This document shows, one piece after another, positions 1 through 64,000 of a stretch of DNA of 64,000 nucleotides. Source of the DNA: Thermoplasmata archaeon (lineage in GTDB: Archaea > Thermoplasmatota > Thermoplasmata > UBA10834). The notes beneath the pieces were generated by a model that was given only the letters and a program-made list of their open reading frames with translations, searched no databases and had not been told where the DNA came from. The stretch is taken from contig DATKWQ010000040.1 of NCBI GenBank assembly GCA_035529455.1, positions 34,071 to 98,070 of the forward strand, given 5' to 3'. Position numbers and translations under genes: made by a program. The number at the start of each line of letters is the position of its first letter. Within the stretch, counting starts at the first letter, position 1.

Positions 1-239
1 CTCCGCAGCCGACGATCACCACCGGCGACTCCTTGAGGAACCCCGCGTAGCGCGCTTTCGACATGGCTTTCCTCTTCTCCAAATCCTTCACGACCACGAA
101 GTGCCAAGGTTGGTAGTTCATCGCCGAAGGAGAGATGCGGGCTGAATCCAGAATCCGTTCGAGCGAATCGTCGGAGACCGGCGCGTCTGCATACGCCCGC
201 ACCGATGTTCGAGCCTTCATCGCGTCGTAGACTTCCATG
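1..239 (-). CDS. Nitroreductase-family flavoprotein, N-terminal part (gene runs off the window start)
   Basis: Manual reverse translation from the ATG at 239 gives MEVYDAMKARTSVRAYADAPVSDDSLERILDSARISPSAMNYQPWHFVVVKD...ESPVVIVGCG. The RxSxRxY and QPW motifs are typical of nitroreductases. Not in the ORF track because it is partial. Confidence 0.55.
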
Positions 240-353
240 TCATATTCACCCTTGCCGTCCACGCAATCGATGTGACGACTATTAATCCTTCACGTCTGAT
301 GCCGCTTCGGTCCTTGCAGCCGCCTGCACAAGCTCTCCTGCAGATGTGTCGAT

Positions 354-1301
354 CTATCTCTGGCGCAGCTTGGGGTTCAGGACCTCGTCCATCGCATATC
401 CGATGAATGTGAAACCAAGAACGACGAAGACGATGCACAGTCCTGGCATGATTATGAACGCGTAAGGTCCGTTGAGCGCTGCGCTCTGTTGATACGCATC
501 TGAGAGGATGTTCCCCCACGTTTCCACGTTGGAAGGTCCTAGTCGGAGAAAGCTCAGAGTCGCCTCAGACAGAATGCATATTGCGATTGTCAATATGGCG
601 TTCGCGAACACGAGCGGCACAACGTTCGGGAATATGTGCTTCATGATGATGTGTCCGTCGCCAGCACCGATCGCCTTCGCTCTCTCGACGAACTGTCTCT
701 CCTTGAGCGACAGCACCTGAGCTCTCACTATCCTCGCGGTCCCTGACCATCCGGTGATTCCTATGACGATGATGATCGTTCCGAGGCTGCGTGAGTTCAA
801 CACAGCGGCCAACACTATCATCAGGACGAGCCATGGGATCGAGAGGAACATGTCATTGAACCTCATGATCACCTCGTCTTTCCACCCGCCTACGTATCCT
901 GATGCCAAGCCCACAACCGTCCCTAATATCATGGATATGCCCATTGCGGCGAACCCAACGATAAGGGATGGCTCGGTTCCCTCGGCAGCTCTCGTGAGAA
1001 CATCCCTTCCCATGTTGTCGGTTCCAAACGGATGTTCCCAGCTCATATCCAGAAGGCCCTCGTAGATGCCCGTCTCGAACCGGTCGTACTCGATGAAGAG
1101 TCTTGCGTATATTGCGACGAAGATGAAGAAGAAGATAATGACTAGACCAACCTTTCCCATCCAGGTCTCGAGGAATCGGTCCGTCGTCCTGCCGATGCTC
1201 CTAGCGGTCAAGCCCAGCCTGTCCGCCAAGACAGGGTTACGTCGGAACGCCTTCCTGGTCATTTTGTCAAAGGTCGCTTCGAACTTGACCATCATCATCA
1301 C
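354..1301 (-). CDS. Peptide/nickel ABC transporter permease (DppC/OppC-like)
   Basis: 315 aa, multi-TM, with the EAA-like loop typical of OppC/DppC family permeases. Contiguous with the upstream permease and the SBP on the same strand. Confidence 0.85.
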   Translation of the reverse strand: MMMMVKFEATFDKMTRKAFRRNPVLADRLGLTARSIGRTTDRFLETWMGKVGLVIIFFFIFVAIYARLFIEYDRFETGIYEGLLDMSWEHPFGTDNMGRDVLTRAAEGTEPSLIVGFAAMGISMILGTVVGLASGYVGGWKDEVIMRFNDMFLSIPWLVLMIVLAAVLNSRSLGTIIIVIGITGWSGTARIVRAQVLSLKERQFVERAKAIGAGDGHIIMKHIFPNVVPLVFANAILTIAICILSEATLSFLRLGPSNVETWGNILSDAYQQSAALNGPYAFIIMPGLCIVFVVLGFTFIGYAMDEVLNPKLRQR

Positions 1302-2264
1302 CTACGTGATCTGGACCCTCGGGTCCAACTTCACCAACAACAAGTCCGCGATCAGATTGGCCACAACGACGGCGACCCCGCCGATCAAGAATATGAACTG
1401 GCACATCGGGTAATCGCTGTTCCAGATCGCCATGATCGTATACCATCCGATGCCTTTGTAACTGAATATGATCTCCACCTGGAACGCTCCACCAAAGATG
1501 AACGCGACATCCATTGCCAGGGTGGTGACGATTGGCAGCCTTGCATTTGGCCCTGCGTGTCTCTTCATCACCTGCTTGCCACTCAGCCCTTTTGCGTAGC
1601 CTGTGAGTATGTAGTCCTCCGTAAGGACATCCACCAGCGAATTCCGCATGATCAGAATCACACCTGCGACTCCTCCGATGGTCATGACTGCGACCGGGAG
1701 CGCCATGTGATGTAGTATGTCCAAGACTTTATCCAGGGTCAGCGGGAATGGTGTCGTTCCCGGAGTCATCCTGAAGGCCACTGGGAACCATGACAGGTTT
1801 CCAGCGAACATGATCAGAAGAACTATGGCAAACCAGAACACAGGCATGCCGTAGAAGAATATACCGAAGCCTGTTATTGAGATGTCGGCTGCCTTCCCTC
1901 TTCTCAATGCGGCCGTTTTACCTAATGCCATGCCGATTATGAAGACCAGGATCGTGCTCGTTCCCACAAGTAGGATTGTCCAACCGATGGCTGCTTTCGT
2001 GACTTCCAGCACTGGCATCCTATACTCGTATGATGTCCCCCATTCTCCAAGGAATGTGTTTATCATGTAGCCGATGTACTGCTCGGGAAGCGAATCGTTC
2101 AATCCCATTGTCTCGACGTTCCTCCAGTACACGGCCTCTGTGGTCTGGGGGTCCCTGTTCATCATCAACAGGGCGGGATCCGATGGAACCATCCGGAAGA
2201 GCACGAAGTTCAGACTCATTATGAGCAAAATCGTGATGCCTGCATTGAAAATGCGCTTGAGCAA
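1302..2264 (-). CDS. Peptide/nickel ABC transporter permease (DppB/OppB-like)
   Basis: 320 aa. The N-terminus MLKRIFNAGITILLIMSLNFVLFRMVPSDP is typical of OppB/DppB. Six TM segments. Abuts the stop/start of the OppC-like gene. Confidence 0.85.
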   Translation of the reverse strand: MLKRIFNAGITILLIMSLNFVLFRMVPSDPALLMMNRDPQTTEAVYWRNVETMGLNDSLPEQYIGYMINTFLGEWGTSYEYRMPVLEVTKAAIGWTILLVGTSTILVFIIGMALGKTAALRRGKAADISITGFGIFFYGMPVFWFAIVLLIMFAGNLSWFPVAFRMTPGTTPFPLTLDKVLDILHHMALPVAVMTIGGVAGVILIMRNSLVDVLTEDYILTGYAKGLSGKQVMKRHAGPNARLPIVTTLAMDVAFIFGGAFQVEIIFSYKGIGWYTIMAIWNSDYPMCQFIFLIGGVAVVVANLIADLLLVKLDPRVQIT

Positions 2265-2426
2265 GACCCTTCTGAAGTTCCTAGCCAGCTGTCATACTCC
2301 CCTTGCGTCTCATTGTTCTCCCCTTGAGAACGTCTCCCCGAAGTGGCTGCGCATATTCTCTTTCCGCGGCCGATCTGTGGCAAACAACTGAAAGGGTTTA
2401 GTGGTTTGTGTTCGAGATGCCTGTAT

Positions 2427-5400
2427 CTACTCGGGTGGCGCCGCTGGCTCCTCCACTTCTGGCGGGGCCATGCCTTCCATCTCGTCCATGCCGGCAGCCG
2501 AAGAATCGCCCTTGTCCTTCCTGTGTCTCAGCAACAGTGCGACCGCCGCGACGGCTAGCACGAGCCCAAGGCCAATCCCCAGCAGCAACATGCTGCTGAT
2601 GCCATCCTTGGTCTTTGTGACCGTGACTTCGGTGGACAGAGATGACCAAGTCATGTCGGAGTGGTCCTTGTCATCCTTGACGACCACGACGGCTTCGTAC
2701 GGTGTAATACTGCCCGCTTCGTATGCGTGGCTGAAAGTCACCGTGGTGTTCGTCTGTGGGGAAAGGTCCCTCTGGATGACCTGCGGGTCGGAGCCATCGC
2801 CGAAAGTCATCGTCACTGTGACATTGTCACCCTCTTTGTCCGCGATGGTTACGTTGAAGTATATCATCTCTCCGGGTGCGTAGGCGTCCCCGGCAGGGGC
2901 ACTCTTTCCAATCAGGCCGACGATGGTCGGTTTCCTGTTCGCATCCTGAACGCTGACATCCGCGGTCTCGCTGACGTTGTTGCCTCTCCCGTCATCCACG
3001 TATACGGTGAGCACGAACTCCCCGATCTGAGTGTAGGTGTGTGGTGCCCCAAAGTCCGAATCAGGGACACCTTCGGTCATAGCGGTGTCGTCTCCCCAAT
3101 CGTACCACACGCTCAACGGGTCACCATCTGGGTCATAGATACTCACAGGTTTGACCGTCTTCGACTGGTTGTAGTAGAACGTGTAAGTGTCTGCCAAGGT
3201 GAACGACGGTGGCTCGTTGGCGACGATGAGGACGTCCCTTGTCGCAGAGACATTGGTCGTGCCATCATACACATGAGCCGTGACGATGTAGGTGCCTTCT
3301 TCGACATATGTATGGGAGAATTCGGCGTACTGCATCTCTGTGGTGTCTCCGGTGGTTTCGAGAGTCTCGTCGTCCTCGTCATCTCCGAAATCCAACGTGA
3401 TTGTCAGCTCATTCTCGTTGGCGTCAGATGCGCCGACCATCAGTATGACGGGGACGTCGACAGCCCCTGGGCTCGGGCTCTGCCATATCGTGATGGACCC
3501 TGGTGGAGCGTCGGAACCTGGGGCCAGAATGGTCGCGGAAACAGCATCGGATGATACGTTGTTGCCTTCACCATCGTCGACCCACACGATTACATCGTAT
3601 GTTCCGGCCGAGTCCCAGGTATGAGTTGTGGTGGATGCCACCTCCGCTGCACGATCCATGGCCGTATCGTGCTCTGTCACGCTATATGTACCATCTCCCC
3701 AATCCCAAGTGAACTTCAGGACGTCCGGGTCCTGGTCGCTCGCTATCGCTTCACACGTGACCGCCTGGCCCTGCAAGCCGGAAATATCCGAAACCATGAT
3801 GATCACAGGCTCTGTGTTCCCAAAGACCTCGAACTCTGAGATTGTGGCAGAGACGTTGTGGTATTGGTTGGTTTCCACGTCATAGCCGTCCCAGACTGAC
3901 AATTCAACCTCGTATGTGCCGGGGGCATCCCAGACGTGCGTCTGCTCGTCTGTCACAAGAGTATCGTTCGCCACGGGCTTGTAGGGGGTGGTTGTAGACG
4001 CGCCATCATCCCAATCCCATGTGAACAGCAGACCTTCACCATCTGGGCCCTGTTCATGATCCATCGCCTCGGCAGACCAAGTCGCCTCCTCGCCGACGTA
4101 CACCCTGTACGGCTGCCAGGTCATGCTTTCGATCTCCGGGCCAAGGTTCGCCTCGGAAACAACATTGATGGTCGACAACTTCACAGTTTCATAGTCGTGA
4201 TTGTCGTCCTTCAATCCCACTCTGAGAGTGTACGTGCCGACTGTGTCGAAAGTCTGTTGCCACTCCTTGGTCTGTGGGATGGTGGTATCTCCATCGGCAT
4301 ATTGGATGAGTGCGGCGACTTCGACTGAGTCCGCATCTGTAATCGACCAGTTCACTGTGATCTCGTCGCCGTCAGCGTCCTTGACGCTTATGACGAACGT
4401 CACTTCCTCGCCCACCTCCGGTTCATAGATGGGCTGCGGTGGTGAGTCGAAAGCCGGCGCGGAACCGCTGCCTGTGGGCTCGAGGTCATACCAGAGCCAA
4501 AGCATGTCCGAGATGATGGATCTCGCGACGTGCTGCTCCCAGTTGCCCCATCCTGTGAATCTCGCGTTTGTGAACGCATAGAGTCCGTTCGGGTGCAGCG
4601 GCGGGAATTCCGTGTACGTGTCGTATATCGCCTGCTGCAGCCAGTCGACAAGCACCTTCCTTTCATCCTTGTCTGTCGTCTTCAGAGCTTGGTCGAACTT
4701 TTCGTCGAATTCGCATCGGGCAACGCCCTCATCCTCGTCGGCCCACCACCATCCGTCGGGTTCGTCGAGGCCGCCGGGGCATATCGGACCGACGCAGTTG
4801 TATCCACCCACCCTGACCTGGTCGGTCAGCCAGCAGGCGAGGTTGGACAGAGGCTCCGGTCCCCAGTACCATGACCAAACCCAGAGGTCGTAGTTGCAGT
4901 TGTACCACTCATCGTTGGTCATGATCCCTTCGGACAACGCGTCATACAAGAACTCTATGCCTGCCTGTTTCGCCATTGAAACCCATGCCGACCCAACATA
5001 TCCATAGCCTGGGTCTGAATCAGGCACATGCACGTCGAACGTAAGGCGTTCGCCAACTTCAACTTCATCAGGATACATCTGGACTGGCATGCAGTTTGCC
5101 GTGGTCACAAGGTAATTACTATCATCAGGATCAGGCGCATAGCCGTTATCGAGGAGCAGCTGCTTTGCCGCTGCAGGGTCGTACGGGAGCGGGTTCTCCA
5201 GGTCCGCATGCCAGAAGCCCTGGCTGAGAACCGAGTCAGCAGCCTCAGGTAGCCCCATGAAGTACGTGTCTATGATTGTCTGTCTGTCCAGCGTCATCCC
5301 GATTGCCTGCCTGACGACCGGGTCAAGCAGTTTGTAGTCTCCGTCGTCAGCGTAATTCAGTGCATCCCTGATTTCAGGGGGGATGGCGTTTATCGCGATG

Positions 5401-6368
5401 TCGTATATGCCCAACTCTGTGGTCACCTGCTTGGTGATTGACACATCTGCGGTATCGTCGGCTATCTTAGTCCATGCGCTTTCCGATGCACCTGTGACAT
5501 CGACGACATCGACTGCGCCAGCATTTATCTCAAGGGCTATCGTGTCTATGTTCGTGTACACGCGATATCGAATTCCAGCGAAGTCGATGTCTCTCTCCTC
5601 GTCGTAGTCCGCTTCAGCGTGGTAGTTGGGCGCCTTCACGAAGTCGTACCATGTCCCTTTGTCGTACTCGCCGACATAGAACGGTCCGCTGCCGATGAGG
5701 AAGTCGGGGTCCATCCTGCCTAGGATGCCGCCTCCCTTGATCTCAGACCACTGGTACTCGGGGACTATCGGGACCCAGATGAGGTCATCGATAAGCGTGG
5801 CCTTTGTGTACTCGGTGTCGATTCTGACCTGATATGGGCTGTCCGTCCTGGACGCGTCCCATCGCGCACCGTTGTCCGTGACGTTCACTCCTGACACGTT
5901 GTACAGATAGTAGTCCCATGCGTTCCCAGGATTGGCCATTATCATCTCGAAAGTGTACTCGACATCGAAAGCGGTCAGCGGATGAGTGGTGTCCGTTGGG
6001 TTCTCCGCGTTTCTGAAGTAGGCGTTCTCTGTGATGTTGATGAAAGTGCTCATATTGCCCGCTGGCCAATTCACCTGGTAGTAGTCCATCGCAAGGTGGT
6101 TCTCAATCACGTTCCAATCCTCGTCGTACTGGAACAGCGTGCTGAAGACCAGGTTGTACGCAACCCAATCAGACACCATCTCCACCAAGAGTGGATTCCA
6201 GTTCTTGAAATCCGAAAGCCAGCCCACCTGCACGTACTCTTCTCCCTCAGCGGCGGCTTCCTCGATGAGCGGCTCATCAGAGCCTATGTTCGGTATGGCC
6301 GATACGGCCATGACTGCTATCAGAAAAACAGCTAGCGCTCTTGTCCCACTGGTAACTCTGTTCCCCAT
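2427..6368 (-). CDS. Giant surface-anchored ABC substrate-binding protein: family-5 (peptide/Ni) SBP domain, then 5 or more PKD-like repeats, a C-terminal TM helix and an acidic proline-rich tail
   Basis: 1313 aa. N-terminal signal/TM. Roughly the first 550 aa look like a family-5 SBP. Repeated FTWDWDDG, FTWDWGDGTY, LDFGDDEDDE, YDWGDDTAMTEG and MTFGDGSDPQ motifs are PKD-domain signatures. C-terminus is LGIGLGLVLAVAAVALLLRHRKDKGD...APPEVEEPAAPPE (TM, then basic, then acidic/Pro tail). Confidence 0.8.
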   Translation of the reverse strand: MGNRVTSGTRALAVFLIAVMAVSAIPNIGSDEPLIEEAAAEGEEYVQVGWLSDFKNWNPLLVEMVSDWVAYNLVFSTLFQYDEDWNVIENHLAMDYYQVNWPAGNMSTFINITENAYFRNAENPTDTTHPLTAFDVEYTFEMIMANPGNAWDYYLYNVSGVNVTDNGARWDASRTDSPYQVRIDTEYTKATLIDDLIWVPIVPEYQWSEIKGGGILGRMDPDFLIGSGPFYVGEYDKGTWYDFVKAPNYHAEADYDEERDIDFAGIRYRVYTNIDTIALEINAGAVDVVDVTGASESAWTKIADDTADVSITKQVTTELGIYDIAINAIPPEIRDALNYADDGDYKLLDPVVRQAIGMTLDRQTIIDTYFMGLPEAADSVLSQGFWHADLENPLPYDPAAAKQLLLDNGYAPDPDDSNYLVTTANCMPVQMYPDEVEVGERLTFDVHVPDSDPGYGYVGSAWVSMAKQAGIEFLYDALSEGIMTNDEWYNCNYDLWVWSWYWGPEPLSNLACWLTDQVRVGGYNCVGPICPGGLDEPDGWWWADEDEGVARCEFDEKFDQALKTTDKDERKVLVDWLQQAIYDTYTEFPPLHPNGLYAFTNARFTGWGNWEQHVARSIISDMLWLWYDLEPTGSGSAPAFDSPPQPIYEPEVGEEVTFVISVKDADGDEITVNWSITDADSVEVAALIQYADGDTTIPQTKEWQQTFDTVGTYTLRVGLKDDNHDYETVKLSTINVVSEANLGPEIESMTWQPYRVYVGEEATWSAEAMDHEQGPDGEGLLFTWDWDDGASTTTPYKPVANDTLVTDEQTHVWDAPGTYEVELSVWDGYDVETNQYHNVSATISEFEVFGNTEPVIIMVSDISGLQGQAVTCEAIASDQDPDVLKFTWDWGDGTYSVTEHDTAMDRAAEVASTTTHTWDSAGTYDVIVWVDDGEGNNVSSDAVSATILAPGSDAPPGSITIWQSPSPGAVDVPVILMVGASDANENELTITLDFGDDEDDETLETTGDTTEMQYAEFSHTYVEEGTYIVTAHVYDGTTNVSATRDVLIVANEPPSFTLADTYTFYYNQSKTVKPVSIYDPDGDPLSVWYDWGDDTAMTEGVPDSDFGAPHTYTQIGEFVLTVYVDDGRGNNVSETADVSVQDANRKPTIVGLIGKSAPAGDAYAPGEMIYFNVTIADKEGDNVTVTMTFGDGSDPQVIQRDLSPQTNTTVTFSHAYEAGSITPYEAVVVVKDDKDHSDMTWSSLSTEVTVTKTKDGISSMLLLGIGLGLVLAVAAVALLLRHRKDKGDSSAAGMDEMEGMAPPEVEEPAAPPE

Positions 6369-6460
6369 TACCTTACCCCCCTGTGTTCGGGCCGGGCCTG
6401 ACTACAAGGCTCTCCTTGATGCCCAACCACGATTTGACGAAGCCGACATTGGGCGTATGC

Positions 6461-6468
6461 TATATAAA
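6461..6468 (-). promoter_or_regulatory. Candidate archaeal TATA box (TTTATATA on the minus strand) about 93 bp upstream of the SBP start codon
   Basis: Plus-strand sequence is gctatataaacc. The A/T-rich octamer stands out in a GC-rich intergenic region. No TSS data. Confidence 0.3.
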
Positions 6469-6591
6469 CCGTATGAATTTCGTGAGTGCCGAGGCGTTTC
6501 TGATTGAGTAGTGTCGAGCGTTCTGCACGATCATTCCGCCTATCTGGCCTGTCGAGTGGATGTCTGCGAGATATCGAACCGCCGCGACTGC

Positions 6592-8736
6592 TCAACCTCG
6601 ACGGAGCCGTTCTATCATGAATGCCAATCGGAGTGCATTGTACTCGATAGCCTCGTACCTTGCGGACGCACCGTGATGCCCTTGTGTCATGTTCGTTCGC
6701 AGCAGTATCATGCTGTCCCCCACGCCGCAGTCTCTGAGCCTCGCGACCCATTTGACAGGCTCCCAGAACGGCACTCTAGGATCGTTCATTCCCGATGTGA
6801 CCAGCATATCTGGGTACTCGACCGCTTCGACGTTCTCATAAGGCGAGTATGATTTGCAGTACGAGTAGACTTCGGGCTCGTTTATGTCCCCATATTCCTC
6901 GTACTCCCCTGTCACCAATGGTATGCTCTGGTCTATCATCGTGTGAACGACATCCACGAAGGGAACCTCAGCGACGACTGCGCTGAACAGCTCTGGTCTC
7001 ATCGTCGTGGCGGCCGCCACCAGGAGCCCTCCCGCACTCGCTCCGTTTATCGCCAACAGCTCGCTCGATGTGTACCCTTCGGCGATGAGATGCTCCGCAC
7101 ATCTTATGAAATCCGTGAAGCAGTTCTTCTTGTTCAGCATCCTGCCGTTGTCGTACCATGACTGCCCGTACTCTCCCCCTCCGCGTATGCCGGCGACGGC
7201 GTAGACGAACCCCCTCTCAAGGAGGCTCAGGATCCCAGTGTCGAACACGGGCGCAGAGCCTTCGAAGTCTCCGGCAGCGCCATACGCATAGAGCAGCAGC
7301 GGGTTCTTCCCGTTCTTTTCGATGCCATTCTTGTGCACGATGTTCACAGGCACCTTCGCGCCGTCGGCGACCGTCACGTGTACTCTCTCCACATGATAGT
7401 CTGAGCGGTCGTATCCCGGCACGTCATCCTCCTTCACGAGTCTGAGTGACCTGTTCTTCATGTCATACTCGTAGATACGTTTCGGTGTGAGCATCGATGT
7501 GTAGGCGAATCTCAGCACGCTCGTGTCCGTATCCGGATTCTCCATTGGCATGACGAATCTCAACTTCTCTGGCAGCTCTATCAAGTGAGACTCCTCACTA
7601 TTTCTGTCCAGGACCCTGATTGAGCAGATGCCGTCCTCTCTTTCGAACACAGCGATGTAATCAGCGAACACGTCGATCCAAGGATGTGGGTCGCTTACAT
7701 TGATGATGACGGAGTCTCGGTGAGGGAGCACATCCTCCCAGTTTTCAGGGCGAGATGTCAAGACGGGCGCCCGTACGATCTTGAAGTTGGGGGCGTCGTC
7801 GTTCGTGAGGATGTGGAAATCTCCTTTGTCGTGAAACGCATAGTAGCGAACACCCTTCTTCCTGCGCACGACGGGCTGGAATCTGCCGGTGTCGTCGTCA
7901 GCGCGGAGGAAGTTGACCTCTCCAGTCGTCAGTGTCTGAGCGGTCACGAAAAGGAACTCCTTGGACTTGCTCTTCGTCAAGGACATGTACTCGCAGCCGA
8001 GGTCTGGTTCTTCGTACACGGTTTCGTCCGCTTCTTGTTCCGTTCCGAGAACATGCCTCATTACCCTGTACGGTCTGTGCACGTCGTCATATAGAATGTA
8101 GTATGCCGTCTTGTTGCTGGAGCTCCACTCGAATCCGCCAGTCCCGGTTACCTTGTCCGGGAAGGGCCTCTGAGTCTCGATGTCGATGAATCCTACATCG
8201 TAGTATTCCGCACCAGACGTGTCATTTGAGTACGCAACGAGTCTCTGATCAGGGCTAATCTTGATGGATTCTATGCTGAAGAACTCGTGGCCTTTCGCGA
8301 GCTCGTTCTGGTCGAGCACCGTCTCCTCCTCGCCGTCGTCGCCTTTCCGTCTGCAGTAGATAGGATACGGCTTTCCCTTTGTCGTCCTGTGATAGTACTG
8401 AAATCCGTCCATGGAGACGGGAGGCTCCGAATCCTCTTCCGTCGTCCTTCCTAGCAGCTCATCGTACAATTCCTTCCGGAGCCCCTCCATTGTTCGGACG
8501 ACCGTGTCCGTATGCTCATTCTCCGCGTTGATGTACTCCATGGTGTCGGGGTCGGACCTGTCTCTTATCCAGTGATATTCGTCGGATAGCGAGTCCCCAT
8601 GAATGACGACCTCTTTCGGCTTCTTCTTCGCCTTGGGTGGCTGCGACCGGTCGAGATGTTGAGACATGATGAGGTTGATGACGACTTCGTCCAAAAAGGT
8701 ATGCAGGGAAGGACAAGTGGGGTTGTGCGAATCCAC
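6592..8736 (-). CDS. S9-family serine peptidase (oligopeptidase B / prolyl oligopeptidase-like)
   Basis: 714 aa. N-terminal beta-propeller-like region, C-terminal alpha/beta-hydrolase with GASAGG (GxSxGG nucleophile elbow). Motifs match PtrB/POP. The true start may instead be the internal Met at about 8667. Confidence 0.75.
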   Translation of the reverse strand: MDSHNPTCPSLHTFLDEVVINLIMSQHLDRSQPPKAKKKPKEVVIHGDSLSDEYHWIRDRSDPDTMEYINAENEHTDTVVRTMEGLRKELYDELLGRTTEEDSEPPVSMDGFQYYHRTTKGKPYPIYCRRKGDDGEEETVLDQNELAKGHEFFSIESIKISPDQRLVAYSNDTSGAEYYDVGFIDIETQRPFPDKVTGTGGFEWSSSNKTAYYILYDDVHRPYRVMRHVLGTEQEADETVYEEPDLGCEYMSLTKSKSKEFLFVTAQTLTTGEVNFLRADDDTGRFQPVVRRKKGVRYYAFHDKGDFHILTNDDAPNFKIVRAPVLTSRPENWEDVLPHRDSVIINVSDPHPWIDVFADYIAVFEREDGICSIRVLDRNSEESHLIELPEKLRFVMPMENPDTDTSVLRFAYTSMLTPKRIYEYDMKNRSLRLVKEDDVPGYDRSDYHVERVHVTVADGAKVPVNIVHKNGIEKNGKNPLLLYAYGAAGDFEGSAPVFDTGILSLLERGFVYAVAGIRGGGEYGQSWYDNGRMLNKKNCFTDFIRCAEHLIAEGYTSSELLAINGASAGGLLVAAATTMRPELFSAVVAEVPFVDVVHTMIDQSIPLVTGEYEEYGDINEPEVYSYCKSYSPYENVEAVEYPDMLVTSGMNDPRVPFWEPVKWVARLRDCGVGDSMILLRTNMTQGHHGASARYEAIEYNALRLAFMIERLRRG

Positions 8737-8825
8737 CTGATATCACCTGTCACTCGATCTATGAAATGCGAGCTCAAGGCAGAACTATCTAATACGCTAA
8801 CAGGATGGCGGGCCTAATCGGATAG

Positions 8826-9710
8826 ATGAATATGGTCGACTCGTCGATACTGCTCGCCCTCTGCTCGCTAGTCATCTACGGACTCACCCAAGTCATTGCG
8901 AAAGCAGCGGTGGGGTCCCTTGACTCGACCAGGATGGTCGCGCTCAACTTCCTCGTGTCGATTCCGATATATGTGTTCCTGTTCGTGTGCGCAGTCGTCA
9001 TCTGGGGTGGATATCTTGACAATCTCGAGTACGTGTTTTACGGTTTGATTGGCGCGTCCACGGCGCGAGGTGGGTACTACATCTACCTCGAGGCCCTCGA
9101 GAGGGGCGCGGTGAGCATGGTAGGGAGCATAACCGCGGCGTTCCCCGCGATCACGGCGGTGCTCGCGGTGACGATGCTCGGAGAGCGTCTTGGCGTGGTG
9201 AACAGTATTGGCATAACAATCATCATCTGCAGCATGATCGCCCTATCATTGTTGCAGGGCAGATCGGCGGAGAACGCGGGCCTCAGTCGGATATCGCTTG
9301 TCCTGAGCGTCGTGACGCTGCTGATATGGGGGTTTGGTGGCATATTCATCAAGATGGCACTCGACGGCCTTCCCTTGGTGGGCTACCTCGGGCTGTACGT
9401 CTTCGTTCTTCCCCCGATTGCGTTCGCCTTCCTCCGCCACAAGGGTGCTACCATGCGTGTATTGATACCGAGATGGACGATCCCTGTGATTGGGGCGATA
9501 GTCGTCGCGGAGCTGTGGCAGCTCGGTTATTTCGCGGAGACATCGGCCATATCAGTTGGTGCTGCGTCCGTCGTCTTCCCGCTCATCTCAGCCTACCCAA
9601 TCGTGACAATACTCGGCGCGCGAATCTTCCTGAAAGAGAGTCTCACAAGGCTTGAATGGACTGTCCTCATGACTGTGGTATTCGGGATAGTGCTCACCTC
9701 CATTGCGTGA
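8826..9710 (+). CDS. EamA/DMT-superfamily transporter
   Basis: 294 aa, about 10 TM helices in two repeated halves, typical of the DMT/EamA family. Confidence 0.65.
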   Translation: MNMVDSSILLALCSLVIYGLTQVIAKAAVGSLDSTRMVALNFLVSIPIYVFLFVCAVVIWGGYLDNLEYVFYGLIGASTARGGYYIYLEALERGAVSMVGSITAAFPAITAVLAVTMLGERLGVVNSIGITIIICSMIALSLLQGRSAENAGLSRISLVLSVVTLLIWGFGGIFIKMALDGLPLVGYLGLYVFVLPPIAFAFLRHKGATMRVLIPRWTIPVIGAIVVAELWQLGYFAETSAISVGAASVVFPLISAYPIVTILGARIFLKESLTRLEWTVLMTVVFGIVLTSIA

Positions 9711-9935
9711 ATGAGCGCCTCTCAGTATGCCCTTCACGCATGGCCTTCGATCCGAGCCAGATTGCGTCTACAAGAACGCACTTTCCGCAATCGTATCGTA
9801 ATGTCGAAAGCTGCACGAAATGTCGATTTATGGTCATAACGATAGAGACAAGTGATTTATCCCTTCGGCGCAATTCCGGGTCGAGCATCTTCGGTGCCCA
9901 AGGGCGCATCGAGGATTTCGGGGGGATATGAATTG

Positions 9936-12635
9936 ATGGAATGCTCTATACGTGCTGGCAGAGAACATCTTTTTGGGCGACGGTTTGTATTTGTGTCTTC
10001 TTTGATTGCCCTCACTATGGTCGTGGCGTCTTTCGCTGTGCCTGTGGGTAATATGACCGGCAGGGCGGTAGCCGACGACCCGATAATATACTCCATCGGG
10101 ACGACGCTGGTGCCCGACGATTTCAACCCGTTCGAGATGACGACCGGAATCTCGTACTCCGTGCTGTGGATGACGTACGAGTTCCTGATCACTCCAGGGC
10201 CGAAGCAGATGGAGCCCCATGAGCAGCTCGCGAGTTCCTGGGAGGCGACCGAAGGCAGCACAGTCTGGACTTACCATCTCGTGACGGATTCCGTGTTCCA
10301 TGATGGCCATCCTGTGACAGCGGACGATGTCGCCTTCACGTTCAACCTGATAATTGACAATGATGTCGAATGCGGCATGTTCGCGGCGTACGTCAAGAAC
10401 ATCACGAGCGTGACAGCACCAGACCTGTACACTGTGGTGATGGAGCTTGAGTCTCCTAGAGCGGACATGGAATGCCTTACCGTGCCGATTCTCCCTGAAC
10501 ATCTCTGGGGCCAGATAGATACAACGGATCTTGCGAATGTGGATATGTTCAACGAGGACGTGTTCCCCGACGGACCGATAGGCTCTGGTCCATTCAGGCT
10601 GGTAGAGTATCAGCGAACTGAAGGACTAGTCAGGATGACGGCATGGGACCAGTATCACTGGGGAAAGGTCAACATAGACGAGCTGAGGATGGTCATATAC
10701 ACCCAGCCCTCGGCGATGATAACAGCCCTGGAGACAGGGGCCATCGACCTTGCGATGGGAGTGCCTCCGACGTTCTGGGACTCCGTTATAAGTCTGGATA
10801 ACATAGATGGACAGGCCGCGCCCAGCCTAGACCTCACGGAGTTCGGATCCAACTGCGCTCCAAAGGAAATCAGGGAGAGCGTCAACGAACAGGGAAAGCC
10901 GAATTTCCCTCAGGCGAGTGACAACTACGAAACCTGCAACCGTGCGGTCCGACAGGCAATGGCGATTGCGATAAACGAGACGTACATCAACGAGCATATC
11001 ATGCTTAATCTGTCGACGGTCGGCAGCACGCTCATTCCTCCAGCAACGCCTTTCTGGCATTTGTATCTGGATGAGGACGAGAAGTGGTCTAACGATTTGG
11101 ACGAGGCGCGGCAGCTCCTCGAGGACGCAGGGTACAAGTACATCAGCGATGACGAAGTGCGGGAAAACGAAACCAGCGGCGAGCTTCTGGATTTCGACTT
11201 CTACTACATCAGCTCTACGGAGCAGGACACTAATGCCGCACACAAGATCTCGGACTGGTTGGCTGATATTGGCATTAAGGCAGAGCCACAAGGAGTCATG
11301 GAAGGGACTCTCTACACATACTGGTTCGGCATGGTCTACGATCTTTTCATCTGGAACTGGCAGCCAGATGTCGACCCAACGTTCTTGCTGTCCGTTCTGA
11401 CGACTGATGAGATACCTAAGGACTCGAAGGACAAGACTGCTTGGTCCGACTGCTACTACTCCAACCCAGTGTACGACCAGCTGTTCATCGATCAGCAGAA
11501 AGCGTTGAACATTACCCAGCGTCAGGAGATAGTACACGAGATGCAGAGAATTGTCTACTATGACTGCCCGTACGAGATGCTCTGGTACCCATCTGGACTG
11601 GACGCCTACAGGACCGACGAGTTCACGAACTTCCCGGATATGACGGCGAATGCAGGCATAAGCCCAGACACCTTCTGGTTCTACTACGAGATCTACAAGA
11701 TCGGCACGCCTGTAGCGCCGAGAAACGTCAACGCGGGCGAGGACACAACCTGCTTCTTGGGTGACGTGATGGCTTTCACCGGCGATGCGACGGATGTCAA
11801 CGACGCTTTCGACACGTTAGCGTGGGAGTGGGAGTTCGACGACGCAGGAGAGGTCATCCCGCTCGACGGTCAGACGGTCGTGTACACCTTCGACAACATC
11901 GGTACAGTGAACGTGACTCTCACCGTGACAGATCCTGGAGGCTTGAGCGGGACAGACACCATGACAGTTACGGTCGCGGAAGTTCCCGAAGATGCGGGAT
12001 GGATCAAGGGCTATGTGAACTCGAGCACTGGAAGCCCAGTTGTCGGCGCCAATGTCGTTGTCGGGACGGTGTCGCATCAGACGGATGCCACGGGGCTGTA
12101 CAGCTTTACGATATCCGAGGGTGTCTATACCGTCAACGTGACCAAATCTGGATTCACTGGCGACACCGAAAATGTGACGGTCGTAGCGGGAGCTATCTCG
12201 TGGCGGAACTTCACGCTTGCCGCTGTCGCTGGCAATGTGAAGGGCTATGTAATCGATCTTGAGACCGGACTGGGTATCGAGAATGCCATAGTGGAGATGA
12301 CTTATGGTGGTGAGGAAGAGAGCTATACTACCAATGCCACAGGATACTTCGAGTTCAACGTTGTTCCGGCTGGCACTTATAACATAACGGCAATGAAGTC
12401 GGGATACGACGAGAACAGCTCCAGCGTGACCGTTGTGGCTGGCGAGACCACGATGGCAGAGATCCAGCTCGAAGTCGCGAGTTCTGGTGGATTATCGACA
12501 GCGGCGATGGCGGTAATCGGCGCCCTCGTCGTCGTGATTGCAGCTGTCGCGGCGATATCTCTGCTCAAACGCAGGAAGGGCGAGATGCCTCCATCGTCTG
12601 ACGAAGAAGGCTTCGAACCGCCACCGCCAGAGTAG
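9936..12635 (+). CDS. Surface-anchored family-5 ABC substrate-binding protein fused to PKD-like and CarboxypepD_reg-like repeats, C-terminal TM and acidic Pro-rich tail
   Basis: ORF 9852..12635. The start at 9936 (MECSIRAGREHLFGRRFVFVSSLIALTMVVASFA) gives a normal signal peptide. The ATG at 9852, 23 bp downstream of an ATTTATGG TATA-like box, is an alternative leaderless start. The SBP_bac_5-like core is followed by a WEWEFDD..VNVTLTVTDPGGLSG PKD-like repeat and two Ig-like GYV..G.PV.GA.V carboxypeptidase-regulatory-like repeats. C-terminus is ALVVVIAAVAAISLLKRRKGEMPPSSDEEGFEPPPPE. Confidence 0.8.
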   Translation: MECSIRAGREHLFGRRFVFVSSLIALTMVVASFAVPVGNMTGRAVADDPIIYSIGTTLVPDDFNPFEMTTGISYSVLWMTYEFLITPGPKQMEPHEQLASSWEATEGSTVWTYHLVTDSVFHDGHPVTADDVAFTFNLIIDNDVECGMFAAYVKNITSVTAPDLYTVVMELESPRADMECLTVPILPEHLWGQIDTTDLANVDMFNEDVFPDGPIGSGPFRLVEYQRTEGLVRMTAWDQYHWGKVNIDELRMVIYTQPSAMITALETGAIDLAMGVPPTFWDSVISLDNIDGQAAPSLDLTEFGSNCAPKEIRESVNEQGKPNFPQASDNYETCNRAVRQAMAIAINETYINEHIMLNLSTVGSTLIPPATPFWHLYLDEDEKWSNDLDEARQLLEDAGYKYISDDEVRENETSGELLDFDFYYISSTEQDTNAAHKISDWLADIGIKAEPQGVMEGTLYTYWFGMVYDLFIWNWQPDVDPTFLLSVLTTDEIPKDSKDKTAWSDCYYSNPVYDQLFIDQQKALNITQRQEIVHEMQRIVYYDCPYEMLWYPSGLDAYRTDEFTNFPDMTANAGISPDTFWFYYEIYKIGTPVAPRNVNAGEDTTCFLGDVMAFTGDATDVNDAFDTLAWEWEFDDAGEVIPLDGQTVVYTFDNIGTVNVTLTVTDPGGLSGTDTMTVTVAEVPEDAGWIKGYVNSSTGSPVVGANVVVGTVSHQTDATGLYSFTISEGVYTVNVTKSGFTGDTENVTVVAGAISWRNFTLAAVAGNVKGYVIDLETGLGIENAIVEMTYGGEEESYTTNATGYFEFNVVPAGTYNITAMKSGYDENSSSVTVVAGETTMAEIQLEVASSGGLSTAAMAVIGALVVVIAAVAAISLLKRRKGEMPPSSDEEGFEPPPPE

Positions 12636-12759
12636 TCATTCGCCAGGTCTGGTAGAGCCTCAAACCCTTTACGCCTTTGCCATTTCACAGGCAGATGCAG
12701 CAGAGAGACCGAACCGGTCAATCAGGATGCCTAGATGGGAGGACAAGAGGTATTGAAGT

Positions 12760-13749
12760 ATGAACAAAGCCACGAAATTCATATTGAAATGCGCTGTAAA
12801 TTCCCTCATCACGGTCATTCTCGTGATCATGCTGAACTTCTTGTTGTTCCGCATGATGCCAGGTGACCCTATCAACTATATGATTTCGAATAATCCGAGG
12901 ATCGGGGACGAGTACAAGGAGAGGCTGATCGACGACTTCGACCTCGATGCTCCGATGTCTGTTCAGTTTGTAACTTACATCAAGAGTTGCCTGACTCTCA
13001 ATTTCGGCGATTCATTCATCGAACGTAATACGCCTGCGATGGATATCGTCATGGATTATATGAAATGGACTCTGATTCTCACTGGAACTTCCTCCGTGTT
13101 CATGATCGTGATAGGCATGGTGATAGGCATCCTCGGAGCTGCCAAGAGAGGAGGGAGGTTCGACACTTCCACGCTGACATTCTCTCTGGTCTTCTATGCG
13201 ATGCCGACGTTTTGGCTGGCAATGATACTCATCGCGTTTTTCGCGAAGTATTTCTCGTGGTTTCCGTCATCCCAGGCGATGACGACTGGCGTATCTTTGG
13301 ACTTCACGTGGCCAGCGATCTCAGACATGTTGTGGCACCTTGTGCTTCCAGCTGTGAGTTTGACACTGGTGAGCATCGCCGCTTTTGTGCTGATTATGCG
13401 TGGCGCGCTCACGGATGTCATGACCGAGGAATACATCACTACTGCGAGGGCAAAGGGTCTCTCGAAATCGAAGGTATTGAAGGATCACGCCGTTCCGAAC
13501 GCCATGCTGCCCATGGTTTCGCTCATCGCGATTAGCATAGCGTTCATCGTCGGCGGAGCCTTCCAGGCAGAGTGGGTATTCAGTTATCCAGGAATCGGCT
13601 GGAGGACGATAACCGCTACCTACGACATGGATTATCCCGTACTCCAGGCGGCGTTCTTCTTGATAACATTGGCGGTTATAGTGGCGAACTTCATCGCCGA
13701 CATACTCCTGATGTACATGGATCCGAGGATCAAGATGGAGGCCAGCTGA
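12760..13749 (+). CDS. Peptide/nickel ABC transporter permease (DppB/OppB-like)
   Basis: 329 aa. The N-terminus ILKCAVNSLITVILVIMLNFLLFRMMPGDP is typical of OppB-like permeases. Six TM segments. Confidence 0.85.
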   Translation: MNKATKFILKCAVNSLITVILVIMLNFLLFRMMPGDPINYMISNNPRIGDEYKERLIDDFDLDAPMSVQFVTYIKSCLTLNFGDSFIERNTPAMDIVMDYMKWTLILTGTSSVFMIVIGMVIGILGAAKRGGRFDTSTLTFSLVFYAMPTFWLAMILIAFFAKYFSWFPSSQAMTTGVSLDFTWPAISDMLWHLVLPAVSLTLVSIAAFVLIMRGALTDVMTEEYITTARAKGLSKSKVLKDHAVPNAMLPMVSLIAISIAFIVGGAFQAEWVFSYPGIGWRTITATYDMDYPVLQAAFFLITLAVIVANFIADILLMYMDPRIKMEAS

Positions 13750-14735
13750 TGTCTGCTGTCGAACAACAGGTCAGCAAGAGTCCTTCTGGGAATTGGATGG
13801 GCCTCTCAGAGACGCACATTGAGAAGCTCAGGATACTGAAGAAACGTACCAAGCAGACCTGGGCCATATACTCCAAGAACAGGTTCGGCATGGCGGGCCT
13901 GTACATACTCGTGGGATTCGTTTTAATGGCAGTCTTCGCTGACCAGATAGTGTACATCCTCCACCTCATAGGAGGTTGGGACTTTGCATATGGCCCTTTC
14001 GATGAGGTGGAGTATGTGGGATCACCGACTCCCGCCTCCCCTGAACATTGGATGGGGACGGATCAGTGGGGATTCGATCTGCTGGTCAGGACCATCCACG
14101 GCGCGCGCGTATCTCTCATAATCGGTTTCGTCGCGACGCTCGTATCCATGTTGCTCGGAGCCGGAGTTGGGATACTGAGCGGCTTCTGGGGAGGATGGAA
14201 GGACGCCGTTCTCATGAGGATAACCGACGTCTTCCTCGTCATCCCATGGCTCGTCCTGATGATAGTGCTCGCGGTTGTGCTTCCAGGAGGCCCTAGTGTT
14301 TGGAAGATTGTGTTCGTCATTGGCATAACGGGCTGGTCGAGCACCGCGAGGATTGTGAGGGCCCAGGTCTTCTCCGTGAAGGAGCGGGCGTTCGTGGAGC
14401 GAGCGCGGGCGATTGGTGCAGGTGATATGCACATCGTGATGAAGCATGTGTTCCCGAACGTGTTTCCACTGGTATTCGCCAACGCGATTCTCACTGTTGC
14501 GCTGTCGATCCTGTCTGAGAGCACTCTGAGCTTCATCGGCCTTGGGCCGGAACCGGTCAACGTGGTCACATGGGGCAACATGCTCGATGATGCCATCAGC
14601 GCAGGCGCAATGATTAACGGAAACTATTTGTGGATCGTGATGCCTGGAGCGTGCATCGTGCTTGTGGTGCTGGGCTTCACGTTCATGGGACATGCCCTCG
14701 ACGACATATTCAATCCGAAGCTGAGGAAGCGGTGA
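13749..14735 (+). CDS. Peptide/nickel ABC transporter permease (DppC/OppC-like)
   Basis: ORF 13572..14735. The likely start is the ATG at 13749, overlapping the upstream stop (TGATG), giving MSAVEQQ... The C-terminal 230 aa align almost colinearly with the OppC-like protein at 354..1301 (GITGWSSTARIVRAQVFSVKERAFVERARAIGAGD). Confidence 0.85.
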   Translation: MSAVEQQVSKSPSGNWMGLSETHIEKLRILKKRTKQTWAIYSKNRFGMAGLYILVGFVLMAVFADQIVYILHLIGGWDFAYGPFDEVEYVGSPTPASPEHWMGTDQWGFDLLVRTIHGARVSLIIGFVATLVSMLLGAGVGILSGFWGGWKDAVLMRITDVFLVIPWLVLMIVLAVVLPGGPSVWKIVFVIGITGWSSTARIVRAQVFSVKERAFVERARAIGAGDMHIVMKHVFPNVFPLVFANAILTVALSILSESTLSFIGLGPEPVNVVTWGNMLDDAISAGAMINGNYLWIVMPGACIVLVVLGFTFMGHALDDIFNPKLRKR

Positions 14736-14950
14736 ACTCTGAAAGTCTTCACGAGCGACTTCTCTTTGGCTCTCTCGAAGCTCCCTGTCTGCAAATCCAG
14801 AGGCGAATCACTATTATACGGTGTTCCTGATTGGCGAGTTCGACGCCCTCTCCTTGCTTTGGGGATGTCCGTTCTGTCAGTCAAATCCATGACATAGACT
14901 GTAATCCTGTCCTTCGTTTGTTATCCGAAAGTCATCTCTCCCTTTGACGC

Positions 14951-14960
14951 GTGTATATGA
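14951..14960 (+). promoter_or_regulatory. Candidate TATA-like element (GTGTATATGA) with a Shine-Dalgarno-like AGGAGGGA at 15001..15008, upstream of the secreted-protein gene
   Basis: A/T-rich box about 60 bp upstream of the ATG at 15013. AGGAGGGA lies 5 nt before the ATG. Confidence 0.3.
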
Positions 14961-15012
14961 CTCCGGCTGCCATTCTCAAGATACCTCGGATCGTTCGAGA
15001 AGGAGGGAGTGA

Positions 15013-15675
15013 ATGGGGAAGATAGCATTAGGATTACTGAGCGCGGTTATAGCAGGACTGTTGATGGTTCCGAGCAGTGTATCTGCAAAGACACTGTCAA
15101 TCGAAGTGGAGGACAGAATCGGAGACGTCGCACCGCTCTACACCGCTGATACCTATGATTACGTGGCGCTGTACGGAGACCACTCGCCAATTGTTAAAGC
15201 TGGATACTTCGACATGAAGTGGTTCCTGTTCAGTCAGAAGGGGAGCACCTACACGTTCGGAATGGAGATGGTGGGTGACCTCCCACAGGAAGGCGATCCC
15301 CTGCCTCAAGGCGTGGAACTCCTTCAATATACTCTGTGGCTTGACCAAGAAGCATGGGACTGGCTTCCGTATTCCGGAGTCTCATACTTCATAATCGTGC
15401 TTCAATACGATGGATTGAGCTACTACGCCGCTTTGTATGAGTATGTTTCGGGAGACGAAGTGATGGAACTGCCATTCACCGTTAGTGGACCGAGATTTGA
15501 GGTGAGATTCTCAGCGGATTCAATCGCCAACATACCAGCGTTCTGGCTGTATCCGTCTGTGATCGTGTGCTTTGGCAACTGTCCTCTTGAGTCATTTGTG
15601 GACCTGGTTGATTACACCGCTGACGCTCCGGGACAGGTCTACACTAGCATCCAATGGCCATCGCCAGAGTCCTGA
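15013..15675 (+). CDS. Secreted hypothetical protein (signal peptide)
   Basis: 220 aa. MGKIALGLLSAVIAGLLMVPSSVSAKT is a signal peptide. No recognisable catalytic motifs. Confidence 0.5.
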   Translation: MGKIALGLLSAVIAGLLMVPSSVSAKTLSIEVEDRIGDVAPLYTADTYDYVALYGDHSPIVKAGYFDMKWFLFSQKGSTYTFGMEMVGDLPQEGDPLPQGVELLQYTLWLDQEAWDWLPYSGVSYFIIVLQYDGLSYYAALYEYVSGDEVMELPFTVSGPRFEVRFSADSIANIPAFWLYPSVIVCFGNCPLESFVDLVDYTADAPGQVYTSIQWPSPES

Positions 15676-15717
15676 CCAACGCAGCCACTGTCTGCGAACT
15701 CAAACCCCTTTCCTTTC

Positions 15718-15738
15718 CCGCCCCTATGGCCTTTTCTC
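15718..15738 (+). repeat. Copy 1 of the 21-bp direct repeat CCGCCCCTATGGCCTTTTCTC, preceded by AAACCCCTTTCCTTTC
   Basis: Exact 21-mer. First of 9 copies spread over 15718..21236. Confidence 0.8.
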
Positions 15739-16050
15739 CGGAGAAGACCACGAGTTCTCCTTAGGTTGGTGTTCTCGCCGTCTCAATAGGAGATATAACA
15801 ATACCAGCCCCCCAACAACAGGTCCTGTGCCCAAGGCAAGTTCCAGGTATGTCAGTTCCAAAGGAGTACCTCGCGCCAGCCATGTCATCCAGATCAGGAG
15901 ACCTATCACCACTGAGACTGTCGCAACGACCGCATATATGTCTCGTTCTTGCTGTCCGCCTGTTTTGCAGTATGGACAATACGGCCTATCAAGAGAGATG
16001 TCATTAGAGGGTCTCTTGCACACAGGACATATCACTCCGACTCTGGGCAT
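15724..16050 (-). CDS. Zinc-ribbon (CPVC...CPYC) membrane protein, hypothetical
   Basis: 108 aa. N-terminal CxxC-x16-CxxC, then two TM helices. Its stop codon lies inside repeat copy 1. Confidence 0.4.
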   Translation of the reverse strand: MPRVGVICPVCKRPSNDISLDRPYCPYCKTGGQQERDIYAVVATVSVVIGLLIWMTWLARGTPLELTYLELALGTGPVVGGLVLLYLLLRRREHQPKENSWSSPEKRP

Positions 16051-16112
16051 TTTCGCTCATCTCAGCAGACAAGATAGCGCTTGCTCAACCTTATCGTTTC
16101 TTCGCTGGAATT

Positions 16113-16214
16113 CCGCCCCTATGGCCTTTTCTCAAAAGAATGGACGTGCGGCCGCCGGGCCGCGCACCCTGAGATAGTCAGTCTCCCTTTTTCTGATTTC
16201 AATCAGCGGGGAAT
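16113..16214 (+). repeat. Extended repeat unit A (about 102 bp): the 21-bp repeat plus a conserved extension containing GTGCGGCCGCCGGG
   Basis: Aligns over about 100 bp with units at 18079..18180 and 20845..20937 at roughly 85-90% identity. Contains a 14-nt identity to the 3' acceptor/T-stem end of the tRNA-Gly gene at 21278..21353, and a CTCCCTTTTTCTGATTTCAATCA segment. Confidence 0.8.
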
Positions 16215-16285
16215 CGGCCTAGCCTTGTCCCAAGCCTTATATCTTCATAGATGCTCGAAGAAGCCGGTGTTGCGAGGCGAATCCT

Positions 16286-17284
16286 ATGATGATCGAAGTC
16301 AGCGGAGCACCGGAGATTGATGGCCTTGTATTCAGGCGATTCGAAGACAAATCAGATTATTCGGTGATGTCGTCTGTGGGAAGAAGGAGCTGGGAAGCTG
16401 ATGGAGTCGAGAACATCGAAACCGAGGAGGAGCTGGCAAGTGAATACGATAATCTTCTAAATCGGAATCCGTCATCGGAGGTGATAATCGCCGAAGTCAA
16501 TGGAGATCCCGTGGCGTATGGACGAATTTGGCCCGAACTGGACAGAAACGGCGAGCGAGAGTTCTGGCACATTGCTCATGTCTTGCCTGAATGGCGCAAG
16601 ACGGCATTGCGCCTGACAATTTTTCGATTCAACGAGGCACAGATCCGGTTCATATCGAAGAACCAACCCTGGCCTGGGAAGACCTCTCTTGGGGCATGGG
16701 CTTTGGACGAACCGAATGATTGGAGGGAGATGGTCCTCTCAGAAGGATATTCAACCGTAATGCAATTCTATGAGATGATTCGGCCGAATATCGAGAACAT
16801 ACCGGACAATCCCCTTCCCGAAGGGCTTGGGCTGCGAGCAGCCAAACCTGAACACTACTCAGAGATATGGAATGCGCGGAAAGAAGCCTTGCGAGAGAAG
16901 CCCTGGTTCGTTGAAAGCCGATATGACAGAGAACACTACGAGCTTTGGCTGAACGAACCAACTTTCATGCCTGATCTCTGGCAAGTCGCATGGGACGGCG
17001 ACCGCGTAGTGGGCATGATTGAAAACCATGAACCACTTGAAAACGAAGCTTACGACCGAAAGAGAGGTCATACTCAGATGATATTTGTGTTGCCCGAATG
17101 GCGAAGGCGAGGATTGGCGAAAGCCTTGCTCGCAAAGAGCCTTGTATTGATGCGAGAGAGGGGATTGGAGGAAGCGACTCTGGATGTTGAAACGCGGAAC
17201 ACTTCAGGCGAAATACAGCTCTACGAAGGAATAGGCTATAGGGTCGCTAGGAAGTACGCGCACTACAAGAAAACCATAGAATAG
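16286..17284 (+). CDS. GNAT-family N-acetyltransferase (tandem GNAT-like halves)
   Basis: 332 aa. Two acetyltransferase-like halves; the second carries the R/Q-x-x-G-x-A CoA-binding signature (WRRRGLAKALL). Confidence 0.6.
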   Translation: MMIEVSGAPEIDGLVFRRFEDKSDYSVMSSVGRRSWEADGVENIETEEELASEYDNLLNRNPSSEVIIAEVNGDPVAYGRIWPELDRNGEREFWHIAHVLPEWRKTALRLTIFRFNEAQIRFISKNQPWPGKTSLGAWALDEPNDWREMVLSEGYSTVMQFYEMIRPNIENIPDNPLPEGLGLRAAKPEHYSEIWNARKEALREKPWFVESRYDREHYELWLNEPTFMPDLWQVAWDGDRVVGMIENHEPLENEAYDRKRGHTQMIFVLPEWRRRGLAKALLAKSLVLMRERGLEEATLDVETRNTSGEIQLYEGIGYRVARKYAHYKKTIE

Positions 17285-17318
17285 AGTCGAGACATAGCCA
17301 AGCCCCCTTCTCTTCCTT

Positions 17319-17339
17319 CCGCCCCTATGACCTTTTCTC
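17319..17339 (+). repeat. Copy 3 of the direct repeat (CCGCCCCTATGACCTTTTCTC, 1 mismatch)
   Basis: Lies between the GNAT gene stop (17284) and the stop of the minus-strand gene (17354). Confidence 0.8.
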
Positions 17340-17353
17340 AGGTGGGGAGTGCC

Positions 17354-17992
17354 CTATCGCGTTTCAGAAAATGTCAGCGCGATGCCCAAGACCGATGCCA
17401 ACAGCTCCAGGCACTTGATGGTATGAACATCCAGAAACTTGCCGTCGGTTGTGCCTGAGAGTTCTATCCATCCAAGAAGCGCGCCACCCTTGCCGAGAAT
17501 TCTCACATCGATATAGTCACCCTCTATCGTTCCGTCCAGAGATTTGCGCGAAGACTGCAACATCAACTCCCTGTTGAATGTGCTCTCCTCGTCTTTGCCG
17601 TAGGGATTGTCCTCGACGAGAAACAACCTTGTTAGGCTACTTATCTGTGCGAACGTGTACCGTTCTGGATCTTCACACTGTTCAAGAGTATAGGCGAGTT
17701 GTTTGTGAGCTTCCCATGAAACGTCAGTCAAGCCGGCCATGACCTCATATCTGTACAGCCCGTCAGATCGGCTCCTCAAACCCAGGGTGACCTCCTTGAC
17801 CCAAAAACTGTCTCGGATCACATCGACAGCACTCTGGAGGAACTCAGACATGCTCAATTGCTGGTCTGCAAGAGCGGCAATCAATGAACGCACACAATCG
17901 AGGCGCTCGTTCGCTGGATTGGCGCTATCATACTGATAGTTCAGGCTCATCCTTTTCTTAATCAGCTCAGGATCTATTACCTGGTCTTGCAT
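17354..17992 (-). CDS. Hypothetical protein (possible small ligand-binding/GAF-like fold; uncertain)
   Basis: 212 aa, soluble, no recognised motif. Flanked on both sides by repeat copies. Confidence 0.35.
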   Translation of the reverse strand: MQDQVIDPELIKKRMSLNYQYDSANPANERLDCVRSLIAALADQQLSMSEFLQSAVDVIRDSFWVKEVTLGLRSRSDGLYRYEVMAGLTDVSWEAHKQLAYTLEQCEDPERYTFAQISSLTRLFLVEDNPYGKDEESTFNRELMLQSSRKSLDGTIEGDYIDVRILGKGGALLGWIELSGTTDGKFLDVHTIKCLELLASVLGIALTFSETR

Positions 17993-18078
17993 AGCTAGCC
18001 CAACTCGGCGAAGCGCCTATGTCATTCTTCGCGATGAAGGAGAAATGGACTTCCAATAGATTGTTCTTTCTCTTCCCT

Positions 18079-18180
18079 CCGCCCCTATGGCCTTTTCTCA
18101 AAAGAATGGACGTGCGGCCGCCGGGCCGCGAACCCTGCGACAGCCAGTCTCCCTTTTTCTGATTTCAATCAGCGGGGAAT
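18079..18180 (+). repeat. Extended repeat unit B (about 102 bp), followed by tail element TGACCGGAGCCAAACCCCTTTCC
   Basis: Same architecture as unit A. Contains GTGCGGCCGCCGGG. Confidence 0.8.
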
Positions 18181-18520
18181 TGACCGGAGCCAAACCCCTT
18201 TCCTTTTCGGGTGGGCGATTATCAATCGTGGTATGACCAGATTAGGTCGCTTATGAGCATCGTTGTGCCACGTAGTTCAAGTTGCTGGGGAGAAGGAAAA
18301 GGGGGTTGGATGCGGACCCCAGCGACCTTTGCCAACATTTGATAGCCGTACCACAAAGGACTGTACCCCTCACACCCTAGTGATGGGCAGAGGGGCACAA
18401 AGGCATCCAGCGAGACTGTCGGAAATACAGATGCCCTCGATGGTGAAACACCAAGGAAGTTGGAACATGAAGAAGGAATTCGAGAGTGAATTGGCGAAAG
18501 AGGTCCCCGAGCCGAAGAGA

Positions 18521-18829
18521 ATGAGTAGGGCTTGGTTTCCCTTGGCGCTTTGCGCTGCCCTGGTGGTCAGCGGGGCGTTTGCCGTGACAGGCGCATTGGC
18601 CGACCCAAACGGAAACCAGACAGGCGACCAAGATGGTGAGCCTGACAAGGATCAACTCCAGCTCCAGGACGGTTCGTGCGGCGACGATTGTGACGGAATC
18701 TGTGACAACGACGCAGAGACGCTCGAGACTGTTCTCGGTGAGTGTGAAGACCCTGAGTTCGATTACGGAGAACCAGGGCCTCATACTTCTCAGGTCTACC
18801 AGGTAGGACCTTACGCCAACGCTCCCTGA
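18521..18829 (+). CDS. Small secreted acidic cysteine-rich protein, hypothetical
   Basis: ORF 18263..18829. Likely start is the Met at 18521, giving the signal peptide MSRAWFPLALCAALVVSGAFAVTGALA. The mature part is D/E-rich with a CGDDCDGICDND...GEC motif. Confidence 0.4.
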   Translation: MSRAWFPLALCAALVVSGAFAVTGALADPNGNQTGDQDGEPDKDQLQLQDGSCGDDCDGICDNDAETLETVLGECEDPEFDYGEPGPHTSQVYQVGPYANAP

Positions 18830-18871
18830 ACTTTGGCGACCGAAACCCTTTGTTCTTACAGGAGGGGTTAA

Positions 18872-19159
18872 TTGCCCCTCATCAAACCATTTCGTCTTTT
18901 CGCATTAACGATTCACCTCTGGGTGATGGGTGGTGGAGTCCCTTACGAACATTTATCGTCTTCGAGAAAGGTCTCTTGTCCAATGGGATTCACAGGACTG
19001 CCGCCGCCGCTCACCAATCAAAGGAATAGAAGAACTGACGCTCCTCTGACAAGCGTAGAAGTGGTGTGGTCTGTCAGATTGAAGCGCGTAGCCGCTGTGA
19101 TAGTCCTAATCATCGTTCTGTTCACTTTGCTGCGCCTCCTCTTTGACGCAATTCTTTGA
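18872..19159 (+). CDS. Small hypothetical membrane protein
   Basis: 95 aa with N- and C-terminal hydrophobic segments. Weak support (ORF only). Confidence 0.2.
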   Translation: MPLIKPFRLFALTIHLWVMGGGVPYEHLSSSRKVSCPMGFTGLPPPLTNQRNRRTDAPLTSVEVVWSVRLKRVAAVIVLIIVLFTLLRLLFDAIL

Positions 19160-19269
19160 GATTCCTCCCAGAGACAGAGGATCGGAAACCAAGGCTCTCT
19201 CGGGAAGAGAATGCGTTTTATCGCGCCTTTGGGAGGCAACCGGAAACCAGAGCTAAATCCCTTTCTTCT

Positions 19270-19289
19270 CCGCCCCATGGCCTTTTCTC
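19270..19289 (+). repeat. Copy 5 of the direct repeat (CCGCCCCATGGCCTTTTCTC, 1-nt deletion), fused directly to the tail element GGGGAATTGACCGGAGCTAACCCTTTC
   Basis: Reads like unit B with the roughly 80-bp middle deleted. Confidence 0.75.
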
Positions 19290-19391
19290 AGGGGAATTGA
19301 CCGGAGCTAACCCTTTCATTCTTTATGATGTTGAACGATCTGACAAACGCGCACTAGTCCTCTAAATACCGCGCGCAGAATTGAAGATGAT

Positions 19392-19477
19392 GCCCCGGCC
19401 GTAGAATCGCCGAACGCAACGATCCATCAGATCGTACGGGTATTCACCCGTTGCAGGTTCGACTCCCGCCCGGGGCG
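19392..19477 (+). ncRNA. tRNA-like element (7-bp acceptor stem GCCCCGG/CCGGGGC, canonical T-arm GCAGG-TTCGACT-CCCGC, anticodon-like and variable hairpins, no convincing D-arm); possible pseudo-tRNA or att remnant
   Basis: Hand folding. Perfect 7-bp acceptor pairing; GTTCGACTC matches the GTTCRANYC T-loop consensus; a 5-bp stem with a 7-nt loop (CCATCAG); an extra 6-bp hairpin. 86 nt, no CCA. Not confirmed as a functional tRNA. Confidence 0.25.
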
Positions 19478-19576
19478 CTCACCTTCAGCCATAAAAAGCG
19501 GTTCTAGGCTATATCTATCTTTTCAGGAGAAATCGCGCTTTGATAATGTCTGCTGGCTCTGGGATAGCCAAGGATT

Positions 19577-19596
19577 CGCCCCTATGGCCTTTTCTC
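19577..19596 (+). repeat. Copy 6 of the direct repeat (CGCCCCTATGGCCTTTTCTC)
   Basis: Immediately downstream of the stop of the minus-strand gene 19605..20324. Confidence 0.8.
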
Positions 19597-19604
19597 AAAT
19601 TGAG

Positions 19605-20324
19605 TCACGCCGAAGACTTCACTCCCTGCTGCATTCGTCGCGCGACCATGAATAGGACAATGGACACACACACCCAAGCGACTAAGCGTAGATCGTCAGC
19701 TAAGCCTTGAAGTCTCAGCCATCCTTCCGTGTCTAGGTCCGTTTGTACTTCCATGAAGAATAGACGCAGGCCAAATGCTGTTGTTACACAGGCAAGTGAG
19801 AGGATAATCAAGAGTCTAATGCGTGAGAGTGAAAGATGGGCCAGGCATACGGGTTTCATGCCAAATCTCTGTTTCATCAGACTGCCATGGACCAACAACA
19901 AGATTGCCAGGACAACGCATATTTCGCCAATCAGCATAGAATAGAGGTAAGCTTTTCCGAGATGGTTCATCAGGGTTATGTCGTCAGAATCACGAGAATC
20001 CCAAGGGTTTGTGAAATGATCGATGGTTAGTTCATTGTAGTAGACGCAAAATGCGAGAGCCATAACAAAAAGCACGACGCCAGCAAGAGCTACGATTGTC
20101 GCTGCTGTGTATTGGCTAAGTCCTATTGGTCTTCTCGGGGCTTGCGCCTGAATTGAGGAGAGATGTCCATTGGGGGCGGTAAGAACAGAGCTCATCTCCT
20201 CTCCGTTGCTCTGAGAAGAAGCATGCGGTTCTCTTAGACTCTCACCGCATTGCCCGCAGTATACGATATGTTCAGGATTCTCGTGTCCACAATTCGCGCA
20301 CTCACGCACCATTTCCTCAACCAC
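19605..20324 (-). CDS. Zinc-ribbon membrane protein (N-terminal CANCGHEN...CGQCG; 5-6 TM), hypothetical
   Basis: 239 aa. CxxC-x10-CxxC N-terminus followed by multiple TM helices. Same overall architecture as 15724..16050. Confidence 0.4.
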   Translation of the reverse strand: MVEEMVRECANCGHENPEHIVYCGQCGESLREPHASSQSNGEEMSSVLTAPNGHLSSIQAQAPRRPIGLSQYTAATIVALAGVVLFVMALAFCVYYNELTIDHFTNPWDSRDSDDITLMNHLGKAYLYSMLIGEICVVLAILLLVHGSLMKQRFGMKPVCLAHLSLSRIRLLIILSLACVTTAFGLRLFFMEVQTDLDTEGWLRLQGLADDLRLVAWVCVSIVLFMVARRMQQGVKSSA

Positions 20325-20338
20325 CGTGTAATAACCGT

Positions 20339-20359
20339 CCGCCCCTATGACCTTTTCTC
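20339..20359 (+). repeat. Copy 7 of the direct repeat (CCGCCCCTATGACCTTTTCTC)
   Basis: Between the start of 19605..20324 and the stop of 20381..20737. Confidence 0.8.
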
Positions 20360-20380
20360 AGGGCACTTGTGAGTATTGCC

Positions 20381-20737
20381 TCAGATTAGGTCTAGTTTCC
20401 TGCCAGCAATGATGTATGCAGCTAATCCCACGCATGTCGCAATCGATACCGCACCCGCAGTGTACCAGCCAAGCATTTCTTGGCTAGCGAGTCCAAGAGC
20501 CCAAATCGCCGCAAAGCATAACGCTCCTACGAATGGAAACAAGATAAACCATGACAAATCAAGAAGACGTTCCTTCACCGAGCCTTCCCCCCCGAAAGGA
20601 GCGCCTGAGGAAAACCACCTCGAGCCTTCCTTCTCGGAGACATATGGCGGTTCCACTTGGCTGATATTTGAGGCTGTGTGGAATCGTGACCCAATTCGGT
20701 CGGTTCTCTTCTGGGGGTTACTCTGAATAGTCGGCAT
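20381..20737 (-). CDS. Small membrane protein, hypothetical
   Basis: 118 aa, 2-3 TM helices. ORF-only support. Confidence 0.3.
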   Translation of the reverse strand: MPTIQSNPQKRTDRIGSRFHTASNISQVEPPYVSEKEGSRWFSSGAPFGGEGSVKERLLDLSWFILFPFVGALCFAAIWALGLASQEMLGWYTAGAVSIATCVGLAAYIIAGRKLDLI

Positions 20738-20844
20738 CTCTACATCACCGGATAGCCATTTCCTAGCGACGCCATTGGCTCACCCGCGTGACTACTATTC
20801 AAGTGCGCTGATGAAGTACCTTTCTATGGTCTTCCCATCCACTT

Positions 20845-20937
20845 CCGCCCCTATGGCCTTTTCTCTGAGAAATGGACGTGCGGCCGCCGGGCTGCGGACC
20901 CTGCGTCAGCCAGACTCCCTTTTTCTGATTTCAATCA
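20845..20937 (+). repeat. Extended repeat unit C (about 93 bp)
   Basis: Aligns with units A and B. Contains GTGCGGCCGCCGGG and CTCCCTTTTTCTGATTTCAATCA. Confidence 0.8.
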
Positions 20938-21001
20938 AGTGGCATTTCTGCCTGGGAATCCAAGGCAAGAGCTATAACGCTGAGGGCTTCTTTCGCTGTC
21001 A

Positions 21002-21208
21002 ATGACTGTCATTGCATCCTCCAGAGTCTCTAGCGAGGATCATCCTCGGATTCGCCAGAAACCCAAGAAGCACGGAGTGCCTCGGGTTGGATCGTGGGAG
21101 AATGTGACGAAAGCGAGCAGACTCTCGAAGCCAATGTCGTGGAAAGCCTGGATTATCATATTCACGCTGATTCTGCTGATAGTCTTCATCCTGAGTTGGC
21201 TTGCCTGA
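21002..21208 (+). CDS. Very small membrane protein, hypothetical
   Basis: 68 aa with a C-terminal TM helix. Weak. Confidence 0.2.
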   Translation: MTVIASSRVSSEDHPRIRQKPKKHGVPRVGSWENVTKASRLSKPMSWKAWIIIFTLILLIVFILSWLA

Positions 21209-21217
21209 TCCCCCCTT

Positions 21218-21236
21218 GGCCCTATGGCCTTTTCCC
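21218..21236 (+). repeat. Degenerate copy 9 of the direct repeat (GGCCCTATGGCCTTTTCCC), about 40 bp beyond the tRNA-Gly 3' end
   Basis: About 17/19 match to the core repeat. Closest copy to the tRNA. Confidence 0.6.
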
Positions 21237-21277
21237 CCTTGATTGACTGAAAAGACGACCTTGCTGGGTATGTTCAG

Positions 21278-21353
21278 TGGTGCGGCCGCCGGGATTTGAA
21301 CCCGAGTTCTGAGCTTGGCAAGCTCAAGTGATAACCAGCTACACTACAGCCGC
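21278..21353 (-). tRNA. tRNA-Gly (anticodon GCC), CCA encoded
   Basis: Minus-strand sequence GCGGCUGUAGUGUAGCUGGUUAUCACUUGAGCUUGCCAAGCUCAGAACUCGGGUUCAAAUCCCGGCGGCCGCACCA. 7-bp acceptor stem; anticodon stem UGAGC/GCUCA with loop UUGCCAA; T-arm UCGGG-UUCAAAU-CCCGG. 76 nt. Confidence 0.85.
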
Positions 21354-21384
21354 ATGCTGCAGAGGTTCAACACCGGTTTGCCAT

Positions 21385-22713
21385 TTATACCTTATGCGTC
21401 TCCGTCGATTCTCCCTCCACCTGTAGGTTGCCCTCCAGCCATCTCATAGCCTCGCCAACCAGGTAGAATGACCCTATGATACACACCCCTTTCCCATCGG
21501 CCTTCGATAGTGCCGTTCTGACTGCCTCACTCGGGGGTGTAACGGCCTCCATTGGCCCGCTGAATTCATCCCTTGCCAGCCCTAATAGGTCTGTCGCCTT
21601 CATCGATCGAGCTACGTCAACCTGGGTCAGGATCATGCGCTCTGCCGTTCCAGACAGCGCCTTGAGTATGCCTGAGGCATCTTTGTCGCTCATGCATGCC
21701 ACAACGTATGTGAGGGGCGTGAATCCGTGCTCCGAGAGTACGCGGACGGAAGCCTCAACGCCATCGGGGTTATGGCTGCCGTCGAGGATAATGATGGGCG
21801 TTCTGGACCAGAAATCGAGTCGCCCTCTCCATTCCACCTTCAGTAGTCCCGTGCGAATACGTTCCTCGGGAATATCATAGCCCATGTGCAGAAGCTCCTC
21901 GGCGATTGCCACCGCCATGGCGGCGTTCTCCATCTGGTGCTCTCCGATCAGCGGGATTATGAGCTTCTTCATCGTTCGTCCGCCGATGTAGTCGAACTCA
22001 GCCCCATCCATTGTCGTTGTGCTGTTCCCGAAGGTGAAATCCCTGCCGAGTAGCCTCAGCTCGGCATCTTTCCTGTCACAGGTTGCCTGCAGAATCGACA
22101 GCACGTCGCTGTTGCGTTCGCAGCTGGCCACGGGCACGCCCTGCTTGATGATGCCTGCCTTCTCCCTGGCTATTTCTCTCAAGGTCTTCCCCAGATATGC
22201 GGTGTGTTCGAGCCCTACACGGGTGATGCCAACGACCTCGGGGTTCACAAGGTTCGTCGCATCAAGTCTCCCACCCATGCCGACTTCGACGACCGCTATG
22301 TCGACCTCCGTCTCGCTGAAGTATTTGAAGGCCAGACCAGTCGTGAACTCGAAGAAGGTCAGCTGTTTCTCGCTGTCTTCCTTCGCCATTGACTCCATGG
22401 TTTCCTTTAGCTCATTTCCGATTCGGACGACGTCCGCTTCAGAAATCATGGTGCCGTCAACCCTGATCCTTTCCCTGAAATCAACTAGGTGTGGCGATGT
22501 GTACAAGCCCACCTTCAGACCGGCGTCGGTGAGCATGGAGGCCAAGAACGCACACACGGAGCCCTTGCCGTTCGTGCCAGTCACATGAACCGATTTGAAA
22601 TCATTGTGAGGGTCTCCTATCCTGGACATGAACTCCGTCATGTTGTCCAGGCCGAGCTTGATGCCGAACCTCTCAAGGTTGAACATCCATTGCACGAGGT
22701 CCTCATACGCCAT
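21385..22713 (-). CDS. folC: Folylpolyglutamate synthase / dihydrofolate synthase family (Mur-ligase fold)
   Basis: 442 aa. VTGTNGKGSV P-loop and TSPHLVDFRERI are characteristic FolC motifs. Confidence 0.75.
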   Translation of the reverse strand: MAYEDLVQWMFNLERFGIKLGLDNMTEFMSRIGDPHNDFKSVHVTGTNGKGSVCAFLASMLTDAGLKVGLYTSPHLVDFRERIRVDGTMISEADVVRIGNELKETMESMAKEDSEKQLTFFEFTTGLAFKYFSETEVDIAVVEVGMGGRLDATNLVNPEVVGITRVGLEHTAYLGKTLREIAREKAGIIKQGVPVASCERNSDVLSILQATCDRKDAELRLLGRDFTFGNSTTTMDGAEFDYIGGRTMKKLIIPLIGEHQMENAAMAVAIAEELLHMGYDIPEERIRTGLLKVEWRGRLDFWSRTPIIILDGSHNPDGVEASVRVLSEHGFTPLTYVVACMSDKDASGILKALSGTAERMILTQVDVARSMKATDLLGLARDEFSGPMEAVTPPSEAVRTALSKADGKGVCIIGSFYLVGEAMRWLEGNLQVEGESTETHKV

Positions 22714-22746
22714 CGGCAGGCACAGCCATCGCCGCCTATTAGAGGG

Positions 22747-23520
22747 TTACGAGGTTCGCCTTGCATCCAATGACTCTATCCAAGCACGCGAATTAAGCCC
22801 CTCCCTCTTCGCCATCCTCTCGATGGCCTTGGCGACCCCTGAGCTGTATTGCGCCGCCTTCTTAGGCCTGTCATACGCGGCTAGGCCGATCTCACGGGCG
22901 ACATCCCGTAGGATGAGCTTCCTTCCTTGAGGTCCGATCATGCGCGACAAAGGAATGGATGCCGCAGCCTCAAAGACCCCCTTCGACGCAAACGGAGCGG
23001 CAATGTGTTTATGTTCACAATTAGCATAATCGACCAATGAGTTAATCTCAGAAAGCGCCTTTTCGAGGTCAATTCGCATCAGATGCGTCGGGTCATGGAC
23101 CGACTCGTACTTGGCGTATCCCGCAAAGAGCTCGTCTGCCAAATTGCCGACGAGAATCGTCCCCTCGCGAGAGGCGTGGATCACGGACAGGAGCGGGATC
23201 GTGTATCCGACACGGACCGGGTCGTTGCTCCCCAGTACGGATACCGCTAATGCGGCAAGCCTTTTGACGTCAGCGTATGTCAGTTCCAGGATGTCAAGTG
23301 CGAACCCATCTGCTTCAGCGTGGGCGGGCGCGTTCCTCGCGTCGTGAGACCCTGGGGTGCATGCGGTGTAGCATCTGACGTCAGTCTCCCTCTTCGCCAA
23401 CGCGGCAAGGACGCTGCTGTCGAGACCTCCGGAGTATGCGACCGCCACCTTTGGATGGCCTGCTACAGCGTTGGTCACAGACCGTTCGATAGAACACAGC
23501 AACAGATCGACTTGCGACAC
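22747..23520 (-). CDS. PP-loop ATP pyrophosphatase, asparagine-synthase C-terminal-domain-like
   Basis: 257 aa. VAVAYSGGLDSSVLAALA is the SGGxDS PP-loop. No glutaminase domain. Confidence 0.55.
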   Translation of the reverse strand: MSQVDLLLCSIERSVTNAVAGHPKVAVAYSGGLDSSVLAALAKRETDVRCYTACTPGSHDARNAPAHAEADGFALDILELTYADVKRLAALAVSVLGSNDPVRVGYTIPLLSVIHASREGTILVGNLADELFAGYAKYESVHDPTHLMRIDLEKALSEINSLVDYANCEHKHIAAPFASKGVFEAAASIPLSRMIGPQGRKLILRDVAREIGLAAYDRPKKAAQYSSGVAKAIERMAKREGLNSRAWIESLDARRTS

Positions 23521-23702
23521 AGGAGATGTGAGAACCTGCCTGGTAGAAGAATATTGAGGTGTATTGGCGTCGCGTTCAGTCCGCCGTCGTCGCTGGCCAG
23601 CATAGGGCGGCCAGCCAGACGAGTACCAAAGGCTTAAAAAGAGCAGAGCTTATTTACCTGGTGGACAGCGTTCCGATAGCTCCAGGGATGGAGGATTGTT
23701 TG

Positions 23703-24245
23703 ATGAACGATGACGATCTGATGAAAGTCAAAGTGTGCTTCATTGGCGATGCTGGTGTGGGCAAGACCAGCCTTATAAAGAGGTTTGTTCTCGATGTCTT
23801 TGATGACCGCTACATCGCAACGATAGGGACGAAAGTCACCAAGAAGATCGTCGAAGTTGACGATGGTGGAAATGAGGTCAGAGTGATGATGCTCGTCTGG
23901 GACATCATGGGCCAGAAGGGTTTCCGCGAGCTGCTGCGCGAGGCGTACTTCTTCGGCGCGCATGGCGCCATTGCCGTCTGCGACTTGACGAACAAGGAGA
24001 CGCTCGAGGAACTCAGATACTGGATCAAAGCCCTGACGGACGTTGCCGGTGACGTGCCAATAGTCTTTGCTGGGAACAAGGCGGATCTTCAGAACGAGTC
24101 TGTCGTCAAGGAGGCAGACCTCAAGGACCTCGCTGACAAGTACGGTGCGGAGGCCTTCTTGACCAGCGCCAAAACCGGCCAGAACGTCGAGGATGTTTTC
24201 AAGGCACTCGGAGCAGCTATGGCGGCCAAATTGAACTCGCAGTAG
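23703..24245 (+). CDS. Ras/Rab-like small GTPase
   Basis: 180 aa from the ATG preceded by GGAGG at 8 nt; an alternative ATG is at 23688. All five G-boxes are present: G1 GDAGVGKTS, G2 Thr in YIATIGT, G3 WDIMGQ, G4 GNKADL, G5 TSAK. Confidence 0.85.
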   Translation: MNDDDLMKVKVCFIGDAGVGKTSLIKRFVLDVFDDRYIATIGTKVTKKIVEVDDGGNEVRVMMLVWDIMGQKGFRELLREAYFFGAHGAIAVCDLTNKETLEELRYWIKALTDVAGDVPIVFAGNKADLQNESVVKEADLKDLADKYGAEAFLTSAKTGQNVEDVFKALGAAMAAKLNSQ

Positions 24246-24353
24246 ACCGCTAGCCAGTACCCGTTCCCAAAGTTGATAACAAGCTGAGAACGCTTATAAC
24301 CCCAGCGGGGGCTATAAAAACATACGTTCTGCGCCATCGAAGGGCTTGCTCAC

Positions 24354-27300
24354 ATGAAAGAGGGACGGAAGGCGACTGAAGGCATATGCGCTCGCAACAG
24401 GGCGAGGACTATAGCGGGGGCGCTGGTGCTGATTCTCGCTGCGTCCCTGTTCTCCACGCAATACGGGATTACGAGCGAATCGTTGGCCGAGTCCATCCCA
24501 TCGCACGAACGACTGTTCCGCCTACACGAGGGAGACGCATCAGTCGTTTCGGACTACGATTGGCTGAATTCGTCCGCTGTCTACGACAACCCGACTCTGG
24601 ACTATGACGACGACGGTTATCTGGGAATCAGCATCAGGAAGAACCTGCCGTCCCAGAGATGGAGGCACTTCTGGGTCCTCTATCCAGGAGTGAACACGGA
24701 TATTCAGATTCAAGGCGACCTATCTGCACACATATGGGCGGCGTCCCAGGGAAATGAATCGGGGTCACAGATGACCATCATCTATTCTGACATGGCCCCA
24801 GCTGACTGGTACACTCCCAGCGCCTGGACTGAAATAGCACAATCCACCGTGCCCCTTGTCGGCCCTGACTACTCGATCTTCAAGCCATATGATCTGGTCG
24901 CGTCTGGCGTGGACTATGTGCTTCCCGTGGGGCATCACTTGGTTATTACGATTGCCAGGGGCGACTCGATAAACGATAGGCTTCTCGTCCTCTACGACGA
25001 TGATGACTTTGACTCCTACATACTCATGGACACTCCGACTTTCATATCTGTGGACGATGTGACGACGACCGACTCGCTCGGCGTTGAACAGTCCGTCTTT
25101 TCGGATGCTGACGAGGTCACCGTCTTGGCAAACGTCTCGAACCCGTTCGGGACCTACGAGATGCTCGATGCCGAGGTCGAGGTCGAGTATTCCAGCAACG
25201 GCACACCCGTCCTCGCGTCCACACCGATGCCAGTCCTTCGGGAGGACACTTCTTCGAATCCGTCCTGGAAGGTTTTCACGCTGGCAATCGGCCCTCTGCC
25301 GACCGGATCCCTCGTCATTACCGTCTACGCGGTTGACCCACAAGGCTCTCCCTCATGGATGAACGTCACAGTGACGGTCATTTCCGTGGACCACTTCGGA
25401 ATAGTCGTTCCGGACACGGTGACAATTATGGAGCCGTTCACGATGACGGTCACCGCCCTTGATGAGGCGGACGAAATCGTGACGGCTTGGTTGGGCACAG
25501 TCCAGCTTGATGCTTTCCTATCGGACCGGATTACGCCCGCGACAAGCGTGCTCGGCGTGGGCTCAATCCTCATTGCGGGCGTCGATCTCGGGCAGAAGAC
25601 GATCCTCGGTCAGACGTGCGACTACTCCGAGGAGACGATAGTCATAAGAGCCACCTCTGGGTCGCACCAGGGTTTCAGCCCCGAGATAGACATAAGAAGC
25701 GGCGCGGTTGTGAACGTGTCTCTGTCGCCTGAAGGGCCTTTAACCGTCTCAGCTGGCGCGGTCATCGAGTTCGATGCCGAAGGGACCGATTCGTTGGGAA
25801 TGCTCAACACGACTTGGTCTCCAGTCTGGACGCTGACGGGGTCGTTGGGCACCCTGGCGGAAGATGGCCTCAGCGCGACACTGAACACGATCTATGCGGG
25901 GAACGGATACGTGAACTGCACCAACCCCCTCACTAGCGCTTCGCAGAGCATTGCGGTCACGGTCGACCCGCTAGCTCTGACTTCCATCGTGCTGTCGCCG
26001 AACGGTTCCATCACCCTCAAAGAGAGGGAGTCCGTGGCGATATCAGCTACCGGCTATGATCTATACGGTAATGTACTCACCATCGGCAGTGCGATGTGGA
26101 GCACGACTACGACCGGCTCGATTGTCGGCACAGGGTCGTCAGCGACGTTCACCGCGGGTTACATACCTGAGACCGGCGTCGTGGAAATCACCGTTGGCAG
26201 CGTGAAGGCTTCGCTCGAGGTCGTCGTAGAAGAAGCACAGGACGGGCCATGGCTGACACCCATACCGACGCAGCTCGCCGCGGAGGACAGCAGCTGGCTC
26301 CTCAGCCTAGCACCTTACTGGCATTATGCAAATGGCACAGCGTCTCTCAGATGGCACGCCGAGAACGTGAACACGTCTCTGTACATGGTCCTCCATGACT
26401 CTGCGTCAGAAGCATACGTCAGCTTCCTGACACAGCCAGACAAGTTCGGTACGGATACATTCCGTCTGTGGGTGAGAGACGCGAACGGTTTCTCGACCTA
26501 CCAGGATATCGATGTGGTGATCCAGGCCATTCCCGATCCCCCTGTCTTCGTCAACTCACCTCCGACCGAGCTATATGTCAAGTTCGACACGCCCTACTCG
26601 TTCGATTACACATACTACATCAAGGACGTGGACACCCCGAAATCCAGCCTGCAGATGTTCTCGTCTCTTCCGAACAACGTCTACTTCAACCATGTCATTG
26701 GGACATTCATCTTCGGGGAACGCGACGGGAGGAACGCTTACTTCGAGATAATCACCATCACCGTAACGGACACCAAGGGCTTCGATGATCTGAAGGTAGT
26801 TGTTCGTGTCACAGAAGACACCCCACCCTCTTTGAGCGAGGAATTGCCAGATGTCGAACTCGACGAGGGTGAGACGGATCATTTCGCATTCGATCTGGAC
26901 GATTACTTCTTCGACATCGACAACGATTACCTCGTGTATACCTACGGGTTCGACAACATCGACATCTTCATCGATTCGATTTCGCACGAGGTCTACATGT
27001 CGGCGACGACTGAATGGTCCGGGACGATGGAGAACACATTCACCGCTGTCGACCCGATCGGTGCCCTGAAGACAGACACTATATTGGTGACGGTCTTCGC
27101 CGTGAACGACGCGCCGTCCTTCAGGAATCCAGGCACGATACACGTACGGTACGACTATGCGTACTATTTGACAGCCGCGATGTACGTTTCAGATCCCGAC
27201 CATTCGATTGACGAGCTTAAATTCTCTTTCAACACGCCCTACATCGACAACGAACCAGGCAGGCTGGTCCTCCTGTTCCCCGCTAGTCTATTGGGAGGGC

Positions 27301-28541
27301 CTTTCACCGATCCCTACATCGTGCCCGTCGTCGTCAACGTCAGCGACCCCGAGGGTGCCAGTGGCATCGCAATGTTCGATGTTGTGGTAAGTGACAACTT
27401 CCCACCGGAAGTGGTCGACCCAGTCCCGTACTACGATTTGGTCTCTTTCCTTGAGGACGAGTATCTGGACGGTGCCATCTATCTCGATGTCTTGTTTCAA
27501 GACACAGACGATGGCGCGGCCGCGTTGAACTACACAGTCAGCGGAAACAGCAACGTGCGAGTCGCGATCAGTGCGGATTCCCGCGTGAACCTGACAGCTG
27601 CCACAAACTGGTCGGGAACAGAGGTTCTCGAGTTCAGGGCGGTCGACCCACATGGTGCGTGGTGTTCATGGCGAGTGACTGTCACCGTGGTGCCTGTTAA
27701 CGACGCTCCCGTTGTCTTGCCGATTCCCAATTTCGTGATCCGGAGCGACGGCACGAGCACCCACTTCGATATATCGGATTACTTCATCGACAGCGAGACG
27801 CTTTTCGAGGGATTGTCGATACTCGTGATACCCACGCCTGAGGTCATCGTCGTTGGCAAGTACCTCTACGTGGACTTCCCTGACGGTACATCGGAAATCA
27901 CGATAACTATCCAGGCGATCGACTCCGATGGTGCCGAGTCGAACGAGGTTACCTTCTCCGTGAGCATCCTCAAGACTTGGGCCGACACGATAGGCTATCC
28001 GTACACGTTCCTTATCGTGCTCATGGCAGCTGGGATAGGGGGCTACTTCCTCGCGAGGAGGATGCCGCGGCCTTTCGGGCTCGATGACCTCTTCCTCATA
28101 CACAATGATGGACGACTGATATCTCATGTCACCAGAGTGGAAAGCATGACTATGGACAAGGACGTCGTTAGCGCCATGTTCACGGCGGTCCAGGAGTTCG
28201 TCAGAGACTCCTTCCAGGCGGGTGAGGTCGGCCTCAAGAAACTGGAGATTGGCGACAAGAACGTGATGATAAGGAAGGGGAAGTCGGTCTATCTCGCGCT
28301 GATATACTCTGGATGGCCTCCACAGAGCACATTCGACACGCTGGACATGCTGCTCAGCGATGCTGAGGAGCGCTTCCACGGTAAGATAGAGCGCTGGAAC
28401 GGCAAGAGGAATTCCTTGCCTGGTATAGATGAGATGCTGCAGTCGTACATGGCAGAGGGTTACAAGCCTGGCGCATGGCAGCCCGAAGAGGAAGGCATCG
28501 GGGAAGAAGAGTGGGTCGACATCATCAGCAAGGAGAACTAG
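24354..28541 (+). CDS. Giant single-pass surface protein: signal/TM, about 1200-aa extracellular region with Ig/cadherin-like repeats (VNDAPxF motifs), a TM helix, and a cytoplasmic Roadblock/LC7 (MglB-like) domain
   Basis: 1395 aa. N-terminal hydrophobic segment TIAGALVLILAASLF. FAVNDAPSF and VPVNDAPVV cadherin-like signatures. TM IGYPYTFLIVLMAAGIGGYFLARRM. The C-terminal roughly 150 aa show a beta-beta-alpha-beta-beta-alpha pattern (LFLIHNDGRLISHV / DKDVVSAMFTAVQEFVRDSF / KLEIGDKNVMIRKGKSVYLALIYSG / TFDTLDMLLSDAEERF) that aligns by eye with the Roadblock/LC7 topology. The domain assignment is inference from sequence pattern. Confidence 0.65.
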   Translation: MKEGRKATEGICARNRARTIAGALVLILAASLFSTQYGITSESLAESIPSHERLFRLHEGDASVVSDYDWLNSSAVYDNPTLDYDDDGYLGISIRKNLPSQRWRHFWVLYPGVNTDIQIQGDLSAHIWAASQGNESGSQMTIIYSDMAPADWYTPSAWTEIAQSTVPLVGPDYSIFKPYDLVASGVDYVLPVGHHLVITIARGDSINDRLLVLYDDDDFDSYILMDTPTFISVDDVTTTDSLGVEQSVFSDADEVTVLANVSNPFGTYEMLDAEVEVEYSSNGTPVLASTPMPVLREDTSSNPSWKVFTLAIGPLPTGSLVITVYAVDPQGSPSWMNVTVTVISVDHFGIVVPDTVTIMEPFTMTVTALDEADEIVTAWLGTVQLDAFLSDRITPATSVLGVGSILIAGVDLGQKTILGQTCDYSEETIVIRATSGSHQGFSPEIDIRSGAVVNVSLSPEGPLTVSAGAVIEFDAEGTDSLGMLNTTWSPVWTLTGSLGTLAEDGLSATLNTIYAGNGYVNCTNPLTSASQSIAVTVDPLALTSIVLSPNGSITLKERESVAISATGYDLYGNVLTIGSAMWSTTTTGSIVGTGSSATFTAGYIPETGVVEITVGSVKASLEVVVEEAQDGPWLTPIPTQLAAEDSSWLLSLAPYWHYANGTASLRWHAENVNTSLYMVLHDSASEAYVSFLTQPDKFGTDTFRLWVRDANGFSTYQDIDVVIQAIPDPPVFVNSPPTELYVKFDTPYSFDYTYYIKDVDTPKSSLQMFSSLPNNVYFNHVIGTFIFGERDGRNAYFEIITITVTDTKGFDDLKVVVRVTEDTPPSLSEELPDVELDEGETDHFAFDLDDYFFDIDNDYLVYTYGFDNIDIFIDSISHEVYMSATTEWSGTMENTFTAVDPIGALKTDTILVTVFAVNDAPSFRNPGTIHVRYDYAYYLTAAMYVSDPDHSIDELKFSFNTPYIDNEPGRLVLLFPASLLGGPFTDPYIVPVVVNVSDPEGASGIAMFDVVVSDNFPPEVVDPVPYYDLVSFLEDEYLDGAIYLDVLFQDTDDGAAALNYTVSGNSNVRVAISADSRVNLTAATNWSGTEVLEFRAVDPHGAWCSWRVTVTVVPVNDAPVVLPIPNFVIRSDGTSTHFDISDYFIDSETLFEGLSILVIPTPEVIVVGKYLYVDFPDGTSEITITIQAIDSDGAESNEVTFSVSILKTWADTIGYPYTFLIVLMAAGIGGYFLARRMPRPFGLDDLFLIHNDGRLISHVTRVESMTMDKDVVSAMFTAVQEFVRDSFQAGEVGLKKLEIGDKNVMIRKGKSVYLALIYSGWPPQSTFDTLDMLLSDAEERFHGKIERWNGKRNSLPGIDEMLQSYMAEGYKPGAWQPEEEGIGEEEWVDIISKEN

Positions 28542-30241
28542 AACTCCATTCCCTCAGATGACCGCCGTCTGATGAATTCGAGGAGCGTCTCCTTTGAATC
28601 AGGCAGATCGACTCCGTAGTCCCTTTTGAGCCTTAGTGCCTCCACCCTTCGCATGAAGTGCATGGGGAGACAACCTGCGTAGAGCAGTGAATCATGGAAC
28701 TCCCTGAGGTCGAACCGCTCTCCGAGTGCGGACTCTACCTCCTCCCTCAACCTCAGCATCTCCAGCATCCCGATGAAGTACGACATGTAGTAAGTCATTC
28801 CGTACGTGTATGATTTGGCGTCGTCGAGGGCCGCTCCTTCATCCATGCCAGTCTCTTTGACAAGCAGCGCCGCCACCTCTTCGGGGGTCATCGTCTTCCG
28901 CGCAAGGCCAACATCCGCCCTGACCCTCACAATCCTGAACACGAGGTCGTTCAACTGCGCGAGCTTCCCAAGTTGGCTGTTCTGAAAACCTTTCTCGAAC
29001 ATCATGTTCTCGCAGTACAGGGCCCATCCCTCGCCGAAGCACGGCGATGCTGAAATGGTCCTTATATCTGATGGATTCTGATTGGAGCATATGCCTTGCA
29101 GGTGATGCCCCGGGTATCCCTCATGGACAGACGTGTTCGCTATGGACGCGTGGTTGTGTTCCATAAGTAGCTGGAGGTTGCTGTCATGCGGGGTGACCAG
29201 GAACAACCCTGTCATGCATCCCGAGTATTTGCCTGGCTCATATTGGGCTGCGAATGGCATCTGTCGTCTCATGAACTGTGGCGTCTCGATCACCAGGAGT
29301 TTCTCCCCGTTGGGGATAGTGGCAAGACCGTTCGATATGACGAAATCCCTCGCACTCTCTATCCACTCTCTGTAGGATTTCAGCGCCCCCTCGAACGTCG
29401 GTGGATGGTCCTCCTTCATCTTGCGGATCGCATCCGACGGCTTCCCTGATGGGGATAGCTCCTTTGCGACCTTGAGGCGCTGTTTGTCCGCCATCTTGAG
29501 GCCGATGTCCCCAACCTCAAGCGCCTCATCGGCGGTCACGCCGAACTCCTTGAGCTGCATGTACTCTTCGAAGTCCTCCGCGGTGATGGTGTTTTCGTCA
29601 TGAGCTTCCGGCAGGACCTCTTCGAACAGCCATCTTTCGTAGGCGACGATGGCATCCTGGGCGTCCGCTGTTGCGCCGCTGAGTCTCATCATCACCTCAT
29701 CGCTCGTCAGTTTCATGGCCGCGACGCTCTTGATGAGCTCCAGCAGCGATGGGAGCTCCTTTCCCGTGGTGAGGGCGAGCTCGGTCCACATCCTGTACGG
29801 GCGAACAAGGGTCCTTCGCGCGGCCTCCAGGAACGCCGGGGTCTTCTCGAGTCTCGAGATCAACGCTCTCGCTCTCACGTCGAACGGCTGGTCATCCCTC
29901 ACGAACAAGAAGAACAACGACCGGCCTATCTCGTCCTCCGCAATCGACATCTGCTCGGGTATCCTCAACCTCGAGATCTCGAACTCCCTCAGACGGAACA
30001 TGTACATCGCCAGGTCGCGGTCGATGATATGGTCTGGCTCGAGCTCAGCGTCCTTGAACTTGCCGACCATGCGCATGAATTCGGAGAGTCTCTCGACCCT
30101 GTGGTCCCGCGCTTCCATGCTTGGATCCATCATGAGGTGATCGTACTTGCGCCAGCCCAACTGCGTGGAGTATGATGGGTCCCAGCTCAGTATCTCGTCG
30201 ACGATGGTTCTGCACATGCCCGGGAAATCCCGGTTGTCCAT
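28538..30241 (-). CDS. DUF885-family putative metallopeptidase
   Basis: 567 aa. HEGYPGHHLQ matches the conserved HE-x-x-PGHH signature of DUF885. Confidence 0.65.
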   Translation of the reverse strand: MDNRDFPGMCRTIVDEILSWDPSYSTQLGWRKYDHLMMDPSMEARDHRVERLSEFMRMVGKFKDAELEPDHIIDRDLAMYMFRLREFEISRLRIPEQMSIAEDEIGRSLFFLFVRDDQPFDVRARALISRLEKTPAFLEAARRTLVRPYRMWTELALTTGKELPSLLELIKSVAAMKLTSDEVMMRLSGATADAQDAIVAYERWLFEEVLPEAHDENTITAEDFEEYMQLKEFGVTADEALEVGDIGLKMADKQRLKVAKELSPSGKPSDAIRKMKEDHPPTFEGALKSYREWIESARDFVISNGLATIPNGEKLLVIETPQFMRRQMPFAAQYEPGKYSGCMTGLFLVTPHDSNLQLLMEHNHASIANTSVHEGYPGHHLQGICSNQNPSDIRTISASPCFGEGWALYCENMMFEKGFQNSQLGKLAQLNDLVFRIVRVRADVGLARKTMTPEEVAALLVKETGMDEGAALDDAKSYTYGMTYYMSYFIGMLEMLRLREEVESALGERFDLREFHDSLLYAGCLPMHFMRRVEALRLKRDYGVDLPDSKETLLEFIRRRSSEGMEF

Positions 30242-30429
30242 CAGACCTGGATGCGTTCGTTAGGATTTAAGCTTATAATAACGGTGTGACCGGTCCAAGA
30301 ATACTGGCAGTGGCGACTCGAACGCGCCGAACATGGTAGTACATGGGGGGGTTCGCTTGCCCGGATACATCTCTATTAAGATTCTCACAAAGGCTTATAC
30401 CCTCGACCTCTAATTCCATTGACCCAGAC

Positions 30430-32730
30430 ATGTCTAGTTCAGGCAACCAGCCTGTCAAAGTCACTCTCAGGCGCGATCTGGGCCTTTTCGATGTGACTAT
30501 GATCGGTGTAGGAGCGATGATAGGCACGAGCATCTTCGTGCTCATAGGCGTGACCATCGACGAAGTCGGTCCTGCCATCCTGGCGGTGTTCGCGCTGAAC
30601 GCCATCGTCACGATATTCACAGCGGGCGTATATGCAGAGTTGGGCTCGACTTTCCCCGAAGCTGGAGGTGGTTACCTCTGGGCCAAGAAGGCGCTCAAGC
30701 ATCCAGGCGCGTTCCTCAGCGGTTGGATGTCCTGGTTCGGGCACACTGTTGCCTGCAGCTACTACGGGCTCGGTTTCGGATACGCGATGGTCGCGTTCTC
30801 AAACGCGTTTGAAATCGACATGTTCGGTCTCTCCGATGATATGATCGTAAAGGTCTTCGCCGTCATCGTGATATCGTTCTTCGTCTTCGTGAACTACTCT
30901 GGCGTCGGGGCGACCGGCAAGGCGGGAGACCTGATAACAATCATCCAGATATTGATCATCTCATTCTTCGTGGCGTTCATGGTCATCTACGCCTTCGACA
31001 TGAAAGGCATCCACATCATGGACAACTTCGACCCGTTGTTCCCGGAGGGCACGAACGCAGGCAAGATACTGATGATGATGGGATTCACCTTCATAGCGTT
31101 CGAGGGTTACGAGATAATCGTGCAGTGTGGAGAGGAGATAAAGGACCCGAAGAAGAACATCCCAAGAGCCATATTCATCTCAGTGCTTGTGGTGACGGCC
31201 ATGTACCTCAGCGTAGCTTTCGCATGCCTGGCTAATCCTGATGTTAGCTGGATGTGGATAGGCTCCGAAGGCGAGAATGCTGTCATCTCATCGGCCCAGA
31301 TGGTCATTCCGACTGTGGGAGCGCCGCTGATAATCTTGGGATGCCTGTTGTCTGCCATGGCTGCATTGAACGCGACCGTGTTCTCATCCTCGAGAGTCAG
31401 TTTCGCAATGGGACGCGACCGCACACTGCCACGGATCTTCGGTTCGATTCACAAGACGAGGAAGGTACCGCACTATGCGATCCTGATAACCGCTTCGATA
31501 ATGCTGTTCATGGCGTTGTTCTTTCCCCTGGATACGATCGTGGCCTCAACATCGATAATGTTCCTCCTGCTCTTCTCAGTGGCGAATATCGCCTCCATTA
31601 GGCTGCGCCGCAGACTCACCCAGATCGACATAGGCTTCAAGACCCCGCTGTTTCCGCTCTTCCCCGTCGTGGGTATAGTGTCGACTATAGGCATTGCGGT
31701 CTACCTGTGGTGGTTGATACCTGAGGCATGGTATATCGCATCTGTCTGGATAGCCGCTGGTCTTGCGATCTCGATCTTCGCCAAGCCCGAGGAGGAGTTC
31801 ATCTCGATATCTGAGTCTAAGAGAGTCCGGCAACAGCCGTTGCCGAAGGAGCAGGTCGAGAGATACAGGGTGTTCCTGGCATTGGAGAATATCGGCGACC
31901 TCCGTCTGCTGACATTCGCCGGTATTCTCGCCAGGTACTTCAAGGGCGAACTGACCGTCAATAAGATCGTCGAGGTTCCGAGGGCGATGCCCTTGGAGGT
32001 AATCAGCAAGGACTACGTCCAGGAGATGGCGGAGGGTCTTCAGAAAGCCATCAAGGTCACGCCATCAACGGTCAACGTGCGGCCTGCGGTATCGGTCTCC
32101 TACGACGTCGCAGGAGCGATACTGGATCAGACGCGGCATGAGGCGGCAAACCTGCTCGTGCTCGGTTGGAAGGGTACCAGAAGGCGTGGCCGTACGATCC
32201 TCGGAAGGAACCTCGATGTAATGGTCAGGCGAGCATCCTGCGACATAGCTATCATCAAGACGAAGAGAATGAGCAAGAATCCAGAGAGGATACTCCTCGT
32301 ATCCGGCAAGTTCTTCGAGACCAGGAAGGCCCTCCTCCTCACACTGCCGATAGCGAAGGAGTACAACGCTGGGATAGAGATACTAGCCATCGTGACTGAT
32401 GACAAGCAACTCGAGCTGGTCAAGGGCAATGCGAGCCGCCTGAAGAAGATATGCGACCGTGTGCACGTCCCCGCGGAGATAAAGCTTGTACGGTCCAAGT
32501 CCGTGGTGAACTCCGTCATGGAACATGCCCAGGGCGTCGACTTACTGGTCATGGGTGCTGGTCCACAGAGAGCGCTCGAGAGGACGTTGTTCGGCGCCGT
32601 CTACGACAGGATAATCAGGACTGTCGATGTGCCCATGTTGGTGCTGAGGACTTCAAAGACCGAGAAGTCGTCTTCCACACCGTCGCTTCCCGCGGTGAAG
32701 AGCCCATCTCAGTCAAGCAAGCCTAAGTGA
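30430..32730 (+). CDS. APC-family amino acid permease fused to two C-terminal universal stress protein (UspA) domains
   Basis: ORF 30343..32730, with the likely start MSSSGNQPVKV at 30430. About 12 TM segments with the GxG-rich helix 1 (MIGVGAMIGTSIFVLIG). C-terminal tandem alpha/beta USP-like modules (LLVLGWKG..., RILLVSGKF...LLVMGA). Confidence 0.75.
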   Translation: MSSSGNQPVKVTLRRDLGLFDVTMIGVGAMIGTSIFVLIGVTIDEVGPAILAVFALNAIVTIFTAGVYAELGSTFPEAGGGYLWAKKALKHPGAFLSGWMSWFGHTVACSYYGLGFGYAMVAFSNAFEIDMFGLSDDMIVKVFAVIVISFFVFVNYSGVGATGKAGDLITIIQILIISFFVAFMVIYAFDMKGIHIMDNFDPLFPEGTNAGKILMMMGFTFIAFEGYEIIVQCGEEIKDPKKNIPRAIFISVLVVTAMYLSVAFACLANPDVSWMWIGSEGENAVISSAQMVIPTVGAPLIILGCLLSAMAALNATVFSSSRVSFAMGRDRTLPRIFGSIHKTRKVPHYAILITASIMLFMALFFPLDTIVASTSIMFLLLFSVANIASIRLRRRLTQIDIGFKTPLFPLFPVVGIVSTIGIAVYLWWLIPEAWYIASVWIAAGLAISIFAKPEEEFISISESKRVRQQPLPKEQVERYRVFLALENIGDLRLLTFAGILARYFKGELTVNKIVEVPRAMPLEVISKDYVQEMAEGLQKAIKVTPSTVNVRPAVSVSYDVAGAILDQTRHEAANLLVLGWKGTRRRGRTILGRNLDVMVRRASCDIAIIKTKRMSKNPERILLVSGKFFETRKALLLTLPIAKEYNAGIEILAIVTDDKQLELVKGNASRLKKICDRVHVPAEIKLVRSKSVVNSVMEHAQGVDLLVMGAGPQRALERTLFGAVYDRIIRTVDVPMLVLRTSKTEKSSSTPSLPAVKSPSQSSKPK

Positions 32731-33169
32731 TGCTGGCTCCGAACAGTTCGGACAGCGCTCTTCGCGCGGTCTTCGTCAGGTCCATGCCCTTCGCTGTCTC
32801 GTAGGTCGCCCATTTCAGCTCAGTGACTTCTTCGCTGACCTTCTCGTCGCCACCTGTTGGCCGGGCGAGGAAGTCCACCAGAACATAATGGTATCGGACT
32901 TTGCCATCGGTGTCCGCTTCTATCATGTCGAAGGCGTTTATGAGCTCGAGTATCTGCACCTTCACTCCCGTCTCCTCCTCGGTCTCTCTTTCGCCCGCCT
33001 CAGACAGTCTCTCGCCGACCTCGACAAGTCCACCAGGTATGCTCCATTTGCCGGCGCCAGGTTCGAATGCACGCTTTACCAGCAGTATCTTTCCGTCCTT
33101 GATCGTCACTACCCCGACGCCTACCAGAGGGCGTTTGGGATACTCGCGACTGTTTTCGGCATCAGACAT
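32723..33169 (-). CDS. NUDIX hydrolase
   Basis: 148 aa. Nudix box GGLVEVGERLSEAGERETEEETG (Gx5Ex7REUxEExGU). Confidence 0.8.
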   Translation of the reverse strand: MSDAENSREYPKRPLVGVGVVTIKDGKILLVKRAFEPGAGKWSIPGGLVEVGERLSEAGERETEEETGVKVQILELINAFDMIEADTDGKVRYHYVLVDFLARPTGGDEKVSEEVTELKWATYETAKGMDLTKTARRALSELFGASIT

Positions 33170-33171
33170 GT

Positions 33172-34356
33172 TCAGACCTCTCCCTTTCGCTGCCTCATCA
33201 ACAGGAACGCCGCGACGGTGGCTACGGCCACCAGTGTCGCAGCTGCAACCCCATAATATGCGAGAGAGTATGAATCCTCTCCCTGGTCTGTAAGGTGGAT
33301 GATCGTCGCAAGGGTGCTCTTCGCAACCTCCGTCATCAACTCATCGGACAGCTTTTCGACAGTGTCCTCAGAGGTGTGATAGTCTGGATTGACAGGACGT
33401 CCTGTCGTAGGGGAGAGCTCCTCGATCACCAGAATGCTGGGATATTCCGCTTCCCAGAACGAGGCGTGATCGCTATAGACGAAAGTCTCGTCCAGAACCG
33501 TCTGTAGCGATATGTCGACGCCGTACTCTGTTGCTGCTTCCGTCATTGAATGCGCTAGCGAAGCGCTTGCTTCGTTGCACACTAACGTCGCTCGGTTCTC
33601 TGTCGTCACACGGTATCCCACCATGTCCAGCACGAACACGCCATCGTACGAAACACCTGCTTCGACCTCGAGCCTCGCGAAATCAGCGCTGCCCTTCGTG
33701 CCGCCAGAGCCATCGTATCCTATTTCCTCGGCGCCGAATGCCACGAACTTCACTGTCGCGGGGAAATCCGCGGTTTGCGAGAGGACACGTGCCAGCTCGA
33801 GCATGACTCCGACACCTGAGCCGTTGTCGTCCGCACCTGGTGCGGTGATGTTCTCCGCTTCCGACAGGTTGGTGACTTCGGAGTTCTCAGAGTCGTAATG
33901 CGCTCCTATGAGGAAGACGCTCTCTGCCACGACGTCCGGGTTGAGCACCGCGACGACGTTCACGACTGGCGTCCCGTCCACGTAGAATTGCTGCATGTGA
34001 GTCTGCAAGCCAAGAGAGACCATCTCCCCCTGGATGTACAATGCGGACTCCTGGGCGGACGCTGTGTGGAACTCCCTTGTGCCGAAGGACTGGAGGTCCA
34101 CAATCGTGCTCAGGATCTCAGCGCCCGATATCTCATTCAGCAGCAAATGCCCGAAGGAGTCATCTCCTCCGCGGGAGTTGTCGCAGACAGGAGCAACCAC
34201 TGTTGAGAAAAGGAGTAGGACCGCTGCAACGCTGGTCTTTGACCGTACCATCGTTCTTCCCTCGCACAACTCGCCTCTCATGGTCGCCCGCGGGGGACAC
34301 GACATGTCGGGAGGCGCATTCTCCTTAGTGATTGCGCCAACGATATTAGTATACAT
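33172..34356 (-). CDS. M28-family aminopeptidase, secreted, with C-terminal TM anchor
   Basis: 394 aa. Signal peptide. HYDSEN, DDNGSGVGVMLELARV and FVAFGAEEIGYDGS match M28 Zn-ligand motifs. C-terminal TM helix followed by RQRKGEV. Confidence 0.75.
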   Translation of the reverse strand: MYTNIVGAITKENAPPDMSCPPRATMRGELCEGRTMVRSKTSVAAVLLLFSTVVAPVCDNSRGGDDSFGHLLLNEISGAEILSTIVDLQSFGTREFHTASAQESALYIQGEMVSLGLQTHMQQFYVDGTPVVNVVAVLNPDVVAESVFLIGAHYDSENSEVTNLSEAENITAPGADDNGSGVGVMLELARVLSQTADFPATVKFVAFGAEEIGYDGSGGTKGSADFARLEVEAGVSYDGVFVLDMVGYRVTTENRATLVCNEASASLAHSMTEAATEYGVDISLQTVLDETFVYSDHASFWEAEYPSILVIEELSPTTGRPVNPDYHTSEDTVEKLSDELMTEVAKSTLATIIHLTDQGEDSYSLAYYGVAAATLVAVATVAAFLLMRQRKGEV

Positions 34357-34373
34357 AGCCGTTCTCCCGCTTC

Positions 34374-35093
34374 GTGGATCTGAGCGACAAGTTCCGGTCG
34401 GTGAATTCGCAGTTGGTCGGGGGGCGTGTGAGCGCCAGGCTTCATCCGTACAAGGAGCTCAAGCACACGTGGCGTTCTTATGATGGTGGCTTGACTTTCA
34501 AGGTCAGCGATTACATGAGAGGCGCGCCTGAGGACGTCGTGGAATCCCTCGCGTGGTTCCTCATCTGTCGAGCGAGAGAGAAGGAGTGCCCGAGAGGCCT
34601 CTCATCAAGATACCTGAACCACGTCCGGTCCACCGAGTTCTGGGCGGACCGCCGTTCAGTCTACCTCAGCAGGGCGAGAAACCTATCGTTCAGACCCCGA
34701 GGAAGCGCTCATGATCTCGCAGCGGCGTTCGAATACGTGAACTCGTGCTACTTTGACGGGAAGGTGTCCGTGCCCGATCTCGTTTGGGCGAGGGAGTCTC
34801 CGTCCAGGAGGATGGGGTTCTACCATCAACCGTTGGGCATACTTGCGGTGAATAGGGCTTTGGACTCGGAGCGAGTGCCCAGATACGTTCTCGAGTTCGT
34901 CGTCTATCACGAGATGCTACACGGGGTCACTGAGCCAGAGGATGGCCTGAACCACCGTGTCTTTCACACCAAGGAGTTCCGGGCCAGGGAGCGTGAGTTT
35001 GCGAGATACGAAGAGGCGCAGAAATGGCTGAGCCGCATCGCGAGCTCGTCGAAGGGGAACTCGAGGGCGACATCGATTGTCCCCCAGGTGTAA
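34374..35093 (+). CDS. DUF45/YgjP-like zinc metallohydrolase (HEMLH)
   Basis: 239 aa. VVYHEMLHGV..NHRVFHTKEF..EAQKWL matches the DUF45 pattern HExxH...H..F...WL. Confidence 0.5.
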   Translation: MDLSDKFRSVNSQLVGGRVSARLHPYKELKHTWRSYDGGLTFKVSDYMRGAPEDVVESLAWFLICRAREKECPRGLSSRYLNHVRSTEFWADRRSVYLSRARNLSFRPRGSAHDLAAAFEYVNSCYFDGKVSVPDLVWARESPSRRMGFYHQPLGILAVNRALDSERVPRYVLEFVVYHEMLHGVTEPEDGLNHRVFHTKEFRAREREFARYEEAQKWLSRIASSSKGNSRATSIVPQV

Positions 35094-35355
35094 CAGCGCG
35101 GTTCATAGCTTGCGAACGCAGTCTCACCGCCCTGACCCTCCTGGGGGTTGGTGTTGTGCGCCGAATTGTCCCCTGCACACGTCTCGATGGCACACCGGGA
35201 TTCGCAGGGGGGCCCATGCAGCACACGACTGCCTGTACCACACGTTCCTTTCGGGCGCGAGGCACAGACAGATGACATCAAGGCATGTGGTCGCTTATAT
35301 CGTTTTTCCATCTCGCTTGCGGCAATCGTTTTATAGTCAAATGCCATTATAAAAA

Positions 35356-36252
35356 TTGATGGCAGCGTTGATTGGCTGCTCTGGGTGGTCCTACGATGAT
35401 TGGGTGGGAAGGTTCTACCCGACAGATATCGCCAATAGGAAGAGCGAGTGGTTTTCATATTACTCGAAGTACTTCCCGACAGTGGAGATAAACTCGACGT
35501 TCTATCGCGTCCCGAACGAGTTTGTCGTGAAGTCATGGATCGAGAAGGGTGGGCATAGGCCTGGATTCGAGTTCTCGGTCAAATTGCCTCAGATGATCAC
35601 GCACGAATCCATCCTCAAGGACGCCCCCGAGAAAGCAGCCGCGTTGGCGTCCAGTTTCGAAGGGCTGTGTATCAAGCCTCTGGCGAACGCCGGGCTCCTG
35701 GGTGGCGTTCTCGTCCAGCTGTCGCCACATTTCAGGTTCGAGGGCGATGCGAGCCTCGGAAGGCTGAGGGCGCTGTTCCAGCTCCTGGACACGGATGCCC
35801 ATGACTATGCGGTTGAGTTCCGCCATCGGAGTTGGCTGAACGAGAAGGGCAACGAGGTCGTGTCAGATGGGTTGGAGGCCATGCAGGAGTTCAAGGTGGC
35901 GAACGTCATCGTGGACGGCCCTGGATTCCCGATCACGAGATCGCTCACCTCGAAGCACGCTTATGTCCGCCTGCACGGCCGCAACTACGACATATGGTTC
36001 AAGGACGAGACTGAGGACGATTACAGGATCAACCGATATGACTACCTCTACACCCTCGAGCAGCTGGGTTCATGGAGACCGAGGATAGAGGAGATTGTGT
36101 CCAACTGCGAGAGGGCGCGTATCTACTTCAACAACCACGGGAGGGCGAAGGCGGTGAAGAACGCGTTCCAGATGATGGACCTCCTCGGGGTAGAGCACGA
36201 ATCGAAAGAGATAGACATACAGGACCAGATGACTCTGAGCGGCTTCAGCTGA
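35356..36252 (+). CDS. DUF72 (UPF0759, YecE-like) family protein
   Basis: 298 aa. The N-terminus GCSGWSYDDWVGRFYP...VEINSTFYRVP is the DUF72 hallmark. Confidence 0.8.
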   Translation: MMAALIGCSGWSYDDWVGRFYPTDIANRKSEWFSYYSKYFPTVEINSTFYRVPNEFVVKSWIEKGGHRPGFEFSVKLPQMITHESILKDAPEKAAALASSFEGLCIKPLANAGLLGGVLVQLSPHFRFEGDASLGRLRALFQLLDTDAHDYAVEFRHRSWLNEKGNEVVSDGLEAMQEFKVANVIVDGPGFPITRSLTSKHAYVRLHGRNYDIWFKDETEDDYRINRYDYLYTLEQLGSWRPRIEEIVSNCERARIYFNNHGRAKAVKNAFQMMDLLGVEHESKEIDIQDQMTLSGFS

Positions 36253-38668
36253 CTATCCTGGCCGTGCTCGTCCCGTCTGGCAGCTCCTCGACGCTGACAA
36301 CGTTGCTCATGAGGTCCTTGACGTCGTCGATGTGGGTTATGAGCATCACCTGTCTGAACTGTGTGGACAGGCCCGAGAGGGCGATCATCACGCTCCTCTT
36401 CCTGCTGGGGTCCAACGACCCGAATATCTCGTCAAGTATCAGGAAGTTGACCTGGTTGGCCCCGGTCCTCTCAGAGACCACCCTGGATATTGCGAGTCTC
36501 AGGCTCAGGTTTGCGATGTCCCCCTCCCCGCCTGAGAACCGGTCCAGCGGGTGGAACTCGCCATCGTCCTCTATGCTCATCCGGTAGTTCTCGTCGAGTG
36601 CCACCTCGGTGTACTTGCCGTCCGTCATGAGGTCGAGTATCTCGGAGGTCATCTCTCCCAGTGTCGGCGCGATTCTCCCTATCAGGTGGTCTTTGAAGCT
36701 GACGAAGACATCCTCCAGCGCCCCGAGCTCGTCCGCACGTGCTCTGTGACCAGTGACGACCTCCTTGAGACGTCGGATCTCGTCGAGCTCACGCCTCGCA
36801 GAGTCGATCTCGGCGAGCGCTCTCTCCCTGATTGCCTTCGCGTCCCCGGCCCGCTCCTTGGCGGCGCTCAGTTCCTCGCTCTTCCTTTCAAGCTCGTTCA
36901 GAGCGGCCTCGTACATCGGCTTCTTCGGATCGAGCTCCCTGACCATGGCGGAGAGTGTCTCTCCCTCCATCTGGATGCGCTTGACGGTCTCGCGTCGTTC
37001 GGCCAGGTCCGCCTTGGCGCGATCCAGTTGATTCTGCTTCTCACTCAGCTTGAGGAATTCCTCATGCCCCTTGCTCAGCCTCTCGAAGGACTCCTTCACC
37101 TCAGAGTGTCTCCCTGGAGAGTAACGGACGTCTCCCAGTTCGGCTATCGCGCGGGTCTTCTCTTTGAGCCGGTCCATGACCCTCTTCATCTCTTCGTTCA
37201 TGGATTCGGCCCTGGCAATGGCATGCCTGACCTTGGTGAGCTTGTCCTCCAGATGCCTGGTCTTCCGCTCCAGCGCCTGCATCTTGTTCTCGAGGGCATG
37301 CATCTCTCCCTGCCCTTCCTCGACGAGCCTCTCCTGCTCGCCGACAACTTCCTCCGCGGATTCGATGCTGCTGCGCAACTTGCGTACGAGCAGCGGATAG
37401 GTGTCGTGCAGATGCCTCTCGCAGGTGGGACATATCCCATCTTCTCCTGCCCTCTCGATCTCTGCGAGCTTGGCTCTATCCTTTGCCCTGGCGTCCGTCC
37501 GCTCCCCGATCCGCGCACGTGCCTTGGTGACTGCCTCCACCAAATCGCCCTTCCGCAGGTCGGATTCGGACCTGGTCTTCCTTGCATCGTCTATGCCTTC
37601 TTCCAGAGCCTTCTCCTCCTGGCGTGAGGACTCCGCCTCGGAGACGCTCTTCTTCAGCGATTCCAGCTCCGTATCTATGGCAGCCTTGTCCTTCAGCAGA
37701 TGCTCGCGTCTGTCGAAGCGCTCTTTCTCGAGTTCCATTGAGTCCCTCTCGGCCGAAGCCCTCCTCCAGTCCTCTTCGGCACGCTTCAGCTCAGCCATGT
37801 TCCCGAACGCGCCTTCCAGTTCGCGGATCCTTCGTGACAGTGATTCCTCGGATGCCTTCTGGTCCGCCAATGCCTTCCTGCTGGCGTTGAGCTCAGCCGT
37901 CGCGACACCCAGGGCTTCGAAGTCCTTCCTCAGGCTCTCCTTCTTGTCGCGGATATCGGCGGTCTCCTTGGTGAGCGCATTGACGGCTTCCTGCGCGCCC
38001 TTCAGTGACTTCTCGGCGTTCTCGTAGCTCTCCGTGAGATTCGCGGATCGGTCTGTCACGGATTTCTCGCGGTCGTTCCCGTCCGCATCCGTCAACACGC
38101 TCTCCGCTCCGCGTATTTTGTCCGACGCGGAGTTGAGATCGCTCCTTATCGACCGGATGGCCGAGTCCAGACCATCGATGCGCAGCATCCTGAGCACTAT
38201 CTCCTTGCGCTTCGCTGGCTGCAATTCCTGCAGCTCGTCGAGCTCCTTCTGCCTTGCGAACACCGAGGTGAAGAACGATTTGTAGTCCATGCCAATGAGT
38301 TTCTGTATCGTCGCTTTGACCGCCTTGTCTCCGTCCGCGATGACGTTCGTCCCCTGATGGAGGGTCGCCTTCATGGCGAGGCTGCGGCCTCCCATCTCTC
38401 GCTCGACCCTGTATTCTGCGTCATCGAGCTCGAACTCCAATACCGCCTTCACGCTGTCGCTGGATTTCGCGCCCGAGAACCGGATGCTCTCCCTGCTCGT
38501 CCTGACGACTTCCTCTTCGTTTCCGAAGAGAGCCCAGGCGATTGCCTCGATGATTGTGGTCTTCCCAGAGCCGTTGAGCCCCAGAATGCCCACGACGCCG
38601 TCCGGGAACTGAAGCTTGAGGTCTCTGAACTTCCTGTAGTTCTTGAGCTCCAGATAGCTGATCCTCAC
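36245..38668 (-). CDS. rad50: DNA double-strand break repair ATPase Rad50
   Basis: 807 aa. Walker A GLNGSGKTT near the N-terminus, long coiled coil with a central zinc hook CPTCERHL, and the C-terminal signature/Walker B/D-loop region (SGGE...LILDE). Overlaps the mre11 stop by 4 bp. Confidence 0.85.
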   Translation of the reverse strand: MRISYLELKNYRKFRDLKLQFPDGVVGILGLNGSGKTTIIEAIAWALFGNEEEVVRTSRESIRFSGAKSSDSVKAVLEFELDDAEYRVEREMGGRSLAMKATLHQGTNVIADGDKAVKATIQKLIGMDYKSFFTSVFARQKELDELQELQPAKRKEIVLRMLRIDGLDSAIRSIRSDLNSASDKIRGAESVLTDADGNDREKSVTDRSANLTESYENAEKSLKGAQEAVNALTKETADIRDKKESLRKDFEALGVATAELNASRKALADQKASEESLSRRIRELEGAFGNMAELKRAEEDWRRASAERDSMELEKERFDRREHLLKDKAAIDTELESLKKSVSEAESSRQEEKALEEGIDDARKTRSESDLRKGDLVEAVTKARARIGERTDARAKDRAKLAEIERAGEDGICPTCERHLHDTYPLLVRKLRSSIESAEEVVGEQERLVEEGQGEMHALENKMQALERKTRHLEDKLTKVRHAIARAESMNEEMKRVMDRLKEKTRAIAELGDVRYSPGRHSEVKESFERLSKGHEEFLKLSEKQNQLDRAKADLAERRETVKRIQMEGETLSAMVRELDPKKPMYEAALNELERKSEELSAAKERAGDAKAIRERALAEIDSARRELDEIRRLKEVVTGHRARADELGALEDVFVSFKDHLIGRIAPTLGEMTSEILDLMTDGKYTEVALDENYRMSIEDDGEFHPLDRFSGGEGDIANLSLRLAISRVVSERTGANQVNFLILDEIFGSLDPSRKRSVMIALSGLSTQFRQVMLITHIDDVKDLMSNVVSVEELPDGTSTARIVS

Positions 38669-39777
38669 TCGCTCCCCTCCGTGAGATACGACCCGCCCAG
38701 CTCAAGCAATCTCTTCTTCCTATCGTCCGGTAAGTTCAGGCCGTCGACGAACAAGCCATATTCCCGTTCGAGGGAGCCGATAGTCGAATCCCCCACTTCT
38801 CGGAGCAGCCCGCTGGCGACTCTCTCTATCTTGAGGTCGAAGTGCAGCGCGCTCGAAGCCATCCTCCTCAGAGACGCCGTGTCGAGTGAACGCGCGACAT
38901 CGGGCCGCACATTGCGGACTGTGAGACGAGCTATGGCCCCTTCGAGAGGAGACTCATCGAGCCGCGACCTGACTGCTGCGGACAATTCCATCGCCATGAG
39001 GTCTTGAGCGTCGATGGGTTCGATGTCGTACATGTTCCTGACATCAAGCTCGTGAAACTCGGTGGTTCCTCTGTCCAGGTCCACCTCGACTATTCCCTTC
39101 CGCTGGCCGACCTCTCCGAACCCCAGCCGCTCGGTCGATCCAGAATAGTACATGCCCTTCCTGAGCTCCGCGAACTCATGATAATGGCCGAGAGCGACGT
39201 AGTCCATTTCAGTAGGGATGTCGTCAGATTTGATCAGCTGTTGGTTGATGTGGTCCGTCCTGAACCTGCTCGAGCCTTCGATGCCTGCGTGCATGACCAG
39301 TACATTGTGCCGTGTATGCTTCGACAGTTGAACGCGAGACAGGACTTCTTTCATAGGCGGGGTCGCCGAGTGGGGGATGGCGTGTATCGTCGCGTCCCCC
39401 ACCACGACCTCGGCAACACCCGGCTCGTGGATTGGATGGATCCCGTCCAGGTGCTCGAATATGCGGAAGATGTTGCCCGTCTCCCTCATCTTCGGCGTCG
39501 AGTGGTTACCGCTTATCAGCACGATCTCCGTCCCTGACTCTGACAGCCTTATGAGCTGCTTGAGTGCGACGTCTATCGCCCTGTTCTGAGGCCTCACACC
39601 GTCGAACAAGTCGCCCGCGTGGACGACGACGTCTGGCTTGAGCGCTATGATCTTGTCCACCGCCTGGGAGAACACACGGTAGAAGTCGGCCTCCCTCTGG
39701 TTGATGCCCCAGTCTGGGTCTGACCTGGAATAGGCAAAGAATCCCAAATGGGTGTCCGATATGTGCACCAACCTCAC
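38665..39777 (-). CDS. mre11: DNA repair nuclease Mre11 (calcineurin-like phosphoesterase)
   Basis: 370 aa. The N-terminal LVHISDTHLG...VVHAGDLFD...GNHS phosphoesterase motifs are typical of Mre11. Confidence 0.85.
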   Translation of the reverse strand: MRLVHISDTHLGFFAYSRSDPDWGINQREADFYRVFSQAVDKIIALKPDVVVHAGDLFDGVRPQNRAIDVALKQLIRLSESGTEIVLISGNHSTPKMRETGNIFRIFEHLDGIHPIHEPGVAEVVVGDATIHAIPHSATPPMKEVLSRVQLSKHTRHNVLVMHAGIEGSSRFRTDHINQQLIKSDDIPTEMDYVALGHYHEFAELRKGMYYSGSTERLGFGEVGQRKGIVEVDLDRGTTEFHELDVRNMYDIEPIDAQDLMAMELSAAVRSRLDESPLEGAIARLTVRNVRPDVARSLDTASLRRMASSALHFDLKIERVASGLLREVGDSTIGSLEREYGLFVDGLNLPDDRKKRLLELGGSYLTEGSE

Positions 39778-39971
39778 GCCGAGTTCACCTTCTGGAAGAT
39801 GTGCCTTGTCGGGATGGCATTTGAATGGCTATTGCTGGCTTGGAAGCCATCCGCATCCCGTTCTCCCCTTCGTCTCGAATGTCGCTCAGAGTATTGAGCT
39901 TATTGCCTGCACGAAACTGAAAGTACTGCTGCCGTGAAACATAAATCGGCGAACCTGCATGGAAGGCGTAG

Positions 39972-40892
39972 ATGGCAGGCGACCTGATTGCGTTGGATCC
40001 TCTCTCCGGCGATCGTACCGTGAGAGCGAAGGTGTTCGGCATAGGCAGCGCTGGCTGCAGCATGATCTCTCAGTCTGCGATGCCCTCGGTAGCCTTCTCA
40101 ACGTCTGGGGCCGACCTCGAACGTTCCTGTGCAGCGGTGAGGTCGTTGATAACCCCTCAGAAGCTAGTCGGGCTCTTTCAGTCTGATCCAGCGGTCCTCA
40201 GCCAGTCACCATCGGTCGCGGGAGACGAGCTGCACAGGCTGTTCAAGGACACGGATATCGCATTCCTGATGGCAGGTCTCGGAGGTGTCAGTGGCAGCCT
40301 GGGAACAGCGGTTCTCGGGCAGTTGGCCAAGAGCAACGGGGCGCTGTCCGTCTCGCTTGTCGCGTCGCCTTTCTCGGCGGAGAGCGAGCGACGGAGGGAA
40401 TTCGGAGCTAAGTGCCTGCGCAGGATTGTGAGCAGCACGGATGCATGCGTCGCCTTCGGAAACGACGCCCTCTCCGACTTGGCACCGACGCTGCCGCTCT
40501 CCAAGGCGTTTGCGGTCATGAACGGCATAATGCACCGGCCCATGCTGGATATGGCCAAGATTCTGGATGTGCGAGGCCTGAGGACCTTCAGGCGGGTCGT
40601 CGGCGAAACACGCTACGCCCGCTTCGGCCTTGGTCTTGGAAGGGGTGATGAGCGCGTGCTGCGCGCAGTCGATGAGGCCTTCAGCTCCCCTTGGTTTGAT
40701 TTCGACACGCGAGGGACGGCCGCTGCCATCGCGGTATACTCCGCCGCTGATCCGTGGGACAGAGAGCAAACGAGGATGATTGAACAGGTTCAGCAGAGAC
40801 TCGGCGATGCGAATGTTCTCTATAGCAGTTATCCGGACGAGAACCTCGGAGACCGGATACGCCTCAGTCTCTTACTGTTCAGAAAACTGTGA
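39972..40892 (+). CDS. Divergent FtsZ/tubulin-superfamily GTPase-like protein (non-canonical signature motif)
   Basis: 306 aa. AKVFGIGSAGCSMISQ resembles the FtsZ N-terminal G-box. MAGLGGVSGSLGTAVLGQLAK sits where the tubulin signature GGGTGSG is expected, but is degenerate. FGNDALSDL resembles the FtsZ NDxL motif. Confidence 0.45.
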   Translation: MAGDLIALDPLSGDRTVRAKVFGIGSAGCSMISQSAMPSVAFSTSGADLERSCAAVRSLITPQKLVGLFQSDPAVLSQSPSVAGDELHRLFKDTDIAFLMAGLGGVSGSLGTAVLGQLAKSNGALSVSLVASPFSAESERRREFGAKCLRRIVSSTDACVAFGNDALSDLAPTLPLSKAFAVMNGIMHRPMLDMAKILDVRGLRTFRRVVGETRYARFGLGLGRGDERVLRAVDEAFSSPWFDFDTRGTAAAIAVYSAADPWDREQTRMIEQVQQRLGDANVLYSSYPDENLGDRIRLSLLLFRKL

Positions 40893-41073
40893 ATCGTCCG
40901 CGTCGGTGGCCTCGTGAGCGATTCATGAGACATACTCGTTCGGGCTACTGACCGAAACAACTATTAACGATGTATTTTGATTGCGGCCCGTCTCGAATAA
41001 CAGGATAGGTCAGTACGCATGCTTTCTTCGAACTGATCGAATGCGATGCGAGACACGAGTGTGGAGGGGAAAG

Positions 41074-42630
41074 ATGAGTAAATACGGAGTATCCGCCGCG
41101 CTAGCAGTGCTTGTTTTGGCAATGGCAGCGCTATCGGTCCCGATGGTCGCGAAGCAAGATGGAGGAGGTCCGCCCAACACGGGCGACACCGTCACTTTGT
41201 ATCTCTGCGGGACACCGAGAGAAATGGGAATGCAGTATGGAAAATACGCCAGCGACGCGATCGCTGTGAATGTTGATGCGGTCTGGGACTGGGCAGCATC
41301 CGAGGGCATGGATGTCGATGACATGGTTGCGACAGCTCTCGCAGCTGAGCAGTACATGACTGCTGACATGATAGAGCAGCTGCAGGGCATGTCCGAGACA
41401 TCGGGAGTATCGTACCATGATCTCCTCGTGCTGAACGTCTACGACGACGGCGGCAGCGAGCAGAAGGCGTGCACGAACTTCGCTGCCGCAGGGTCCGGCA
41501 CTTTCGACGGGCAGGCGTTGTCTTCCAAGAACAGGGATTTGAACAACATCCAAGTGCTCCTCGTCGTTGAGCCCTTGAATGGCTACAAGTTCTTCGGCAT
41601 GATGTCCGCTGGCGCATTGGGTATCGCGCAGGGCATCAACGAGAAGGGCTTGGCTATCGGTCACACCTGGATGCCGGTTCCGGAATACGACGAGTCCGGG
41701 TTGCCACCGTTCATCGTGAACCAGCTGGTCATGGAGAACTGTGCTGATGTACCTGAGGCCATTGCGTACATCGATGACGCCGTCAAGAGGGAGGGCGCGA
41801 CATTCGGCATCTCCGACTCGAATGTAGCTGCGTTCGTAGAATCCGTGCCCACCATGTATGCGGCGGTCTACGGAAACGACATCGCGGTCGAAGTCATAGA
41901 GAACGGTGTGTCGGCCCACACGAACCAGTACATGTTCGAGCCGTTCTACACCGCCGTCATAGAGGACGGGTTCGGATACATGTGGACACCATCCTACGCC
42001 AGATACGACCGTGCGTTCGAGCTCATCGCCGAGAATCCAGTGGTGGACGTCGCCATGATACAGGAGTTCACAAGGGACCTTGAGAACTGGGGTGTCGGCT
42101 CGCCAGCTGAGGTTACCGACGCACACCCGGAGATCCCTGAGGATTGCTGGACCGGCGGATGGCCAGGCTACTCGATATGTAACGCGCGGACTGTGAGCGC
42201 CTCGGTCTTCACGACTGACAAGCAGTACCCCGAGTACCTGTCGGTCATGTATATGGCGATAAACAACCCGGCGTGGGCGCCCTATGTGCCAGTGCACAAC
42301 GGCATGCTCCAGGAGCCGGAGCAGGCATCTGAGGCGTTCGAGATGTACATCGACGGCCGTGCATGGGCCCTCTCAATGCAGCTCAGGAGCCTGGGCGACT
42401 GGGGAGACCTCATCCCGACCTTCGAGGCATGGGAGTCCGAATGGTTCGTCGAGACGGCAGCGACCGAGAGCTTTGCGCGCAAGATGCTGGACGCGGGCAA
42501 GGTCGACAAGGCCGTTGACGCCATCACGAGCACCGACTGTGGGATAGCGACGGAGGCCATCGGGCTGATGATCGCGTTGCTTGAGTCGCAGTACGGGACT
42601 GAACTCGTGGCGGTTCCCGTCGAAGCATGA
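41074..42630 (+). CDS. Secreted Ntn-hydrolase-like protein (peptidase C45 / acyl-CoA:6-APA acyltransferase-like)
   Basis: ORF 40981..42630. Start at the ATG at 41074, preceded by GGAGGGGA, then a signal peptide. KACTNFAAAGSG gives a candidate autoproteolytic Cys nucleophile, as in the C45/choloylglycine-hydrolase Ntn families. Confidence 0.5.
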   Translation: MSKYGVSAALAVLVLAMAALSVPMVAKQDGGGPPNTGDTVTLYLCGTPREMGMQYGKYASDAIAVNVDAVWDWAASEGMDVDDMVATALAAEQYMTADMIEQLQGMSETSGVSYHDLLVLNVYDDGGSEQKACTNFAAAGSGTFDGQALSSKNRDLNNIQVLLVVEPLNGYKFFGMMSAGALGIAQGINEKGLAIGHTWMPVPEYDESGLPPFIVNQLVMENCADVPEAIAYIDDAVKREGATFGISDSNVAAFVESVPTMYAAVYGNDIAVEVIENGVSAHTNQYMFEPFYTAVIEDGFGYMWTPSYARYDRAFELIAENPVVDVAMIQEFTRDLENWGVGSPAEVTDAHPEIPEDCWTGGWPGYSICNARTVSASVFTTDKQYPEYLSVMYMAINNPAWAPYVPVHNGMLQEPEQASEAFEMYIDGRAWALSMQLRSLGDWGDLIPTFEAWESEWFVETAATESFARKMLDAGKVDKAVDAITSTDCGIATEAIGLMIALLESQYGTELVAVPVEA

Positions 42631-42790
42631 GACTCTGGGAAACCGGAACCCGTCAGCTCCGCACCTTCATCGGTGCGGTCTGACGGTAAAACACCTTATC
42701 TTGTTCTTTATCGTGTTTCTGATCCAGGCAGGTCAACGGTGGCATGTGTCCCCCCACGTCGTTCTTCGCTACTGCCTGGACCGGGCGGAT

Positions 42791-43126
42791 CTACACCTTC
42801 TCCATGAAGTACACAGTGACTGTGTTATCGGGCTTAGGCTGTTCTGAGAACTTGTAGAGCTTCCCAAGCTTGTTTATGAGCTTCTGCCTGGTCTCTCCAG
42901 GCGCCGCCTCAAGGTCGTACTCCAGAAAGCTGAATGGAAGGTCCTTGAACTTCCACGTGCACGCCAGAAGTACCCTGGCCTTGAACTTCTTCTTCGGGCT
43001 GACCACTTCCACTGTCTCATCTGGAGTGAACTTGAGGTCACCAGCATTATGAACGCGCATGGTGGCGAACATCCTGTCGTTCAACTTCTTCCAGTCTCTT
43101 GAGAAATTCATCGTTCTTGGCTTCAT
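42791..43126 (-). CDS. Small hypothetical protein (possible PUA/ASCH-like fold)
   Basis: 111 aa, soluble. Weak family assignment. Confidence 0.3.
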   Translation of the reverse strand: MKPRTMNFSRDWKKLNDRMFATMRVHNAGDLKFTPDETVEVVSPKKKFKARVLLACTWKFKDLPFSFLEYDLEAAPGETRQKLINKLGKLYKFSEQPKPDNTVTVYFMEKV

Positions 43127-43291
43127 ATGGGGTTCCTCATCCCCTGAGTTGTCCGTCCACCTTCTTAATCGTTGTCAGGGAACAACAAATCATCCCGCCG
43201 AAACCATCAGCAGAAGGCGCTTCTGGCAGCCTTTTCTCGACATGGAATTACGAAGTCCGGTGAGCTCTGCGTGTGATAGCTCAGGTCAGAA

Positions 43292-44086
43292 TCAGTGGCC
43301 CAGGCCAGCGAAAGCCCTGAGCGCCTCCTCCTCCATGAAGTGGAGCTTTCCAGGAACGACCAGTGTGTGCAGCGGCGGTCCGAAGGAGCGGGTGCGCATG
43401 TCTTTCAGCATACCAGCGGCGACTTGGCAATCTGGCCAACCCGCTCGGGCGACAACCGCTACGAGCAGATCGTCGCCCATCTTCTCCGAAACGCCGAGCT
43501 TATCCGCCATCTCCCCCAGCACGTCCATACCCTCGCTCGCAGTCATGTAACGGTCGTTCTCGGAGTCGATGTCCAGTAACACCAGCGAATGCAATCCTCT
43601 CTCCAGGTTGTCCATTATTATCTCACATGGGCTGGTGGGCAGATAGCCTTCCCGAGGGAAGGGCAGAGTGGTGGTCCTGCCAAGTTTGTAATGTTGAAGT
43701 CCAAGGAGTCCCGGCACGGCAGTTAACACGGATGATGCATGGATGATGCCCGTCTCAATCGACTCTTTCGCTGCGCGCAGCCTCAGGTCGATGTGTGTCG
43801 TGGCTGTCATCGGATCACCCGCCACCAGGAAGGCGACTCGGCCGTCCCTGCACGATTCGATTATGCGGGAGCCGTCCTCGACCTCCTTCCTCGTCAGCAT
43901 CACTATCTCTCTTTCGATGGCCTTCTCCAGCCTGGAGATCGCGTCGTTTGAGAGTCGCGATGTGTAATGCTCCGCGAAGACAATGTCGGCCTCTCGGATC
44001 TCGTCCATCCCCCGGGCAGTGATGTCCCTCTCGTCGTGGAGACCCAGCCCTATGAGCGTCAGCCTCATGTTCTTCTTGTCCGCCAT
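43292..44086 (-). CDS. dph5: Diphthine synthase (Dph5)
   Basis: LIGLGL.DERDIT..G...I..AD.V..E.YTS, GDPMTATTH and a tetrapyrrole-methylase fold match Dph5. The start may be the internal MRLTLIG at 44068. Confidence 0.85.
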   Translation of the reverse strand: MADKKNMRLTLIGLGLHDERDITARGMDEIREADIVFAEHYTSRLSNDAISRLEKAIEREIVMLTRKEVEDGSRIIESCRDGRVAFLVAGDPMTATTHIDLRLRAAKESIETGIIHASSVLTAVPGLLGLQHYKLGRTTTLPFPREGYLPTSPCEIIMDNLERGLHSLVLLDIDSENDRYMTASEGMDVLGEMADKLGVSEKMGDDLLVAVVARAGWPDCQVAAGMLKDMRTRSFGPPLHTLVVPGKLHFMEEEALRAFAGLGH

Positions 44087-44120
44087 GCGTATCCGTCATG
44101 GGAATTGCTGGCAGAGGTAA

Positions 44121-45191
44121 TTGTACTCTTCTGCCGCCAACGCGACCCCAGTCCTTATCTATCTCAGACGCCGATTTGTCGCCCGCATGGAATCCATCTG
44201 CGTCGTCGTCCCGAAGAAGAAGGCGGAGCCTGTGAGGCGCAAGCTCGCCTCAAAGGGGATTCTCAAGCGCGGGCTTCATATACGTTCTGACGCGAAGAAC
44301 GTTTACCTGCCAGTGTCGCAGAGGGTCGATGTGGGCTACCCGATAGAGACACGCGATTTCGATGAGGCGGAGGACCAGATCAAGGATTTCAGGGTCCTCG
44401 TCGATGTGCCGGACGATCTCCGCCAGTCTCTTCCATCCTCATACGACGTCCTGGGGTCAATAGCCATCGTGAAGATGTCCGACGAGGTGCTTCCGTTCGC
44501 TGGCGACATAGGACGTGCAATCATCGCTACGCAGAAGTCCGTGCGAACCGTGTGCCTGGACGCGGGCGTGGCCGATGAGTTTCGAACGAGAGGAGTGAAG
44601 GTCGTCGCCGGCGAGAAGTCGACGGAGACAGCTCACCGCGAGTACGGTCTGACGTTCAAGATGGATGTGGCGAAGGTGTTCTTCTCGCCGAGGCTGGCGA
44701 CGGAGCGGGTGATAGTCGCGGAGCAGGTCTCCCCTGACGAGGTGGTGATCGACATGTTCGCAGGCATAGGGCCGTTCTCCATCCTCATCGCTAAGACCCG
44801 CGAACCAAAGATGGTGTACGCCATCGACTCCAACCCTGACGCGATCAGATTCATGGAGGAGAATATCGAGTTGAACCATGTCGGTGCCGTCAAACCAGTG
44901 CATGGCGACGCGCGTGAGGAGGTCGCGAAGCTCGGGCAGGCCGACAGGATAATCATGAACCTCCCTCACAGTGCCTACGACTTCCTACCCGAGGCAATCA
45001 GAGCGCTGAGGCCAGGTGGTGTGATACACTACTACGAGATAATGGAAGAGTCTGAACTCGATAGACGGATGAACGACATGAGGGTAATCGCAGTAACGGA
45101 GGGCCGAGCCATCAAACCCCTCGCACGGCGAAAGGTCAAGAGCTACTCGCCATCTCTCAACTTCTACGCCTTCGACCTGTCGTTCATCTGA
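44121..45191 (+). CDS. tRNA (guanine37-N1)-methyltransferase Trm5 / Taw22-like (Met-10+ family)
   Basis: VIDMFAGIGPFSILIAK...AIDSNPDA...NL is the class-I SAM MTase core typical of archaeal Trm5. The start is possibly MESICVVV at 44187. Confidence 0.7.
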   Translation: MYSSAANATPVLIYLRRRFVARMESICVVVPKKKAEPVRRKLASKGILKRGLHIRSDAKNVYLPVSQRVDVGYPIETRDFDEAEDQIKDFRVLVDVPDDLRQSLPSSYDVLGSIAIVKMSDEVLPFAGDIGRAIIATQKSVRTVCLDAGVADEFRTRGVKVVAGEKSTETAHREYGLTFKMDVAKVFFSPRLATERVIVAEQVSPDEVVIDMFAGIGPFSILIAKTREPKMVYAIDSNPDAIRFMEENIELNHVGAVKPVHGDAREEVAKLGQADRIIMNLPHSAYDFLPEAIRALRPGGVIHYYEIMEESELDRRMNDMRVIAVTEGRAIKPLARRKVKSYSPSLNFYAFDLSFI

Positions 45192-45676
45192 CCGTCCGTC
45201 GGCGCGAGCGTTATGCCTCTCTGTCCCTGGTAGTTGCCGGACCGTTTGTCGTAGCTCTTGGACGCTGCCGAACGCATCTCCTCGAAGACAACTTGGGCGA
45301 ACCTGTCGCCTATTGGGATGGCCACGGGTTCGGCAGAGGCGTTAAATGCTGAAAAGGTCAGATTACCATTGAAACCAGCGTCTATTCGTCCAAAAGAGGA
45401 CAGTATGCCCTTCCGGACCCAGGTGGTCCTTATCCATATCCCACCGACGATGTCCGACGGCAGCTCGAGGAACTCCTTCGTGCCGACGACGAACCACTCT
45501 CGTCCCGGGACCATCGCGGTGCCCTCAGTGAATCGCGAGTCCTCTGCAGGCACCCATATCTCCTCGATCGTCACGTCGTAGCCGTTCGGGGTAAGGTTCT
45601 GCTCGCGAAAGTCTCCGATCCTAAGGGAATCATCTTTGAGCAGTCTGAGTATGTCAGAATCCGACAACACTGCCAT
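45164..45676 (-). CDS. dcd: dCTP deaminase (dUTPase superfamily)
   Basis: 170 aa. MAVLSDSDILRL N-terminus and GRIDAGFNGNLT (IDAGFxG) match Dcd. Confidence 0.7.
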   Translation of the reverse strand: MAVLSDSDILRLLKDDSLRIGDFREQNLTPNGYDVTIEEIWVPAEDSRFTEGTAMVPGREWFVVGTKEFLELPSDIVGGIWIRTTWVRKGILSSFGRIDAGFNGNLTFSAFNASAEPVAIPIGDRFAQVVFEEMRSAASKSYDKRSGNYQGQRGITLAPTDGQMNDRSKA

Positions 45677-45682
45677 TCCTGT

Positions 45683-46315
45683 TCACCCCTTCTTGGCGGA
45701 TCCGCCCTTCTTCTTGGCAGTGGTCTTCGTCGCCTTCTTCTTCGTAGGTCTCTTCTTCTGGGGTTCGGTCTCAGGAGCGACGGCTGGCCGGCCGTCCTCC
45801 AGAGTCTTTGCCGCCTGGGTCGCGAGCCTTTTGAATCTATCTAACGCCACGGGCCATCTCTCGTTCAACTCAACGGCGAACGACTCCGAGACGGCCTGCG
45901 CGTGTGACAATCGTATTGGTCGGAAGCCCGCCTTTGAAAGGCGTTTGTTGACCGGTTCGGTCGACTTCAAGACCCTCTCCCATGTGAACAGTCTTCCTAT
46001 GCCATCCAGTTCCTTCACAAGGTCACCGATGTACTCCGTGCCCAGCTGGGCCAGCAACCTGATGTACAGCCCTCGCAAGTCCTTGGCGGCCTTCATCGCG
46101 GCTCTCCTCAACCCTTCCATGAACTCATCGAGCTGCTCTTCGCCCATCTCGCCCAGGGCGTTCGGTGAAGATGCCATCGAATCCCTTGCCGCGGACATGA
46201 TTGCCGGCTCGAGGTCCATCTCTATCGAGCGTATGATGACTATGCCATGTCTGGCGAGGGCCGCCTTCGATTCGGTCAAGTCCTTGTACTGGCGAGGGTC
46301 GATGGTCCGTTGCAT
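45683..46315 (-). CDS. Hypothetical protein with a C-terminal lysine-rich tail
   Basis: 210 aa. Helical N-terminal domain. The C-terminus EPQKKRPTKKKATKTTAKKKGGSAKKG is a strongly basic tail. Confidence 0.35.
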   Translation of the reverse strand: MQRTIDPRQYKDLTESKAALARHGIVIIRSIEMDLEPAIMSAARDSMASSPNALGEMGEEQLDEFMEGLRRAAMKAAKDLRGLYIRLLAQLGTEYIGDLVKELDGIGRLFTWERVLKSTEPVNKRLSKAGFRPIRLSHAQAVSESFAVELNERWPVALDRFKRLATQAAKTLEDGRPAVAPETEPQKKRPTKKKATKTTAKKKGGSAKKG

Positions 46316-46334
46316 GCGCGCACACCTTCGACGT

Positions 46335-47453
46335 CTATATCTCTGTCAGACTTGCTACCTTCTTCTTGTCCAGCTTCTTGATGACCTCGATCAGCAGCTT
46401 GACGGCGTTCTCCGCGTCGGTCAGGCTCAGCATTCCCGCATGGGCGTGGATGTGTCTCGTGGGCACGCCTATCACCAGGCTCGGGCATCCGGCGTTAGAG
46501 ATGTGTATGATCCCAGCGTCGGTGCCGCCTCTCGCGATCTGCGATAGCTGATGTGGTATCTTCGCCTTGTCGGCGGTGGCGATGACGAACTCGAGCAGCT
46601 CCTGGTTCGGTATCATCGACGAGTCGTAGGTTGATATCGACGGCCCTTTGCCCATCTTGGTCGGCGCTTCGTTCGCCTCGATGCCCGGCACGTCTCCCGC
46701 GATGTCGACCTCGAGTGTGAGGCAGACATCCGGCTTGACGACGTACGCGGTCGTACGGGCTCCTCTCAGGCCGACCTCCTCCTGGGTCGTCGCGGCTCCT
46801 ACGACGGTATTCGGGTGGTCGATCTTCTTCTCCTTGAGGGTCTTCACGACCTCCGCCGCGATGAACGCCCCTATGCGGTCGTCGAACGCCTTTCCAATGG
46901 CGATGGTGTCCGAACCCTTCCGCTTGCCGTCGACATAGACCTTCTTGGTCATCGTGGAGAAGGTCGAATCCGGCATGACTGGGTTGCCTATTCTGGCGCC
47001 CATCTCCTTGGCCTCCTCCTCATTGGAGGCGCCGATGTCGATGAACATCTTATCCTTCACGACGACCTTCGACCGTTCCTCAGCAGGGAGCAGGTGTGGG
47101 GGCTTGGCGGCTATGATCCCCGGGATGATCCCCTTCGCGGTCCTGATCTTCACGCGCTGTCCAAGCAGCACCTGGTCGAACCATCCGCCGAGCGGGTTGA
47201 ACGTCAGGTATCCGAGCTTGTTGACCGAGGAAACGATGAATCCGACTTCGTCGACATGGCCCGGTATGAGGACCACAGGAGCGTCTGATCGCCCCTTCTT
47301 CGTGAACAGGAGGGATCCCATTCTGTCGGTCGTTATCGTGTCCGAGTACTTCTTCACATAATCCCTGACTATCCGCGTCGGTTCCTTCTCGAACCCAGCG
47401 GGCCCGAAGCTGTTCGTGAGCTCCTCAAGAAATGCCAGACTCTTTTTGTCCAT
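46335..47453 (-). CDS. M42-family aminopeptidase (FrvX/TET-like)
   Basis: ORF 46335..47945, but the conserved protein starts at MDKKSLAFLEEL (47453). Motifs LIPGHVDEVGFIV, IGKAFDDRIG and a C-terminal His-rich metal site match M42/TET peptidases. Confidence 0.8.
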   Translation of the reverse strand: MDKKSLAFLEELTNSFGPAGFEKEPTRIVRDYVKKYSDTITTDRMGSLLFTKKGRSDAPVVLIPGHVDEVGFIVSSVNKLGYLTFNPLGGWFDQVLLGQRVKIRTAKGIIPGIIAAKPPHLLPAEERSKVVVKDKMFIDIGASNEEEAKEMGARIGNPVMPDSTFSTMTKKVYVDGKRKGSDTIAIGKAFDDRIGAFIAAEVVKTLKEKKIDHPNTVVGAATTQEEVGLRGARTTAYVVKPDVCLTLEVDIAGDVPGIEANEAPTKMGKGPSISTYDSSMIPNQELLEFVIATADKAKIPHQLSQIARGGTDAGIIHISNAGCPSLVIGVPTRHIHAHAGMLSLTDAENAVKLLIEVIKKLDKKKVASLTEI

Positions 47454-47630
47454 AAGGTCCACCACCTTATTAGCCGCGCAATCAGGGTCGCGACTAATAA
47501 CTCTTGCTATTCTCTCCCGTGCTGTGCCTGCCAGGAGAAGGTTCAATACGGACGCGGGCAATAGTCGCCAAGCCGTGTCAATCGGTCCTGGGGTGCACAC
47601 ACGAAGTGGGCGACGCATGCAATCACCGGG

Positions 47631-48080
47631 ATGGCCATAGGGGCTGTCCTGTCGAAGATCGTTGGGAGCAACTGGCTGGAGCTGGTCTTTCTCGGCGCAG
47701 CGGCGGGTCTGCTGCCTGATGTCGACGTATTTCTCATGCCGCTGTCCAGGAAGGCACACCGATCTGTCTGGACACACAGCCTGTTTGCCTCGGCACTGTT
47801 CTCGTTTGTCTGGCTCATGATTGCACTGATGGTTCTGCGCGGAACCGGTCTTCCCTTCTCTGACACAGCCGCAGCCGCTGCCTCTGTCGCGACGGTGTTC
47901 CTCGCGTCCTTCGCCCATGTCGGGGAAGACTCTCTCACAGTTCAAGGCTGCAAGTTGCTACATCCAATCACGGGGCGGAGGTTCTCCGGGCCCTTCAGAT
48001 ACAACGATGTCGTGGCGAACACGATCCTATCGGTCGTCTCGCTGGCAGTCATTTTCGTGTGTCTGAATATATCAGTGTAG
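47631..48080 (+). CDS. Membrane-bound metal-dependent hydrolase (DUF457/YdjM-like)
   Basis: 149 aa, 3-4 TM helices with conserved His/Asp (HSLF...H.GED). Confidence 0.45.
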   Translation: MAIGAVLSKIVGSNWLELVFLGAAAGLLPDVDVFLMPLSRKAHRSVWTHSLFASALFSFVWLMIALMVLRGTGLPFSDTAAAAASVATVFLASFAHVGEDSLTVQGCKLLHPITGRRFSGPFRYNDVVANTILSVVSLAVIFVCLNISV

Positions 48081-48141
48081 ACGCTCTGCAACCCGGCACC
48101 GTTGATCGTCTATGAGGTAAGTTATAAATTCGCAGAAGCTC

Positions 48142-48552
48142 ATGCGTTGGAACAGGGAGTGGTTACAGGTGTCCCAGATACTGCCAGGCCTCAGATACAC
48201 GAAAGACCATGAGTATGTCAGGATCGAAGGGAAGGTCGCCAAGATTGGGCTGACGGACCACGCTCAGAATGAGCTGACCGAAATCGTCTTTGTCGAGCTC
48301 CCATCCGTGGGCAAGGAGATAGGGGTGGGTGAAGTCGTCGCCAACGTCGAATCCGTCAAGACGGTCTCCGAGGTCTTCGCCCCCGTCTCTGGCGTTGTCA
48401 AGGAGGCGAACGACAGGCTCGTCGACTCTCCAGAGCTGTTGAACACAGACCCATATGGTGAAGGCTGGATAGCCTCTATAGAAGTCAGCGACATATCCAA
48501 CTTCGAGTCGCTCATGTCGGCTGACGATTATCGCAAGCTGTTGGGCGAATAG
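48142..48552 (+). CDS. gcvH: Glycine cleavage system H protein (lipoyl carrier)
   Basis: 136 aa. YTKDHEYV, VESVKTVSEVFAPVSGVV (lipoyl-Lys site) and DPYGEGW. Confidence 0.8.
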   Translation: MRWNREWLQVSQILPGLRYTKDHEYVRIEGKVAKIGLTDHAQNELTEIVFVELPSVGKEIGVGEVVANVESVKTVSEVFAPVSGVVKEANDRLVDSPELLNTDPYGEGWIASIEVSDISNFESLMSADDYRKLLGE

Positions 48553-48574
48553 CCCCTTCCAGTTAGGTGATGTA

Positions 48575-49090
48575 GTGACGAAGCAAGAGCTGTCTCCGGT
48601 CGACGCTGAAGATGTGTTCTCGGGGTTCCCGGTCGTGCTCGGCACCGTGCGGGGGGAGAAGGATAACATCATCACGCTCGCACTTTGCCATGTGTTCTCA
48701 TTCAATCCCGCACTAATAGGCGTCGGTATAGCTCCTGAGCGATTCAGCCATCGGCTGTTCATGGAGAGCAAGGACTTCGCGATCAACGTGCCCGATGTGT
48801 CGCTCCTCAGGGCGGTCAAGATATGCGGCGCCAAATCAGGTAGGGACGTCGACAAGTTCGAGGCGTCTGGGCTGACCCGCGAGAACGGCGCCAAGGTGAC
48901 AGCACCGTTGATAGCGGAATGCCCAGTCAACATCGAATGTGTGAAGACTCACGAGGTCAACACTGGCGATCATACTTGGTTCGTAGGAGAGATTGTTGCC
49001 GCGAGGCAGCGTGAGGACTACGACAAGCGGAAGATGCTCCTGTACTGGGGAGACTATCGTACGATTGGGGAGAGCGTAGGCAAGGGGTGA
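48575..49090 (+). CDS. Flavin reductase-like FMN-binding split-barrel protein
   Basis: 171 aa. FSGFPVVLGTVRGE...NIITLA matches the flavin reductase-like domain. Confidence 0.65.
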   Translation: MTKQELSPVDAEDVFSGFPVVLGTVRGEKDNIITLALCHVFSFNPALIGVGIAPERFSHRLFMESKDFAINVPDVSLLRAVKICGAKSGRDVDKFEASGLTRENGAKVTAPLIAECPVNIECVKTHEVNTGDHTWFVGEIVAARQREDYDKRKMLLYWGDYRTIGESVGKG

Positions 49091-49599
49091 TCTCATTGGA
49101 TGTCATCGATGCGATCGAATCGAGGAGGAGCATAAGGACGTATGAGCGCAAAGTCATTCCAGCAGATGTGATGGCCCAGGTTCTGGAAGCGGCGCGGCTG
49201 GCTCCTTCTGCGAACAACCTGCAGGATTGGAATATCGTCGTTGTAACAGACAGCGAGACGCTCGAGAAGCTCGTCCCCGTATCGGGAGGACAACGATTCG
49301 TCGGCGAGTGCTCCGCATATCTGGTCGGGGTAGCGGAGTCTGGTGGGACAATGTCAACGGTCGACCTTTCGATAGCCCTTGACCACGTGTCATTGAGAGC
49401 CGTGGAGCTGGGGCTCGGGACATGCTGGATAGGTGATTTCGACCCCGAGGGCGTAGCACGGGTTCTCGGCATACCTGATTCTCATGAGATTCCCATATGC
49501 ATGACACTAGGTCATCCCAGTAGTTCGCCTCCCGCGAGGAAGAGGAAGTCGTCTGGGGAGCTGTTCATGGCGAACGGATGGGGTTCGTTATGGCGATGA
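49087..49599 (+). CDS. Nitroreductase-family protein
   Basis: 170 aa. RRSIRTY...LEAARLAPSANNLQDW...GTCWIG. Confidence 0.75.
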   Translation: MISLDVIDAIESRRSIRTYERKVIPADVMAQVLEAARLAPSANNLQDWNIVVVTDSETLEKLVPVSGGQRFVGECSAYLVGVAESGGTMSTVDLSIALDHVSLRAVELGLGTCWIGDFDPEGVARVLGIPDSHEIPICMTLGHPSSSPPARKRKSSGELFMANGWGSLWR

Positions 49600-49692
49600 G
49601 GCTTTCACGACAGACGCTTTGCGCTTGACTGTATGCCATCACTCGAAGCCACTTGTGCTTCGGCCAACGTATAAATTCCAGTATATTCCTTT

Positions 49693-51678
49693 ATGGGCCA
49701 AGCATCACCAACCCCCCATCAGGAGGGCACGATATTGTACATCTTCAGCACCTGTCCGAGGGATTGTCCCGACACTTGTTCCATGATCACCCGTGTCCGT
49801 GCGGAGAAGATACACTCCGTAGAGGCAAACAAGAAACAACCGTTCACGGGGAAGATGATATGTCCCAAAGGCAAGGGTCTGCCCCAGCACGCATACTCCA
49901 AGGATCGAGTCCTACACCCTATGAAACGGGTGGGCAAGAAAGGAGACGGCCAGTTCGAGCGGATCTCATGGAGTGACGCCCTCAAGGAGATCGCGCTGGA
50001 GATTCAGACCCGTTCTACCGAGTTCGGCACCAACTCCGTAGTACAGCTCGGGCACGCAGGTAACATGGGCTTGATCCAGAGGCATTTCCCGAGCAGATTC
50101 TTCAACGCCATAGGTGCGGCGAGAGTGGCAGAGACGATATGTTCCGACGCGGGAGACAAGGCCTTGGAGGTCGTGTACGGCTCGGCCAACGGCATGCTCC
50201 CTGACGAGATCGAGAAGTGCCGGTTGATAGTCGTCTGGGGTATGAACCCTGCCTGGTCAAGCCCACACGGCTTCGAGATGCTCAAGAGGGCGAAGAAATC
50301 GGGCGCGAAGATATACGTCATTGATCCGATAAGGACTGCGACCACCGAGATAGGCACACACCTTCAGATACGCCCCACGACAGACGCCGCCCTCGCGCTC
50401 GGCGTCGTCAACCACCTCATCGAGAACCGTCTTCACAACGAGGAGTTCCTGAGGCTGAACTCGATTGGTTTCGACAAGCTCATTGAGGTCGTGAAGAAGT
50501 TCGACATGCGGTACATCTCGAGGACAACAGGCCTCACCATCGGTCAGATAGAGGATTTCATGGGCGACTACACGTCGATGCGCCCCAGCTGCATAATGAT
50601 CGGCTACGGCATGCAGCGCAACAGGAACGGCGGCGACATGGTGCGCTCCATCAGCATCCTGCCGGCGATTATCGGAGAGAAGCGCGGGTTCTTCTACTCG
50701 ACCGACCTGGGTGAGTTGGACCGAGACTACCTCCAAGGTACAGCGCTGACTTCGAGGTTGCGAGAGGAGCATTGCATGGTCGACTTTGGCAGGACCCTCG
50801 ATTCTGGAAAGGCCAAGATGCTGTTCGTATATGGGTCGAACCCACTCGCCACATTCCCCAACCAGAGACTCCTGCGAAAGGGATTCTCCCGGGAAGATGT
50901 CTATGTCGTCGTCCACGACCTCTTCATGACAGACACTGCGGACTATGCGGACATCGTCCTTCCCGCGACGACCTCCTTCGAACACTTCGACATCCACACA
51001 TCCTACATGCATCAGTACCTGTCATTGAACGAGAGGGCGGTCGAGCCGATGGGGGAGGCCAAGTGCAACTCCGACCTCTTCAGGGCGTTGGCGGCCGAGA
51101 TGAAGCTCAGCTCAAAGGACCTGTTCGAAGAAGACGAGAAGATTGCCCGCACACTAGTCTCAAAGAGCAAGGCGGTTGAGGGCACGTTCGACGCTTTGTC
51201 GAAGAAGGGATTCCTGAGACTGAAGCCCTCGGAGCGATCGATCTACCAGACCCCGAGCGGGAAGATAGAGTTGTATTCATCTTCCGCTGAGATAGAAGGC
51301 CTCGGCGGACTGCCGTCACACATCGAGGTCCGCGGACGGTTGCCCTATCAGTTGCTCTCTCCCGTCCACCAGCATCTGTGCAGGTCGCAATATCACAACC
51401 AACGGCCCGAGATAGAGCATCTGGTCTATATCTCCCCTAAGGACGCGAAGAGCGAGCACCTCGATGCCGGTTCGCAGATCACCCTGAGGAACGAGTTCGG
51501 TGAGACGAATGTGAAGGTGGAGCTGTCAGAGGACGTGCCGGCCGGGGTCCTGCTCTGTTACTCAGCACTGTGGCCGAAGTTGTCTGGCGGCACGAACGTG
51601 AACTTCTTGACGACGGATTTCGTGCAGCGATACGGGCAGTGCTCTGCCCTGAACTCCACCTTCGTGGAGATACTCTGA
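49693..51678 (+). CDS. Molybdopterin (MopB-superfamily) oxidoreductase catalytic subunit, substrate unknown
   Basis: 661 aa. N-terminal 4Fe-4S cysteine cluster C-PRD-C-PDT-C...MICPKG, then MopB-like domains. No Tat signal. Substrate cannot be assigned from sequence alone. Confidence 0.65.
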   Translation: MGQASPTPHQEGTILYIFSTCPRDCPDTCSMITRVRAEKIHSVEANKKQPFTGKMICPKGKGLPQHAYSKDRVLHPMKRVGKKGDGQFERISWSDALKEIALEIQTRSTEFGTNSVVQLGHAGNMGLIQRHFPSRFFNAIGAARVAETICSDAGDKALEVVYGSANGMLPDEIEKCRLIVVWGMNPAWSSPHGFEMLKRAKKSGAKIYVIDPIRTATTEIGTHLQIRPTTDAALALGVVNHLIENRLHNEEFLRLNSIGFDKLIEVVKKFDMRYISRTTGLTIGQIEDFMGDYTSMRPSCIMIGYGMQRNRNGGDMVRSISILPAIIGEKRGFFYSTDLGELDRDYLQGTALTSRLREEHCMVDFGRTLDSGKAKMLFVYGSNPLATFPNQRLLRKGFSREDVYVVVHDLFMTDTADYADIVLPATTSFEHFDIHTSYMHQYLSLNERAVEPMGEAKCNSDLFRALAAEMKLSSKDLFEEDEKIARTLVSKSKAVEGTFDALSKKGFLRLKPSERSIYQTPSGKIELYSSSAEIEGLGGLPSHIEVRGRLPYQLLSPVHQHLCRSQYHNQRPEIEHLVYISPKDAKSEHLDAGSQITLRNEFGETNVKVELSEDVPAGVLLCYSALWPKLSGGTNVNFLTTDFVQRYGQCSALNSTFVEIL

Positions 51679-51707
51679 ACGCGGATCGGCCGCATAGGAC
51701 GAAGAGC

Positions 51708-53072
51708 TCAGACGTATCCGAAGAATTCCTTATGGATCTCCCTCACCGTCGTCCTGAGGTCCTTCTGATCGACCGTGAAATGGTACGCGACGGTCGACGC
51801 CCCCGCCGATATCAGCTCGACGTTGACGTCCTTCGACGCCACTGCCTGGAACACCCTGGCGGCCACGCCCTTCGTGCTCCCGAGGCCTTCTCCAACGGTG
51901 CAGACCAACGCCCTCCCGCCTTCGATATCGAAGCTCTCCCCGACGCCCGCGATGTGCGTCTTCATCGCCTTCTTCGCGGCGGTGACATCGCTATCGTCGA
52001 TTATGATTGCCACGCAGGTCTGGGACGTTGTCGCGGAGAACAGGTTGATGCCCTCGTTCGTCAGGCATGTCGCTATGTCCGATAGGAATCCGGACTTGTA
52101 TCCCGCTCCCGTGTCGTATATCTTGAGAGTCGCGACCTTCGGGACGTATGACACGCTCTTGATCACATCCTTCCTGGTGGCCCTGCTGTTGCCGATGATC
52201 GTGCCTGGGGATTTCGGGTTGTAAAGGTTCTTGATGACCATCTCGATCCCCCGCAACCGGGCAGGTTGGACTGCCCGCGGGTGAAGCACCTGGGCGCCGA
52301 AATACGCCAGCTCTGCCGCCTCTTCGTACGACAGGCGGTCTATCAAAAAGGCGTTCTTCACCATCTTGGGGTCGGCGCTCATGAACCCATCGACCTCCTT
52401 CCAGATCTCAATGGGTCCGGACTTCATCGAGTGGGCTATGACCGAGGCCGTGTAGTCCGTCCCGCTCCTGCCGAAAGTGGATACGTGGCCGTTCTTCGTT
52501 ATGCCGAAAAACCCCGTGACGACTGGCAGAATGCCCTTGCTCATAGCGCTCTCCAGCGTTGGCCTGAGGTTCTTTTCGCACTCGCTCAGGATGGCGACCG
52601 CGTTGAAATGCTGGTTGTTCGTGACCAACCCGAGCGCGTCCGTCTCCATCGCGATCGCGTCAAGTTTCCGATGGGACAGGCGGGCTGCGACGATTATCGC
52701 CGCCAACCTCTCCCCCGCGCTCAGTATGAGGTCGCATGTCCTCGGCGTTAGCTCCTCTGTGTATGTGATCCCGTACAGAAGTCGGTCGAGCTTCGTGATC
52801 TTCTTCTCAATCATCTCGAGTGCTTCCTTTCTCGCGCTGCCATCGCGCTTCGGAAGCATGTCCACATGTCGGAGCTTCAGCTTGAGAAGGAAATCGTCGA
52901 TCTCGCTCTCCTGCCGGGGCACGGAGACGAAGTCCTTCAGCGAACTGGTCACGCCTGATGCTGCCGACACTGTGACGATCTTCTGTTCCGGCTCGTCCTT
53001 CACGACCTTCGCGACTCTTCGGAGGGCGTCCTCATTGCCCAGACATGTGCCTCCGAACTTCATTATCTTCAA
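51708..53072 (-). CDS. lysC: Aspartate kinase
   Basis: 454 aa. MKFGGTCLG N-terminus, amino-acid-kinase fold and C-terminal ACT domains. Confidence 0.85.
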   Translation of the reverse strand: MKIMKFGGTCLGNEDALRRVAKVVKDEPEQKIVTVSAASGVTSSLKDFVSVPRQESEIDDFLLKLKLRHVDMLPKRDGSARKEALEMIEKKITKLDRLLYGITYTEELTPRTCDLILSAGERLAAIIVAARLSHRKLDAIAMETDALGLVTNNQHFNAVAILSECEKNLRPTLESAMSKGILPVVTGFFGITKNGHVSTFGRSGTDYTASVIAHSMKSGPIEIWKEVDGFMSADPKMVKNAFLIDRLSYEEAAELAYFGAQVLHPRAVQPARLRGIEMVIKNLYNPKSPGTIIGNSRATRKDVIKSVSYVPKVATLKIYDTGAGYKSGFLSDIATCLTNEGINLFSATTSQTCVAIIIDDSDVTAAKKAMKTHIAGVGESFDIEGGRALVCTVGEGLGSTKGVAARVFQAVASKDVNVELISAGASTVAYHFTVDQKDLRTTVREIHKEFFGYV

Positions 53073-53854
53073 TCTCTCATCCTCCGCGGCTTCTCGTTGT
53101 CGCCGCCGTCTCCGTACGCGACCGATGACATCCGGCTGTGCGCTGTCATCCTGCGCAGATTGTGCTCGGCCTCGACGATATCGGGCATGTCGCCAGTGAT
53201 GCCCACGGCGCCATCGAGCATGACAAGCCCTCCAATGAAACCGCTCACGCCACTCACGGCTGCGAAGGCGGTCTCGAGACCGCGTCCCCTGTGGACCGCA
53301 TTGCCCAGCGCGGTTGCCATGGCGTCCGCGAGGACTGCCGAGTCCGCGATGGCGACCGATACGTCCGACTCCCCGAGGCTGATCGAGTGTCCCAGCTTAC
53401 CACTGGAAGAACACACGCCAATAATCTTGCCCAGTGGCTCCATCTCGAAAGCGATGGCATCGCGCGTGCAGGGCTCGGAAAACACCTCGATTGTGGTTGG
53501 CTCCTCAACGATGAGGGCTATGTCTCCTCCGTTGTCGACCCAGCCATGGCGACAGCCGTTGGCGACCATCGCCTCCAACCCCGCCTGGGCGACCGCTCCG
53601 GCGACGCAGGCCATCGGGCCTATCCCGACGGCTTCCGACGCTTCGCACATCCTGCGTGTCGTCTCGTTCGCAGCCAGCCCACGGTCATATGGTTCGAACG
53701 TCGTCAGGAAGAACGGGTCGTCGGCTATCTGCCGCTCTATGTCCGCTCTCGCGTGGAGGATCCCCTCAACGGCACGCGGTATGAACCGCTGATCAGCGGC
53801 GATGGTGACGGCGGTTTCATCCACCTCGAACTTCGCTCTCGCGATGCCTCTCAT
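53069..53854 (-). CDS. UPF0280 / ApbE-like family protein
   Basis: ORF 53069..54007; the likely start MRGIARAKFEV at 53854 overlaps the upstream stop by 4 bp. Composition and length (about 260 aa) are typical of archaeal UPF0280. Confidence 0.5.
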   Translation of the reverse strand: MRGIARAKFEVDETAVTIAADQRFIPRAVEGILHARADIERQIADDPFFLTTFEPYDRGLAANETTRRMCEASEAVGIGPMACVAGAVAQAGLEAMVANGCRHGWVDNGGDIALIVEEPTTIEVFSEPCTRDAIAFEMEPLGKIIGVCSSSGKLGHSISLGESDVSVAIADSAVLADAMATALGNAVHRGRGLETAFAAVSGVSGFIGGLVMLDGAVGITGDMPDIVEAEHNLRRMTAHSRMSSVAYGDGGDNEKPRRMRD

Positions 53855-54252
53855 ATCAGGATCTCCATGGCGCGTGGCGGGCAAGCGTCGATGCAGACCC
53901 CGCATGCCACGCATTTCTCCTCGGTGAACAACACCTTGCGAGTCTTCGGGTCGATGCTCAGGGCGTTGGTCGGGCACATGGACACGCAGACGCCGCAGTG
54001 TGTGCAAACGGTGTCGTCCCTCCTGACGCCCTCCTTGATGGGCCTCACGCCGACAGAAGCGCCCTTGAGGTAATCGATTCCCTTGCGGATGCTGTCGGGC
54101 TTTCCCGAGACCTCGATCACCATCTTGCCGCCCACCTCGTCTATCTCGGCGCGCAGTATGTTGACAAGGAGGCCATGCTCCGCGATCAGGTGGTGGGTTA
54201 TCGGCAGGTTCGACGACTCAGGGTTGAAGTTGAGCACAAGTTTGGTCTTCAC
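53851..54252 (-). CDS. NIL-domain / 2x[4Fe-4S] ferredoxin (methanogen MA1822-type)
   Basis: 133 aa. N-terminal NIL-like beta-rich domain, then two CxxCxxCxxxCP motifs (CTHCGVCVSMCP, CVACGVCIDACP). Confidence 0.75.
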   Translation of the reverse strand: MKTKLVLNFNPESSNLPITHHLIAEHGLLVNILRAEIDEVGGKMVIEVSGKPDSIRKGIDYLKGASVGVRPIKEGVRRDDTVCTHCGVCVSMCPTNALSIDPKTRKVLFTEEKCVACGVCIDACPPRAMEILI

Positions 54253-55457
54253 TTCATCGCCTCCTTCTCGCTCCTCGTTTCAAGGGTCTTCATCTGTTTC
54301 TCCATTGGCAGCCTCTGAACCGGCTCCGTTATCACGAAGCTGCCGTCGAGTATCCTCTTCTTGAGCATGGTCGTGATCTCCCTTGCCTTGTACAGGCTCG
54401 ACAGCGGCGAGGTGGGCACTCTCTTGCCCTTGACCGAGACCTCTCCCGAGTTCAGCTCGGCGTACGAGACCTCCTTCAGGACCGCCCTCGACCGCTTCTG
54501 TAGGGCGTAGTCGAAGATGGCTGTGAATATCTTGTCGTCTGTGACTGCGCACGCGTTCGCCATGTCCTCGTCCAGGATCGGTATCGGCACGCCTATGCCG
54601 ACACCCAACGACGCGCCGTATCTCGTGAATGTCAGCCCCTTGACGAACTCGGGGGACATCTGGTTGAGGTCGCCGATCACGGCGAGCGACCCCGCAGGTC
54701 TCTTCGGCACCCCGCGTGGTGTGCGCGCCACGCCCGGGTTGAACTGCGTCCCCTCCCAGGCTACGAACCCCTCTCCGCCACCCAGGAATATGCGCGTACC
54801 GATGCCTATGGTCCTGTAGTACGGGTCGTTCATCAGTGGCGACAGCTCCCCCGCGCTGCTGTAGGTCGCGTTCCCTAGCTCGGGCAGGAGCTTCCCCATG
54901 TATGTGTACAGGGTCTTCTGAGATGAGTTCGCGGCCGCCGCGTAGTTCTGGTAGCAATTGCGGACGTTCATCATCACGGCCTGGTTCATCGTCTTGAGGC
55001 TCACGTAAGTGTCGATCTCCTTGAGCGGATAGCAGTCGGTGCTCGTCGCCGTGGCTCTGAGTCTGACCGCTTTGCCTCTGACCAAGTCCTCGATCACGTG
55101 CGCGCCGCCATGCATCATGTTGTTGGCCTCATCGAGCTCGGTCGCGCCGAGGTACAGGTCGACGGCCGCGAGGCCCGCATAGGCCGGTATTCCATCCAGC
55201 CAAGCCCTCTGGATCTTGATCGGTGGGTCCGAGTGTCCGAGGTTGAAGTACGCTCCGGATGAGCACATGGCTCCGAACGTTCCAGTCGTGACGATATCAA
55301 CTTCATTCGCGGCCTTCTTCACGCCGTTGGACCGCACGAACTCCTTGAATTCCATCGCAGTCATGACCACGGCGTTGCCCTCGCTCGCCCTGGTCTTGAT
55401 CTCGCCATAGGTCTTTCCTTTGACGCCGCTGCTCGAGTCCTTCTTGGGTTTCGTCAC
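54249..55457 (-). CDS. COG1900/DUF39 homocysteine-biosynthesis protein (MA1821-type sulfur-incorporation enzyme)
   Basis: 402 aa. DUF39-like core. Genomic linkage with the NIL-ferredoxin, asd and lysC mirrors the methanogen arrangement. Confidence 0.65.
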   Translation of the reverse strand: MTKPKKDSSSGVKGKTYGEIKTRASEGNAVVMTAMEFKEFVRSNGVKKAANEVDIVTTGTFGAMCSSGAYFNLGHSDPPIKIQRAWLDGIPAYAGLAAVDLYLGATELDEANNMMHGGAHVIEDLVRGKAVRLRATATSTDCYPLKEIDTYVSLKTMNQAVMMNVRNCYQNYAAAANSSQKTLYTYMGKLLPELGNATYSSAGELSPLMNDPYYRTIGIGTRIFLGGGEGFVAWEGTQFNPGVARTPRGVPKRPAGSLAVIGDLNQMSPEFVKGLTFTRYGASLGVGIGVPIPILDEDMANACAVTDDKIFTAIFDYALQKRSRAVLKEVSYAELNSGEVSVKGKRVPTSPLSSLYKAREITTMLKKRILDGSFVITEPVQRLPMEKQMKTLETRSEKEAMK

Positions 55458-56530
55458 ATGACCCCCTCCTTGTGGGCTAGCTCTGCGTTCAACACGGAAC
55501 CGCCGGCCCCGCCCCTGATCGTGTTGTGGACCAGCAGGAAGAATCTGAGGCTGTCCTCGGTCGTCCTTATCCTGCCGACGGTGACCGCCATGCCGCGCGC
55601 CCTCTCAGGGCTCCCGGCGAGCGAATCGACGATGGGCTGCGGTCTGTTCTGCTCTGAGGTGACTATGATGGGCTCGAGGGGAGCGCTCGGCAGCGAGAGC
55701 TCCTGTGGTCTCGACCTGAATCCCTTCAGCGTGGATGCCACGAGCTCCTCGTCCGGCATGTCCTCCTTCCTGGCGAACACCGCCTCCAGATGGCCGTCCC
55801 TGACGTTCACCCTGGTGCAGCTGGCCAGTATGCGGACCGGCGAGTCGACGAACCGTCCGTTTTCGAAACGGCCGAGGATCTTCCGTCCTTCGCTGTTCAT
55901 CTTCTCCTCCTCCTTGGCTATGTGTGGCAGGATGTTGCCCAGGATGTCGACGGAAGGCACTCCCGGATAGCCCGCTCCGGACAGCGCCTGGTAAGTCGCG
56001 ACATGGAAATCATCGATGCCGAACGCGTCGACGAGTGGTTTGAGACCCAGCGCGAGACCCGTGACCGAGCAGTTTGCGTTCGTGACTACGTATCCTCCCT
56101 TCCGCCTGCGCTTCCGCTGTATCTCGACGGCTTCGAGGTGATCGTGGTTTATCTCAGGTATCAGTATGGGCGTGTCCGGGTCCGTCCTGTGGGCGGACGC
56201 GTTGGAGAAGACGGCCATGCCCAGCTCGGCGCACTCGTCCTCGATGCTTCCCGCGACCTCGGACGGGAGTCCGCTGAAAACGACCTGGACGCCCTCGCGT
56301 GAGAGCTGCTCCGCCGTGGTCTTCTGGATCGTCTGTTCGCCAAGGTCGCTGCCAAGCTCCACATCTGGAAGCTTCCACACCTCGGAGAGCCTCTTGCCAT
56401 CTGACCGGTCGGACGCGCAATACGCGGCCACTTCGAAGTACGGATGGCCGTCCAACATATGAGCGAACCGCTGTCCTATCATCCCGCTAGAGCCCAATAT
56501 CGCCGCCTTTCGCTTAGTCATTTCGACCAC
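55454..56530 (-). CDS. asd: Aspartate-semialdehyde dehydrogenase
   Basis: 358 aa. AILGSSGMIGQRF N-terminal Rossmann fold and the catalytic Cys region (NCSVTG). Confidence 0.85.
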   Translation of the reverse strand: MVEMTKRKAAILGSSGMIGQRFAHMLDGHPYFEVAAYCASDRSDGKRLSEVWKLPDVELGSDLGEQTIQKTTAEQLSREGVQVVFSGLPSEVAGSIEDECAELGMAVFSNASAHRTDPDTPILIPEINHDHLEAVEIQRKRRRKGGYVVTNANCSVTGLALGLKPLVDAFGIDDFHVATYQALSGAGYPGVPSVDILGNILPHIAKEEEKMNSEGRKILGRFENGRFVDSPVRILASCTRVNVRDGHLEAVFARKEDMPDEELVASTLKGFRSRPQELSLPSAPLEPIIVTSEQNRPQPIVDSLAGSPERARGMAVTVGRIRTTEDSLRFFLLVHNTIRGGAGGSVLNAELAHKEGVM

Positions 56531-57546
56531 CTTCCGAAGTATTCCTTCTCCGCGTCCATGATGGCCGCGAACGCCGTCGGGTCATCGTTCGACGATGCCG
56601 CACCGAGCTCGTCAATGGCCGTCGACATCGAGCGCAGCATGGATGCCGTCTCCGGATTGAATCTCTGTATATCGTGATAGACGCGCCTGCTCTCCTTGGA
56701 TATGCTCGACGCAAGGTCTGCGAGTTTCGAGAACGATGGCCCCGAGGCGTCGGCGAGTCGGTCAACCGTGAACGACGACCTCATAGTTACGAGCCCGAAA
56801 GCCATGGCACACAGATGAGGAACGCCGAGTATGTACGCGATGAGCTTGTCGTGCCCGTCCAGGGCCACATCGACGACATTTGCCCCCGCACGCTCGAACA
56901 GGTCTCTCACAACTCCGTCTGCTGCATCGCAGCCACAGCTGGTGAGTAGGATGTTCCTGCCCTCGGGGGTCGCGATGCCCGGTCCGAACATGGGGTGCAC
57001 GCTAGTGAGTTTCAGCCCAAGCTCGACGCCTTCCTTCAAGAGATCTCTGATGTGCGTCTTGACACTGCACACGTCGAATACCACTCCCTTGGGAGATGAT
57101 GATAGGATGAGTCGCATGTCCTCCTGGGCAGTGCCGAGTGGGCTCGCTATGACGATTAGGTCTGCATCTTCCAAGAACTCCGCCGGTGACTCCAAGTTGT
57201 CATAGCCTTCCAGTTTCGCTCTGGGGTCGAAGACAGACACAGCGGCGCCCCGGTTTGACAGGAACCTGGCGACCCATGCGCCTGTCCTTCCAGCGCCGAC
57301 CACCAGAGCCTTCCGGCCGTCCAGGTATCTCTCAGCCTCTTCGCTCTGGACGCGCACAGCACCTCCTATCAGCGCTTCGACTATCGCGGTCGCGGCCTCG
57401 CCATCGACGCCCATCGTCTGGGCCTTGGCGATCGCGCTCCTTACGACGAGCTCCTCCCTTGCGGAGTCTCTGATGTCGAGGCGGCACTTCCTCTTGGTCC
57501 TTCCAATCTCCTTCGCCACGCTCATCCGCCGTCCCACGAGGGTCAT
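56518..57546 (-). CDS. tyrA: Bifunctional chorismate mutase / prephenate dehydrogenase (start uncertain; the CM helix extends upstream of the first ATG)
   Basis: Prephenate dehydrogenase core (VVGAGRTGAW Rossmann fold; HPMFGP). The N-terminal MTLVGRRMSVAKEIGRTKRK is the end of an AroQ helix 1. The in-frame upstream sequence SSELESLREQISAIDGEI has no ATG/GTG/TTG. Confidence 0.7.
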   Translation of the reverse strand: MTLVGRRMSVAKEIGRTKRKCRLDIRDSAREELVVRSAIAKAQTMGVDGEAATAIVEALIGGAVRVQSEEAERYLDGRKALVVGAGRTGAWVARFLSNRGAAVSVFDPRAKLEGYDNLESPAEFLEDADLIVIASPLGTAQEDMRLILSSSPKGVVFDVCSVKTHIRDLLKEGVELGLKLTSVHPMFGPGIATPEGRNILLTSCGCDAADGVVRDLFERAGANVVDVALDGHDKLIAYILGVPHLCAMAFGLVTMRSSFTVDRLADASGPSFSKLADLASSISKESRRVYHDIQRFNPETASMLRSMSTAIDELGAASSNDDPTAFAAIMDAEKEYFGRWSK

Positions 57547-57602
57547 GATCTCCCCATCGATCGCGCTGATCTGTTCGCGCAGGGATTCAAGCTCCGAAGA
57601 GG

Positions 57603-58700
57603 TCAGATGAACCCCCCCTGGAGCATCTCGTCAAGTATCACGGCCGCAGCTGAGTTCTCCACGACTGGTACTGCCCGCGGCACTATGCAAGGGTCGTGTC
57701 TGCCCTCGACCGCGAGCTCGACAGGTTTCTTTTCATGTATATCGACGCTCATCTGGGGCGTCGCTATCGATGAAGTCGGCTTGAACGCCACATTGAACTG
57801 TATAGGCATGCCTGTGGATATCCCGCCAAGTATCCCGCCGCAGTTGTTCGTCTTCGTTGCGACTCGCCCGCGCTTAACGATGAACGGGTCGTTGCTCTCG
57901 CTCCCGCGCATCGCTGCGGAGGCGAACCCCGAGCCGAACTCGACACCTTTCACGCCTGGTATCGAGAACATCATGGCCGACATCATGCTCTCGATGGATC
58001 CGAAGAACGGCTCCCCAACACCGACCGGTATGCCGATGATGGTGCATTTCACGACGCCACCGACGCTGTCCTTGTCATCATGGGCTCTGACTATCGCGTC
58101 CTTCATGAGTTCGGCTGTCTTGCGGTCGGCACAGCCGACTGGGTTCGTTCGCACGAGCTTCTCGGCGGCGCTGAACGGTATGTCCTTGCCCAGCTTGACA
58201 TCGCCTATCTGGACGGTCTCTGCGAGGACCCTGACCTTGCGCCTCTCGAGCACCTGTCGTGCAACCGCACCTGTGAAGACCAGGCCTGCCGTCATGCGGC
58301 CAGAGAACTGTCCGCCGCCTCTGTGGTCGTGGTGACCCGCGTACTTCACGATTGCCGGATAATCCGCATGGCCTGGTCGCGGCACCCTCCTGAACGAATC
58401 ATAAGCTGATGAGTCGCAGTCCCTGTTCCCTATGAGCCCGACGATCGGAGTCCCTGTGGCCTTGCCGTTCAGCAGACCTGAGATGATCTCGACTTTGTCG
58501 CGCTCCTTCCGAGGCGTCGCGACGGGGCTCTTGCCCGGCGCTCTTCGGTCCAGCTCGATCTGTATGGCGGTCTCCGAGATCCTCTCTCCCGGCGGACATC
58601 CTTCGGCGGAGGCACCTATGAACGGGCCGTGGCTGGAGCCGAATACGCATATCCTGTAGGCTGATCCGATTGAGTTCACTTCCTCACCTCCACCCTGCAC
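57603..58700 (-). CDS. aroC: Chorismate synthase
   Basis: 365 aa. GESHG-like N-terminus (FGSSHGP), RPGHADY and SARET-like regions match AroC signatures. Confidence 0.9.
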   Translation of the reverse strand: MQGGGEEVNSIGSAYRICVFGSSHGPFIGASAEGCPPGERISETAIQIELDRRAPGKSPVATPRKERDKVEIISGLLNGKATGTPIVGLIGNRDCDSSAYDSFRRVPRPGHADYPAIVKYAGHHDHRGGGQFSGRMTAGLVFTGAVARQVLERRKVRVLAETVQIGDVKLGKDIPFSAAEKLVRTNPVGCADRKTAELMKDAIVRAHDDKDSVGGVVKCTIIGIPVGVGEPFFGSIESMMSAMMFSIPGVKGVEFGSGFASAAMRGSESNDPFIVKRGRVATKTNNCGGILGGISTGMPIQFNVAFKPTSSIATPQMSVDIHEKKPVELAVEGRHDPCIVPRAVPVVENSAAAVILDEMLQGGFI

Positions 58701-59968
58701 CCCAGCTGATGCAGGTCTCTGATGAAACCAGGGTACGAGATCCTGTACGACTCGTCATCCTCGATTACAGTGTCTGTGGTAGATACCAGAGCCGCAATCG
58801 TTGCGGCCATAAGTATTCTGTGGTCTCCCTGGGTATCGATCTTCGCGCCCTTGAGCCTCGGCACACCGATTATCTCGCATCCGTCCTCTTTCGGGAGTAT
58901 CCTGGCTCCCATATCCTGCAGGAACCTTGTGGTCGAGGCTATCCTGTCGCTCTCCTTCGCGCGCAGGTTCTTGCCCCCCTTGAGCACGGTCTTGCCCTCG
59001 GAGACGGCCCCCACCACCGCAAGTATGGGGAACAGATCCGGGATCGGCGCGACGTCGACTTCGATGCCCTTCAAATTACCGCTCCCCACAGTGGCCATGT
59101 GCGGCGAGCGTGAGACTGAAGCACCGAAGCTCGCCAGATGCTCCAGGATGGCTTTGTCTCCCTGAGGGGACTCCTCGTCGAGATGTCTTACCGCAACCCG
59201 CCCACCAGTTATCGCCGCAGCAGCGAACAGGAAAGCCGCGGACGAGAAATCTCCAGGGACCGCATATGATTCCCTTGCGAGCTCCTGTCCACCTGGGATG
59301 TCGAAGCCGGACTCACTCTCGGTCACCACGGCGCCGAACCTGTCCAGCATCTCCAACGTTATGTCGACATACGGTCTGGATGTCATCGCCCCGCCCACGG
59401 CTATTCGTGTGTCCTGTTGCTTCTGGGTACACGCAATCAACAGTGACGAGATGAATTGCGAGCTCACGTCGCCCTTGACCTCTGCCCGCTCTCTGACAAT
59501 CGGGCCGGCGACCCTGAGCGGAGGTCTGCCGGGCTGTCCTATGTAGCTGCAGCTCGCGCCCAACTGGGTCAGCGCATCCATCAATGGGCCCATCGGGCGT
59601 CTCACAAGGCTCGCATCGCCAGTCAGCGTGGTCGTCTCTGGCAGGAGGGACGCCAGCCCTGTCATGAGGCGTATGGTAGTCCCTGAGTTGCGGGCGTCAA
59701 TCGGCTCCGTGGGCGGTTTGAGTTCCTCCAGCCGCAGCTGGACATAGGTCGAGTGTATGTCGACTTCCGCACCCATACGCTGGAGCGCTTCCAGGGTGGC
59801 CCTGGTGTCGTCGGATATCAGTGGGCTTTTCAGCGAGAATCTCGACCGCGTGAGCGCCCCCAGTATCATGGCGCGGTGGGTGTATGATTTGGATGGCGGA
59901 GCAGTGACGGTGCCGTTGGCCGTCGATGACTTGACTACAAGAGCCGTGGGACCACCTCCCGCGAACAA
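58676..59968 (-). CDS. aroA: 3-phosphoshikimate 1-carboxyvinyltransferase (EPSP synthase)
   Basis: 430 aa. PPSKSYTHRA, the LGNSGT-like region and DHRILMAA match EPSPS motifs. Confidence 0.9.
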   Translation of the reverse strand: MFAGGGPTALVVKSSTANGTVTAPPSKSYTHRAMILGALTRSRFSLKSPLISDDTRATLEALQRMGAEVDIHSTYVQLRLEELKPPTEPIDARNSGTTIRLMTGLASLLPETTTLTGDASLVRRPMGPLMDALTQLGASCSYIGQPGRPPLRVAGPIVRERAEVKGDVSSQFISSLLIACTQKQQDTRIAVGGAMTSRPYVDITLEMLDRFGAVVTESESGFDIPGGQELARESYAVPGDFSSAAFLFAAAAITGGRVAVRHLDEESPQGDKAILEHLASFGASVSRSPHMATVGSGNLKGIEVDVAPIPDLFPILAVVGAVSEGKTVLKGGKNLRAKESDRIASTTRFLQDMGARILPKEDGCEIIGVPRLKGAKIDTQGDHRILMAATIAALVSTTDTVIEDDESYRISYPGFIRDLHQLGCRVEVRK

Positions 59969-60801
59969 GTATCGTTCAGCCTCGCCCTGAGGATTTCGCC
60001 TTCGTATGGTCCGATGTGGTCCATGACATCCCGCAGCCTGTCCTTCCTGCAGAGTATCACGGTTGCTGGCCCTGTCCCAGTTATGCCTGCCGCGTATGCA
60101 CCGCTCTCTCTAGCGGCTTCTGCGACATCGTTTGGGACGTCCAGTATTTCGGAACAGAGCCTCGAGTTCAGGTCGATGGCGGCGGCGTACTCGCCTTTCA
60201 TGGCCAGCCGCAGTGCTTCTTCGAATCCATCGCGACGGTGGGCGAACATGCTCTTGTCCACCTCGCTCTTGCGTATCTGTCTGGCGGGCACGTGGACTAC
60301 GACTTCGAGCTCCTCCGCAACACCGTCGGACTTGAGTATCCTCCTGCCGACATTGTCTGTCACGACGACGCCGCCGTGGAAACAGGCGGCCGCGTCGTCG
60401 AATGCACCCGTGACCGTCACGCGGGCCTTGATCGATTCGTCGATCGCTATATCCAGGATAGATTCGTCAGCGAGCTCGACACCGAGCGCTCGCGACGCCG
60501 CCAGCGTGACGGCATTGGTCACCGCGCTGCTGCTCTTGAGCCCTCGGGAGATGGGGATGTTCGACCTGATGGTCGCTCTACCACCGGTCCCTTCATTGCC
60601 TGCCTTCGCAGCGACTGCGCGCACGCATCCGACCACCAGCTCCGAGCCCTCAGATGCCCCTTCCACTATGATATCGCCCTCAGCGCGCTCCAGCTCGAGG
60701 CGGACGTCGGTTTCGAGGGTGATGCCTATCGCCGCCCCCTTGCCACACGCGATGGCGTTGACGATGGTGGCCGCTCCGCGGCATGCCGCCGTTCCGATCA
60801 T
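59935..60801 (-). CDS. Archaeal GHMP-kinase-type shikimate kinase
   Basis: ORF to 60864; the conserved start MIGTAACRGAATIVNAIACGKGAAIGI at 60801 overlaps the upstream stop by 4 bp. GHMP motif region (PISRGLKSSSAVTNAV). Confidence 0.8.
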   Translation of the reverse strand: MIGTAACRGAATIVNAIACGKGAAIGITLETDVRLELERAEGDIIVEGASEGSELVVGCVRAVAAKAGNEGTGGRATIRSNIPISRGLKSSSAVTNAVTLAASRALGVELADESILDIAIDESIKARVTVTGAFDDAAACFHGGVVVTDNVGRRILKSDGVAEELEVVVHVPARQIRKSEVDKSMFAHRRDGFEEALRLAMKGEYAAAIDLNSRLCSEILDVPNDVAEAARESGAYAAGITGTGPATVILCRKDRLRDVMDHIGPYEGEILRARLNDTCSREVVPRLL

Positions 60802-62297
60802 GGCTCCAGCGCCTTCCTCGCCGCCCGTCTCATCTTGGAGACATCCGGCGTCTTGTCCGTCCATATCCTGAAAGCCTCTTCACCTTGTCGTACCAACATC
60901 TCAAGGCCACCGTGGGCGGCGCGTCCGTGCTTCCTCGCGGCGGCCATGCTGGGCGTTGTCGATGGGTTGTACACAAGGTCGATGAACACGCGGCTGTGCT
61001 TGATGGCCTCCTCGGGCAGGCTCGAAAGCTCGACCTTCGTTCCCTTGGTCCCGATGGGTGTCGTGTTGACCATTACGTCGAACATGCTCTGAATCGCTCC
61101 TAGTGAGGAGTAGGGTGTTCGACTCGCCCCGCAGGCCTTCGATAGGTCCGAAGCGGCTTTGGCCCTTCGGGCAGAGATGACTATCTCGGCGCCCCCGTCG
61201 TTGCACACCTTGCACACCGCCCGGGCCGCTCCGCCAGCTCCGACGACCAGGATCCTGGCGTTCTTGAGCTGGACCTTTTTCAGTGTAATCAACTGATTGA
61301 ATCCTTTCAAGTCGGTGTTTTCTCCGACAATCTTGCCTCTCCGCATGTGGATGGTGTTCACGGCGGCCGTGGCCTCTGCCGACGGATTCCTGATATCGCA
61401 TGATCGGTATGCCCTCTGCTTGTTTGGTATCGTCACATTGAGCCCTTGGAAGCCGATGTTGAACAGCGTTGCGACGAGCCTGCGGTTGAACCTCTCCGGC
61501 GGGATGTCCAAGGGTAGATAGATGCCGGTCAGGCCGACGCTTCTCAGTGCGGCCTCCTGCATCGGCTTGGAGACGGAATGCGATACGGGGTGGCCTATCA
61601 GCCCAAGAATGACGCTTCCCGGCTTGGATATGTTCACTTGCGTGCGCACGTCCAGCTGGCCGGGCGCAGCCTCGTTTCCAGGAAGGCATGCGTAGACGAG
61701 TTCCGACCGCATCCCAGATGCGCATACGCGTGTGAGCTGACCCTGCGCACCCATGCCGATCAGGACGAACGACCTTCGACTGACGGAGACCTCTCCCGCC
61801 AGCTCAGCGAGCATAACCGACTGTGCGGCGTTCTCGCAGGGCATCGCGACCTTGGCTATGGCACCTGAGGCCAATCCCTTCTCGAGGCGTTGCCTGACGA
61901 GTGCCTTCGTCGCTGGTCGCGAGAAATGGTACGACGCTATCGCTCTGGGGCCTCCACGCGATGAGCCCAGCTCTTCCAGCAGAGCAGCGTCTCTGGCGAG
62001 CTCCAGGTCGACATACTCGAATCCCGAATCAGCTACCGCCTCTAGCATCGAACGTCTGGAACTCCCCTTCAGAGTCGACTTTCCCCCTTCACGGGTCGAT
62101 CTCAAGGTGGCAACAGCAGCGCCGTCTACAGCACCCCTGGCTTCATGGATCATCCCCGGGCTGGAATCGATGAGTCTGAGATGGTCGAGCCTGACCTCTA
62201 CAAGGTCTGCTCCTGCCTCATATGCCTTCTTTGACGAGCGTGACACTCCAGCGATGCTTCTCTCGACAAGAGAAGCGACAACGAGGGTCATCGTCAC
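60798..62297 (-). CDS. Fused 3-dehydroquinate dehydratase (type I) and shikimate dehydrogenase
   Basis: 499 aa single ORF. The N-terminal roughly 220 aa are AroD-like (aldolase barrel: VASLVERS...ADLVEVRLD). The C-terminal roughly 280 aa are AroE-like (ILGLIGHPVSHSVSKPMQEAA...NVTIPNKQ; Rossmann fold VVGAGGAARAV). Confidence 0.8.
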   Translation of the reverse strand: MTMTLVVASLVERSIAGVSRSSKKAYEAGADLVEVRLDHLRLIDSSPGMIHEARGAVDGAAVATLRSTREGGKSTLKGSSRRSMLEAVADSGFEYVDLELARDAALLEELGSSRGGPRAIASYHFSRPATKALVRQRLEKGLASGAIAKVAMPCENAAQSVMLAELAGEVSVSRRSFVLIGMGAQGQLTRVCASGMRSELVYACLPGNEAAPGQLDVRTQVNISKPGSVILGLIGHPVSHSVSKPMQEAALRSVGLTGIYLPLDIPPERFNRRLVATLFNIGFQGLNVTIPNKQRAYRSCDIRNPSAEATAAVNTIHMRRGKIVGENTDLKGFNQLITLKKVQLKNARILVVGAGGAARAVCKVCNDGGAEIVISARRAKAASDLSKACGASRTPYSSLGAIQSMFDVMVNTTPIGTKGTKVELSSLPEEAIKHSRVFIDLVYNPSTTPSMAAARKHGRAAHGGLEMLVRQGEEAFRIWTDKTPDVSKMRRAARKALEP

Positions 62298-63247
62298 CTC
62301 TCCTGTATCGTTTCCTCTACATACATGCCGAAGTGGCGCCCGCCCTTCTCCAGTCTGAGGAGGACCGGGTCCCCTGTCTTGAGCTTCGACACGGAGACTA
62401 CTTTCCCATTCGAATATACTCGTATCGTCTCGGCGTTCTGGACGATGGTGGAGTATTTGTTGCCGTCGACTTCGGCCTCTATGAGGAGGAGGGGCCGTCG
62501 CTCGACCTTCGTCCTGCCGACGATGGCTTTGCGCGTGTGTCCCTCCGAGTCGACGACGAGCACTTCCTCGCCACCTCTCAGTTCTGACAGGTATCTCGTG
62601 GTGCCATCTGGCATCAGGATGTAAGCGTGCACTGGGCCAGCGTTCACACGGAACGGGCGTGACGCGGCGTATTCGGACTCGATCGTCTCAGAGTGTATCA
62701 GGAACATGCAGGATGATTGGTTGCCGATGAGCATCCCCTCGCCCATCCTCAGGACGGAGCAGGTGTCTATGCACACCCTGTCGCCGAGCCCCAGCTGCCT
62801 TAGCGTGACGATCTCACCCTCTCTCAACTCCAGCTTGGGCGAGTCTGCCTCCAACATCTTCCTGAGGATGGCCAGCTCCTCTGTCCTCTTCGGGGCGAAG
62901 ACCACCCCGTCCGACCCGTGCTCCATCGTCTCGAAGAAGAGCTTCGCCTCCTCAGCCGTCCTCGCGAGCATGAACAGCTTCGCGTCCGTGCCCTGGAATT
63001 GAACTATGAGATTCTCGAGGGGGATTATCTTCCAGTCCTTTGCGGAGATGACGATGTTCCCGCCCTTCTCTGCCAGCCTCTTCGCCTTGACCTCGTCCTC
63101 CTTCTTGGCTATCTCGACGATACTGCCGATAGGCTTGCCGCTCTCGGACAGGGAGTTGCCGGACAGCATGATCGCTCTGAACCTTCCGAGCTTTGTGAAT
63201 GCAGAGTCCTTCTTGTCGAGGACTATCGTGTCGAACCCGTTCTCCAA
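62294..63247 (-). CDS. 3-dehydroquinate synthase II (archaeal type)
   Basis: 317 aa, similar to the archaeal DHQ synthase II of the DKFP/ADH pathway. Sits in an operon with aroA'. Confidence 0.75.
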   Translation of the reverse strand: MENGFDTIVLDKKDSAFTKLGRFRAIMLSGNSLSESGKPIGSIVEIAKKEDEVKAKRLAEKGGNIVISAKDWKIIPLENLIVQFQGTDAKLFMLARTAEEAKLFFETMEHGSDGVVFAPKRTEELAILRKMLEADSPKLELREGEIVTLRQLGLGDRVCIDTCSVLRMGEGMLIGNQSSCMFLIHSETIESEYAASRPFRVNAGPVHAYILMPDGTTRYLSELRGGEEVLVVDSEGHTRKAIVGRTKVERRPLLLIEAEVDGNKYSTIVQNAETIRVYSNGKVVSVSKLKTGDPVLLRLEKGGRHFGMYVEETIQER

Positions 63248-63329
63248 TGCACTCAGGACGATCTTCTTCCTGCTCTCTCTACTGGGCTGGAAGATCGCCC
63301 CGATCCAAACCTGGCGGTCGGTCAGGGTA

Positions 63330-64000
63330 TCACCGCCTATACGCTTCCTCAGGGTCCATGCCCTGGAAGACCACCTTGCCGATGGCCCTCGTTATGGATT
63401 CAACATCGTCGTGCTGGAAGACGTTTCTGCCTATGGAGACGCCCTTCGCGCCTGCGGCCATTGCGTCGCTGACCATATTTAAAAGGTCGATGTCGCTGTC
63501 CATCTTGGGGCCACCCGCTATCACCACGGGGACCGGCGTGCCGTCGACGACATCCTTGAAAGTGTCCACAGAGCCAGTGTAGTTCGTCTTCACCACGTCC
63601 GCTCCGAGCTCCGCAGAGAGCCTCGCACAGTGCGCGACGGCTTCTGGGTCGAACTGGTTCTTCACATTCTTGCCGCGAGGGTAGCACATCGCCAGCAGGG
63701 GCATGCCAAGCTCGCTGCATCTATCAGACACGAGCCCGAAGTCCGAGACCATCTCGTCCTCCGTCTCGCTGCCTATGTTGCAGTGAATTGAAATGGCGTC
63801 AGCACCGAGTGCCGCCGCTGCGTCGACGCTGGCAACCAGCACCTTCGCGTTCGGGTCCAAGGACATCGAGGTGCTCGCGGAGATATGCACGATCAGCCCC
63901 AGCGGTGAGCCTAGAGCCGAGCCCACATACGGGACAAGGCCTTTGTGGATCACGATCGCGGATGCTCCGCCTTTCGCGAGGTTGTCAACTGTGTTCTTGA
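63330..64000 (-). CDS. 2-amino-3,7-dideoxy-D-threo-hept-6-ulosonate (ADH) synthase / class-I aldolase family, partial (continues beyond the window end)
   Basis: DeoC/FbaB-like TIM barrel with the catalytic Lys region (ADVVKTNYTG) and VVIAGGPK. The reading frame is open to 64000. Confidence 0.75.
   Translation of the reverse strand, partial: KNTVDNLAKGGASAIVIHKGLVPYVGSALGSPLGLIVHISASTSMSLDPNAKVLVASVDAAAALGADAISIHCNIGSETEDEMVSDFGLVSDRCSELGMPLLAMCYPRGKNVKNQFDPEAVAHCARLSAELGADVVKTNYTGSVDTFKDVVDGTPVPVVIAGGPKMDSDIDLLNMVSDAMAAGAKGVSIGRNVFQHDDVESITRAIGKVVFQGMDPEEAYRR

Follow-up and report, generated by a model that had tools for sequence, protein, structure and literature searches.

Downstream of a tRNA-Gly gene of a Thermoplasmata archaeon, short genes of mixed orientation alternate with direct copies of a 21-nt motif. 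The question raised by this locus is what these repeats are, and a preliminary description had left the choice between tandem att duplicates, an integron-like cassette array with a non-canonical site, and a family of terminator or insulator elements. The evidence from the window, which is the whole 64-kb stretch of DNA analysed, and from motif-bearing DNA fetched from other genomes makes it rather probable that the island consists of eight mobile gene cassettes, each bounded by a 23-bp recombination site, tTCCGCCCCTATGGCCTTTTCTCa, and anchored downstream of tRNA-Gly.

The repeat series at tRNA-Gly

A search of the window for the 21-mer with up to three mismatches returned seven copies, all on the plus strand, starting at 15718, 16113, 17319, 18079, 19576, 20339 and 20845, while zero copies are expected from 100 shuffles. 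Over its remaining 58 kb, which hold housekeeping genes, the window has no copy with up to three mismatches. Copies 1 (15718–15738, the left end of the array), 2 (16113–16133), 4 (18079–18099) and 8 (20845–20865) are exact, and copies 3 (17319–17339), 6 (19576–19596) and 7 (20339–20359) have one mismatch each. Two degenerate plus-strand copies, copy 5 at 19270–19289 with a 1-nt deletion (CCGCCCCATGGCCTTTTCTC) and the tRNA-proximal copy 9 at 21216–21236 with four mismatches, bring the series to nine co-oriented copies, which span 15718–21236 and bound eight modules. The end of copy 9 is 42 nt from the 3′ end of the array anchor, tRNA-Gly(GCC) (21278–21353, minus strand).

The repeat series of the preliminary description is therefore real, with nine co-oriented copies against none expected by shuffling, although two of its starts move in register, from 19577 to 19576 and from 21218 to 21216. 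The 21-mer recurs as described, but the conserved unit is 23–24 nt long (tT + 21-mer + a). The spacing of 307–1206 bp with ORFs in between rules out a CRISPR array, with its regular 25–50-nt repeats and similarly short spacers, as had already been argued.

Cassettes and long modules of the island

A gene had been described in every gap; there are indeed eight modules, but that at 19290–19575 has no ORF and that at 18100–19269 has two. Cassette 1 encodes, on the minus strand (15724–16050), a protein of 108 aa with a zinc-ribbon N-terminus and membrane segments; the stop codon of this ORF falls within motif copy 1. Cassette 2 carries a GNAT acetyltransferase of 332 aa (16286–17284, plus strand) and cassette 3 a protein of 212 aa without a Pfam family (17354–17992, minus strand). 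The first ORF of cassette 4 (18263–18829, plus strand) yields 188 aa from a TTG or 120 aa from the ATG at 18467; its product is signal-peptide-like and rich in Cys and Asp, and its DNA is 82% identical to locus L090, where the homology stops at a motif. The second ORF (18872–19159, plus strand; 95 aa) has a hydrophobic C-terminus. Inside the ORF-less cassette lies a tRNA-like relic composed of an acceptor stem and a T arm (19393–19480, plus strand).

The zinc-ribbon membrane protein of cassette 6 (19605–20324, minus strand; 239 aa) belongs to the commonest cassette family, with 21 members in the fetched loci. Cassette 7, which encodes a membrane protein of 118 aa (20381–20737, minus strand), is 76–78% identical to motif-bounded cassettes of L029 and L163, and cassette 8, whose product of 68 aa has a C-terminal membrane anchor (21002–21208, plus strand), is 77–78% identical to L011 and L065.

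Three of the motif copies are parts of a 108-nt repeat (16112–16219, 18078–18185 and 20844–20951) that holds a decayed 3′ part of tRNA-Gly. Long module 1 (16134–16219, plus strand) is composed of a spacer, the tRNA-Gly part in minus-strand sense and the AT-rich sequence CCCTTTTTCTGATTTCAATCAG; long module 2 (18100–18209, plus strand) continues into the recurrent element GGGGAATTGACCGGAGCCAAACCCCTTTC, and long module 3 (20866–20951, plus strand) is the third long copy. The tRNA-Gly fragments share the trailer found downstream of real tRNA-Gly genes. Since the decayed module is present in at least six genomes, it travels within cassettes and was not formed in place. All 11 full-length long modules with a downstream ORF have that ORF on the same strand, 9–263 nt on. 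Judged from this arrangement, the decayed tRNA-Gly part in the long copies probably acts as a portable promoter, in long module 1 for the plus-strand gene downstream.

Architecture and distribution of the motif

The genome scan found 101 motif-bearing stretches, which belong to 16 or more Thermoplasmata MAG species; two motif-bearing contigs come from a bin labelled Thorarchaeota. The fetched DNA holds about 280 copies in total, mostly intergenic (only 24 of 279 lie inside ORFs of at least 150 aa), in co-oriented arrays of up to 17 copies. Within an array the orientation of the motif is constant, whatever that of the genes. Occurrence at most intergenic regions had been named as the sign of a generic terminator or REP-like element; the motif is dispersed over many species, but it is concentrated in arrays and absent from most intergenic regions, with tens of copies per genome (22–44 in the fetched blocks of three complete chromosomes).

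Conservation is restricted to 23–24 nt, with both flanks at background across 268 copies; retrieval of the loci through exact matches to the motif makes its internal conservation look stronger than it is. The consensus of these copies, TTCCGCCCCTATGGCCTTTTCTCA, inspected by eye, has no dyad symmetry, which core sites of tyrosine and serine recombinases usually have. The plus strand of the motif holds a T4 tract. The motif has no evident hairpin partner or terminal inverted repeat, and the flanks pair with it no more strongly than shuffled flanks do (left, −10.5 against −9.8 to −10.2 kcal/mol; right, −12.2 against −12.3 to −12.5 kcal/mol).

The 196 segments between motifs are 556 bp long in the median, and 110 of them hold a single ORF; units range from 200 to 3500 bp and lack element backbones. 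Their composition and gene content are distinct: GC is 50.8% in cassettes and 55.6% elsewhere, and 62% of cassette ORFs contain a membrane-like segment, compared with 24% elsewhere. Among single-ORF cassettes, 71 of 110 are read in one sense, a modest bias of 65%, and in the sense-oriented ORFs the median distance from motif to start codon is 58 nt.

Anchoring at tRNA genes

Arrays often begin 5–160 nt downstream of a tRNA gene. Of the 37 tRNA genes in the fetched loci, 21 are followed by a motif at no more than 200 nt, which in 18 cases reads in the sense of the tRNA. The motif follows nine tRNA species, namely those for Ala (two anticodons), Pro, Gly (two), Val (two), Leu and Ile, and is absent from the tRNA sequence itself. 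For the 21-mer, this rules out the tandem att duplicates of the preliminary description, a term that fits only the decayed tRNA-Gly fragment in the three long copies. No tRNA gene was found within the 16 kb of fetched sequence holding each of the 17-copy arrays.

Exchange of cassettes between genomes

One case of exchange is cassette 3. Positions 17315–18100 of the window are 96.4% identical to contig 6 of SG225.bin4, a different species (L101, 32–817), and the homology stops at both motifs, whereas core genes of the same genome pair are only 65.6–71.2% identical. In twenty matches between species, each of the four ends coincides with a motif. Overall, a motif is found no more than 15 nt from 24.4% of match ends (2.4% expected), and per-base identity drops to about 25% exactly at the motif edges. 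One clean pair of an empty and an occupied site was found: L059 has a single motif where its counterpart L086 has two, around a gene-bearing insert of 964 bp. The flanks of the pair are 95–98% identical, with an overlap of 23 nt between the two matches; the insertion precisely duplicates the site.

These comparisons show that motif-bounded cassettes move between genomes. The cassettes common to several species that end at the motif, together with the empty/occupied pair, support the integron-like option of the preliminary description, and a cassette platform of this kind with a non-canonical, linear site is the best reading of the locus. Invariance of the locus across strains had been named as a sign against a variable island, and within the sampled population of the window at least eight contigs from at least seven assemblies do have the identical array. 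Between species the content differs: at the tRNA-Gly/FolC junction, the window and L064, L072 and L065, from three other species, hold different cassettes. Neither a circular contig carrying the motif nor a viral contig was found.

Search for a recombinase

The reported lack of an integrase in the island stands: Pfam detected none among the island ORFs, and phmmer, queried with five archaeal integrases, gave no hit in the set of non-overlapping window ORFs with 60 aa or more. The 1.19 Mb of motif-bearing DNA contain only 13 tyrosine-recombinase ORFs or fragments, of at least two distinct groups, none of them located in the window or in either of the two largest arrays, and no recombinase in this DNA is consistently linked to the arrays. 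Integrase and backbone genes are sporadic in arrays other than that of the window. The integrases near these other arrays score 21–75 bits on the NCBIfam integron-integrase models, for which the cut-offs are 265 and 435, and an integron-type integrase was not found. Only one integrase, in L033, abuts a motif, and its relatives in three other contexts have no motif within 6 kb. The motif is also absent from within the full-length integrases.

Alternative explanations

The motif could instead be an expression or chromatin signal of accessory genes, such as an operator, an insulator or a terminator-like element, with the shuffling being a by-product of ordinary homologous recombination between the short identical copies, without a dedicated recombinase. 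This explanation, which we consider unlikely, would account for the missing cognate recombinase in the motif-bearing DNA searched, for the asymmetry of the site, for its T4 tract, for the stability of the array within the population, and for the position of the motif, which in one of four sense-oriented cassette ORFs lies at most 32 nt before the start codon. It agrees poorly with the single orientation per array irrespective of gene orientation and with only tens of copies per genome, none of them beside the window's 58 kb of housekeeping genes; on these two grounds the terminator/insulator family of the preliminary description is not supported. Moreover, a near-perfect 23 bp without flank conservation exceeds what a terminator or promoter needs, the one insertion found duplicates the site precisely, and RadA-dependent exchange would have only a very short substrate in 23 bp.

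Another explanation, and quite an improbable one, is that classical integrase-bearing elements integrated one after another at tRNA-Gly and left the island as their remains, a tycheposon-like accretion in which the repeats are att duplicates and the integrases were lost. The displaced tRNA-Gly parts with their genuine trailer point in this direction, as do the three assemblies that break at or within tRNA-Gly and the integrase genes or C-terminal fragments located between the tRNA and the first motif in SG225 (tRNA-Arg), L201 (tRNA-Val) and L033 (tRNA-Leu). However, the one 21-mer, which is not tRNA sequence, serves nine tRNA species, the 17-copy arrays stand without a tRNA in their fetched sequence, the units are mostly single ORFs without element backbones, and the tRNA-Gly module travels with cassettes. 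As the sole cause, accretion is further contradicted by most arrays having no tRNA-derived sequence at all.

It is very improbable that the repeat is a selfish element of the REP or MITE kind, short and dispersed, which inserts itself between genes and leaves as "cassettes" whatever genes lie between its insertions. The motif is indeed dispersed and intergenic, and several species have tens of copies of it, but whole cassettes travel with both motifs into unrelated neighbourhoods, the insertion polymorphism is the 964-bp gene-bearing segment and not a bare repeat, and the flanks do not pair with the motif beyond shuffled ones. No close genome pairs differing by the bare 23-mer alone were seen. 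REPs and MITEs are usually palindromic or TIR-bearing and occupy a large share of intergenic regions; this form was rejected on the lack of a pairing partner, the 22–44 copies per complete chromosome's fetched blocks and the absence from the window's other 58 kb.

Comparison with known systems

The integron-like platform shares with integrons and CALINs the cassettes of a few hundred bp that mostly hold one ORF and are delimited by sites in one orientation, their occurrence in several species, the small genes of mostly unassigned function with often membrane or secreted products, the many arrays without an adjacent integrase and, presumably, reverse-oriented cassettes with a promoter of their own. 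It differs in its linear, asymmetric and sequence-conserved 23-mer, as attC is an imperfect palindrome of 57–141 nt that is conserved in structure. An attC hairpin site (R″-L″/L′-R′) was tested by pairing energy and rejected, with only the asymmetric 23–24-mer present and flank pairing energies equal to shuffled ones. Neither IntI nor attI was found here, arrays start at tRNA genes with several per genome, and the orientation bias is only about 65%. Integron cassette genes are promoterless, depend on a common promoter and almost all point the same way. Archaeal integrons known to date (Ghaly et al., 2022, PMC9668308) came from searches with attC models and belong to the canonical type.

Tycheposons of Prochlorococcus (bioRxiv 10.1101/2020.12.28.424599) and Islander-type islands likewise occupy the 3′ side of a tRNA gene, contain displaced tRNA fragments, place newer elements between the tRNA and older material and in some islands hold degraded integrase fragments. 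Their repeats are target-specific partial tRNAs and their units are multi-kb elements with replication and integration modules, whereas here one tRNA-independent motif serves all anchors as well as the arrays whose fetched sequence shows no tRNA, and the units are single genes. The Xer-dependent modules, such as pdif of Acinetobacter plasmids and IMEX like the CTX phage, are also gene-sized, with short conserved sites and no recombinase of their own; a host enzyme acts on them in trans, which we propose for the present system as well. Sites of the dif type are 28 bp long, with two inverted 11-bp arms and a 6-bp spacer, and pdif modules are bounded by inverted sites, whereas the site described here lacks dyad symmetry and its copies are direct. 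The "gene capture" by SSV-type integrases (She et al., 2001; PMC7253208, suicidal integrases) is archaeal, tRNA-linked and leaves chromosomal integrase fragments beside repeats, but its att lies inside the integrase gene and is tRNA sequence, while full-length integrases here lack the motif and the repeats are not tRNA.

Proposed mechanism and implications

In the mechanism that we propose for the cassette platform, a putative site-specific recombinase supplied in trans would carry out strand exchange in the motif, probably at CGCCCCTA. From between two direct copies, a cassette would be released as a circle with one site. The circle could then insert at any further copy of the site, whether in that genome or in a different one, with the site being duplicated on insertion. 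Genes in the sense of the motif's reverse complement would have little promoter room, because a quarter of them start within 32 nt of the motif, and would probably depend on read-through transcription that starts upstream, in the end at the tRNA promoter. Cassette genes read in the opposite sense would carry their own promoter, which in this island would be the long module derived from the displaced tRNA-Gly 3′ fragment.

With a confidence that falls a little short of even, we suggest that a sediment Thermoplasmata clade possesses an undescribed, integron-independent system of gene-cassette capture, with a linear 23-bp site, a putative recombinase in trans, arrays seeded at tRNA genes, and exchange of single genes between species. 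If this is true, the seeding of arrays downstream of tRNA genes means that tRNA promoters may drive the expression of the cassettes.

Repeat array beside tRNA-Gly

A search of the window for the 21-mer CCGCCCCTATGGCCTTTTCTC, allowing up to three mismatches, returns seven matches, all on the + strand and within 15718–20865, while shuffled windows and the remaining 58 kb of the window contain none. When the two degenerate copies are included, one with a deleted base (19270–19289) and one with four mismatches (21216–21236), the series comes to nine, and its last copy lies 42 nt from the tRNA-Gly(GCC) gene (21278–21353, − strand). The nine-copy series noted beside this tRNA in the preliminary description is thus real. 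The copies are separated by eight intervals of 285–1185 bp, in which small ORFs are found in both orientations, encoding two zinc-ribbon membrane proteins, a GNAT acetyltransferase, a 212-aa protein without a family, a Cys-rich secreted protein and three small membrane proteins. The view of these intervals as eight gene cassettes holds with one exception, since one of the eight has no ORF.

The GC content of the island is 50–54%, compared with about 55% in its flanks, and the window outside it is ordinary chromosome, with genes for an oligopeptide ABC transporter, FolC, the shikimate pathway, peptidases and Mre11/Rad50-like proteins. The reported lack of an integrase or recombinase in the island agrees with a phmmer search, which detects no tyrosine recombinase among the non-overlapping ORFs of at least 60 aa in the window. 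The tRNA is the sole Rfam match, both in the whole window at the gathering threshold and in the island at E ≤ 1.

The ORF-less cassette contains a tRNA-like relic (19393–19480, + strand) with a 7-bp acceptor stem, a GGTTCGACTCC T-loop and a minimum free energy of −39 kcal/mol (z = −3.0). It is called neither by Rfam nor by ARAGORN at normal thresholds, even with introns allowed, appears as a defective tRNA only at the 80% threshold, and has no homolog in the fetched loci.

Variation at this locus, for which a comparison of related genomes had been proposed, is not seen in the window's own population, where the same array is present, at 99.9–100% identity, in eight contigs or more that come from no fewer than seven assemblies. 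The metagenome loci show no alternative cassette junctions, no excised circles were seen and there is no circular contig among the metagenome matches. Given an identical array in so many contigs, either turnover is slow or sampling is clonal. Three contigs of the same population, each from an independent assembly (L104, L106 and L107), end at or inside tRNA-Gly, at window positions 21281, 21318 and 21320; the cause may be variation of the array within the population or difficulty in assembling repeats.

The motif and its distribution

In 268 copies from related genomes, the conserved unit is 23–24 nt long, tT-CCGCCCCTATGGCCTTTTCTC-a, and both flanks are at background at once; as the loci were fetched by exact matches, conservation within the motif is overstated, while its sharp edges are unaffected. 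The motif sequence has no dyad symmetry, and its duplex energies with the flanks are no better than those with shuffled or reversed flanks, so it is neither a folded attC-type site nor a REP-like palindrome. Two of its frames contain stop codons (TGA and TAG), which terminate, for example, the ORF at 15724–16050.

An exact-match scan with one genome per species recovered 101 stretches, and the repeat is therefore more general than could be seen from the window. The stretches come from 16 Thermoplasmata MAG species, of which three are represented by complete chromosomes (CP070736.1, CP070732.1 and CP070748.1). With mismatches allowed, 296 copies are present in 762 kb of fetched DNA. Among 241 million metagenome records, just 93 motif stretches were found, and 2.9 million viral contigs gave no match; the motif is thus confined to one lineage. 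A virus origin can be rejected on the viral scan and the lack of circular contigs among the metagenome matches. The motif and the long module described below also occur on two short contigs (L021 and L022) of JAEOUG01, a bin labelled Thorarchaeota, which represent either mis-binned Thermoplasmata DNA or a transfer across phyla.

The great majority of copies are intergenic, with 24 of 279 found within ORFs of at least 150 aa, and they are grouped in co-oriented arrays, such as those of 17 copies in 16 kb of CP070736.1 and, likewise, of CP070732.1. The concern that the 21-mer might sit genome-wide in most intergenic regions is borne out in its dispersal over many species but not in its numbers, as the three complete chromosomes carry 22–44 copies each in the fetched blocks, far below the number of their intergenic regions.

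Cassette content

Consecutive co-oriented copies enclose 196 segments, with lengths of 195–3516 bp and a median of 556 bp. A single ORF is present in 110 of them, and in 71 cases it is read in the same direction as the reverse complement of the motif. A quarter of the ORFs in this sense start at most 32 nt from a motif and end at most 14 nt from the next. Cassette DNA has a GC content of 50.8%, versus 55.6% at distances above 1.5 kb from the nearest motif, and a membrane-like hydrophobic segment is found in 62% of cassette ORFs versus 24% of those elsewhere. When 150 ORFs lying no more than 2.5 kb from motifs were screened against Pfam, the recurring families among the best 25 of 155 were zinc-ribbon membrane proteins, clostripain-like peptidases, beta-helix surface proteins, DUF4386, regulators and transporters.

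An element of roughly 30 nt, GGGGAATTGACCGGAGCYAAACCCCTTTC, recurs beside motifs in the window (18174–18205, 19291–19320 and, partially, 15700–15717) and in many fetched loci, including L002, L005, L006, L067 and L078. In L002 it stands alone between two motif copies and resembles a minimal non-coding cassette.

Exchange of cassettes between genomes

The comparative evidence for exchange bounded by the motif is strong. One window cassette with both its motifs (17315–18100) is 96.4% identical to the start of SG225.bin4 contig 6, with the similarity stopping at both motifs; the core genes of the two genomes are 65.6–71.2% identical. Other window cassettes have motif-bounded relatives in other species, at 76–82% identity. 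Over all loci, there are 20 cross-species matches in which each of the four ends coincides with a motif; their identities are 74–96% (median 84%; the median of core matches is 72%), and 24.4% of all match ends lie within 15 nt of a motif, versus 2.4% expected. Between homologous cassettes, per-position identity falls to about 25% exactly at the outer motif edges, left and right.

An empty and an occupied site can be compared in two close genomes: L059 has one motif, and L086 has two that enclose a 964-bp insert with two ORFs. The flanks are 95–98% identical and the two alignments share an overlap of 23 nt; this is the sole such pair in 1.19 Mb. Its variant bases place the exchange inside CGCCCCTA, a localisation from few events, and motif positions −1 and 1 co-vary solely with the left-hand cassette, which agrees with it. 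The same loci differ by a second indel of 1.3 kb (L059 3759–3819 versus L086 1910–3238), which has a repeat of some 60 nt instead of the motif at its boundaries and is probably another kind of mobile element.

tRNA anchoring and the long copies

In the fetched loci, a motif lies within 200 nt downstream of the 3′ end of 21 of 37 tRNA genes, in 18 of the 21 in the tRNA sense. The anchors are tRNAs for Ala (two anticodons), Pro, Gly (two), Val (two), Leu and Ile, and the three with the motif in the opposite orientation are all tRNA-Val(GAC) (L014/L031, L128 and L203). At the junction between FolC and tRNA-Gly, the window and three other species (L064, L072 and L065) have different cassettes. The motif is not tRNA sequence and hence not a tRNA-derived att site, which removes, for the 21-mer itself, the proposal that the repeats are att duplicates derived from the tRNA.

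Three copies in the island belong to 108-nt repeats (16112–16219, 18078–18185 and 20844–20951), which align with genuine tRNA-Gly(GCC) genes of two other species through the anticodon arm, the T arm, the acceptor strand, the same 12–14-nt trailer and the motif, in this order. Judged from this alignment, the 108-nt repeat is a decayed 3′ part of tRNA-Gly that was displaced along with the motif originally downstream of it, a combination that is the signature of classical integration into tRNA-Gly. The same decayed version is found in at least six genomes, so the module now moves with cassettes, forming their motif-proximal end. Each of the 11 full-length modules with a downstream ORF has one on the module strand 9–263 nt later, in the orientation opposite to most cassette genes, and the AT-rich module end TTTTTCTGATTTCAATCA probably acts as a portable promoter for reverse-oriented cassettes.

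Search for a recombinase

The 1.19 Mb of motif-bearing DNA contains 13 tyrosine-recombinase ORFs or fragments of at least two distinct groups, all under the XerA cut-offs and far under those of integron integrases. Several occupy the stretch that separates a tRNA from the first motif, a position consistent with insertion of classical tRNA-targeting elements at these same anchors. C-terminal fragments with truncated 5′ ends 8–71 nt from a motif occur in L053 (2007–2246), L093 (4776–5336) and, adjoining tRNA-Arg, L027 (6988–7407); their full-length relatives have no motif within the gene.

The integrase in L033 abuts a motif and was considered as the cognate enzyme, but it belongs to a large family, three other members of which have no motif within 6 kb, and it was rejected because it is not linked to the motif. 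A recombinase or transposase recurring near the arrays was also rejected, with two Phage_integrase members and no transposase among the best 25 of 155 families in the 150 screened ORFs. In L209, two TIR-domain genes (CAP12-PCTIR_TIR and TIR_2) lie downstream of an L033-type integrase, which adjoins M24 peptidase and Sua5 genes resembling the upstream neighbours of tRNA-Leu in L033; this region (7470–9447) has no motif and looks like a defence island.

A cognate recombinase was not identified in the motif-bearing DNA, which speaks for exchange by homologous recombination between motif copies that are conserved for some other function, an explanation that we regard as unlikely.

Relation to known systems

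The best reading of the arrays is an integron-like cassette platform that has a non-canonical site and extends across the lineage, one of the options of the preliminary description. Functionally, integrons and CALINs are the nearest system, with which the arrays have in common the size and content of cassettes, co-oriented sites, sharing across species and arrays without an integrase; however, the two molecular features that define that system, attC and IntI, were tested here and not found. Xer-dependent modules, which have symmetric sites, share the idea of an enzyme acting in trans, but the motif here is without symmetry. Tycheposon-like tRNA-anchored accretion islands share the anchor and the displaced tRNA fragments, but their own repeats consist of partial tRNAs, and each unit is a whole element (bioRxiv 10.1101/2020.12.28.424599). 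The archaeal integrons described so far are canonical attC/IntI systems (PMC9668308).

Literature searches for the motif sequence, the genome accessions and such arrays in Thermoplasmata found no paper. To our knowledge, integrons are the sole well-understood platform that captures and shuffles single genes. A second one, with a different type of site and anchor, would, if true, demonstrate more than one evolutionary origin of cassette capture. Such a platform would also imply a new site-specific recombinase whose 23-bp target is short and defined, a possible genetic tool, and would explain the renewal of surface and membrane proteins in streamlined sediment archaea.

Follow-up and report, generated by a model that had tools for sequence, protein, structure and literature searches.

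Repeat units near an archaeal tRNA-Gly gene are likely attR-type junctions of a tyrosine-integrase element within an island of 21-mer-bounded cassettes

Results

Anatomy of the repeat units

Three repeat units in a 64-kb stretch of Thermoplasmata archaeon DNA (hereafter the window) are likely to be attR-type junctions (P-O-B′) of a tyrosine-integrase element at tRNA-Gly, whose integrase has been lost; the units lie within an island of cassettes punctuated by a 21-mer. How the units are built, that they are homologous to tRNA flanks and integrase 3′ ends, and that attP is P′-O-P in relatives are directly demonstrated. The units occupy the places given in the original prediction (16113-16214, 18079-18180 and 20845-20937) and belong to a single repeat family, units B and C being 94% and 81% identical, respectively, to unit A over 108 nt. 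With their full arms, they and the tRNA locus are as follows.

16113-16222 (+): unit A; 21-mer 16113-16133, trailer 16134-16145 (the native tRNA-Gly trailer, reverse complement), core O 16146-16159 (the 3′-terminal 14 nt of tRNA-Gly), P arm 16160-16222; minus strand, ..SPLIEIRKRETDY..
18079-18209 (+): unit B; 21-mer 18079-18099, trailer 18100-18111, O 18112-18125, P arm 18126-18209 with GGGGAATTGACCGGAGCCAAACCCCTTTCC in its distal part; minus strand, EKERGLAPVNSPLIEIRKRETG
20845-20941 (+): unit C; 21-mer 20845-20865, trailer 20866-20877, O 20878-20891, P arm 20892-20941
21221-21277 (+): 3′ end, now decayed, of a gene for a tyrosine integrase (..SPLID*KDDLAGYVQ), converging on and abutting the tRNA-Gly 3′ end
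21278-21353 (−): intact tRNA-Gly(GCC) on the attL side, with the 14-mer of the units as its last 14 nt

The 14-mer GTGCGGCCGCCGGG, predicted to be identical to the tRNA-Gly 3′ end, is exact in all three units and in the tRNA gene; the plus strand holds exactly four copies, one per unit and one at 21280-21293 in tRNA-Gly(GCC), against a chance expectation of 0.05, and four copies were reached in 0/100 shuffles. All three units also have an exact copy of the tail CTCCCTTTTTCTGATTTCAATCA. Of the inverted repeat described in the tail (CTGATT/AATCAG, 6 bp), both halves are complete only in A and B; C reads AATCAA. The proposed modular deletion variants are real: the 21-mer at 19270 is joined straight to a tail (19291-19313 matches 18174-18196 at 91%), and the copy at 15718 is directly preceded by a tail element (15701-15716 equals 18191-18206). 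These modules are pieces of an attP arm.

The units carry the native flank of the tRNA gene

In two related loci (L066 and L074), tRNA-Gly is followed by a 12-13-nt trailer and then by the 21-mer. The 21-mer, trailer and 14-mer of the units match this real tRNA-Gly 3′ flank in UBA10834 (L074) at 96% over 50 nt, and the displaced 14-mer copies retain the native trailer, forming the direct repeat of a tRNA-targeting element. The window's own tRNA-Gly, unlike these orthologues, continues into CCA and a foreign trailer. At this gene the integrase survives as a 16-codon decayed remnant only, which is the P′ arm, and a degenerate 21-mer (~21216-21237) is fused to the upstream edge of the remnant. 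No intact integrase or resolvase gene is present within the 64-kb window.

The unit tail is an inverted integrase 3′ end

Aligned with tyrosine-integrase genes, the unit tails correspond to the 3′ ends, as an inverted copy of the last ~25-30 codons. The 64-kb window was searched with an nhmmer profile of 33 integrase 3′ ends, all from outside the window, which gave two matches only: 21232-21272 (E=6.8e-6), adjoining tRNA-Gly, and 18142-18184 (E=8e-4), the tail of unit B. The tails of units A and C alone fell below the reporting threshold; tblastn also supports the homology. Moreover, the conservation pattern of the tail tracks the codons of the integrase C-terminus, which argues against the idea that the units encode a structured small RNA, such as a tRNA-like RNA or a split-tRNA 3′ half, using the acceptor and T-arm of tRNA-Gly. 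A GC-rich hairpin (GTGCGGCC..GGCCGCAC) can be drawn, and two related loci (L007 and L072) have a hairpin made from another tRNA end. The T-loop, however, is not conserved as TTCRANY, ARAGORN and Rfam found nothing at the units, and RNAalifold on 18 copies returned −5.75 kcal/mol with a covariation term of −0.06, in agreement with the earlier statement that a conserved RNA structure is not supported. We regard such an RNA as highly improbable.

The related loci show where such tails come from. Integrases there (Pfam Phage_integrase in L029, L034 and L017) have their stop codon a few nt from intact opposite-strand tRNAs (1-3 nt, or 5-6 by ARAGORN), namely Arg-CCT in L029 and L138, Ala-TGC in L136, L137, L144 and L145, and Ala-CGC in L139, with L080 a further case; the homologues in this position are intact in L136-L139, L144 and L145, while L029 holds a truncated 139-aa fragment. 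The attP of these relatives consists of the integrase 3′ end, a tRNA piece and an inverted copy of that end (P′-O-P), found contiguously in L099, L017, L121/126/132, L151, L156 and L183/184, and the unit tails align with the P arms of those in L099, L151, L156 and L184. Because the integrases end near tRNAs and attP has this composition, we read the units as attR-type junctions (P-O-B′). The same tail is joined to the 3′ ends of other tRNAs in L007/L072 and L087/L044. In L067, an insert of 1.2 kb lies between a unit and tRNA-Gly and is bordered by the 13-14-nt repeat and by inverted integrase-3′ remnants. A resolvase gene lies directly upstream of the integrase gene in at least 25 loci.

The 14-mer includes GCGGCCGC, a GC-rich NotI-like palindrome, which might let its identity with the tRNA pass for coincidence. 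There is next to no chance of this: the copy number, the continuation of similarity into the trailer, 21-mer and T-arm-like flanks (the L074 match), the integrase-end matches by nhmmer and the recurrence of the same architecture with other tRNAs refute it. The refuting condition set out beforehand does not hold: similarity runs well past the 14-mer, and there is a cognate family of recombinases. The original reading of the units as integrase scars gains support from both the native tRNA flank and the integrase-derived tails.

Family-2 casposons generate direct repeats of 14 nt at tRNA 3′ ends, and it is conceivable that the units are casposon- or transposon-like footprints with the 14-mer as target-site duplication and the tails as terminal inverted repeats. 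Inverted tail sequences do flank cassette c8 of the window and the 1.2-kb insert of L067. These inverted sequences, however, share homology with the 3′ coding ends of tyrosine-integrase genes, 10-22 nt of tRNA-like sequence lie between them and the repeat, arms and core are contiguous as P′-O-P beside intact integrase genes, and no Cas1-like or PolB-like ORF was noticed among the clustered ORFs of the loci. We consider this origin very unlikely.

A proposed course of events

On the attR reading, each unit would have arisen when a tyrosine-integrase element recombined with the tRNA-Gly 3′ end. B′ would be the chromosomal trailer of tRNA-Gly together with the 21-mer found natively after tRNA genes of this lineage, O the 14 nt common to element and tRNA, and P the element's attP arm, which repeats in inverted form the last ~25-30 codons of the element's integrase gene. 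This integrase would then have been lost from the locus, leaving 16 decayed codons beside the intact tRNA-Gly on the attL side. Unit C, the copy nearest the tRNA, is probably the in-situ attR scar of the last insertion. Units A and B, which have an identical trailer, speak in part against a simple course, since they are internal and yet carry B′ (native trailer and 21-mer), where plain tandem integration predicts P′; an extra step is therefore needed, and repeated simple insertion fails to account for the native tRNA flank on internal units. They may have been carried within cassettes cut and pasted at 21-mers, or may derive from satellite elements whose attP included O, trailer and 21-mer. 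A further point against is that the identity with the tRNA covers 14 nt only, which is short for archaeal att cores. Neither circular nor excised forms were found, and 23 full-length metagenome contigs had no terminal overlaps.

A tRNA-anchored island of cassettes

The units belong to a tRNA-anchored island of 5.5 kb with eight mostly single-gene cassettes (15739-21215; contents from gene calls and Pfam) bounded by 21-mers, of which those outside the units are included below.

15718-15738 (+): 21-mer, distal array end, preceded by a P-arm distal fragment at 15701-15717 (CAAACCCCTTTCCTTTC)
15739-16112: cassette c1, no called gene
16134-17318: c2, GNAT gene 16286-17284 (+)
17319-17339 (+): 21-mer, G>A variant, between the GNAT cassette and c3
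17340-18078: c3, ORF 17354-17992 (−)
18100-19269: c4, ORFs 18467-18829 and 18983-19159 (+)
19270-19289 (+): 21-mer with 1-nt deletion, joined to a P-arm distal fragment at 19290-19320; a unit deletion variant
19290-19575: c5, tRNA-like element
19576-19596 (+): 21-mer
19597-20338: c6, zinc-ribbon membrane ORF 19605-20312 (−)
20339-20359 (+): 21-mer, G>A variant
20360-20844: c7, ORF 20381-20737 (−)
20866-21215: c8, ORF 21002-21208 (+)

The 21-mer CCGCCCCTATGGCCTTTTCTC occurs in seven copies at ≤1 mismatch, besides the degenerate ones at 19270-19289 and ~21216-21237, all on the plus strand and all within 15718-21237; the other 58 kb of the window have none. Its sharp-edged motif is TTCCGCCCCTATGGCCTTTTCTCA. 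A logo from 266 aligned copies shows sharp edges, a length of ~23 nt and no conserved flank, and the repeat covaries with lineage, being CCGCCCCTATGGCCTTTTCTC here and CCTCCCCTATGGKCTTTTCCGAGGC in freshwater-sediment relatives. Approximately 180-195 further cassettes are bounded by it in at least 16 sediment Thermoplasmata MAG species; such arrays are seen in freshwater relatives too. Intervals in the arrays are 200-3000 bp and contain ORFs; a CRISPR array, with its 25-50-nt non-coding spacers, was rejected on that account.

As judged by sequence comparison, homology between genomes begins and ends inside the 21-mers, where the ends of HSPs pile up at offsets −2..+1 and +18..+21. Cassettes likewise appear singly in unrelated contexts: 23 homologous pairs have unrelated flanks, the 195 cassettes include 19 multi-member families, and only one pair of arrays, L168/L169 from the same sample series, shares two cassettes. 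Cassette c3 and its counterpart in SG225.bin4 (L105) share 96.9% identity, whereas the folC region of the same two genomes is ~71% identical.

Could the 21-mer be a signal at the level of transcription, such as a factor-dependent terminator or insulator, with cassette boundaries and the scattered units due only to occasional homologous recombination between its copies and no dedicated recombinase? It lies just past the stop codons of most cassette ORFs (0-50 nt) and past tRNA 3′ ends (5-100 nt), its plus strand has CCTTTTCTC, like an archaeal oligo-T terminator, and a recombinase for it was not found, none recurring within the arrays or at their ends. On the other hand, its orientation is constant, with 17/18 tRNA-proximal copies in one orientation relative to the tRNA and 56/57 copies in integrase loci co-oriented with the integrase gene (~2 expected by chance), although cassette ORFs lie on either strand (111 opposite, 53 the same). 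It also occurs between divergent promoters, where a terminator would not be required, most ORFs and tRNAs have no T run on the strand downstream, and ~23 nt of identity are little for homologous recombination, yet single cassettes have been swapped between species. Together with the confinement of the motif to the island within the window, these points make a transcription signal unlikely.

We infer instead that the 21-mer may be a crossover site for a trans-acting recombinase, for which the conserved resolvase-integrase pair of this element family is the leading candidate; the motif copies examined in integrase loci lie upstream of the integrase gene. The 21-mer shows no dyad symmetry of the kind usual at the crossover sites of tyrosine or serine recombinases. 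It is a serious possibility, somewhat short of an even chance, that the 21-23-nt motif serves an undescribed archaeal cassette-capture system in which tRNA-integrating platforms with a resolvase-integrase pair gather, reshuffle and exchange single-gene cassettes across species, integron-like in function but with an unrelated, non-hairpin site.

Discussion

The units themselves are ordinary integration scars. The locus resembles the archaeal islands and plasmids made by tRNA-targeting tyrosine integrases (non-suicidal, pNOB8-like; PMC8371274; Islander-type, PMC4383910) in its intact tRNA with a displaced 3′ direct repeat, an integrase gene next to the tRNA (a decayed remnant here, intact in relatives), the loss of the integrase after insertion and several elements per locus. 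It differs in that long inverted repeats, one of them the integrase's own last ~25-30 codons, form the attP arms, that the integrase is paired with a resolvase, that cargo sits in 21-mer-bounded cassettes and that internal scars keep the native tRNA flank. SSV-type 'suicidal' integrases (PMC7253208) share an archaeal tyrosine integrase gene tied to attP and a tRNA target. Their attP, however, lies inside the integrase ORF, whereas here the ORF stops a few nt before the tRNA-derived core, so that integration leaves the gene unsplit. Family-2 casposons are alike in the 14-nt repeat at the tRNA 3′ end and in inverted terminal sequences, but no Cas1 or PolB was noticed here and the inverted sequences come from the integrase gene.

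Integrons, including archaeal ones (PMC9668308), are the closest parallel for the cassettes: arrays of mostly single-ORF cassettes with one repeated site in fixed orientation, cassettes shared singly, and a tyrosine recombinase gene beside the array. As in an integron, the cassettes here stand in tandem, have a single ORF for the most part and are individually mobile, as judged by their singly shared occurrence. The site, in contrast, is a linear conserved sequence of 21-23 nt without attC hairpin or R/L boxes; GTTRRRY is on neither strand of the 21-mer, and DNA folds of nine sites ±30 nt gave z-scores from −1.8 to +1.2 and no common hairpin. The ORFs are on both strands, the GNAT and ORF68 cassettes have TATA-like boxes of their own (by eye), and tRNA genes are where the platform itself integrates. 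An IntI-type integrase with attI was not found, the associated integrases matching general Phage_integrase only and abutting tRNAs.

The pdif modules of Acinetobacter plasmids are gene modules between short conserved recombination sites in many contexts, with a recombinase presumed to be encoded elsewhere. The 21-mer cassettes are alike in their short boundary sites and many contexts. The pdif sites, in contrast, are XerC/XerD sites of 28 bp that have dyad symmetry and alternate in orientation; they are plasmid-borne and not tRNA-anchored.

We found no literature description of a widespread archaeal tRNA-integrating family that has an attP made from the inverted integrase 3′ end and encodes an integrase with a resolvase, nor of arrays of individually exchangeable cassettes bounded by a short, sharp-edged, lineage-covarying repeat. 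The 21-mer cassette arrays may represent an undescribed, integron-like route of gene exchange. If the 21-mer is a true recombination site, it would define a second, independent cassette-capture system beside integrons, provide a compact new pair of recombination site and enzyme for archaeal genetics, and give a direct account of how transporters, peptidases and surface proteins are exchanged among uncultured peptide-degrading sediment archaea.

Units A, B and C are probable integrase scars carrying a native tRNA-Gly flank

By alignment, units A, B and C form a single repeat family at the positions of the original prediction, and the 14-mer GTGCGGCCGCCGGG is indeed common to tRNA-Gly and all three units (4 copies found vs 0.05 expected by chance, one per unit and one in the gene).

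16112-16219: unit A
18078-18185: unit B (94%)
20844-20951: unit C (81%)
21278-21353, minus strand: tRNA-Gly(GCC), containing the 14-mer at 21280-21293

Units A and B share 94% identity, the tail CTCCCTTTTTCTGATTTCAATCA is identical in all three, and the module deletion variants proposed at 19270 and 15718 proved to be real in the repeat alignment. Three similar units occur in another species (locus L103; the best is 94% identical to unit A), and the same tail is fused to the 3′ ends of other tRNAs in loci L007/L072 and L087/L044. As had been suspected, a conserved RNA structure was not found when 18 units were analyzed by RNAalifold, and the tRNA was the sole Rfam match at the gathering threshold. 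The long unit was rejected as a general leader of ORFs on the strand of the 21-mer, being present in just 5 of 40 such cassettes.

In the related genome UBA10834 (L074), the sequence 3′ of a genuine tRNA-Gly(GCC) is GTCCATTCTTCTT with the 21-mer behind it, and the units show 96% identity to this flank across 50 nt. The window's own tRNA-Gly, unlike the units, has CCA and a different trailer 3′ of the gene; therefore the units carry a native tRNA-Gly 3′ end together with its flank.

On the minus strand unit B reads EKERGLAPVNSPLIEIRKRETG, and an integrase fragment in L029, which like the integrases of L034 and L017 matches Pfam Phage_integrase, ends with ERSAPAPKLNSPLIETRNDFTGYA and a stop. A DNA profile of 33 integrase 3′ ends, none taken from the window, matched the 64-kb window at two places only: 21232-21272 (+), adjoining tRNA-Gly (E=6.8e-6), and 18142-18184 (-), the tail of unit B (E=8e-4). 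The unit tail is derived from coding sequence.

A metagenome scan with an integrase query gave 80 loci. An intact tRNA lies on the opposite strand within a few nt of the integrase stop codon in L136/137/144/145 (Ala-TGC), L138 (Arg-CCT) and L139 (Ala-CGC), as also in L029 and L080, and in L099, L017, L121/126/132, L151, L156 and L183/184 an integrase 3′ end (P′), a tRNA-derived core of about 30 nt (O) and an inverted integrase 3′ end (P) are contiguous. The unit tail is the P arm of this attP of the relatives, and therefore a unit reads P-O-B′, an attR-type junction in which B′ is the chromosomal trailer plus the 21-mer. The integrase-scar reading of the units thus holds, and they are of a known kind, the scars of a tRNA-targeted integrase. 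Locus L067 represents an occupied site, where a 1.2-kb insert between the unit and tRNA-Gly is flanked by a 13-14-nt repeat and inverted integrase-3′ remnants.

A second type of att arm (CCAAAGACGCGATAAAAC..CATGTACCTAAATCGTCCGAGCCAGTCATTTTGG) was seen on the 3′ ends of other tRNAs beside 21-mers (L034 4290-4375; L017 2530-2623; L072 1105-1186; L006, L084, L154, L168), and the L017 arm is a mirror image of the 3′ end of an integrase from a different subfamily. In L184 (2555-3290; also in L183), a complete P′-O-P accompanies an integrase fragment some 200 nt away from a 21-mer variant, itself 9 nt beyond an intact tRNA-Arg(CCT); thus the element sits behind the 21-mer, its attP unrecombined. Elsewhere, integrase genes are truncated at varying codons with a 21-mer at or within about 70 nt of the break (L055 2254-2274; L029 7478-7498; L063 4529-4549; L097 5367-5387), which suggests that one-sided deletions or secondary-site events took place at 21-mers.

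The 21-mer bounds cassettes that are exchanged singly

The window has seven near-exact copies of the 21-mer and two degenerate ones, all on the + strand within 15718-21237, and the other 58 kb has none. Scanning one genome per species with its 19-nt core gave 105 blocks from 16 archaeal MAGs, of which one is labelled Thorarchaeota and the other 15 bear the label Thermoplasmata, Thermoplasmatota or Methanobacteriota; two single bacterial matches to the core are at chance level. Arrays frequently have 4-10 co-oriented copies per 8 kb, and consecutive co-oriented copies are 200-3000 bp apart, mostly with one ORF between them; the ORF runs against the motif in 111 cases and with it in 53. The 266 aligned copies define a sharp-edged motif, TT/CCGCCCCTATGGCCTTTTCTC/A, with unconserved flanks, and in all-against-all BLAST of the blocks shared segments start at 21-mer offsets -2 to +1 and stop at +18 to +21.

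Neither dyad symmetry nor a hairpin was present in the 21-mer site, and DNA folds of nine sites contained no attC-like hairpin. The crossover point inside the 21-mer could not be placed from the linkage of variants between paired homologous cassettes, and nothing was found in viral contigs scanned with the 21-mer and with the integrase. Conserved "classes" upstream of 21-mers were rejected as parts of the site, being the promoter, 5′ leader and N-terminus (MKCPxCG) of a zinc-ribbon cassette family, whose conserved leader (..GGCTTAAGGGCTTCTCTCC and CCCTCGACCGT..GCGTATGCCATTCC) directly adjoins the 21-mer. Cassettes of this family, encoding membrane or secreted proteins, recur at many loci (for example L083 4944-6497 and L112 4461-5729; flanks in L004, L005, L027, L031, L070). 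The 100-N runs beside 21-mers in CP0707xx "chromosome" records are scaffold gaps and not masking, and open within about 5-50 nt of a 21-mer (L014 5135, L026 6241, L030 6603, L050 4660, L102 1455); the breaks in these assemblies fall at cassette boundaries, as would be the case for populations that are heterogeneous at those points.

The cargo comprises EamA and MFS transporters, C11-like peptidases, beta-helix proteins, GNAT, Lrp-like regulators and zinc-ribbon membrane proteins, without recombinases. When the 1294 ORFs of the 105 blocks were clustered, the recurrent families were cargo and no recombinase recurred inside the arrays; tyrosine recombinases beside 21-mers in L025 and L035 were singletons and were set aside. 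Homologous cassettes in different genomes (23 pairs, 76-97% identity, at least 80% coverage) have unrelated neighbours, and the 195 cassettes include 19 multi-member families, with L168/L169, from the same sample series, as the sole pair of arrays sharing two cassettes. Window cassette c3 (17315-18100) is 96-97% identical to its counterpart in SG225.bin4 (L105), vs about 71% for the folC region of the same genomes. The unrelated neighbours, the unshared arrays and the c3 identity together show that cassettes pass singly, and recently, between species.

The 21-mer keeps a fixed polarity and accompanies a resolvase-integrase pair

Among 25 tRNA genes of the blocks and window, including Arg, Val, Ala, Pro, Gly, Leu and Ile, a 21-mer lies within 100 nt of the 3′ end in 11 and within 600 nt in 6 more; these 17 are all oriented alike relative to the tRNA, and one more copy points the opposite way. 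Relaxing the motif gave 57 copies in the metagenome integrase loci, of which 56 lie on the same strand as the integrase (chance expectation, about 2), in the lineage variant ATCGCCTTT-CCTCCCCTATGGKCTTTTCCGAGGC; the copies examined sit upstream of the integrase and form arrays, for instance five copies in L139. Freshwater-sediment relatives (L108-L187; for example L139 205-5226, L120 3985-5834, L123 859-3095) carry the variant repeat ATCGCCTTT-CCTCCCCTATGG(G/T)CTTTTCCGAGGC, and their arrays sit upstream of a resolvase-integrase pair.

L034 3234-3836 and 2078-3214: resolvase-integrase pair
L017 3691-4296 and 2625-3671: resolvase-integrase pair
At least 25 metagenome loci: resolvase-integrase pair

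In at least 25 loci the resolvase gene (52-76% identical to L034:3234-3836) stops just ahead of the integrase start. The pair consists of a resolvase-type serine recombinase of about 200 aa directly upstream of a tyrosine integrase of about 375 aa, often with a conserved ORFan of about 190 aa ahead that has no Pfam match; the core ORFs of these elements had none either. A search for circular contigs found no terminal overlaps in 23 full-length metagenome contigs.

The window array consists of eight cassettes (c1-c8) between 21-mers at 15739-21215.

From the tRNA outward: tRNA-Gly, O, P′ (16 decayed integrase codons), degenerate 21-mer, c8, unit C
Continued: c7, c6, c5 (tRNA-like pseudogene), c4, unit B, c3, c2 (GNAT), unit A, c1, last 21-mer

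Beyond the last 21-mer lies the chromosome, on the side of the Opp operon, and in L082 a different array is in the same position, between the Opp operon and the array. The GC content of the island is 49-54%, vs 55-57% in the flanks, and the 64-kb window contains no intact integrase or resolvase. Its layout matches that of a resolvase-integrase locus which would have had its recombinase module deleted.

In c5, the tRNA-like element at 19391-19477 (+) combines an acceptor stem of 7 bp with a long variable arm, and its shortened anticodon loop contains UCA. Its Rfam tRNA-Sec score was 21 bits (E=0.08; gathering score 47) and ARAGORN did not call it; most likely it is the relic of an att site or a decayed tRNA. 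At 15971-16105 (+), a possible fragment of an integrase pseudogene (YGQYGLSREMSLEGL.LHTGH..) matches the L029 integrase over residues 69-113 (E=0.025 in the window) and stops 7 nt short of the unit A 21-mer, in a cassette with no JGI gene calls. The rest of the window carries housekeeping genes of a peptide-degrading archaeon (36245-39777 (-), 2427-6368 (-), 9852-12635 (+)). They include a Rad50-like SMC ATPase accompanied by an Mre11-like phosphoesterase, as well as two solute-binding proteins of the Opp type that contain PKD and CarboxypepD_reg domains; several peptidases (S9, M28, M42) are also encoded.

Discussion

Tandem integration and integrase loss have been reviewed (PMC8371274). Plain tandem integration predicts P′-O-P at internal junctions, as in L099, yet units A and B have B′ and the 21-mer. 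Two routes would account for this: segments of the form 21-mer/B′-O-P-cargo/21-mer may have moved as cassettes, or integrase-less satellites, with an attP of O, trailer and 21-mer, may have integrated serially. The 94% likeness of A and B and the three L103 units fit either.

The cassette arrays resemble integrons, of which archaeal examples are known (PMC9668308), but their site has no attC features and no IntI-type integrase was identified; no description of the repeat or of the architecture was found in the literature searched. A 21-mer acting as a transcription signal, with cassettes exchanged by homologous recombination, is a rival explanation; the fixed polarity, sharp edges, co-variation with lineage and exchange of single cassettes lead us to favour site-specific recombination at the 21-mer.

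Follow-up and report, generated by a model that had tools for sequence, protein, structure and literature searches.

Does the giant surface protein of a Thermoplasmata archaeon control the small GTPase encoded next to it? The window analysed here, a stretch of 64,000 nucleotides of contig DATKWQ010000040.1, contains two neighbouring genes which the initial annotation had combined into a candidate transmembrane receptor-to-GTPase module. In eukaryotes, membrane traffic and nutrient signalling depend centrally on Roadblock and longin platforms paired with small GTPases, and the prokaryotic roots of these platforms are debated mainly on Asgard data. Our analysis suggests that the two genes probably form a membrane-tethered GTPase module, in which the tail of the surface protein is a longin platform binding or regulating the adjacent GTPase. 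The locus is composed of the following elements:

23688..24245, + strand: Rab/Rup-like small GTPase gene, 185 aa from ATG 23688 (ORF, Pfam Ras match and motifs)
24251..24322, + strand: conserved non-coding element (alignment of 32 orthologous spacers)
24354..28541, + strand: gene for a predicted type-I membrane surface protein of 1395 aa (ORF; identical gene call on ENA contig k141_680050)

The GTPase reading frame ends at 24245 and offers three candidate starts, ATG 23688, TTG 23700 (the start of the public gene call) and ATG 23703. The gene had initially been placed from 23686; the gene itself stands, and its first coordinate moves by 2 nt. All five G-boxes named for it are present (GDAGVGKTS, TIGT, WDIMGQ, NKAD, SAK), the catalytic Gln included, and a match to Pfam Ras (PF00071; E=1.8e-37, 128.9 bits, cut-off 21.6) bears out a bona fide small GTPase. 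NCBIfam TIGR00231 small_GTP is matched as well, and the best PDB sequence match is Rab1 (E=7e-29). Rup GTPases are defined as single-domain Ras-like GTPases of less than 240 aa with eukaryote-like G1-G5 including DxxGQ, and MglA by a conserved Asp missing from G3 and a gene coupled to mglB (PMC4316618). At the motif level, our protein has a single domain, less than 240 aa and eukaryote-like G1-G5 with DxxGQ; an MglA identity is ruled out by its G3, WDIMGQ, which holds the Asp. Judged by these motifs, the GTPase is Rup/Rab-like and not MglA-like, so that the analogy to MglA/MglB is structural only. With an HMM deduced from seven closely related Roadblock domains, which more divergent ones could escape, neither the window nor most of the related loci yielded a standalone Roadblock (Robl_LC7) gene. 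The GTPase ends in ...GAAMAAKLNSQ and lacks the C-terminal Cys or lipidation motif that Rab prenylation demands, so that it would need a protein partner for reaching the membrane.

Such a partner may be given by the second gene product, which is divided as follows:

24402..24458, + strand: N-terminal hydrophobic segment, aa 17-35, ARTIAGALVLILAASLFST (Kyte-Doolittle 19-residue window 1.70)
24474..26270, + strand: distal ectodomain, approximately aa 41-639 (no recognisable domain)
26271..27983, + strand: membrane-proximal Ig/cadherin-like repeat region, approximately aa 640-1210, boundaries approximate (Big_9, tandem-95, motifs)
27990..28064, + strand: single predicted TM helix, aa 1213-1237, IGYPYTFLIVLMAAGIGGYFLARRM (hydropathy 1.65)
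28074..28463, + strand: predicted longin-type (Roadblock/longin superfamily) juxtamembrane domain, aa 1241-1370 (predicted topology β1β2α1β3β4β5α2α3)
28464..28538, + strand: C-terminal extension bearing a conserved acidic-Trp motif, ...YKPGAWQPEEEGIGEEEWVDIISKEN (W, V, I and K never vary within the orthologous clade)

The first hydrophobic segment follows a basic N-terminus and is a predicted signal peptide or signal anchor. Together with the single TM helix, this confirms the layout of the 1395-aa protein given by the initial annotation. RRMPRP directly follows the TM helix, and by the positive-inside rule the tail is therefore cytoplasmic. The type-I topology with a cytoplasmic tail and probable Ig/cadherin-like repeats is likewise retained. 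Pfam Big_9 matches one domain at aa 1039-1111 (E=2.1e-5, 25.7 bits, barely above the cut-off of 23.6), and the NCBIfam tandem-95 repeat matches three stretches (E=4.4e-16) with 58.6 bits, below its cut-off of 90. Matches to Cadherin_4 and Cadherin_5 are not significant. Calling VNDAPxF signatures repeated was somewhat of an overstatement, as VNDAP occurs twice (aa 917 and 1115) beside one IPDPP (aa 726). The distal ectodomain has no Pfam, NCBIfam or PDB match, and the ectodomain as a whole has no PDB homologue in a sequence search; it is very acidic, with 165 D+E versus 42 K+R. Orthologues in Thermoplasmata MAGs comprise 1404-1490 aa, counted in stop-to-stop frames and hence slightly over-long. 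Median identity among orthologues amounts to 85% for the GTPase (range of its orthologues 80-96%), 68% for the tail and 45-53% for the ectodomain, whose distal part evolves fastest of the entire protein (median 45%).

What kind of domain is the tail? The initial annotation had aligned it with Roadblock/LC7 domains of the MglB type. Secondary structure prediction yields β β α β β β α α, in agreement with a confident AF2 model that was built on a diverse alignment (an alignment of close homologues gave only pLDDT 61). DSSP assigns E7-15, E20-25, H34-51, E61-64, E67-73, E77-84, H89-105, and H123-133 to this model. The model reveals a five-stranded antiparallel sheet between helices, and its closest structural neighbours lie within the Roadblock/longin superfamily, so the assignment to this superfamily holds at the fold level. 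The assignment to the Roadblock family itself does not: β1 begins seven residues past the TM helix, the N-terminal helix of Roadblock/LC7 proper (Pfam PF03259) is missing, and an extra C-terminal helix is present, which rules this family out. The order of elements matches the longin topology β-β-α-β-β-β-α-α instead, and structural alignments cover 117-131 residues with longins versus approximately 100 with Roadblocks. Thus, as far as the model can be trusted, the fold is longin-type. The C-terminal extension is modelled with low to moderate pLDDT.

Sequence comparison is compatible with a distant relationship of this kind. The tail gives nothing at E<=1 against PF03259 and no match in Pfam, NCBIfam, PDB or PADLOC; the reading as a defence system was dropped for lack of a PADLOC match. 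Among 36 members of the tail family, Robl_LC7 appears below threshold in six (best E=0.023) and Fuz_longin_1 in two, and none of the longin-type Pfam models (Longin, Fuz_longin_1, Sybindin, Sedlin_N, Clat_adaptor_s, SRX) is matched significantly. In hhalign, the tail and Roadblock profiles correspond in register over 98 columns (E=4.6e-5, probability 69%).

The tail is the founding domain of a large, unannotated family, which comprises about 4,164 clusters at 50% identity and whose loci were gathered with separate alignments, one for genomes and a motif-restricted one for metagenomes. Most members are composed of a signal peptide, a variable ectodomain, a TM helix and the tail; in 93 of the 176 domains of the family, a TM helix precedes the tail domain at a median distance of 3 residues. 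In eight members of 265-287 aa, a Pfam Robl_LC7 domain precedes the tail domain.

Are the genes for tail and GTPase found together beyond this locus? Orthologues of the gene pair occur in at least 37 Thermoplasmata genomes, so that the pair is not a chance arrangement. The pairing is thus conserved in related genomes, a point to which the initial annotation had attached its proposal; as independent evidence it does not count, since the entire block FolC-AsnS-like-GTPase-giant gene-DUF885-permease-NUDIX is syntenic in 37 loci and adjacency within this clade is therefore uninformative. The real support for a link between tail and GTPase comes from unrelated subfamilies. A Ras-like GTPase gene, searched with a home-made HMM, lies within 3 kb of a tail gene in 8 of 16 independent contexts, where contexts are single-linkage clusters at 60% identity and not phylogeny-based. 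The background density is two GTPase matches per 543 kb located more than 3 kb from tail genes, and non-orthologous loci reveal 18 matches in 317 kb of flanking sequence versus one in 270 kb of distal sequence. The linked GTPases share 38-54% identity with the GTPase of the window.

The arrangements differ widely. In locus L041, three tandem Ras-like GTPases follow a fusion of Roadblock and tail, two loci (L047 and L134) carry a three-gene row of a TM-tail protein, another protein with the tail domain and a GTPase, and in L111-L126 a gene for a PKD/Ig ectodomain, TM helix and tail precedes the GTPase. In L074, a surface protein of 2416 aa that carries both tail and DUF835 comes after the GTPase, while in L107 and L108 a tail-bearing STAND NTPase is divergent from a TPR-Ras GTPase. 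In the other 8 of the 16 contexts no GTPase was found nearby. These include the most abundant subfamily (51 loci, 16 with informative flanks), whose tail genes adjoin an Lhr helicase gene; the neighbours in the subfamilies lacking a GTPase are housekeeping or unassigned genes (Lhr helicase, PLD, ABC-2 transporter). In a single locus, L043, two-component genes lie beside the tail family.

Within the window, the two genes are separated by exactly 108 bp (24246-24353) on the same strand, as initially annotated. Most of this spacer is taken up by the conserved element, with the consensus GCCaGt..CC.TTccCA....TGATAACga..tgAgAA.gCTTATAA.CCCAGC...GgCTAT.AA and many positions conserved to at least 90% in the 32 orthologous spacers. 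An Rfam search of the conserved spacer gave no match. By its sequence, the element appears promoter-like (BRE/TATA), and a transcription start approximately 25 nt 3' of GCTTATAA would fit a promoter of the giant gene's own. Because of this promoter-like element between them, co-transcription of the two genes in an operon should not be assumed, and they may be under separate regulation.

To our knowledge, characterised Roadblock/longin domains always pair, and the β-sheet platform so formed is the docking site of a small GTPase, as in MglB-MglA, Mon1-Ccz1-Rab7, TRAPP-Rab1, Ragulator-Rag, and SRX-SRβ. Longin roles independent of GTPases also exist, e.g., in SNAREs and in the sigma and mu subunits of coats. 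In the module that we favour, the longin-type domain would fold about seven residues past the TM helix at its cytoplasmic end, might dimerise, and would bind the Rab-like GTPase, both receiving it at the membrane and regulating it, as GEF, GAP or nucleotide-state-specific anchor. As the domain sits almost directly at the membrane, the state of the platform could be coupled mechanically to the way in which the surface protein associates laterally through ligand, cell contact or lattice. That an outside signal gates the GTPase, as initially annotated, is pure conjecture; signalling could run outside-in or inside-out.

The strongest competitor holds that the tail works without any GTPase, as a juxtamembrane module for oligomerisation, anchoring or sorting, and that the GTPase of the window is a mere syntenic neighbour. 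It could, for instance, link a cytoplasmic scaffold to a lattice of S-layer or adhesin proteins, or sort cargo into extracellular vesicles in the manner of SNARE and adaptor longins. The synteny of the whole FolC to NUDIX block, the contexts without a GTPase, with the largest subfamily beside the Lhr helicase among them, and the promoter-like element separating the genes all speak for it. Against it stand the strong enrichment of GTPases beside tail genes of unrelated architectures and orientations, and the fusion of the tail to genuine Roadblock domains, set ahead of three tandem GTPases; we regard it as unlikely. A direction opposite to that initially proposed, in which the GTPase follows internal cues and binds the tail and so governs where the surface protein is placed, how it clusters or how it is turned over, in the style of polarity and adhesion control by MglA, draws on the same structural evidence as the membrane-tethered module. 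The repeat-rich, adhesin-like ectodomains, which are not typical ligand-binding sensor domains, and the fast evolution of the ectodomain compared to the conserved tail and GTPase fit it, as does the fact that MglA-MglB sets the assembly sites of adhesion and motility machines. Sequence does not distinguish the direction, however, and the neighbouring genes include no recognisable GTPase effector; we consider this reading unlikely. That the tail is instead a small-molecule or peptide sensor resembling a longin (a GAF-, PAS- or profilin-like α/β sandwich) seems most improbable; the core of a β-sheet plus helices is common to these folds, and the two-component genes of one locus would agree with it.

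Assuming the membrane-tethered module, how does it compare with known systems? The literature searched contains no description of a surface receptor with a Roadblock/longin tail encoded beside a GTPase, in agreement with the initial view that the architecture is not a described prokaryotic system. Eukaryotic longin platforms (Mon1-Ccz1/Rab7, TRAPP Bet5/Trs23/Rab1, FLCN/NPRL) and SRX-SRβ share only 5-15% sequence identity with the tail, which is matched by no Pfam longin model. These platforms are soluble hetero-oligomers recruited peripherally, whereas the tail domain stands in single copy behind the TM helix of a surface protein. In the SRX-SRβ pair the TM anchor resides on the GTPase, here on the longin-bearing protein. 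Compared to MglB/Roadblock-LC7 with MglA (bacteria, Euryarchaeota) and Ragulator LAMTOR with Rag, the tail lacks the Roadblock N-terminal helix and fails PF03259, and the GTPase has the G3 aspartate that MglA lacks. A 2014 survey found none of 121 Rup GTPases coupled to MglB (PMC4316618).

Asgard archaea encode Roadblock/longin proteins and Rab-like GTPases (PMC10933270), among them the Lokiarchaeal Roadblock-Longin protein (PDB 8yqg). By its named records, the tail family belongs to another lineage, the Thermoplasmatota; it is also a different sequence family, its HMM matching no PDB chain, and its domain is membrane-anchored behind giant ectodomains. In MK-D1, an Asgard strain in culture, operons were reported generally not to join GTPase genes to Roadblock or longin genes. 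The actinobacterial conservons (AGPS, CvnA-D) consist of four separate proteins in one operon, namely a histidine-kinase-like sensor (CvnA), a soluble Roadblock protein (CvnB), a DUF742 protein (CvnC) and an MglA-type GTPase (CvnD); no histidine kinase, Robl_LC7 or DUF742 gene was found in the neighbourhood of our locus.

Extending the argument from this locus to the family, we tentatively propose as a possibility that Thermoplasmatota possess a class of single-pass receptors or adhesins, in which interchangeable ectodomains (cadherin-like, PKD, LTD, SLH-like) sit on a shared juxtamembrane domain of longin type, by which Rab-like GTPases would be switched or anchored directly. This would amount to prokaryotic receptor-to-small-GTPase signalling, and the longin-Rab partnership, commonly taken for a mark of eukaryotes and Asgard, would be widespread in one more archaeal phylum. 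If the binding holds true, the locus would offer a simple, testable model of transmembrane control over small GTPases in which lipid anchors and adaptor complexes are dispensable, thousands of giant surface proteins now labelled "hypothetical" in abundant uncultured Thermoplasmata would gain a function, and longin-Rab pairs would be weaker as Asgard-specific eukaryotic signatures. What is new is a large unannotated family, longin-type by prediction, outside Asgard in a different archaeal phylum, whose domain is joined through a TM helix to surface proteins of many kinds, and whose genes are linked to those of Rab-like GTPases. All named records of the family are assigned to Thermoplasmata, Thermoplasmatota or an umbrella label (Methanobacteriota/Euryarchaeota).

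The window is part of ENA ERZ27256834 k141_680050, a metagenomic contig 114 kb long that comes from an uncultured archaeon of the Thermoplasmata. ORF analysis recovers both genes proposed in the initial annotation, a small GTPase and a giant surface protein of 1395 aa, on the same strand and with the expected spacing. Their features are as follows.

Small GTPase gene, single domain, + strand, ending at 24245; candidate starts ATG 23688, TTG 23700 and ATG 23703
Conserved non-coding element in the spacer between the genes, 24251-24322, roughly 70 nt, from an alignment of 32 orthologous loci
Gene of the giant protein (1395 aa), 24354-28541, + strand, exactly 108 bp 3' of the GTPase gene
Giant, aa 17-35: hydrophobic segment after a basic N-terminus
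Giant, aa 1213-1237: single TM helix, followed by RRMPRP
Giant, C-terminal 158 aa: cytoplasmic tail

The public gene call for the GTPase begins at TTG 23700. The protein matches Pfam Ras (E=1.8e-37) as well as TIGR00231, all five proposed G-box strings are found in it, and its closest solved structures by PDB sequence comparison are Rab1, Rab8 and Rab35 (from E=7e-29). Since both Asp and Gln are present in its G3 motif, WDIMGQ, its sequence places it with the Rup/Rab-like rather than the MglA-like GTPases in the scheme of PMC4316618. Inspection revealed no cysteine at the C-terminus. The GTPase is Rab-like with intact catalytic motifs and without a lipid anchor.

The giant is a type-I surface protein whose predicted longin-fold domain starts about 7 residues past the membrane. 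Its ectodomain is strongly acidic (165 D+E vs 42 K+R). A cadherin-like ectodomain with repeated VNDAPxF signatures is moderately supported: only two VNDAP motifs and one IPDPP are present, one Big_9 domain (Pfam) lies barely above cut-off, and three 'tandem-95' stretches (NCBIfam) all lie under it. The distal 600 aa match nothing in Pfam, NCBIfam or, by sequence, the PDB.

Searches of the same three databases by sequence gave no match for the tail either. The quality of AlphaFold2 models tracked alignment depth, with a pLDDT of 61 for close homologues only and of 83.7 (pTM 0.76) for A3, an alignment of 36 diverse tail-family sequences (24-66% identity). The A3 model has the topology β1β2α1β3β4β5α2α3, and Foldseek matches it at probability 1.00 to LAMTOR2, MglB, TRAPP and coat zeta/sigma. 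In fold comparison, 117-131 of its residues align to longins and about 100 to Roadblocks. It is without the N-terminal Roadblock helix and has an extra C-terminal helix, a pattern that matches the longin arrangement as defined in PMC10933270. At the sequence level, hhalign places 98 columns of the tail and Roadblock profiles in register (E=4.6e-5, probability 69%), and Robl_LC7 and Fuz_longin_1 are the most frequent sub-threshold Pfam matches among 36 tail-family members; this remote signal is weak, but consistent. Because fold searches, helix pattern and sequence signal concur, the Roadblock/LC7 domain recognized by eye in the initial annotation holds at the level of the superfamily, while Pfam Robl_LC7 membership and the MglB type do not: the modelled fold is very probably longin-type.

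A word-indexed search with the tail found close relatives only (59-78% identity), in which the tail is much more conserved than the ectodomain preceding it. When the tail profile was run with HMMER over all 1.84 billion cluster representatives, 4,164 proteins matched at E<=1e-3, of which 2,208 reached E<=1e-10; by these matches, the tail defines a large unannotated protein family. Named records belong to Thermoplasmata, Thermoplasmatota or the umbrella labels Methanobacteriota/Euryarchaeota. In the best 149 representatives, the domain usually ends a long protein (at most 60 aa from the C-terminus in 112 of 176 copies), and a hydrophobic helix immediately precedes 93 of the 176 copies (median gap, 3 residues). 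Soluble giants form another architecture class, in which two or three copies are spaced by about 500 aa. Such multi-copy proteins, soluble or very large, are P0023, P0027-P0033 and L039 2323-9576 (P, representative proteins; L, loci in other genomes or metagenomes); some also contain DUF5915, and none of their copies is preceded by a TM helix. DUF835 is an uncharacterised archaeal domain; the order TM-tail-DUF835 recurs in L074 3711-10958 and P0064, where DUF835 immediately follows the longin-type domain.

Orthologous Thermoplasmata loci account for 37 of the 39 loci from GTDB species representatives. The GTPase lies directly 5' of the giant on the same strand in all 32 with enough upstream DNA, but this conservation adds no independent support for the pairing, because the block of FolC, AsnS-like, GTPase, giant, DUF885, permease-Usp and NUDIX genes is syntenic as a whole. 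What these orthologues do reveal is a pattern of selection: compared with the window proteins, the GTPase has a median amino-acid identity of 85%, the tail of 68%, FolC of 57% and the two halves of the ectodomain of 53% and 45%. The tail-bearing frame is shortened in L009 (196 aa) and L035 (741 aa) vs about 1420 aa in other orthologues, likely by frameshift or assembly error.

Support independent of this synteny is provided by distant family members, in which links to GTPases and Roadblock domains recur. A bona fide Pfam Robl_LC7 domain stands N-terminal to the tail domain in eight proteins of 265-287 aa. At L041 (8001-10776), three Ras-like GTPase genes lie in tandem downstream of a soluble Roadblock-tail fusion, and their products are 52-54% identical to the window GTPase. 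V4R is the archaeal relative of TRAPPC3/Bet3; it is carried by one of two response regulators at L043 (4245-8798), where the fusion follows a histidine kinase, both regulators and a standalone Roadblock gene. L047 and L134 each hold a row of a short TM-tail protein, a second tail-domain protein and a GTPase. A metagenome scan limited to a motif missing from the window's clade yielded 79 further loci. In these, GTPases directly adjoin PKD/Ig-ectodomain-TM-tail proteins at L111-L126 and, at L074, a surface protein of 2416 aa (SLH-like/LTD/Ig) that carries both the tail and DUF835. At L108 (2032-4773, +) and L107 (1943-2980, -), a tail-bearing STAND NTPase (AAA_16, tail, TPR) is divergent from a TPR-Ras GTPase fusion, a predicted cytoplasmic version of the link.

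With tail domains clustered ad hoc at 60% identity, Pfam-annotated look-ups and a home-made GTPase HMM, a Ras-like GTPase occurs within 3 kb of the tail gene in 8 of 16 independent contexts, against a background of only 2 matches in 543 kb more than 3 kb from any tail gene. One of these two is likely spurious, caused by a frameshift in a giant gene; the short frame of L009 had put its neighbouring GTPase beyond 3 kb. In the remaining contexts, the neighbouring genes are housekeeping or unknown, and the most abundant subfamily (about 1390 aa), with no GTPase nearby, adjoins an Lhr helicase. The genomic association of the tail domain with such GTPases and Roadblock domains is family-wide, whatever the orientation. 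In several subfamilies (L041, L046, L047, L092, L127), the catalytic G3 glutamine of the tail-linked GTPase is replaced by Glu or His (DIMGE, DIAGH), a hint that hydrolysis may proceed differently there or that another protein may contribute the residue in trans.

Longin/Roadblock-GTPase pairs such as MglB-MglA, Mon1-Ccz1-Rab7, TRAPP-Rab1, Ragulator-Rag and SRX-SRβ serve as our model. By analogy, two tails would pair into a platform docking the GTPase at the membrane and acting as its GEF, GAP or state-specific anchor; as the domain sits almost against the bilayer, platform geometry would be expected to be coupled to the way in which ectodomains associate laterally. We consider it rather probable that the tail is a partner of the neighbouring GTPase. 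That an external signal gates the GTPase, as initially proposed, is a more doubtful proposition; the GTPase might instead govern placement of the adhesin in an MglA-like manner, and sequence cannot separate these two directions. The C-terminal peptide ...YKPGAWQPEEEGIGEEEWVDIISKEN (window 28464-28538, aa 1371-1395), with W, V, I and K invariant across the orthologous clade, may serve in docking; the corresponding end in other subfamilies is Y[KR]xGDW[KR].

The spacer is not neutral sequence. Its element has the consensus GCCaGt..CC.TTccCA....TGATAACga..tgAgAA.gCTTATAA.CCCAGC...GgCTAT.AA, in which conservation across the 32 loci reaches 90% or more at many positions, although the flanking ectodomain falls to about 45%. 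It includes TGATAAC, GAGAAnGCTTATAA and GCTATAAA, of which GAGAAnGCTTATAA looks like a BRE/TATA pair, judged from general knowledge of archaeal promoters. The element has no Rfam match, and the spacer shows no oligo-T run 3' of the GTPase stop. Being conserved and promoter-like, it is probably a promoter plus regulator site, and the giant gene is probably served by a conserved promoter or regulatory site of its own; these observations speak neither for nor against read-through from the GTPase gene.

A Roadblock/longin-fold regulator with a small GTPase is a known kind of system (MglA/MglB, conservons, eukaryotic platforms), to which Asgard Roadblock/longin proteins with Rab-like GTPases also belong. 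Of 121 Rup GTPases surveyed in 2014, none showed coupling to MglB (PMC4316618). In agreement with the initial annotation, the literature searched gave no description of such a prokaryotic architecture: neither the tail family, nor any giant surface protein whose TM helix is followed by a fused longin-type domain, nor a longin-GTPase linkage in Thermoplasmatota.

Two genes downstream of the giant, an amino-acid permease with C-terminal Usp domains (30343-32730, +) is syntenic at 61-91% identity. The sole Rfam gathering-level match in the 64-kb window is a tRNA gene (21281-21353, -).
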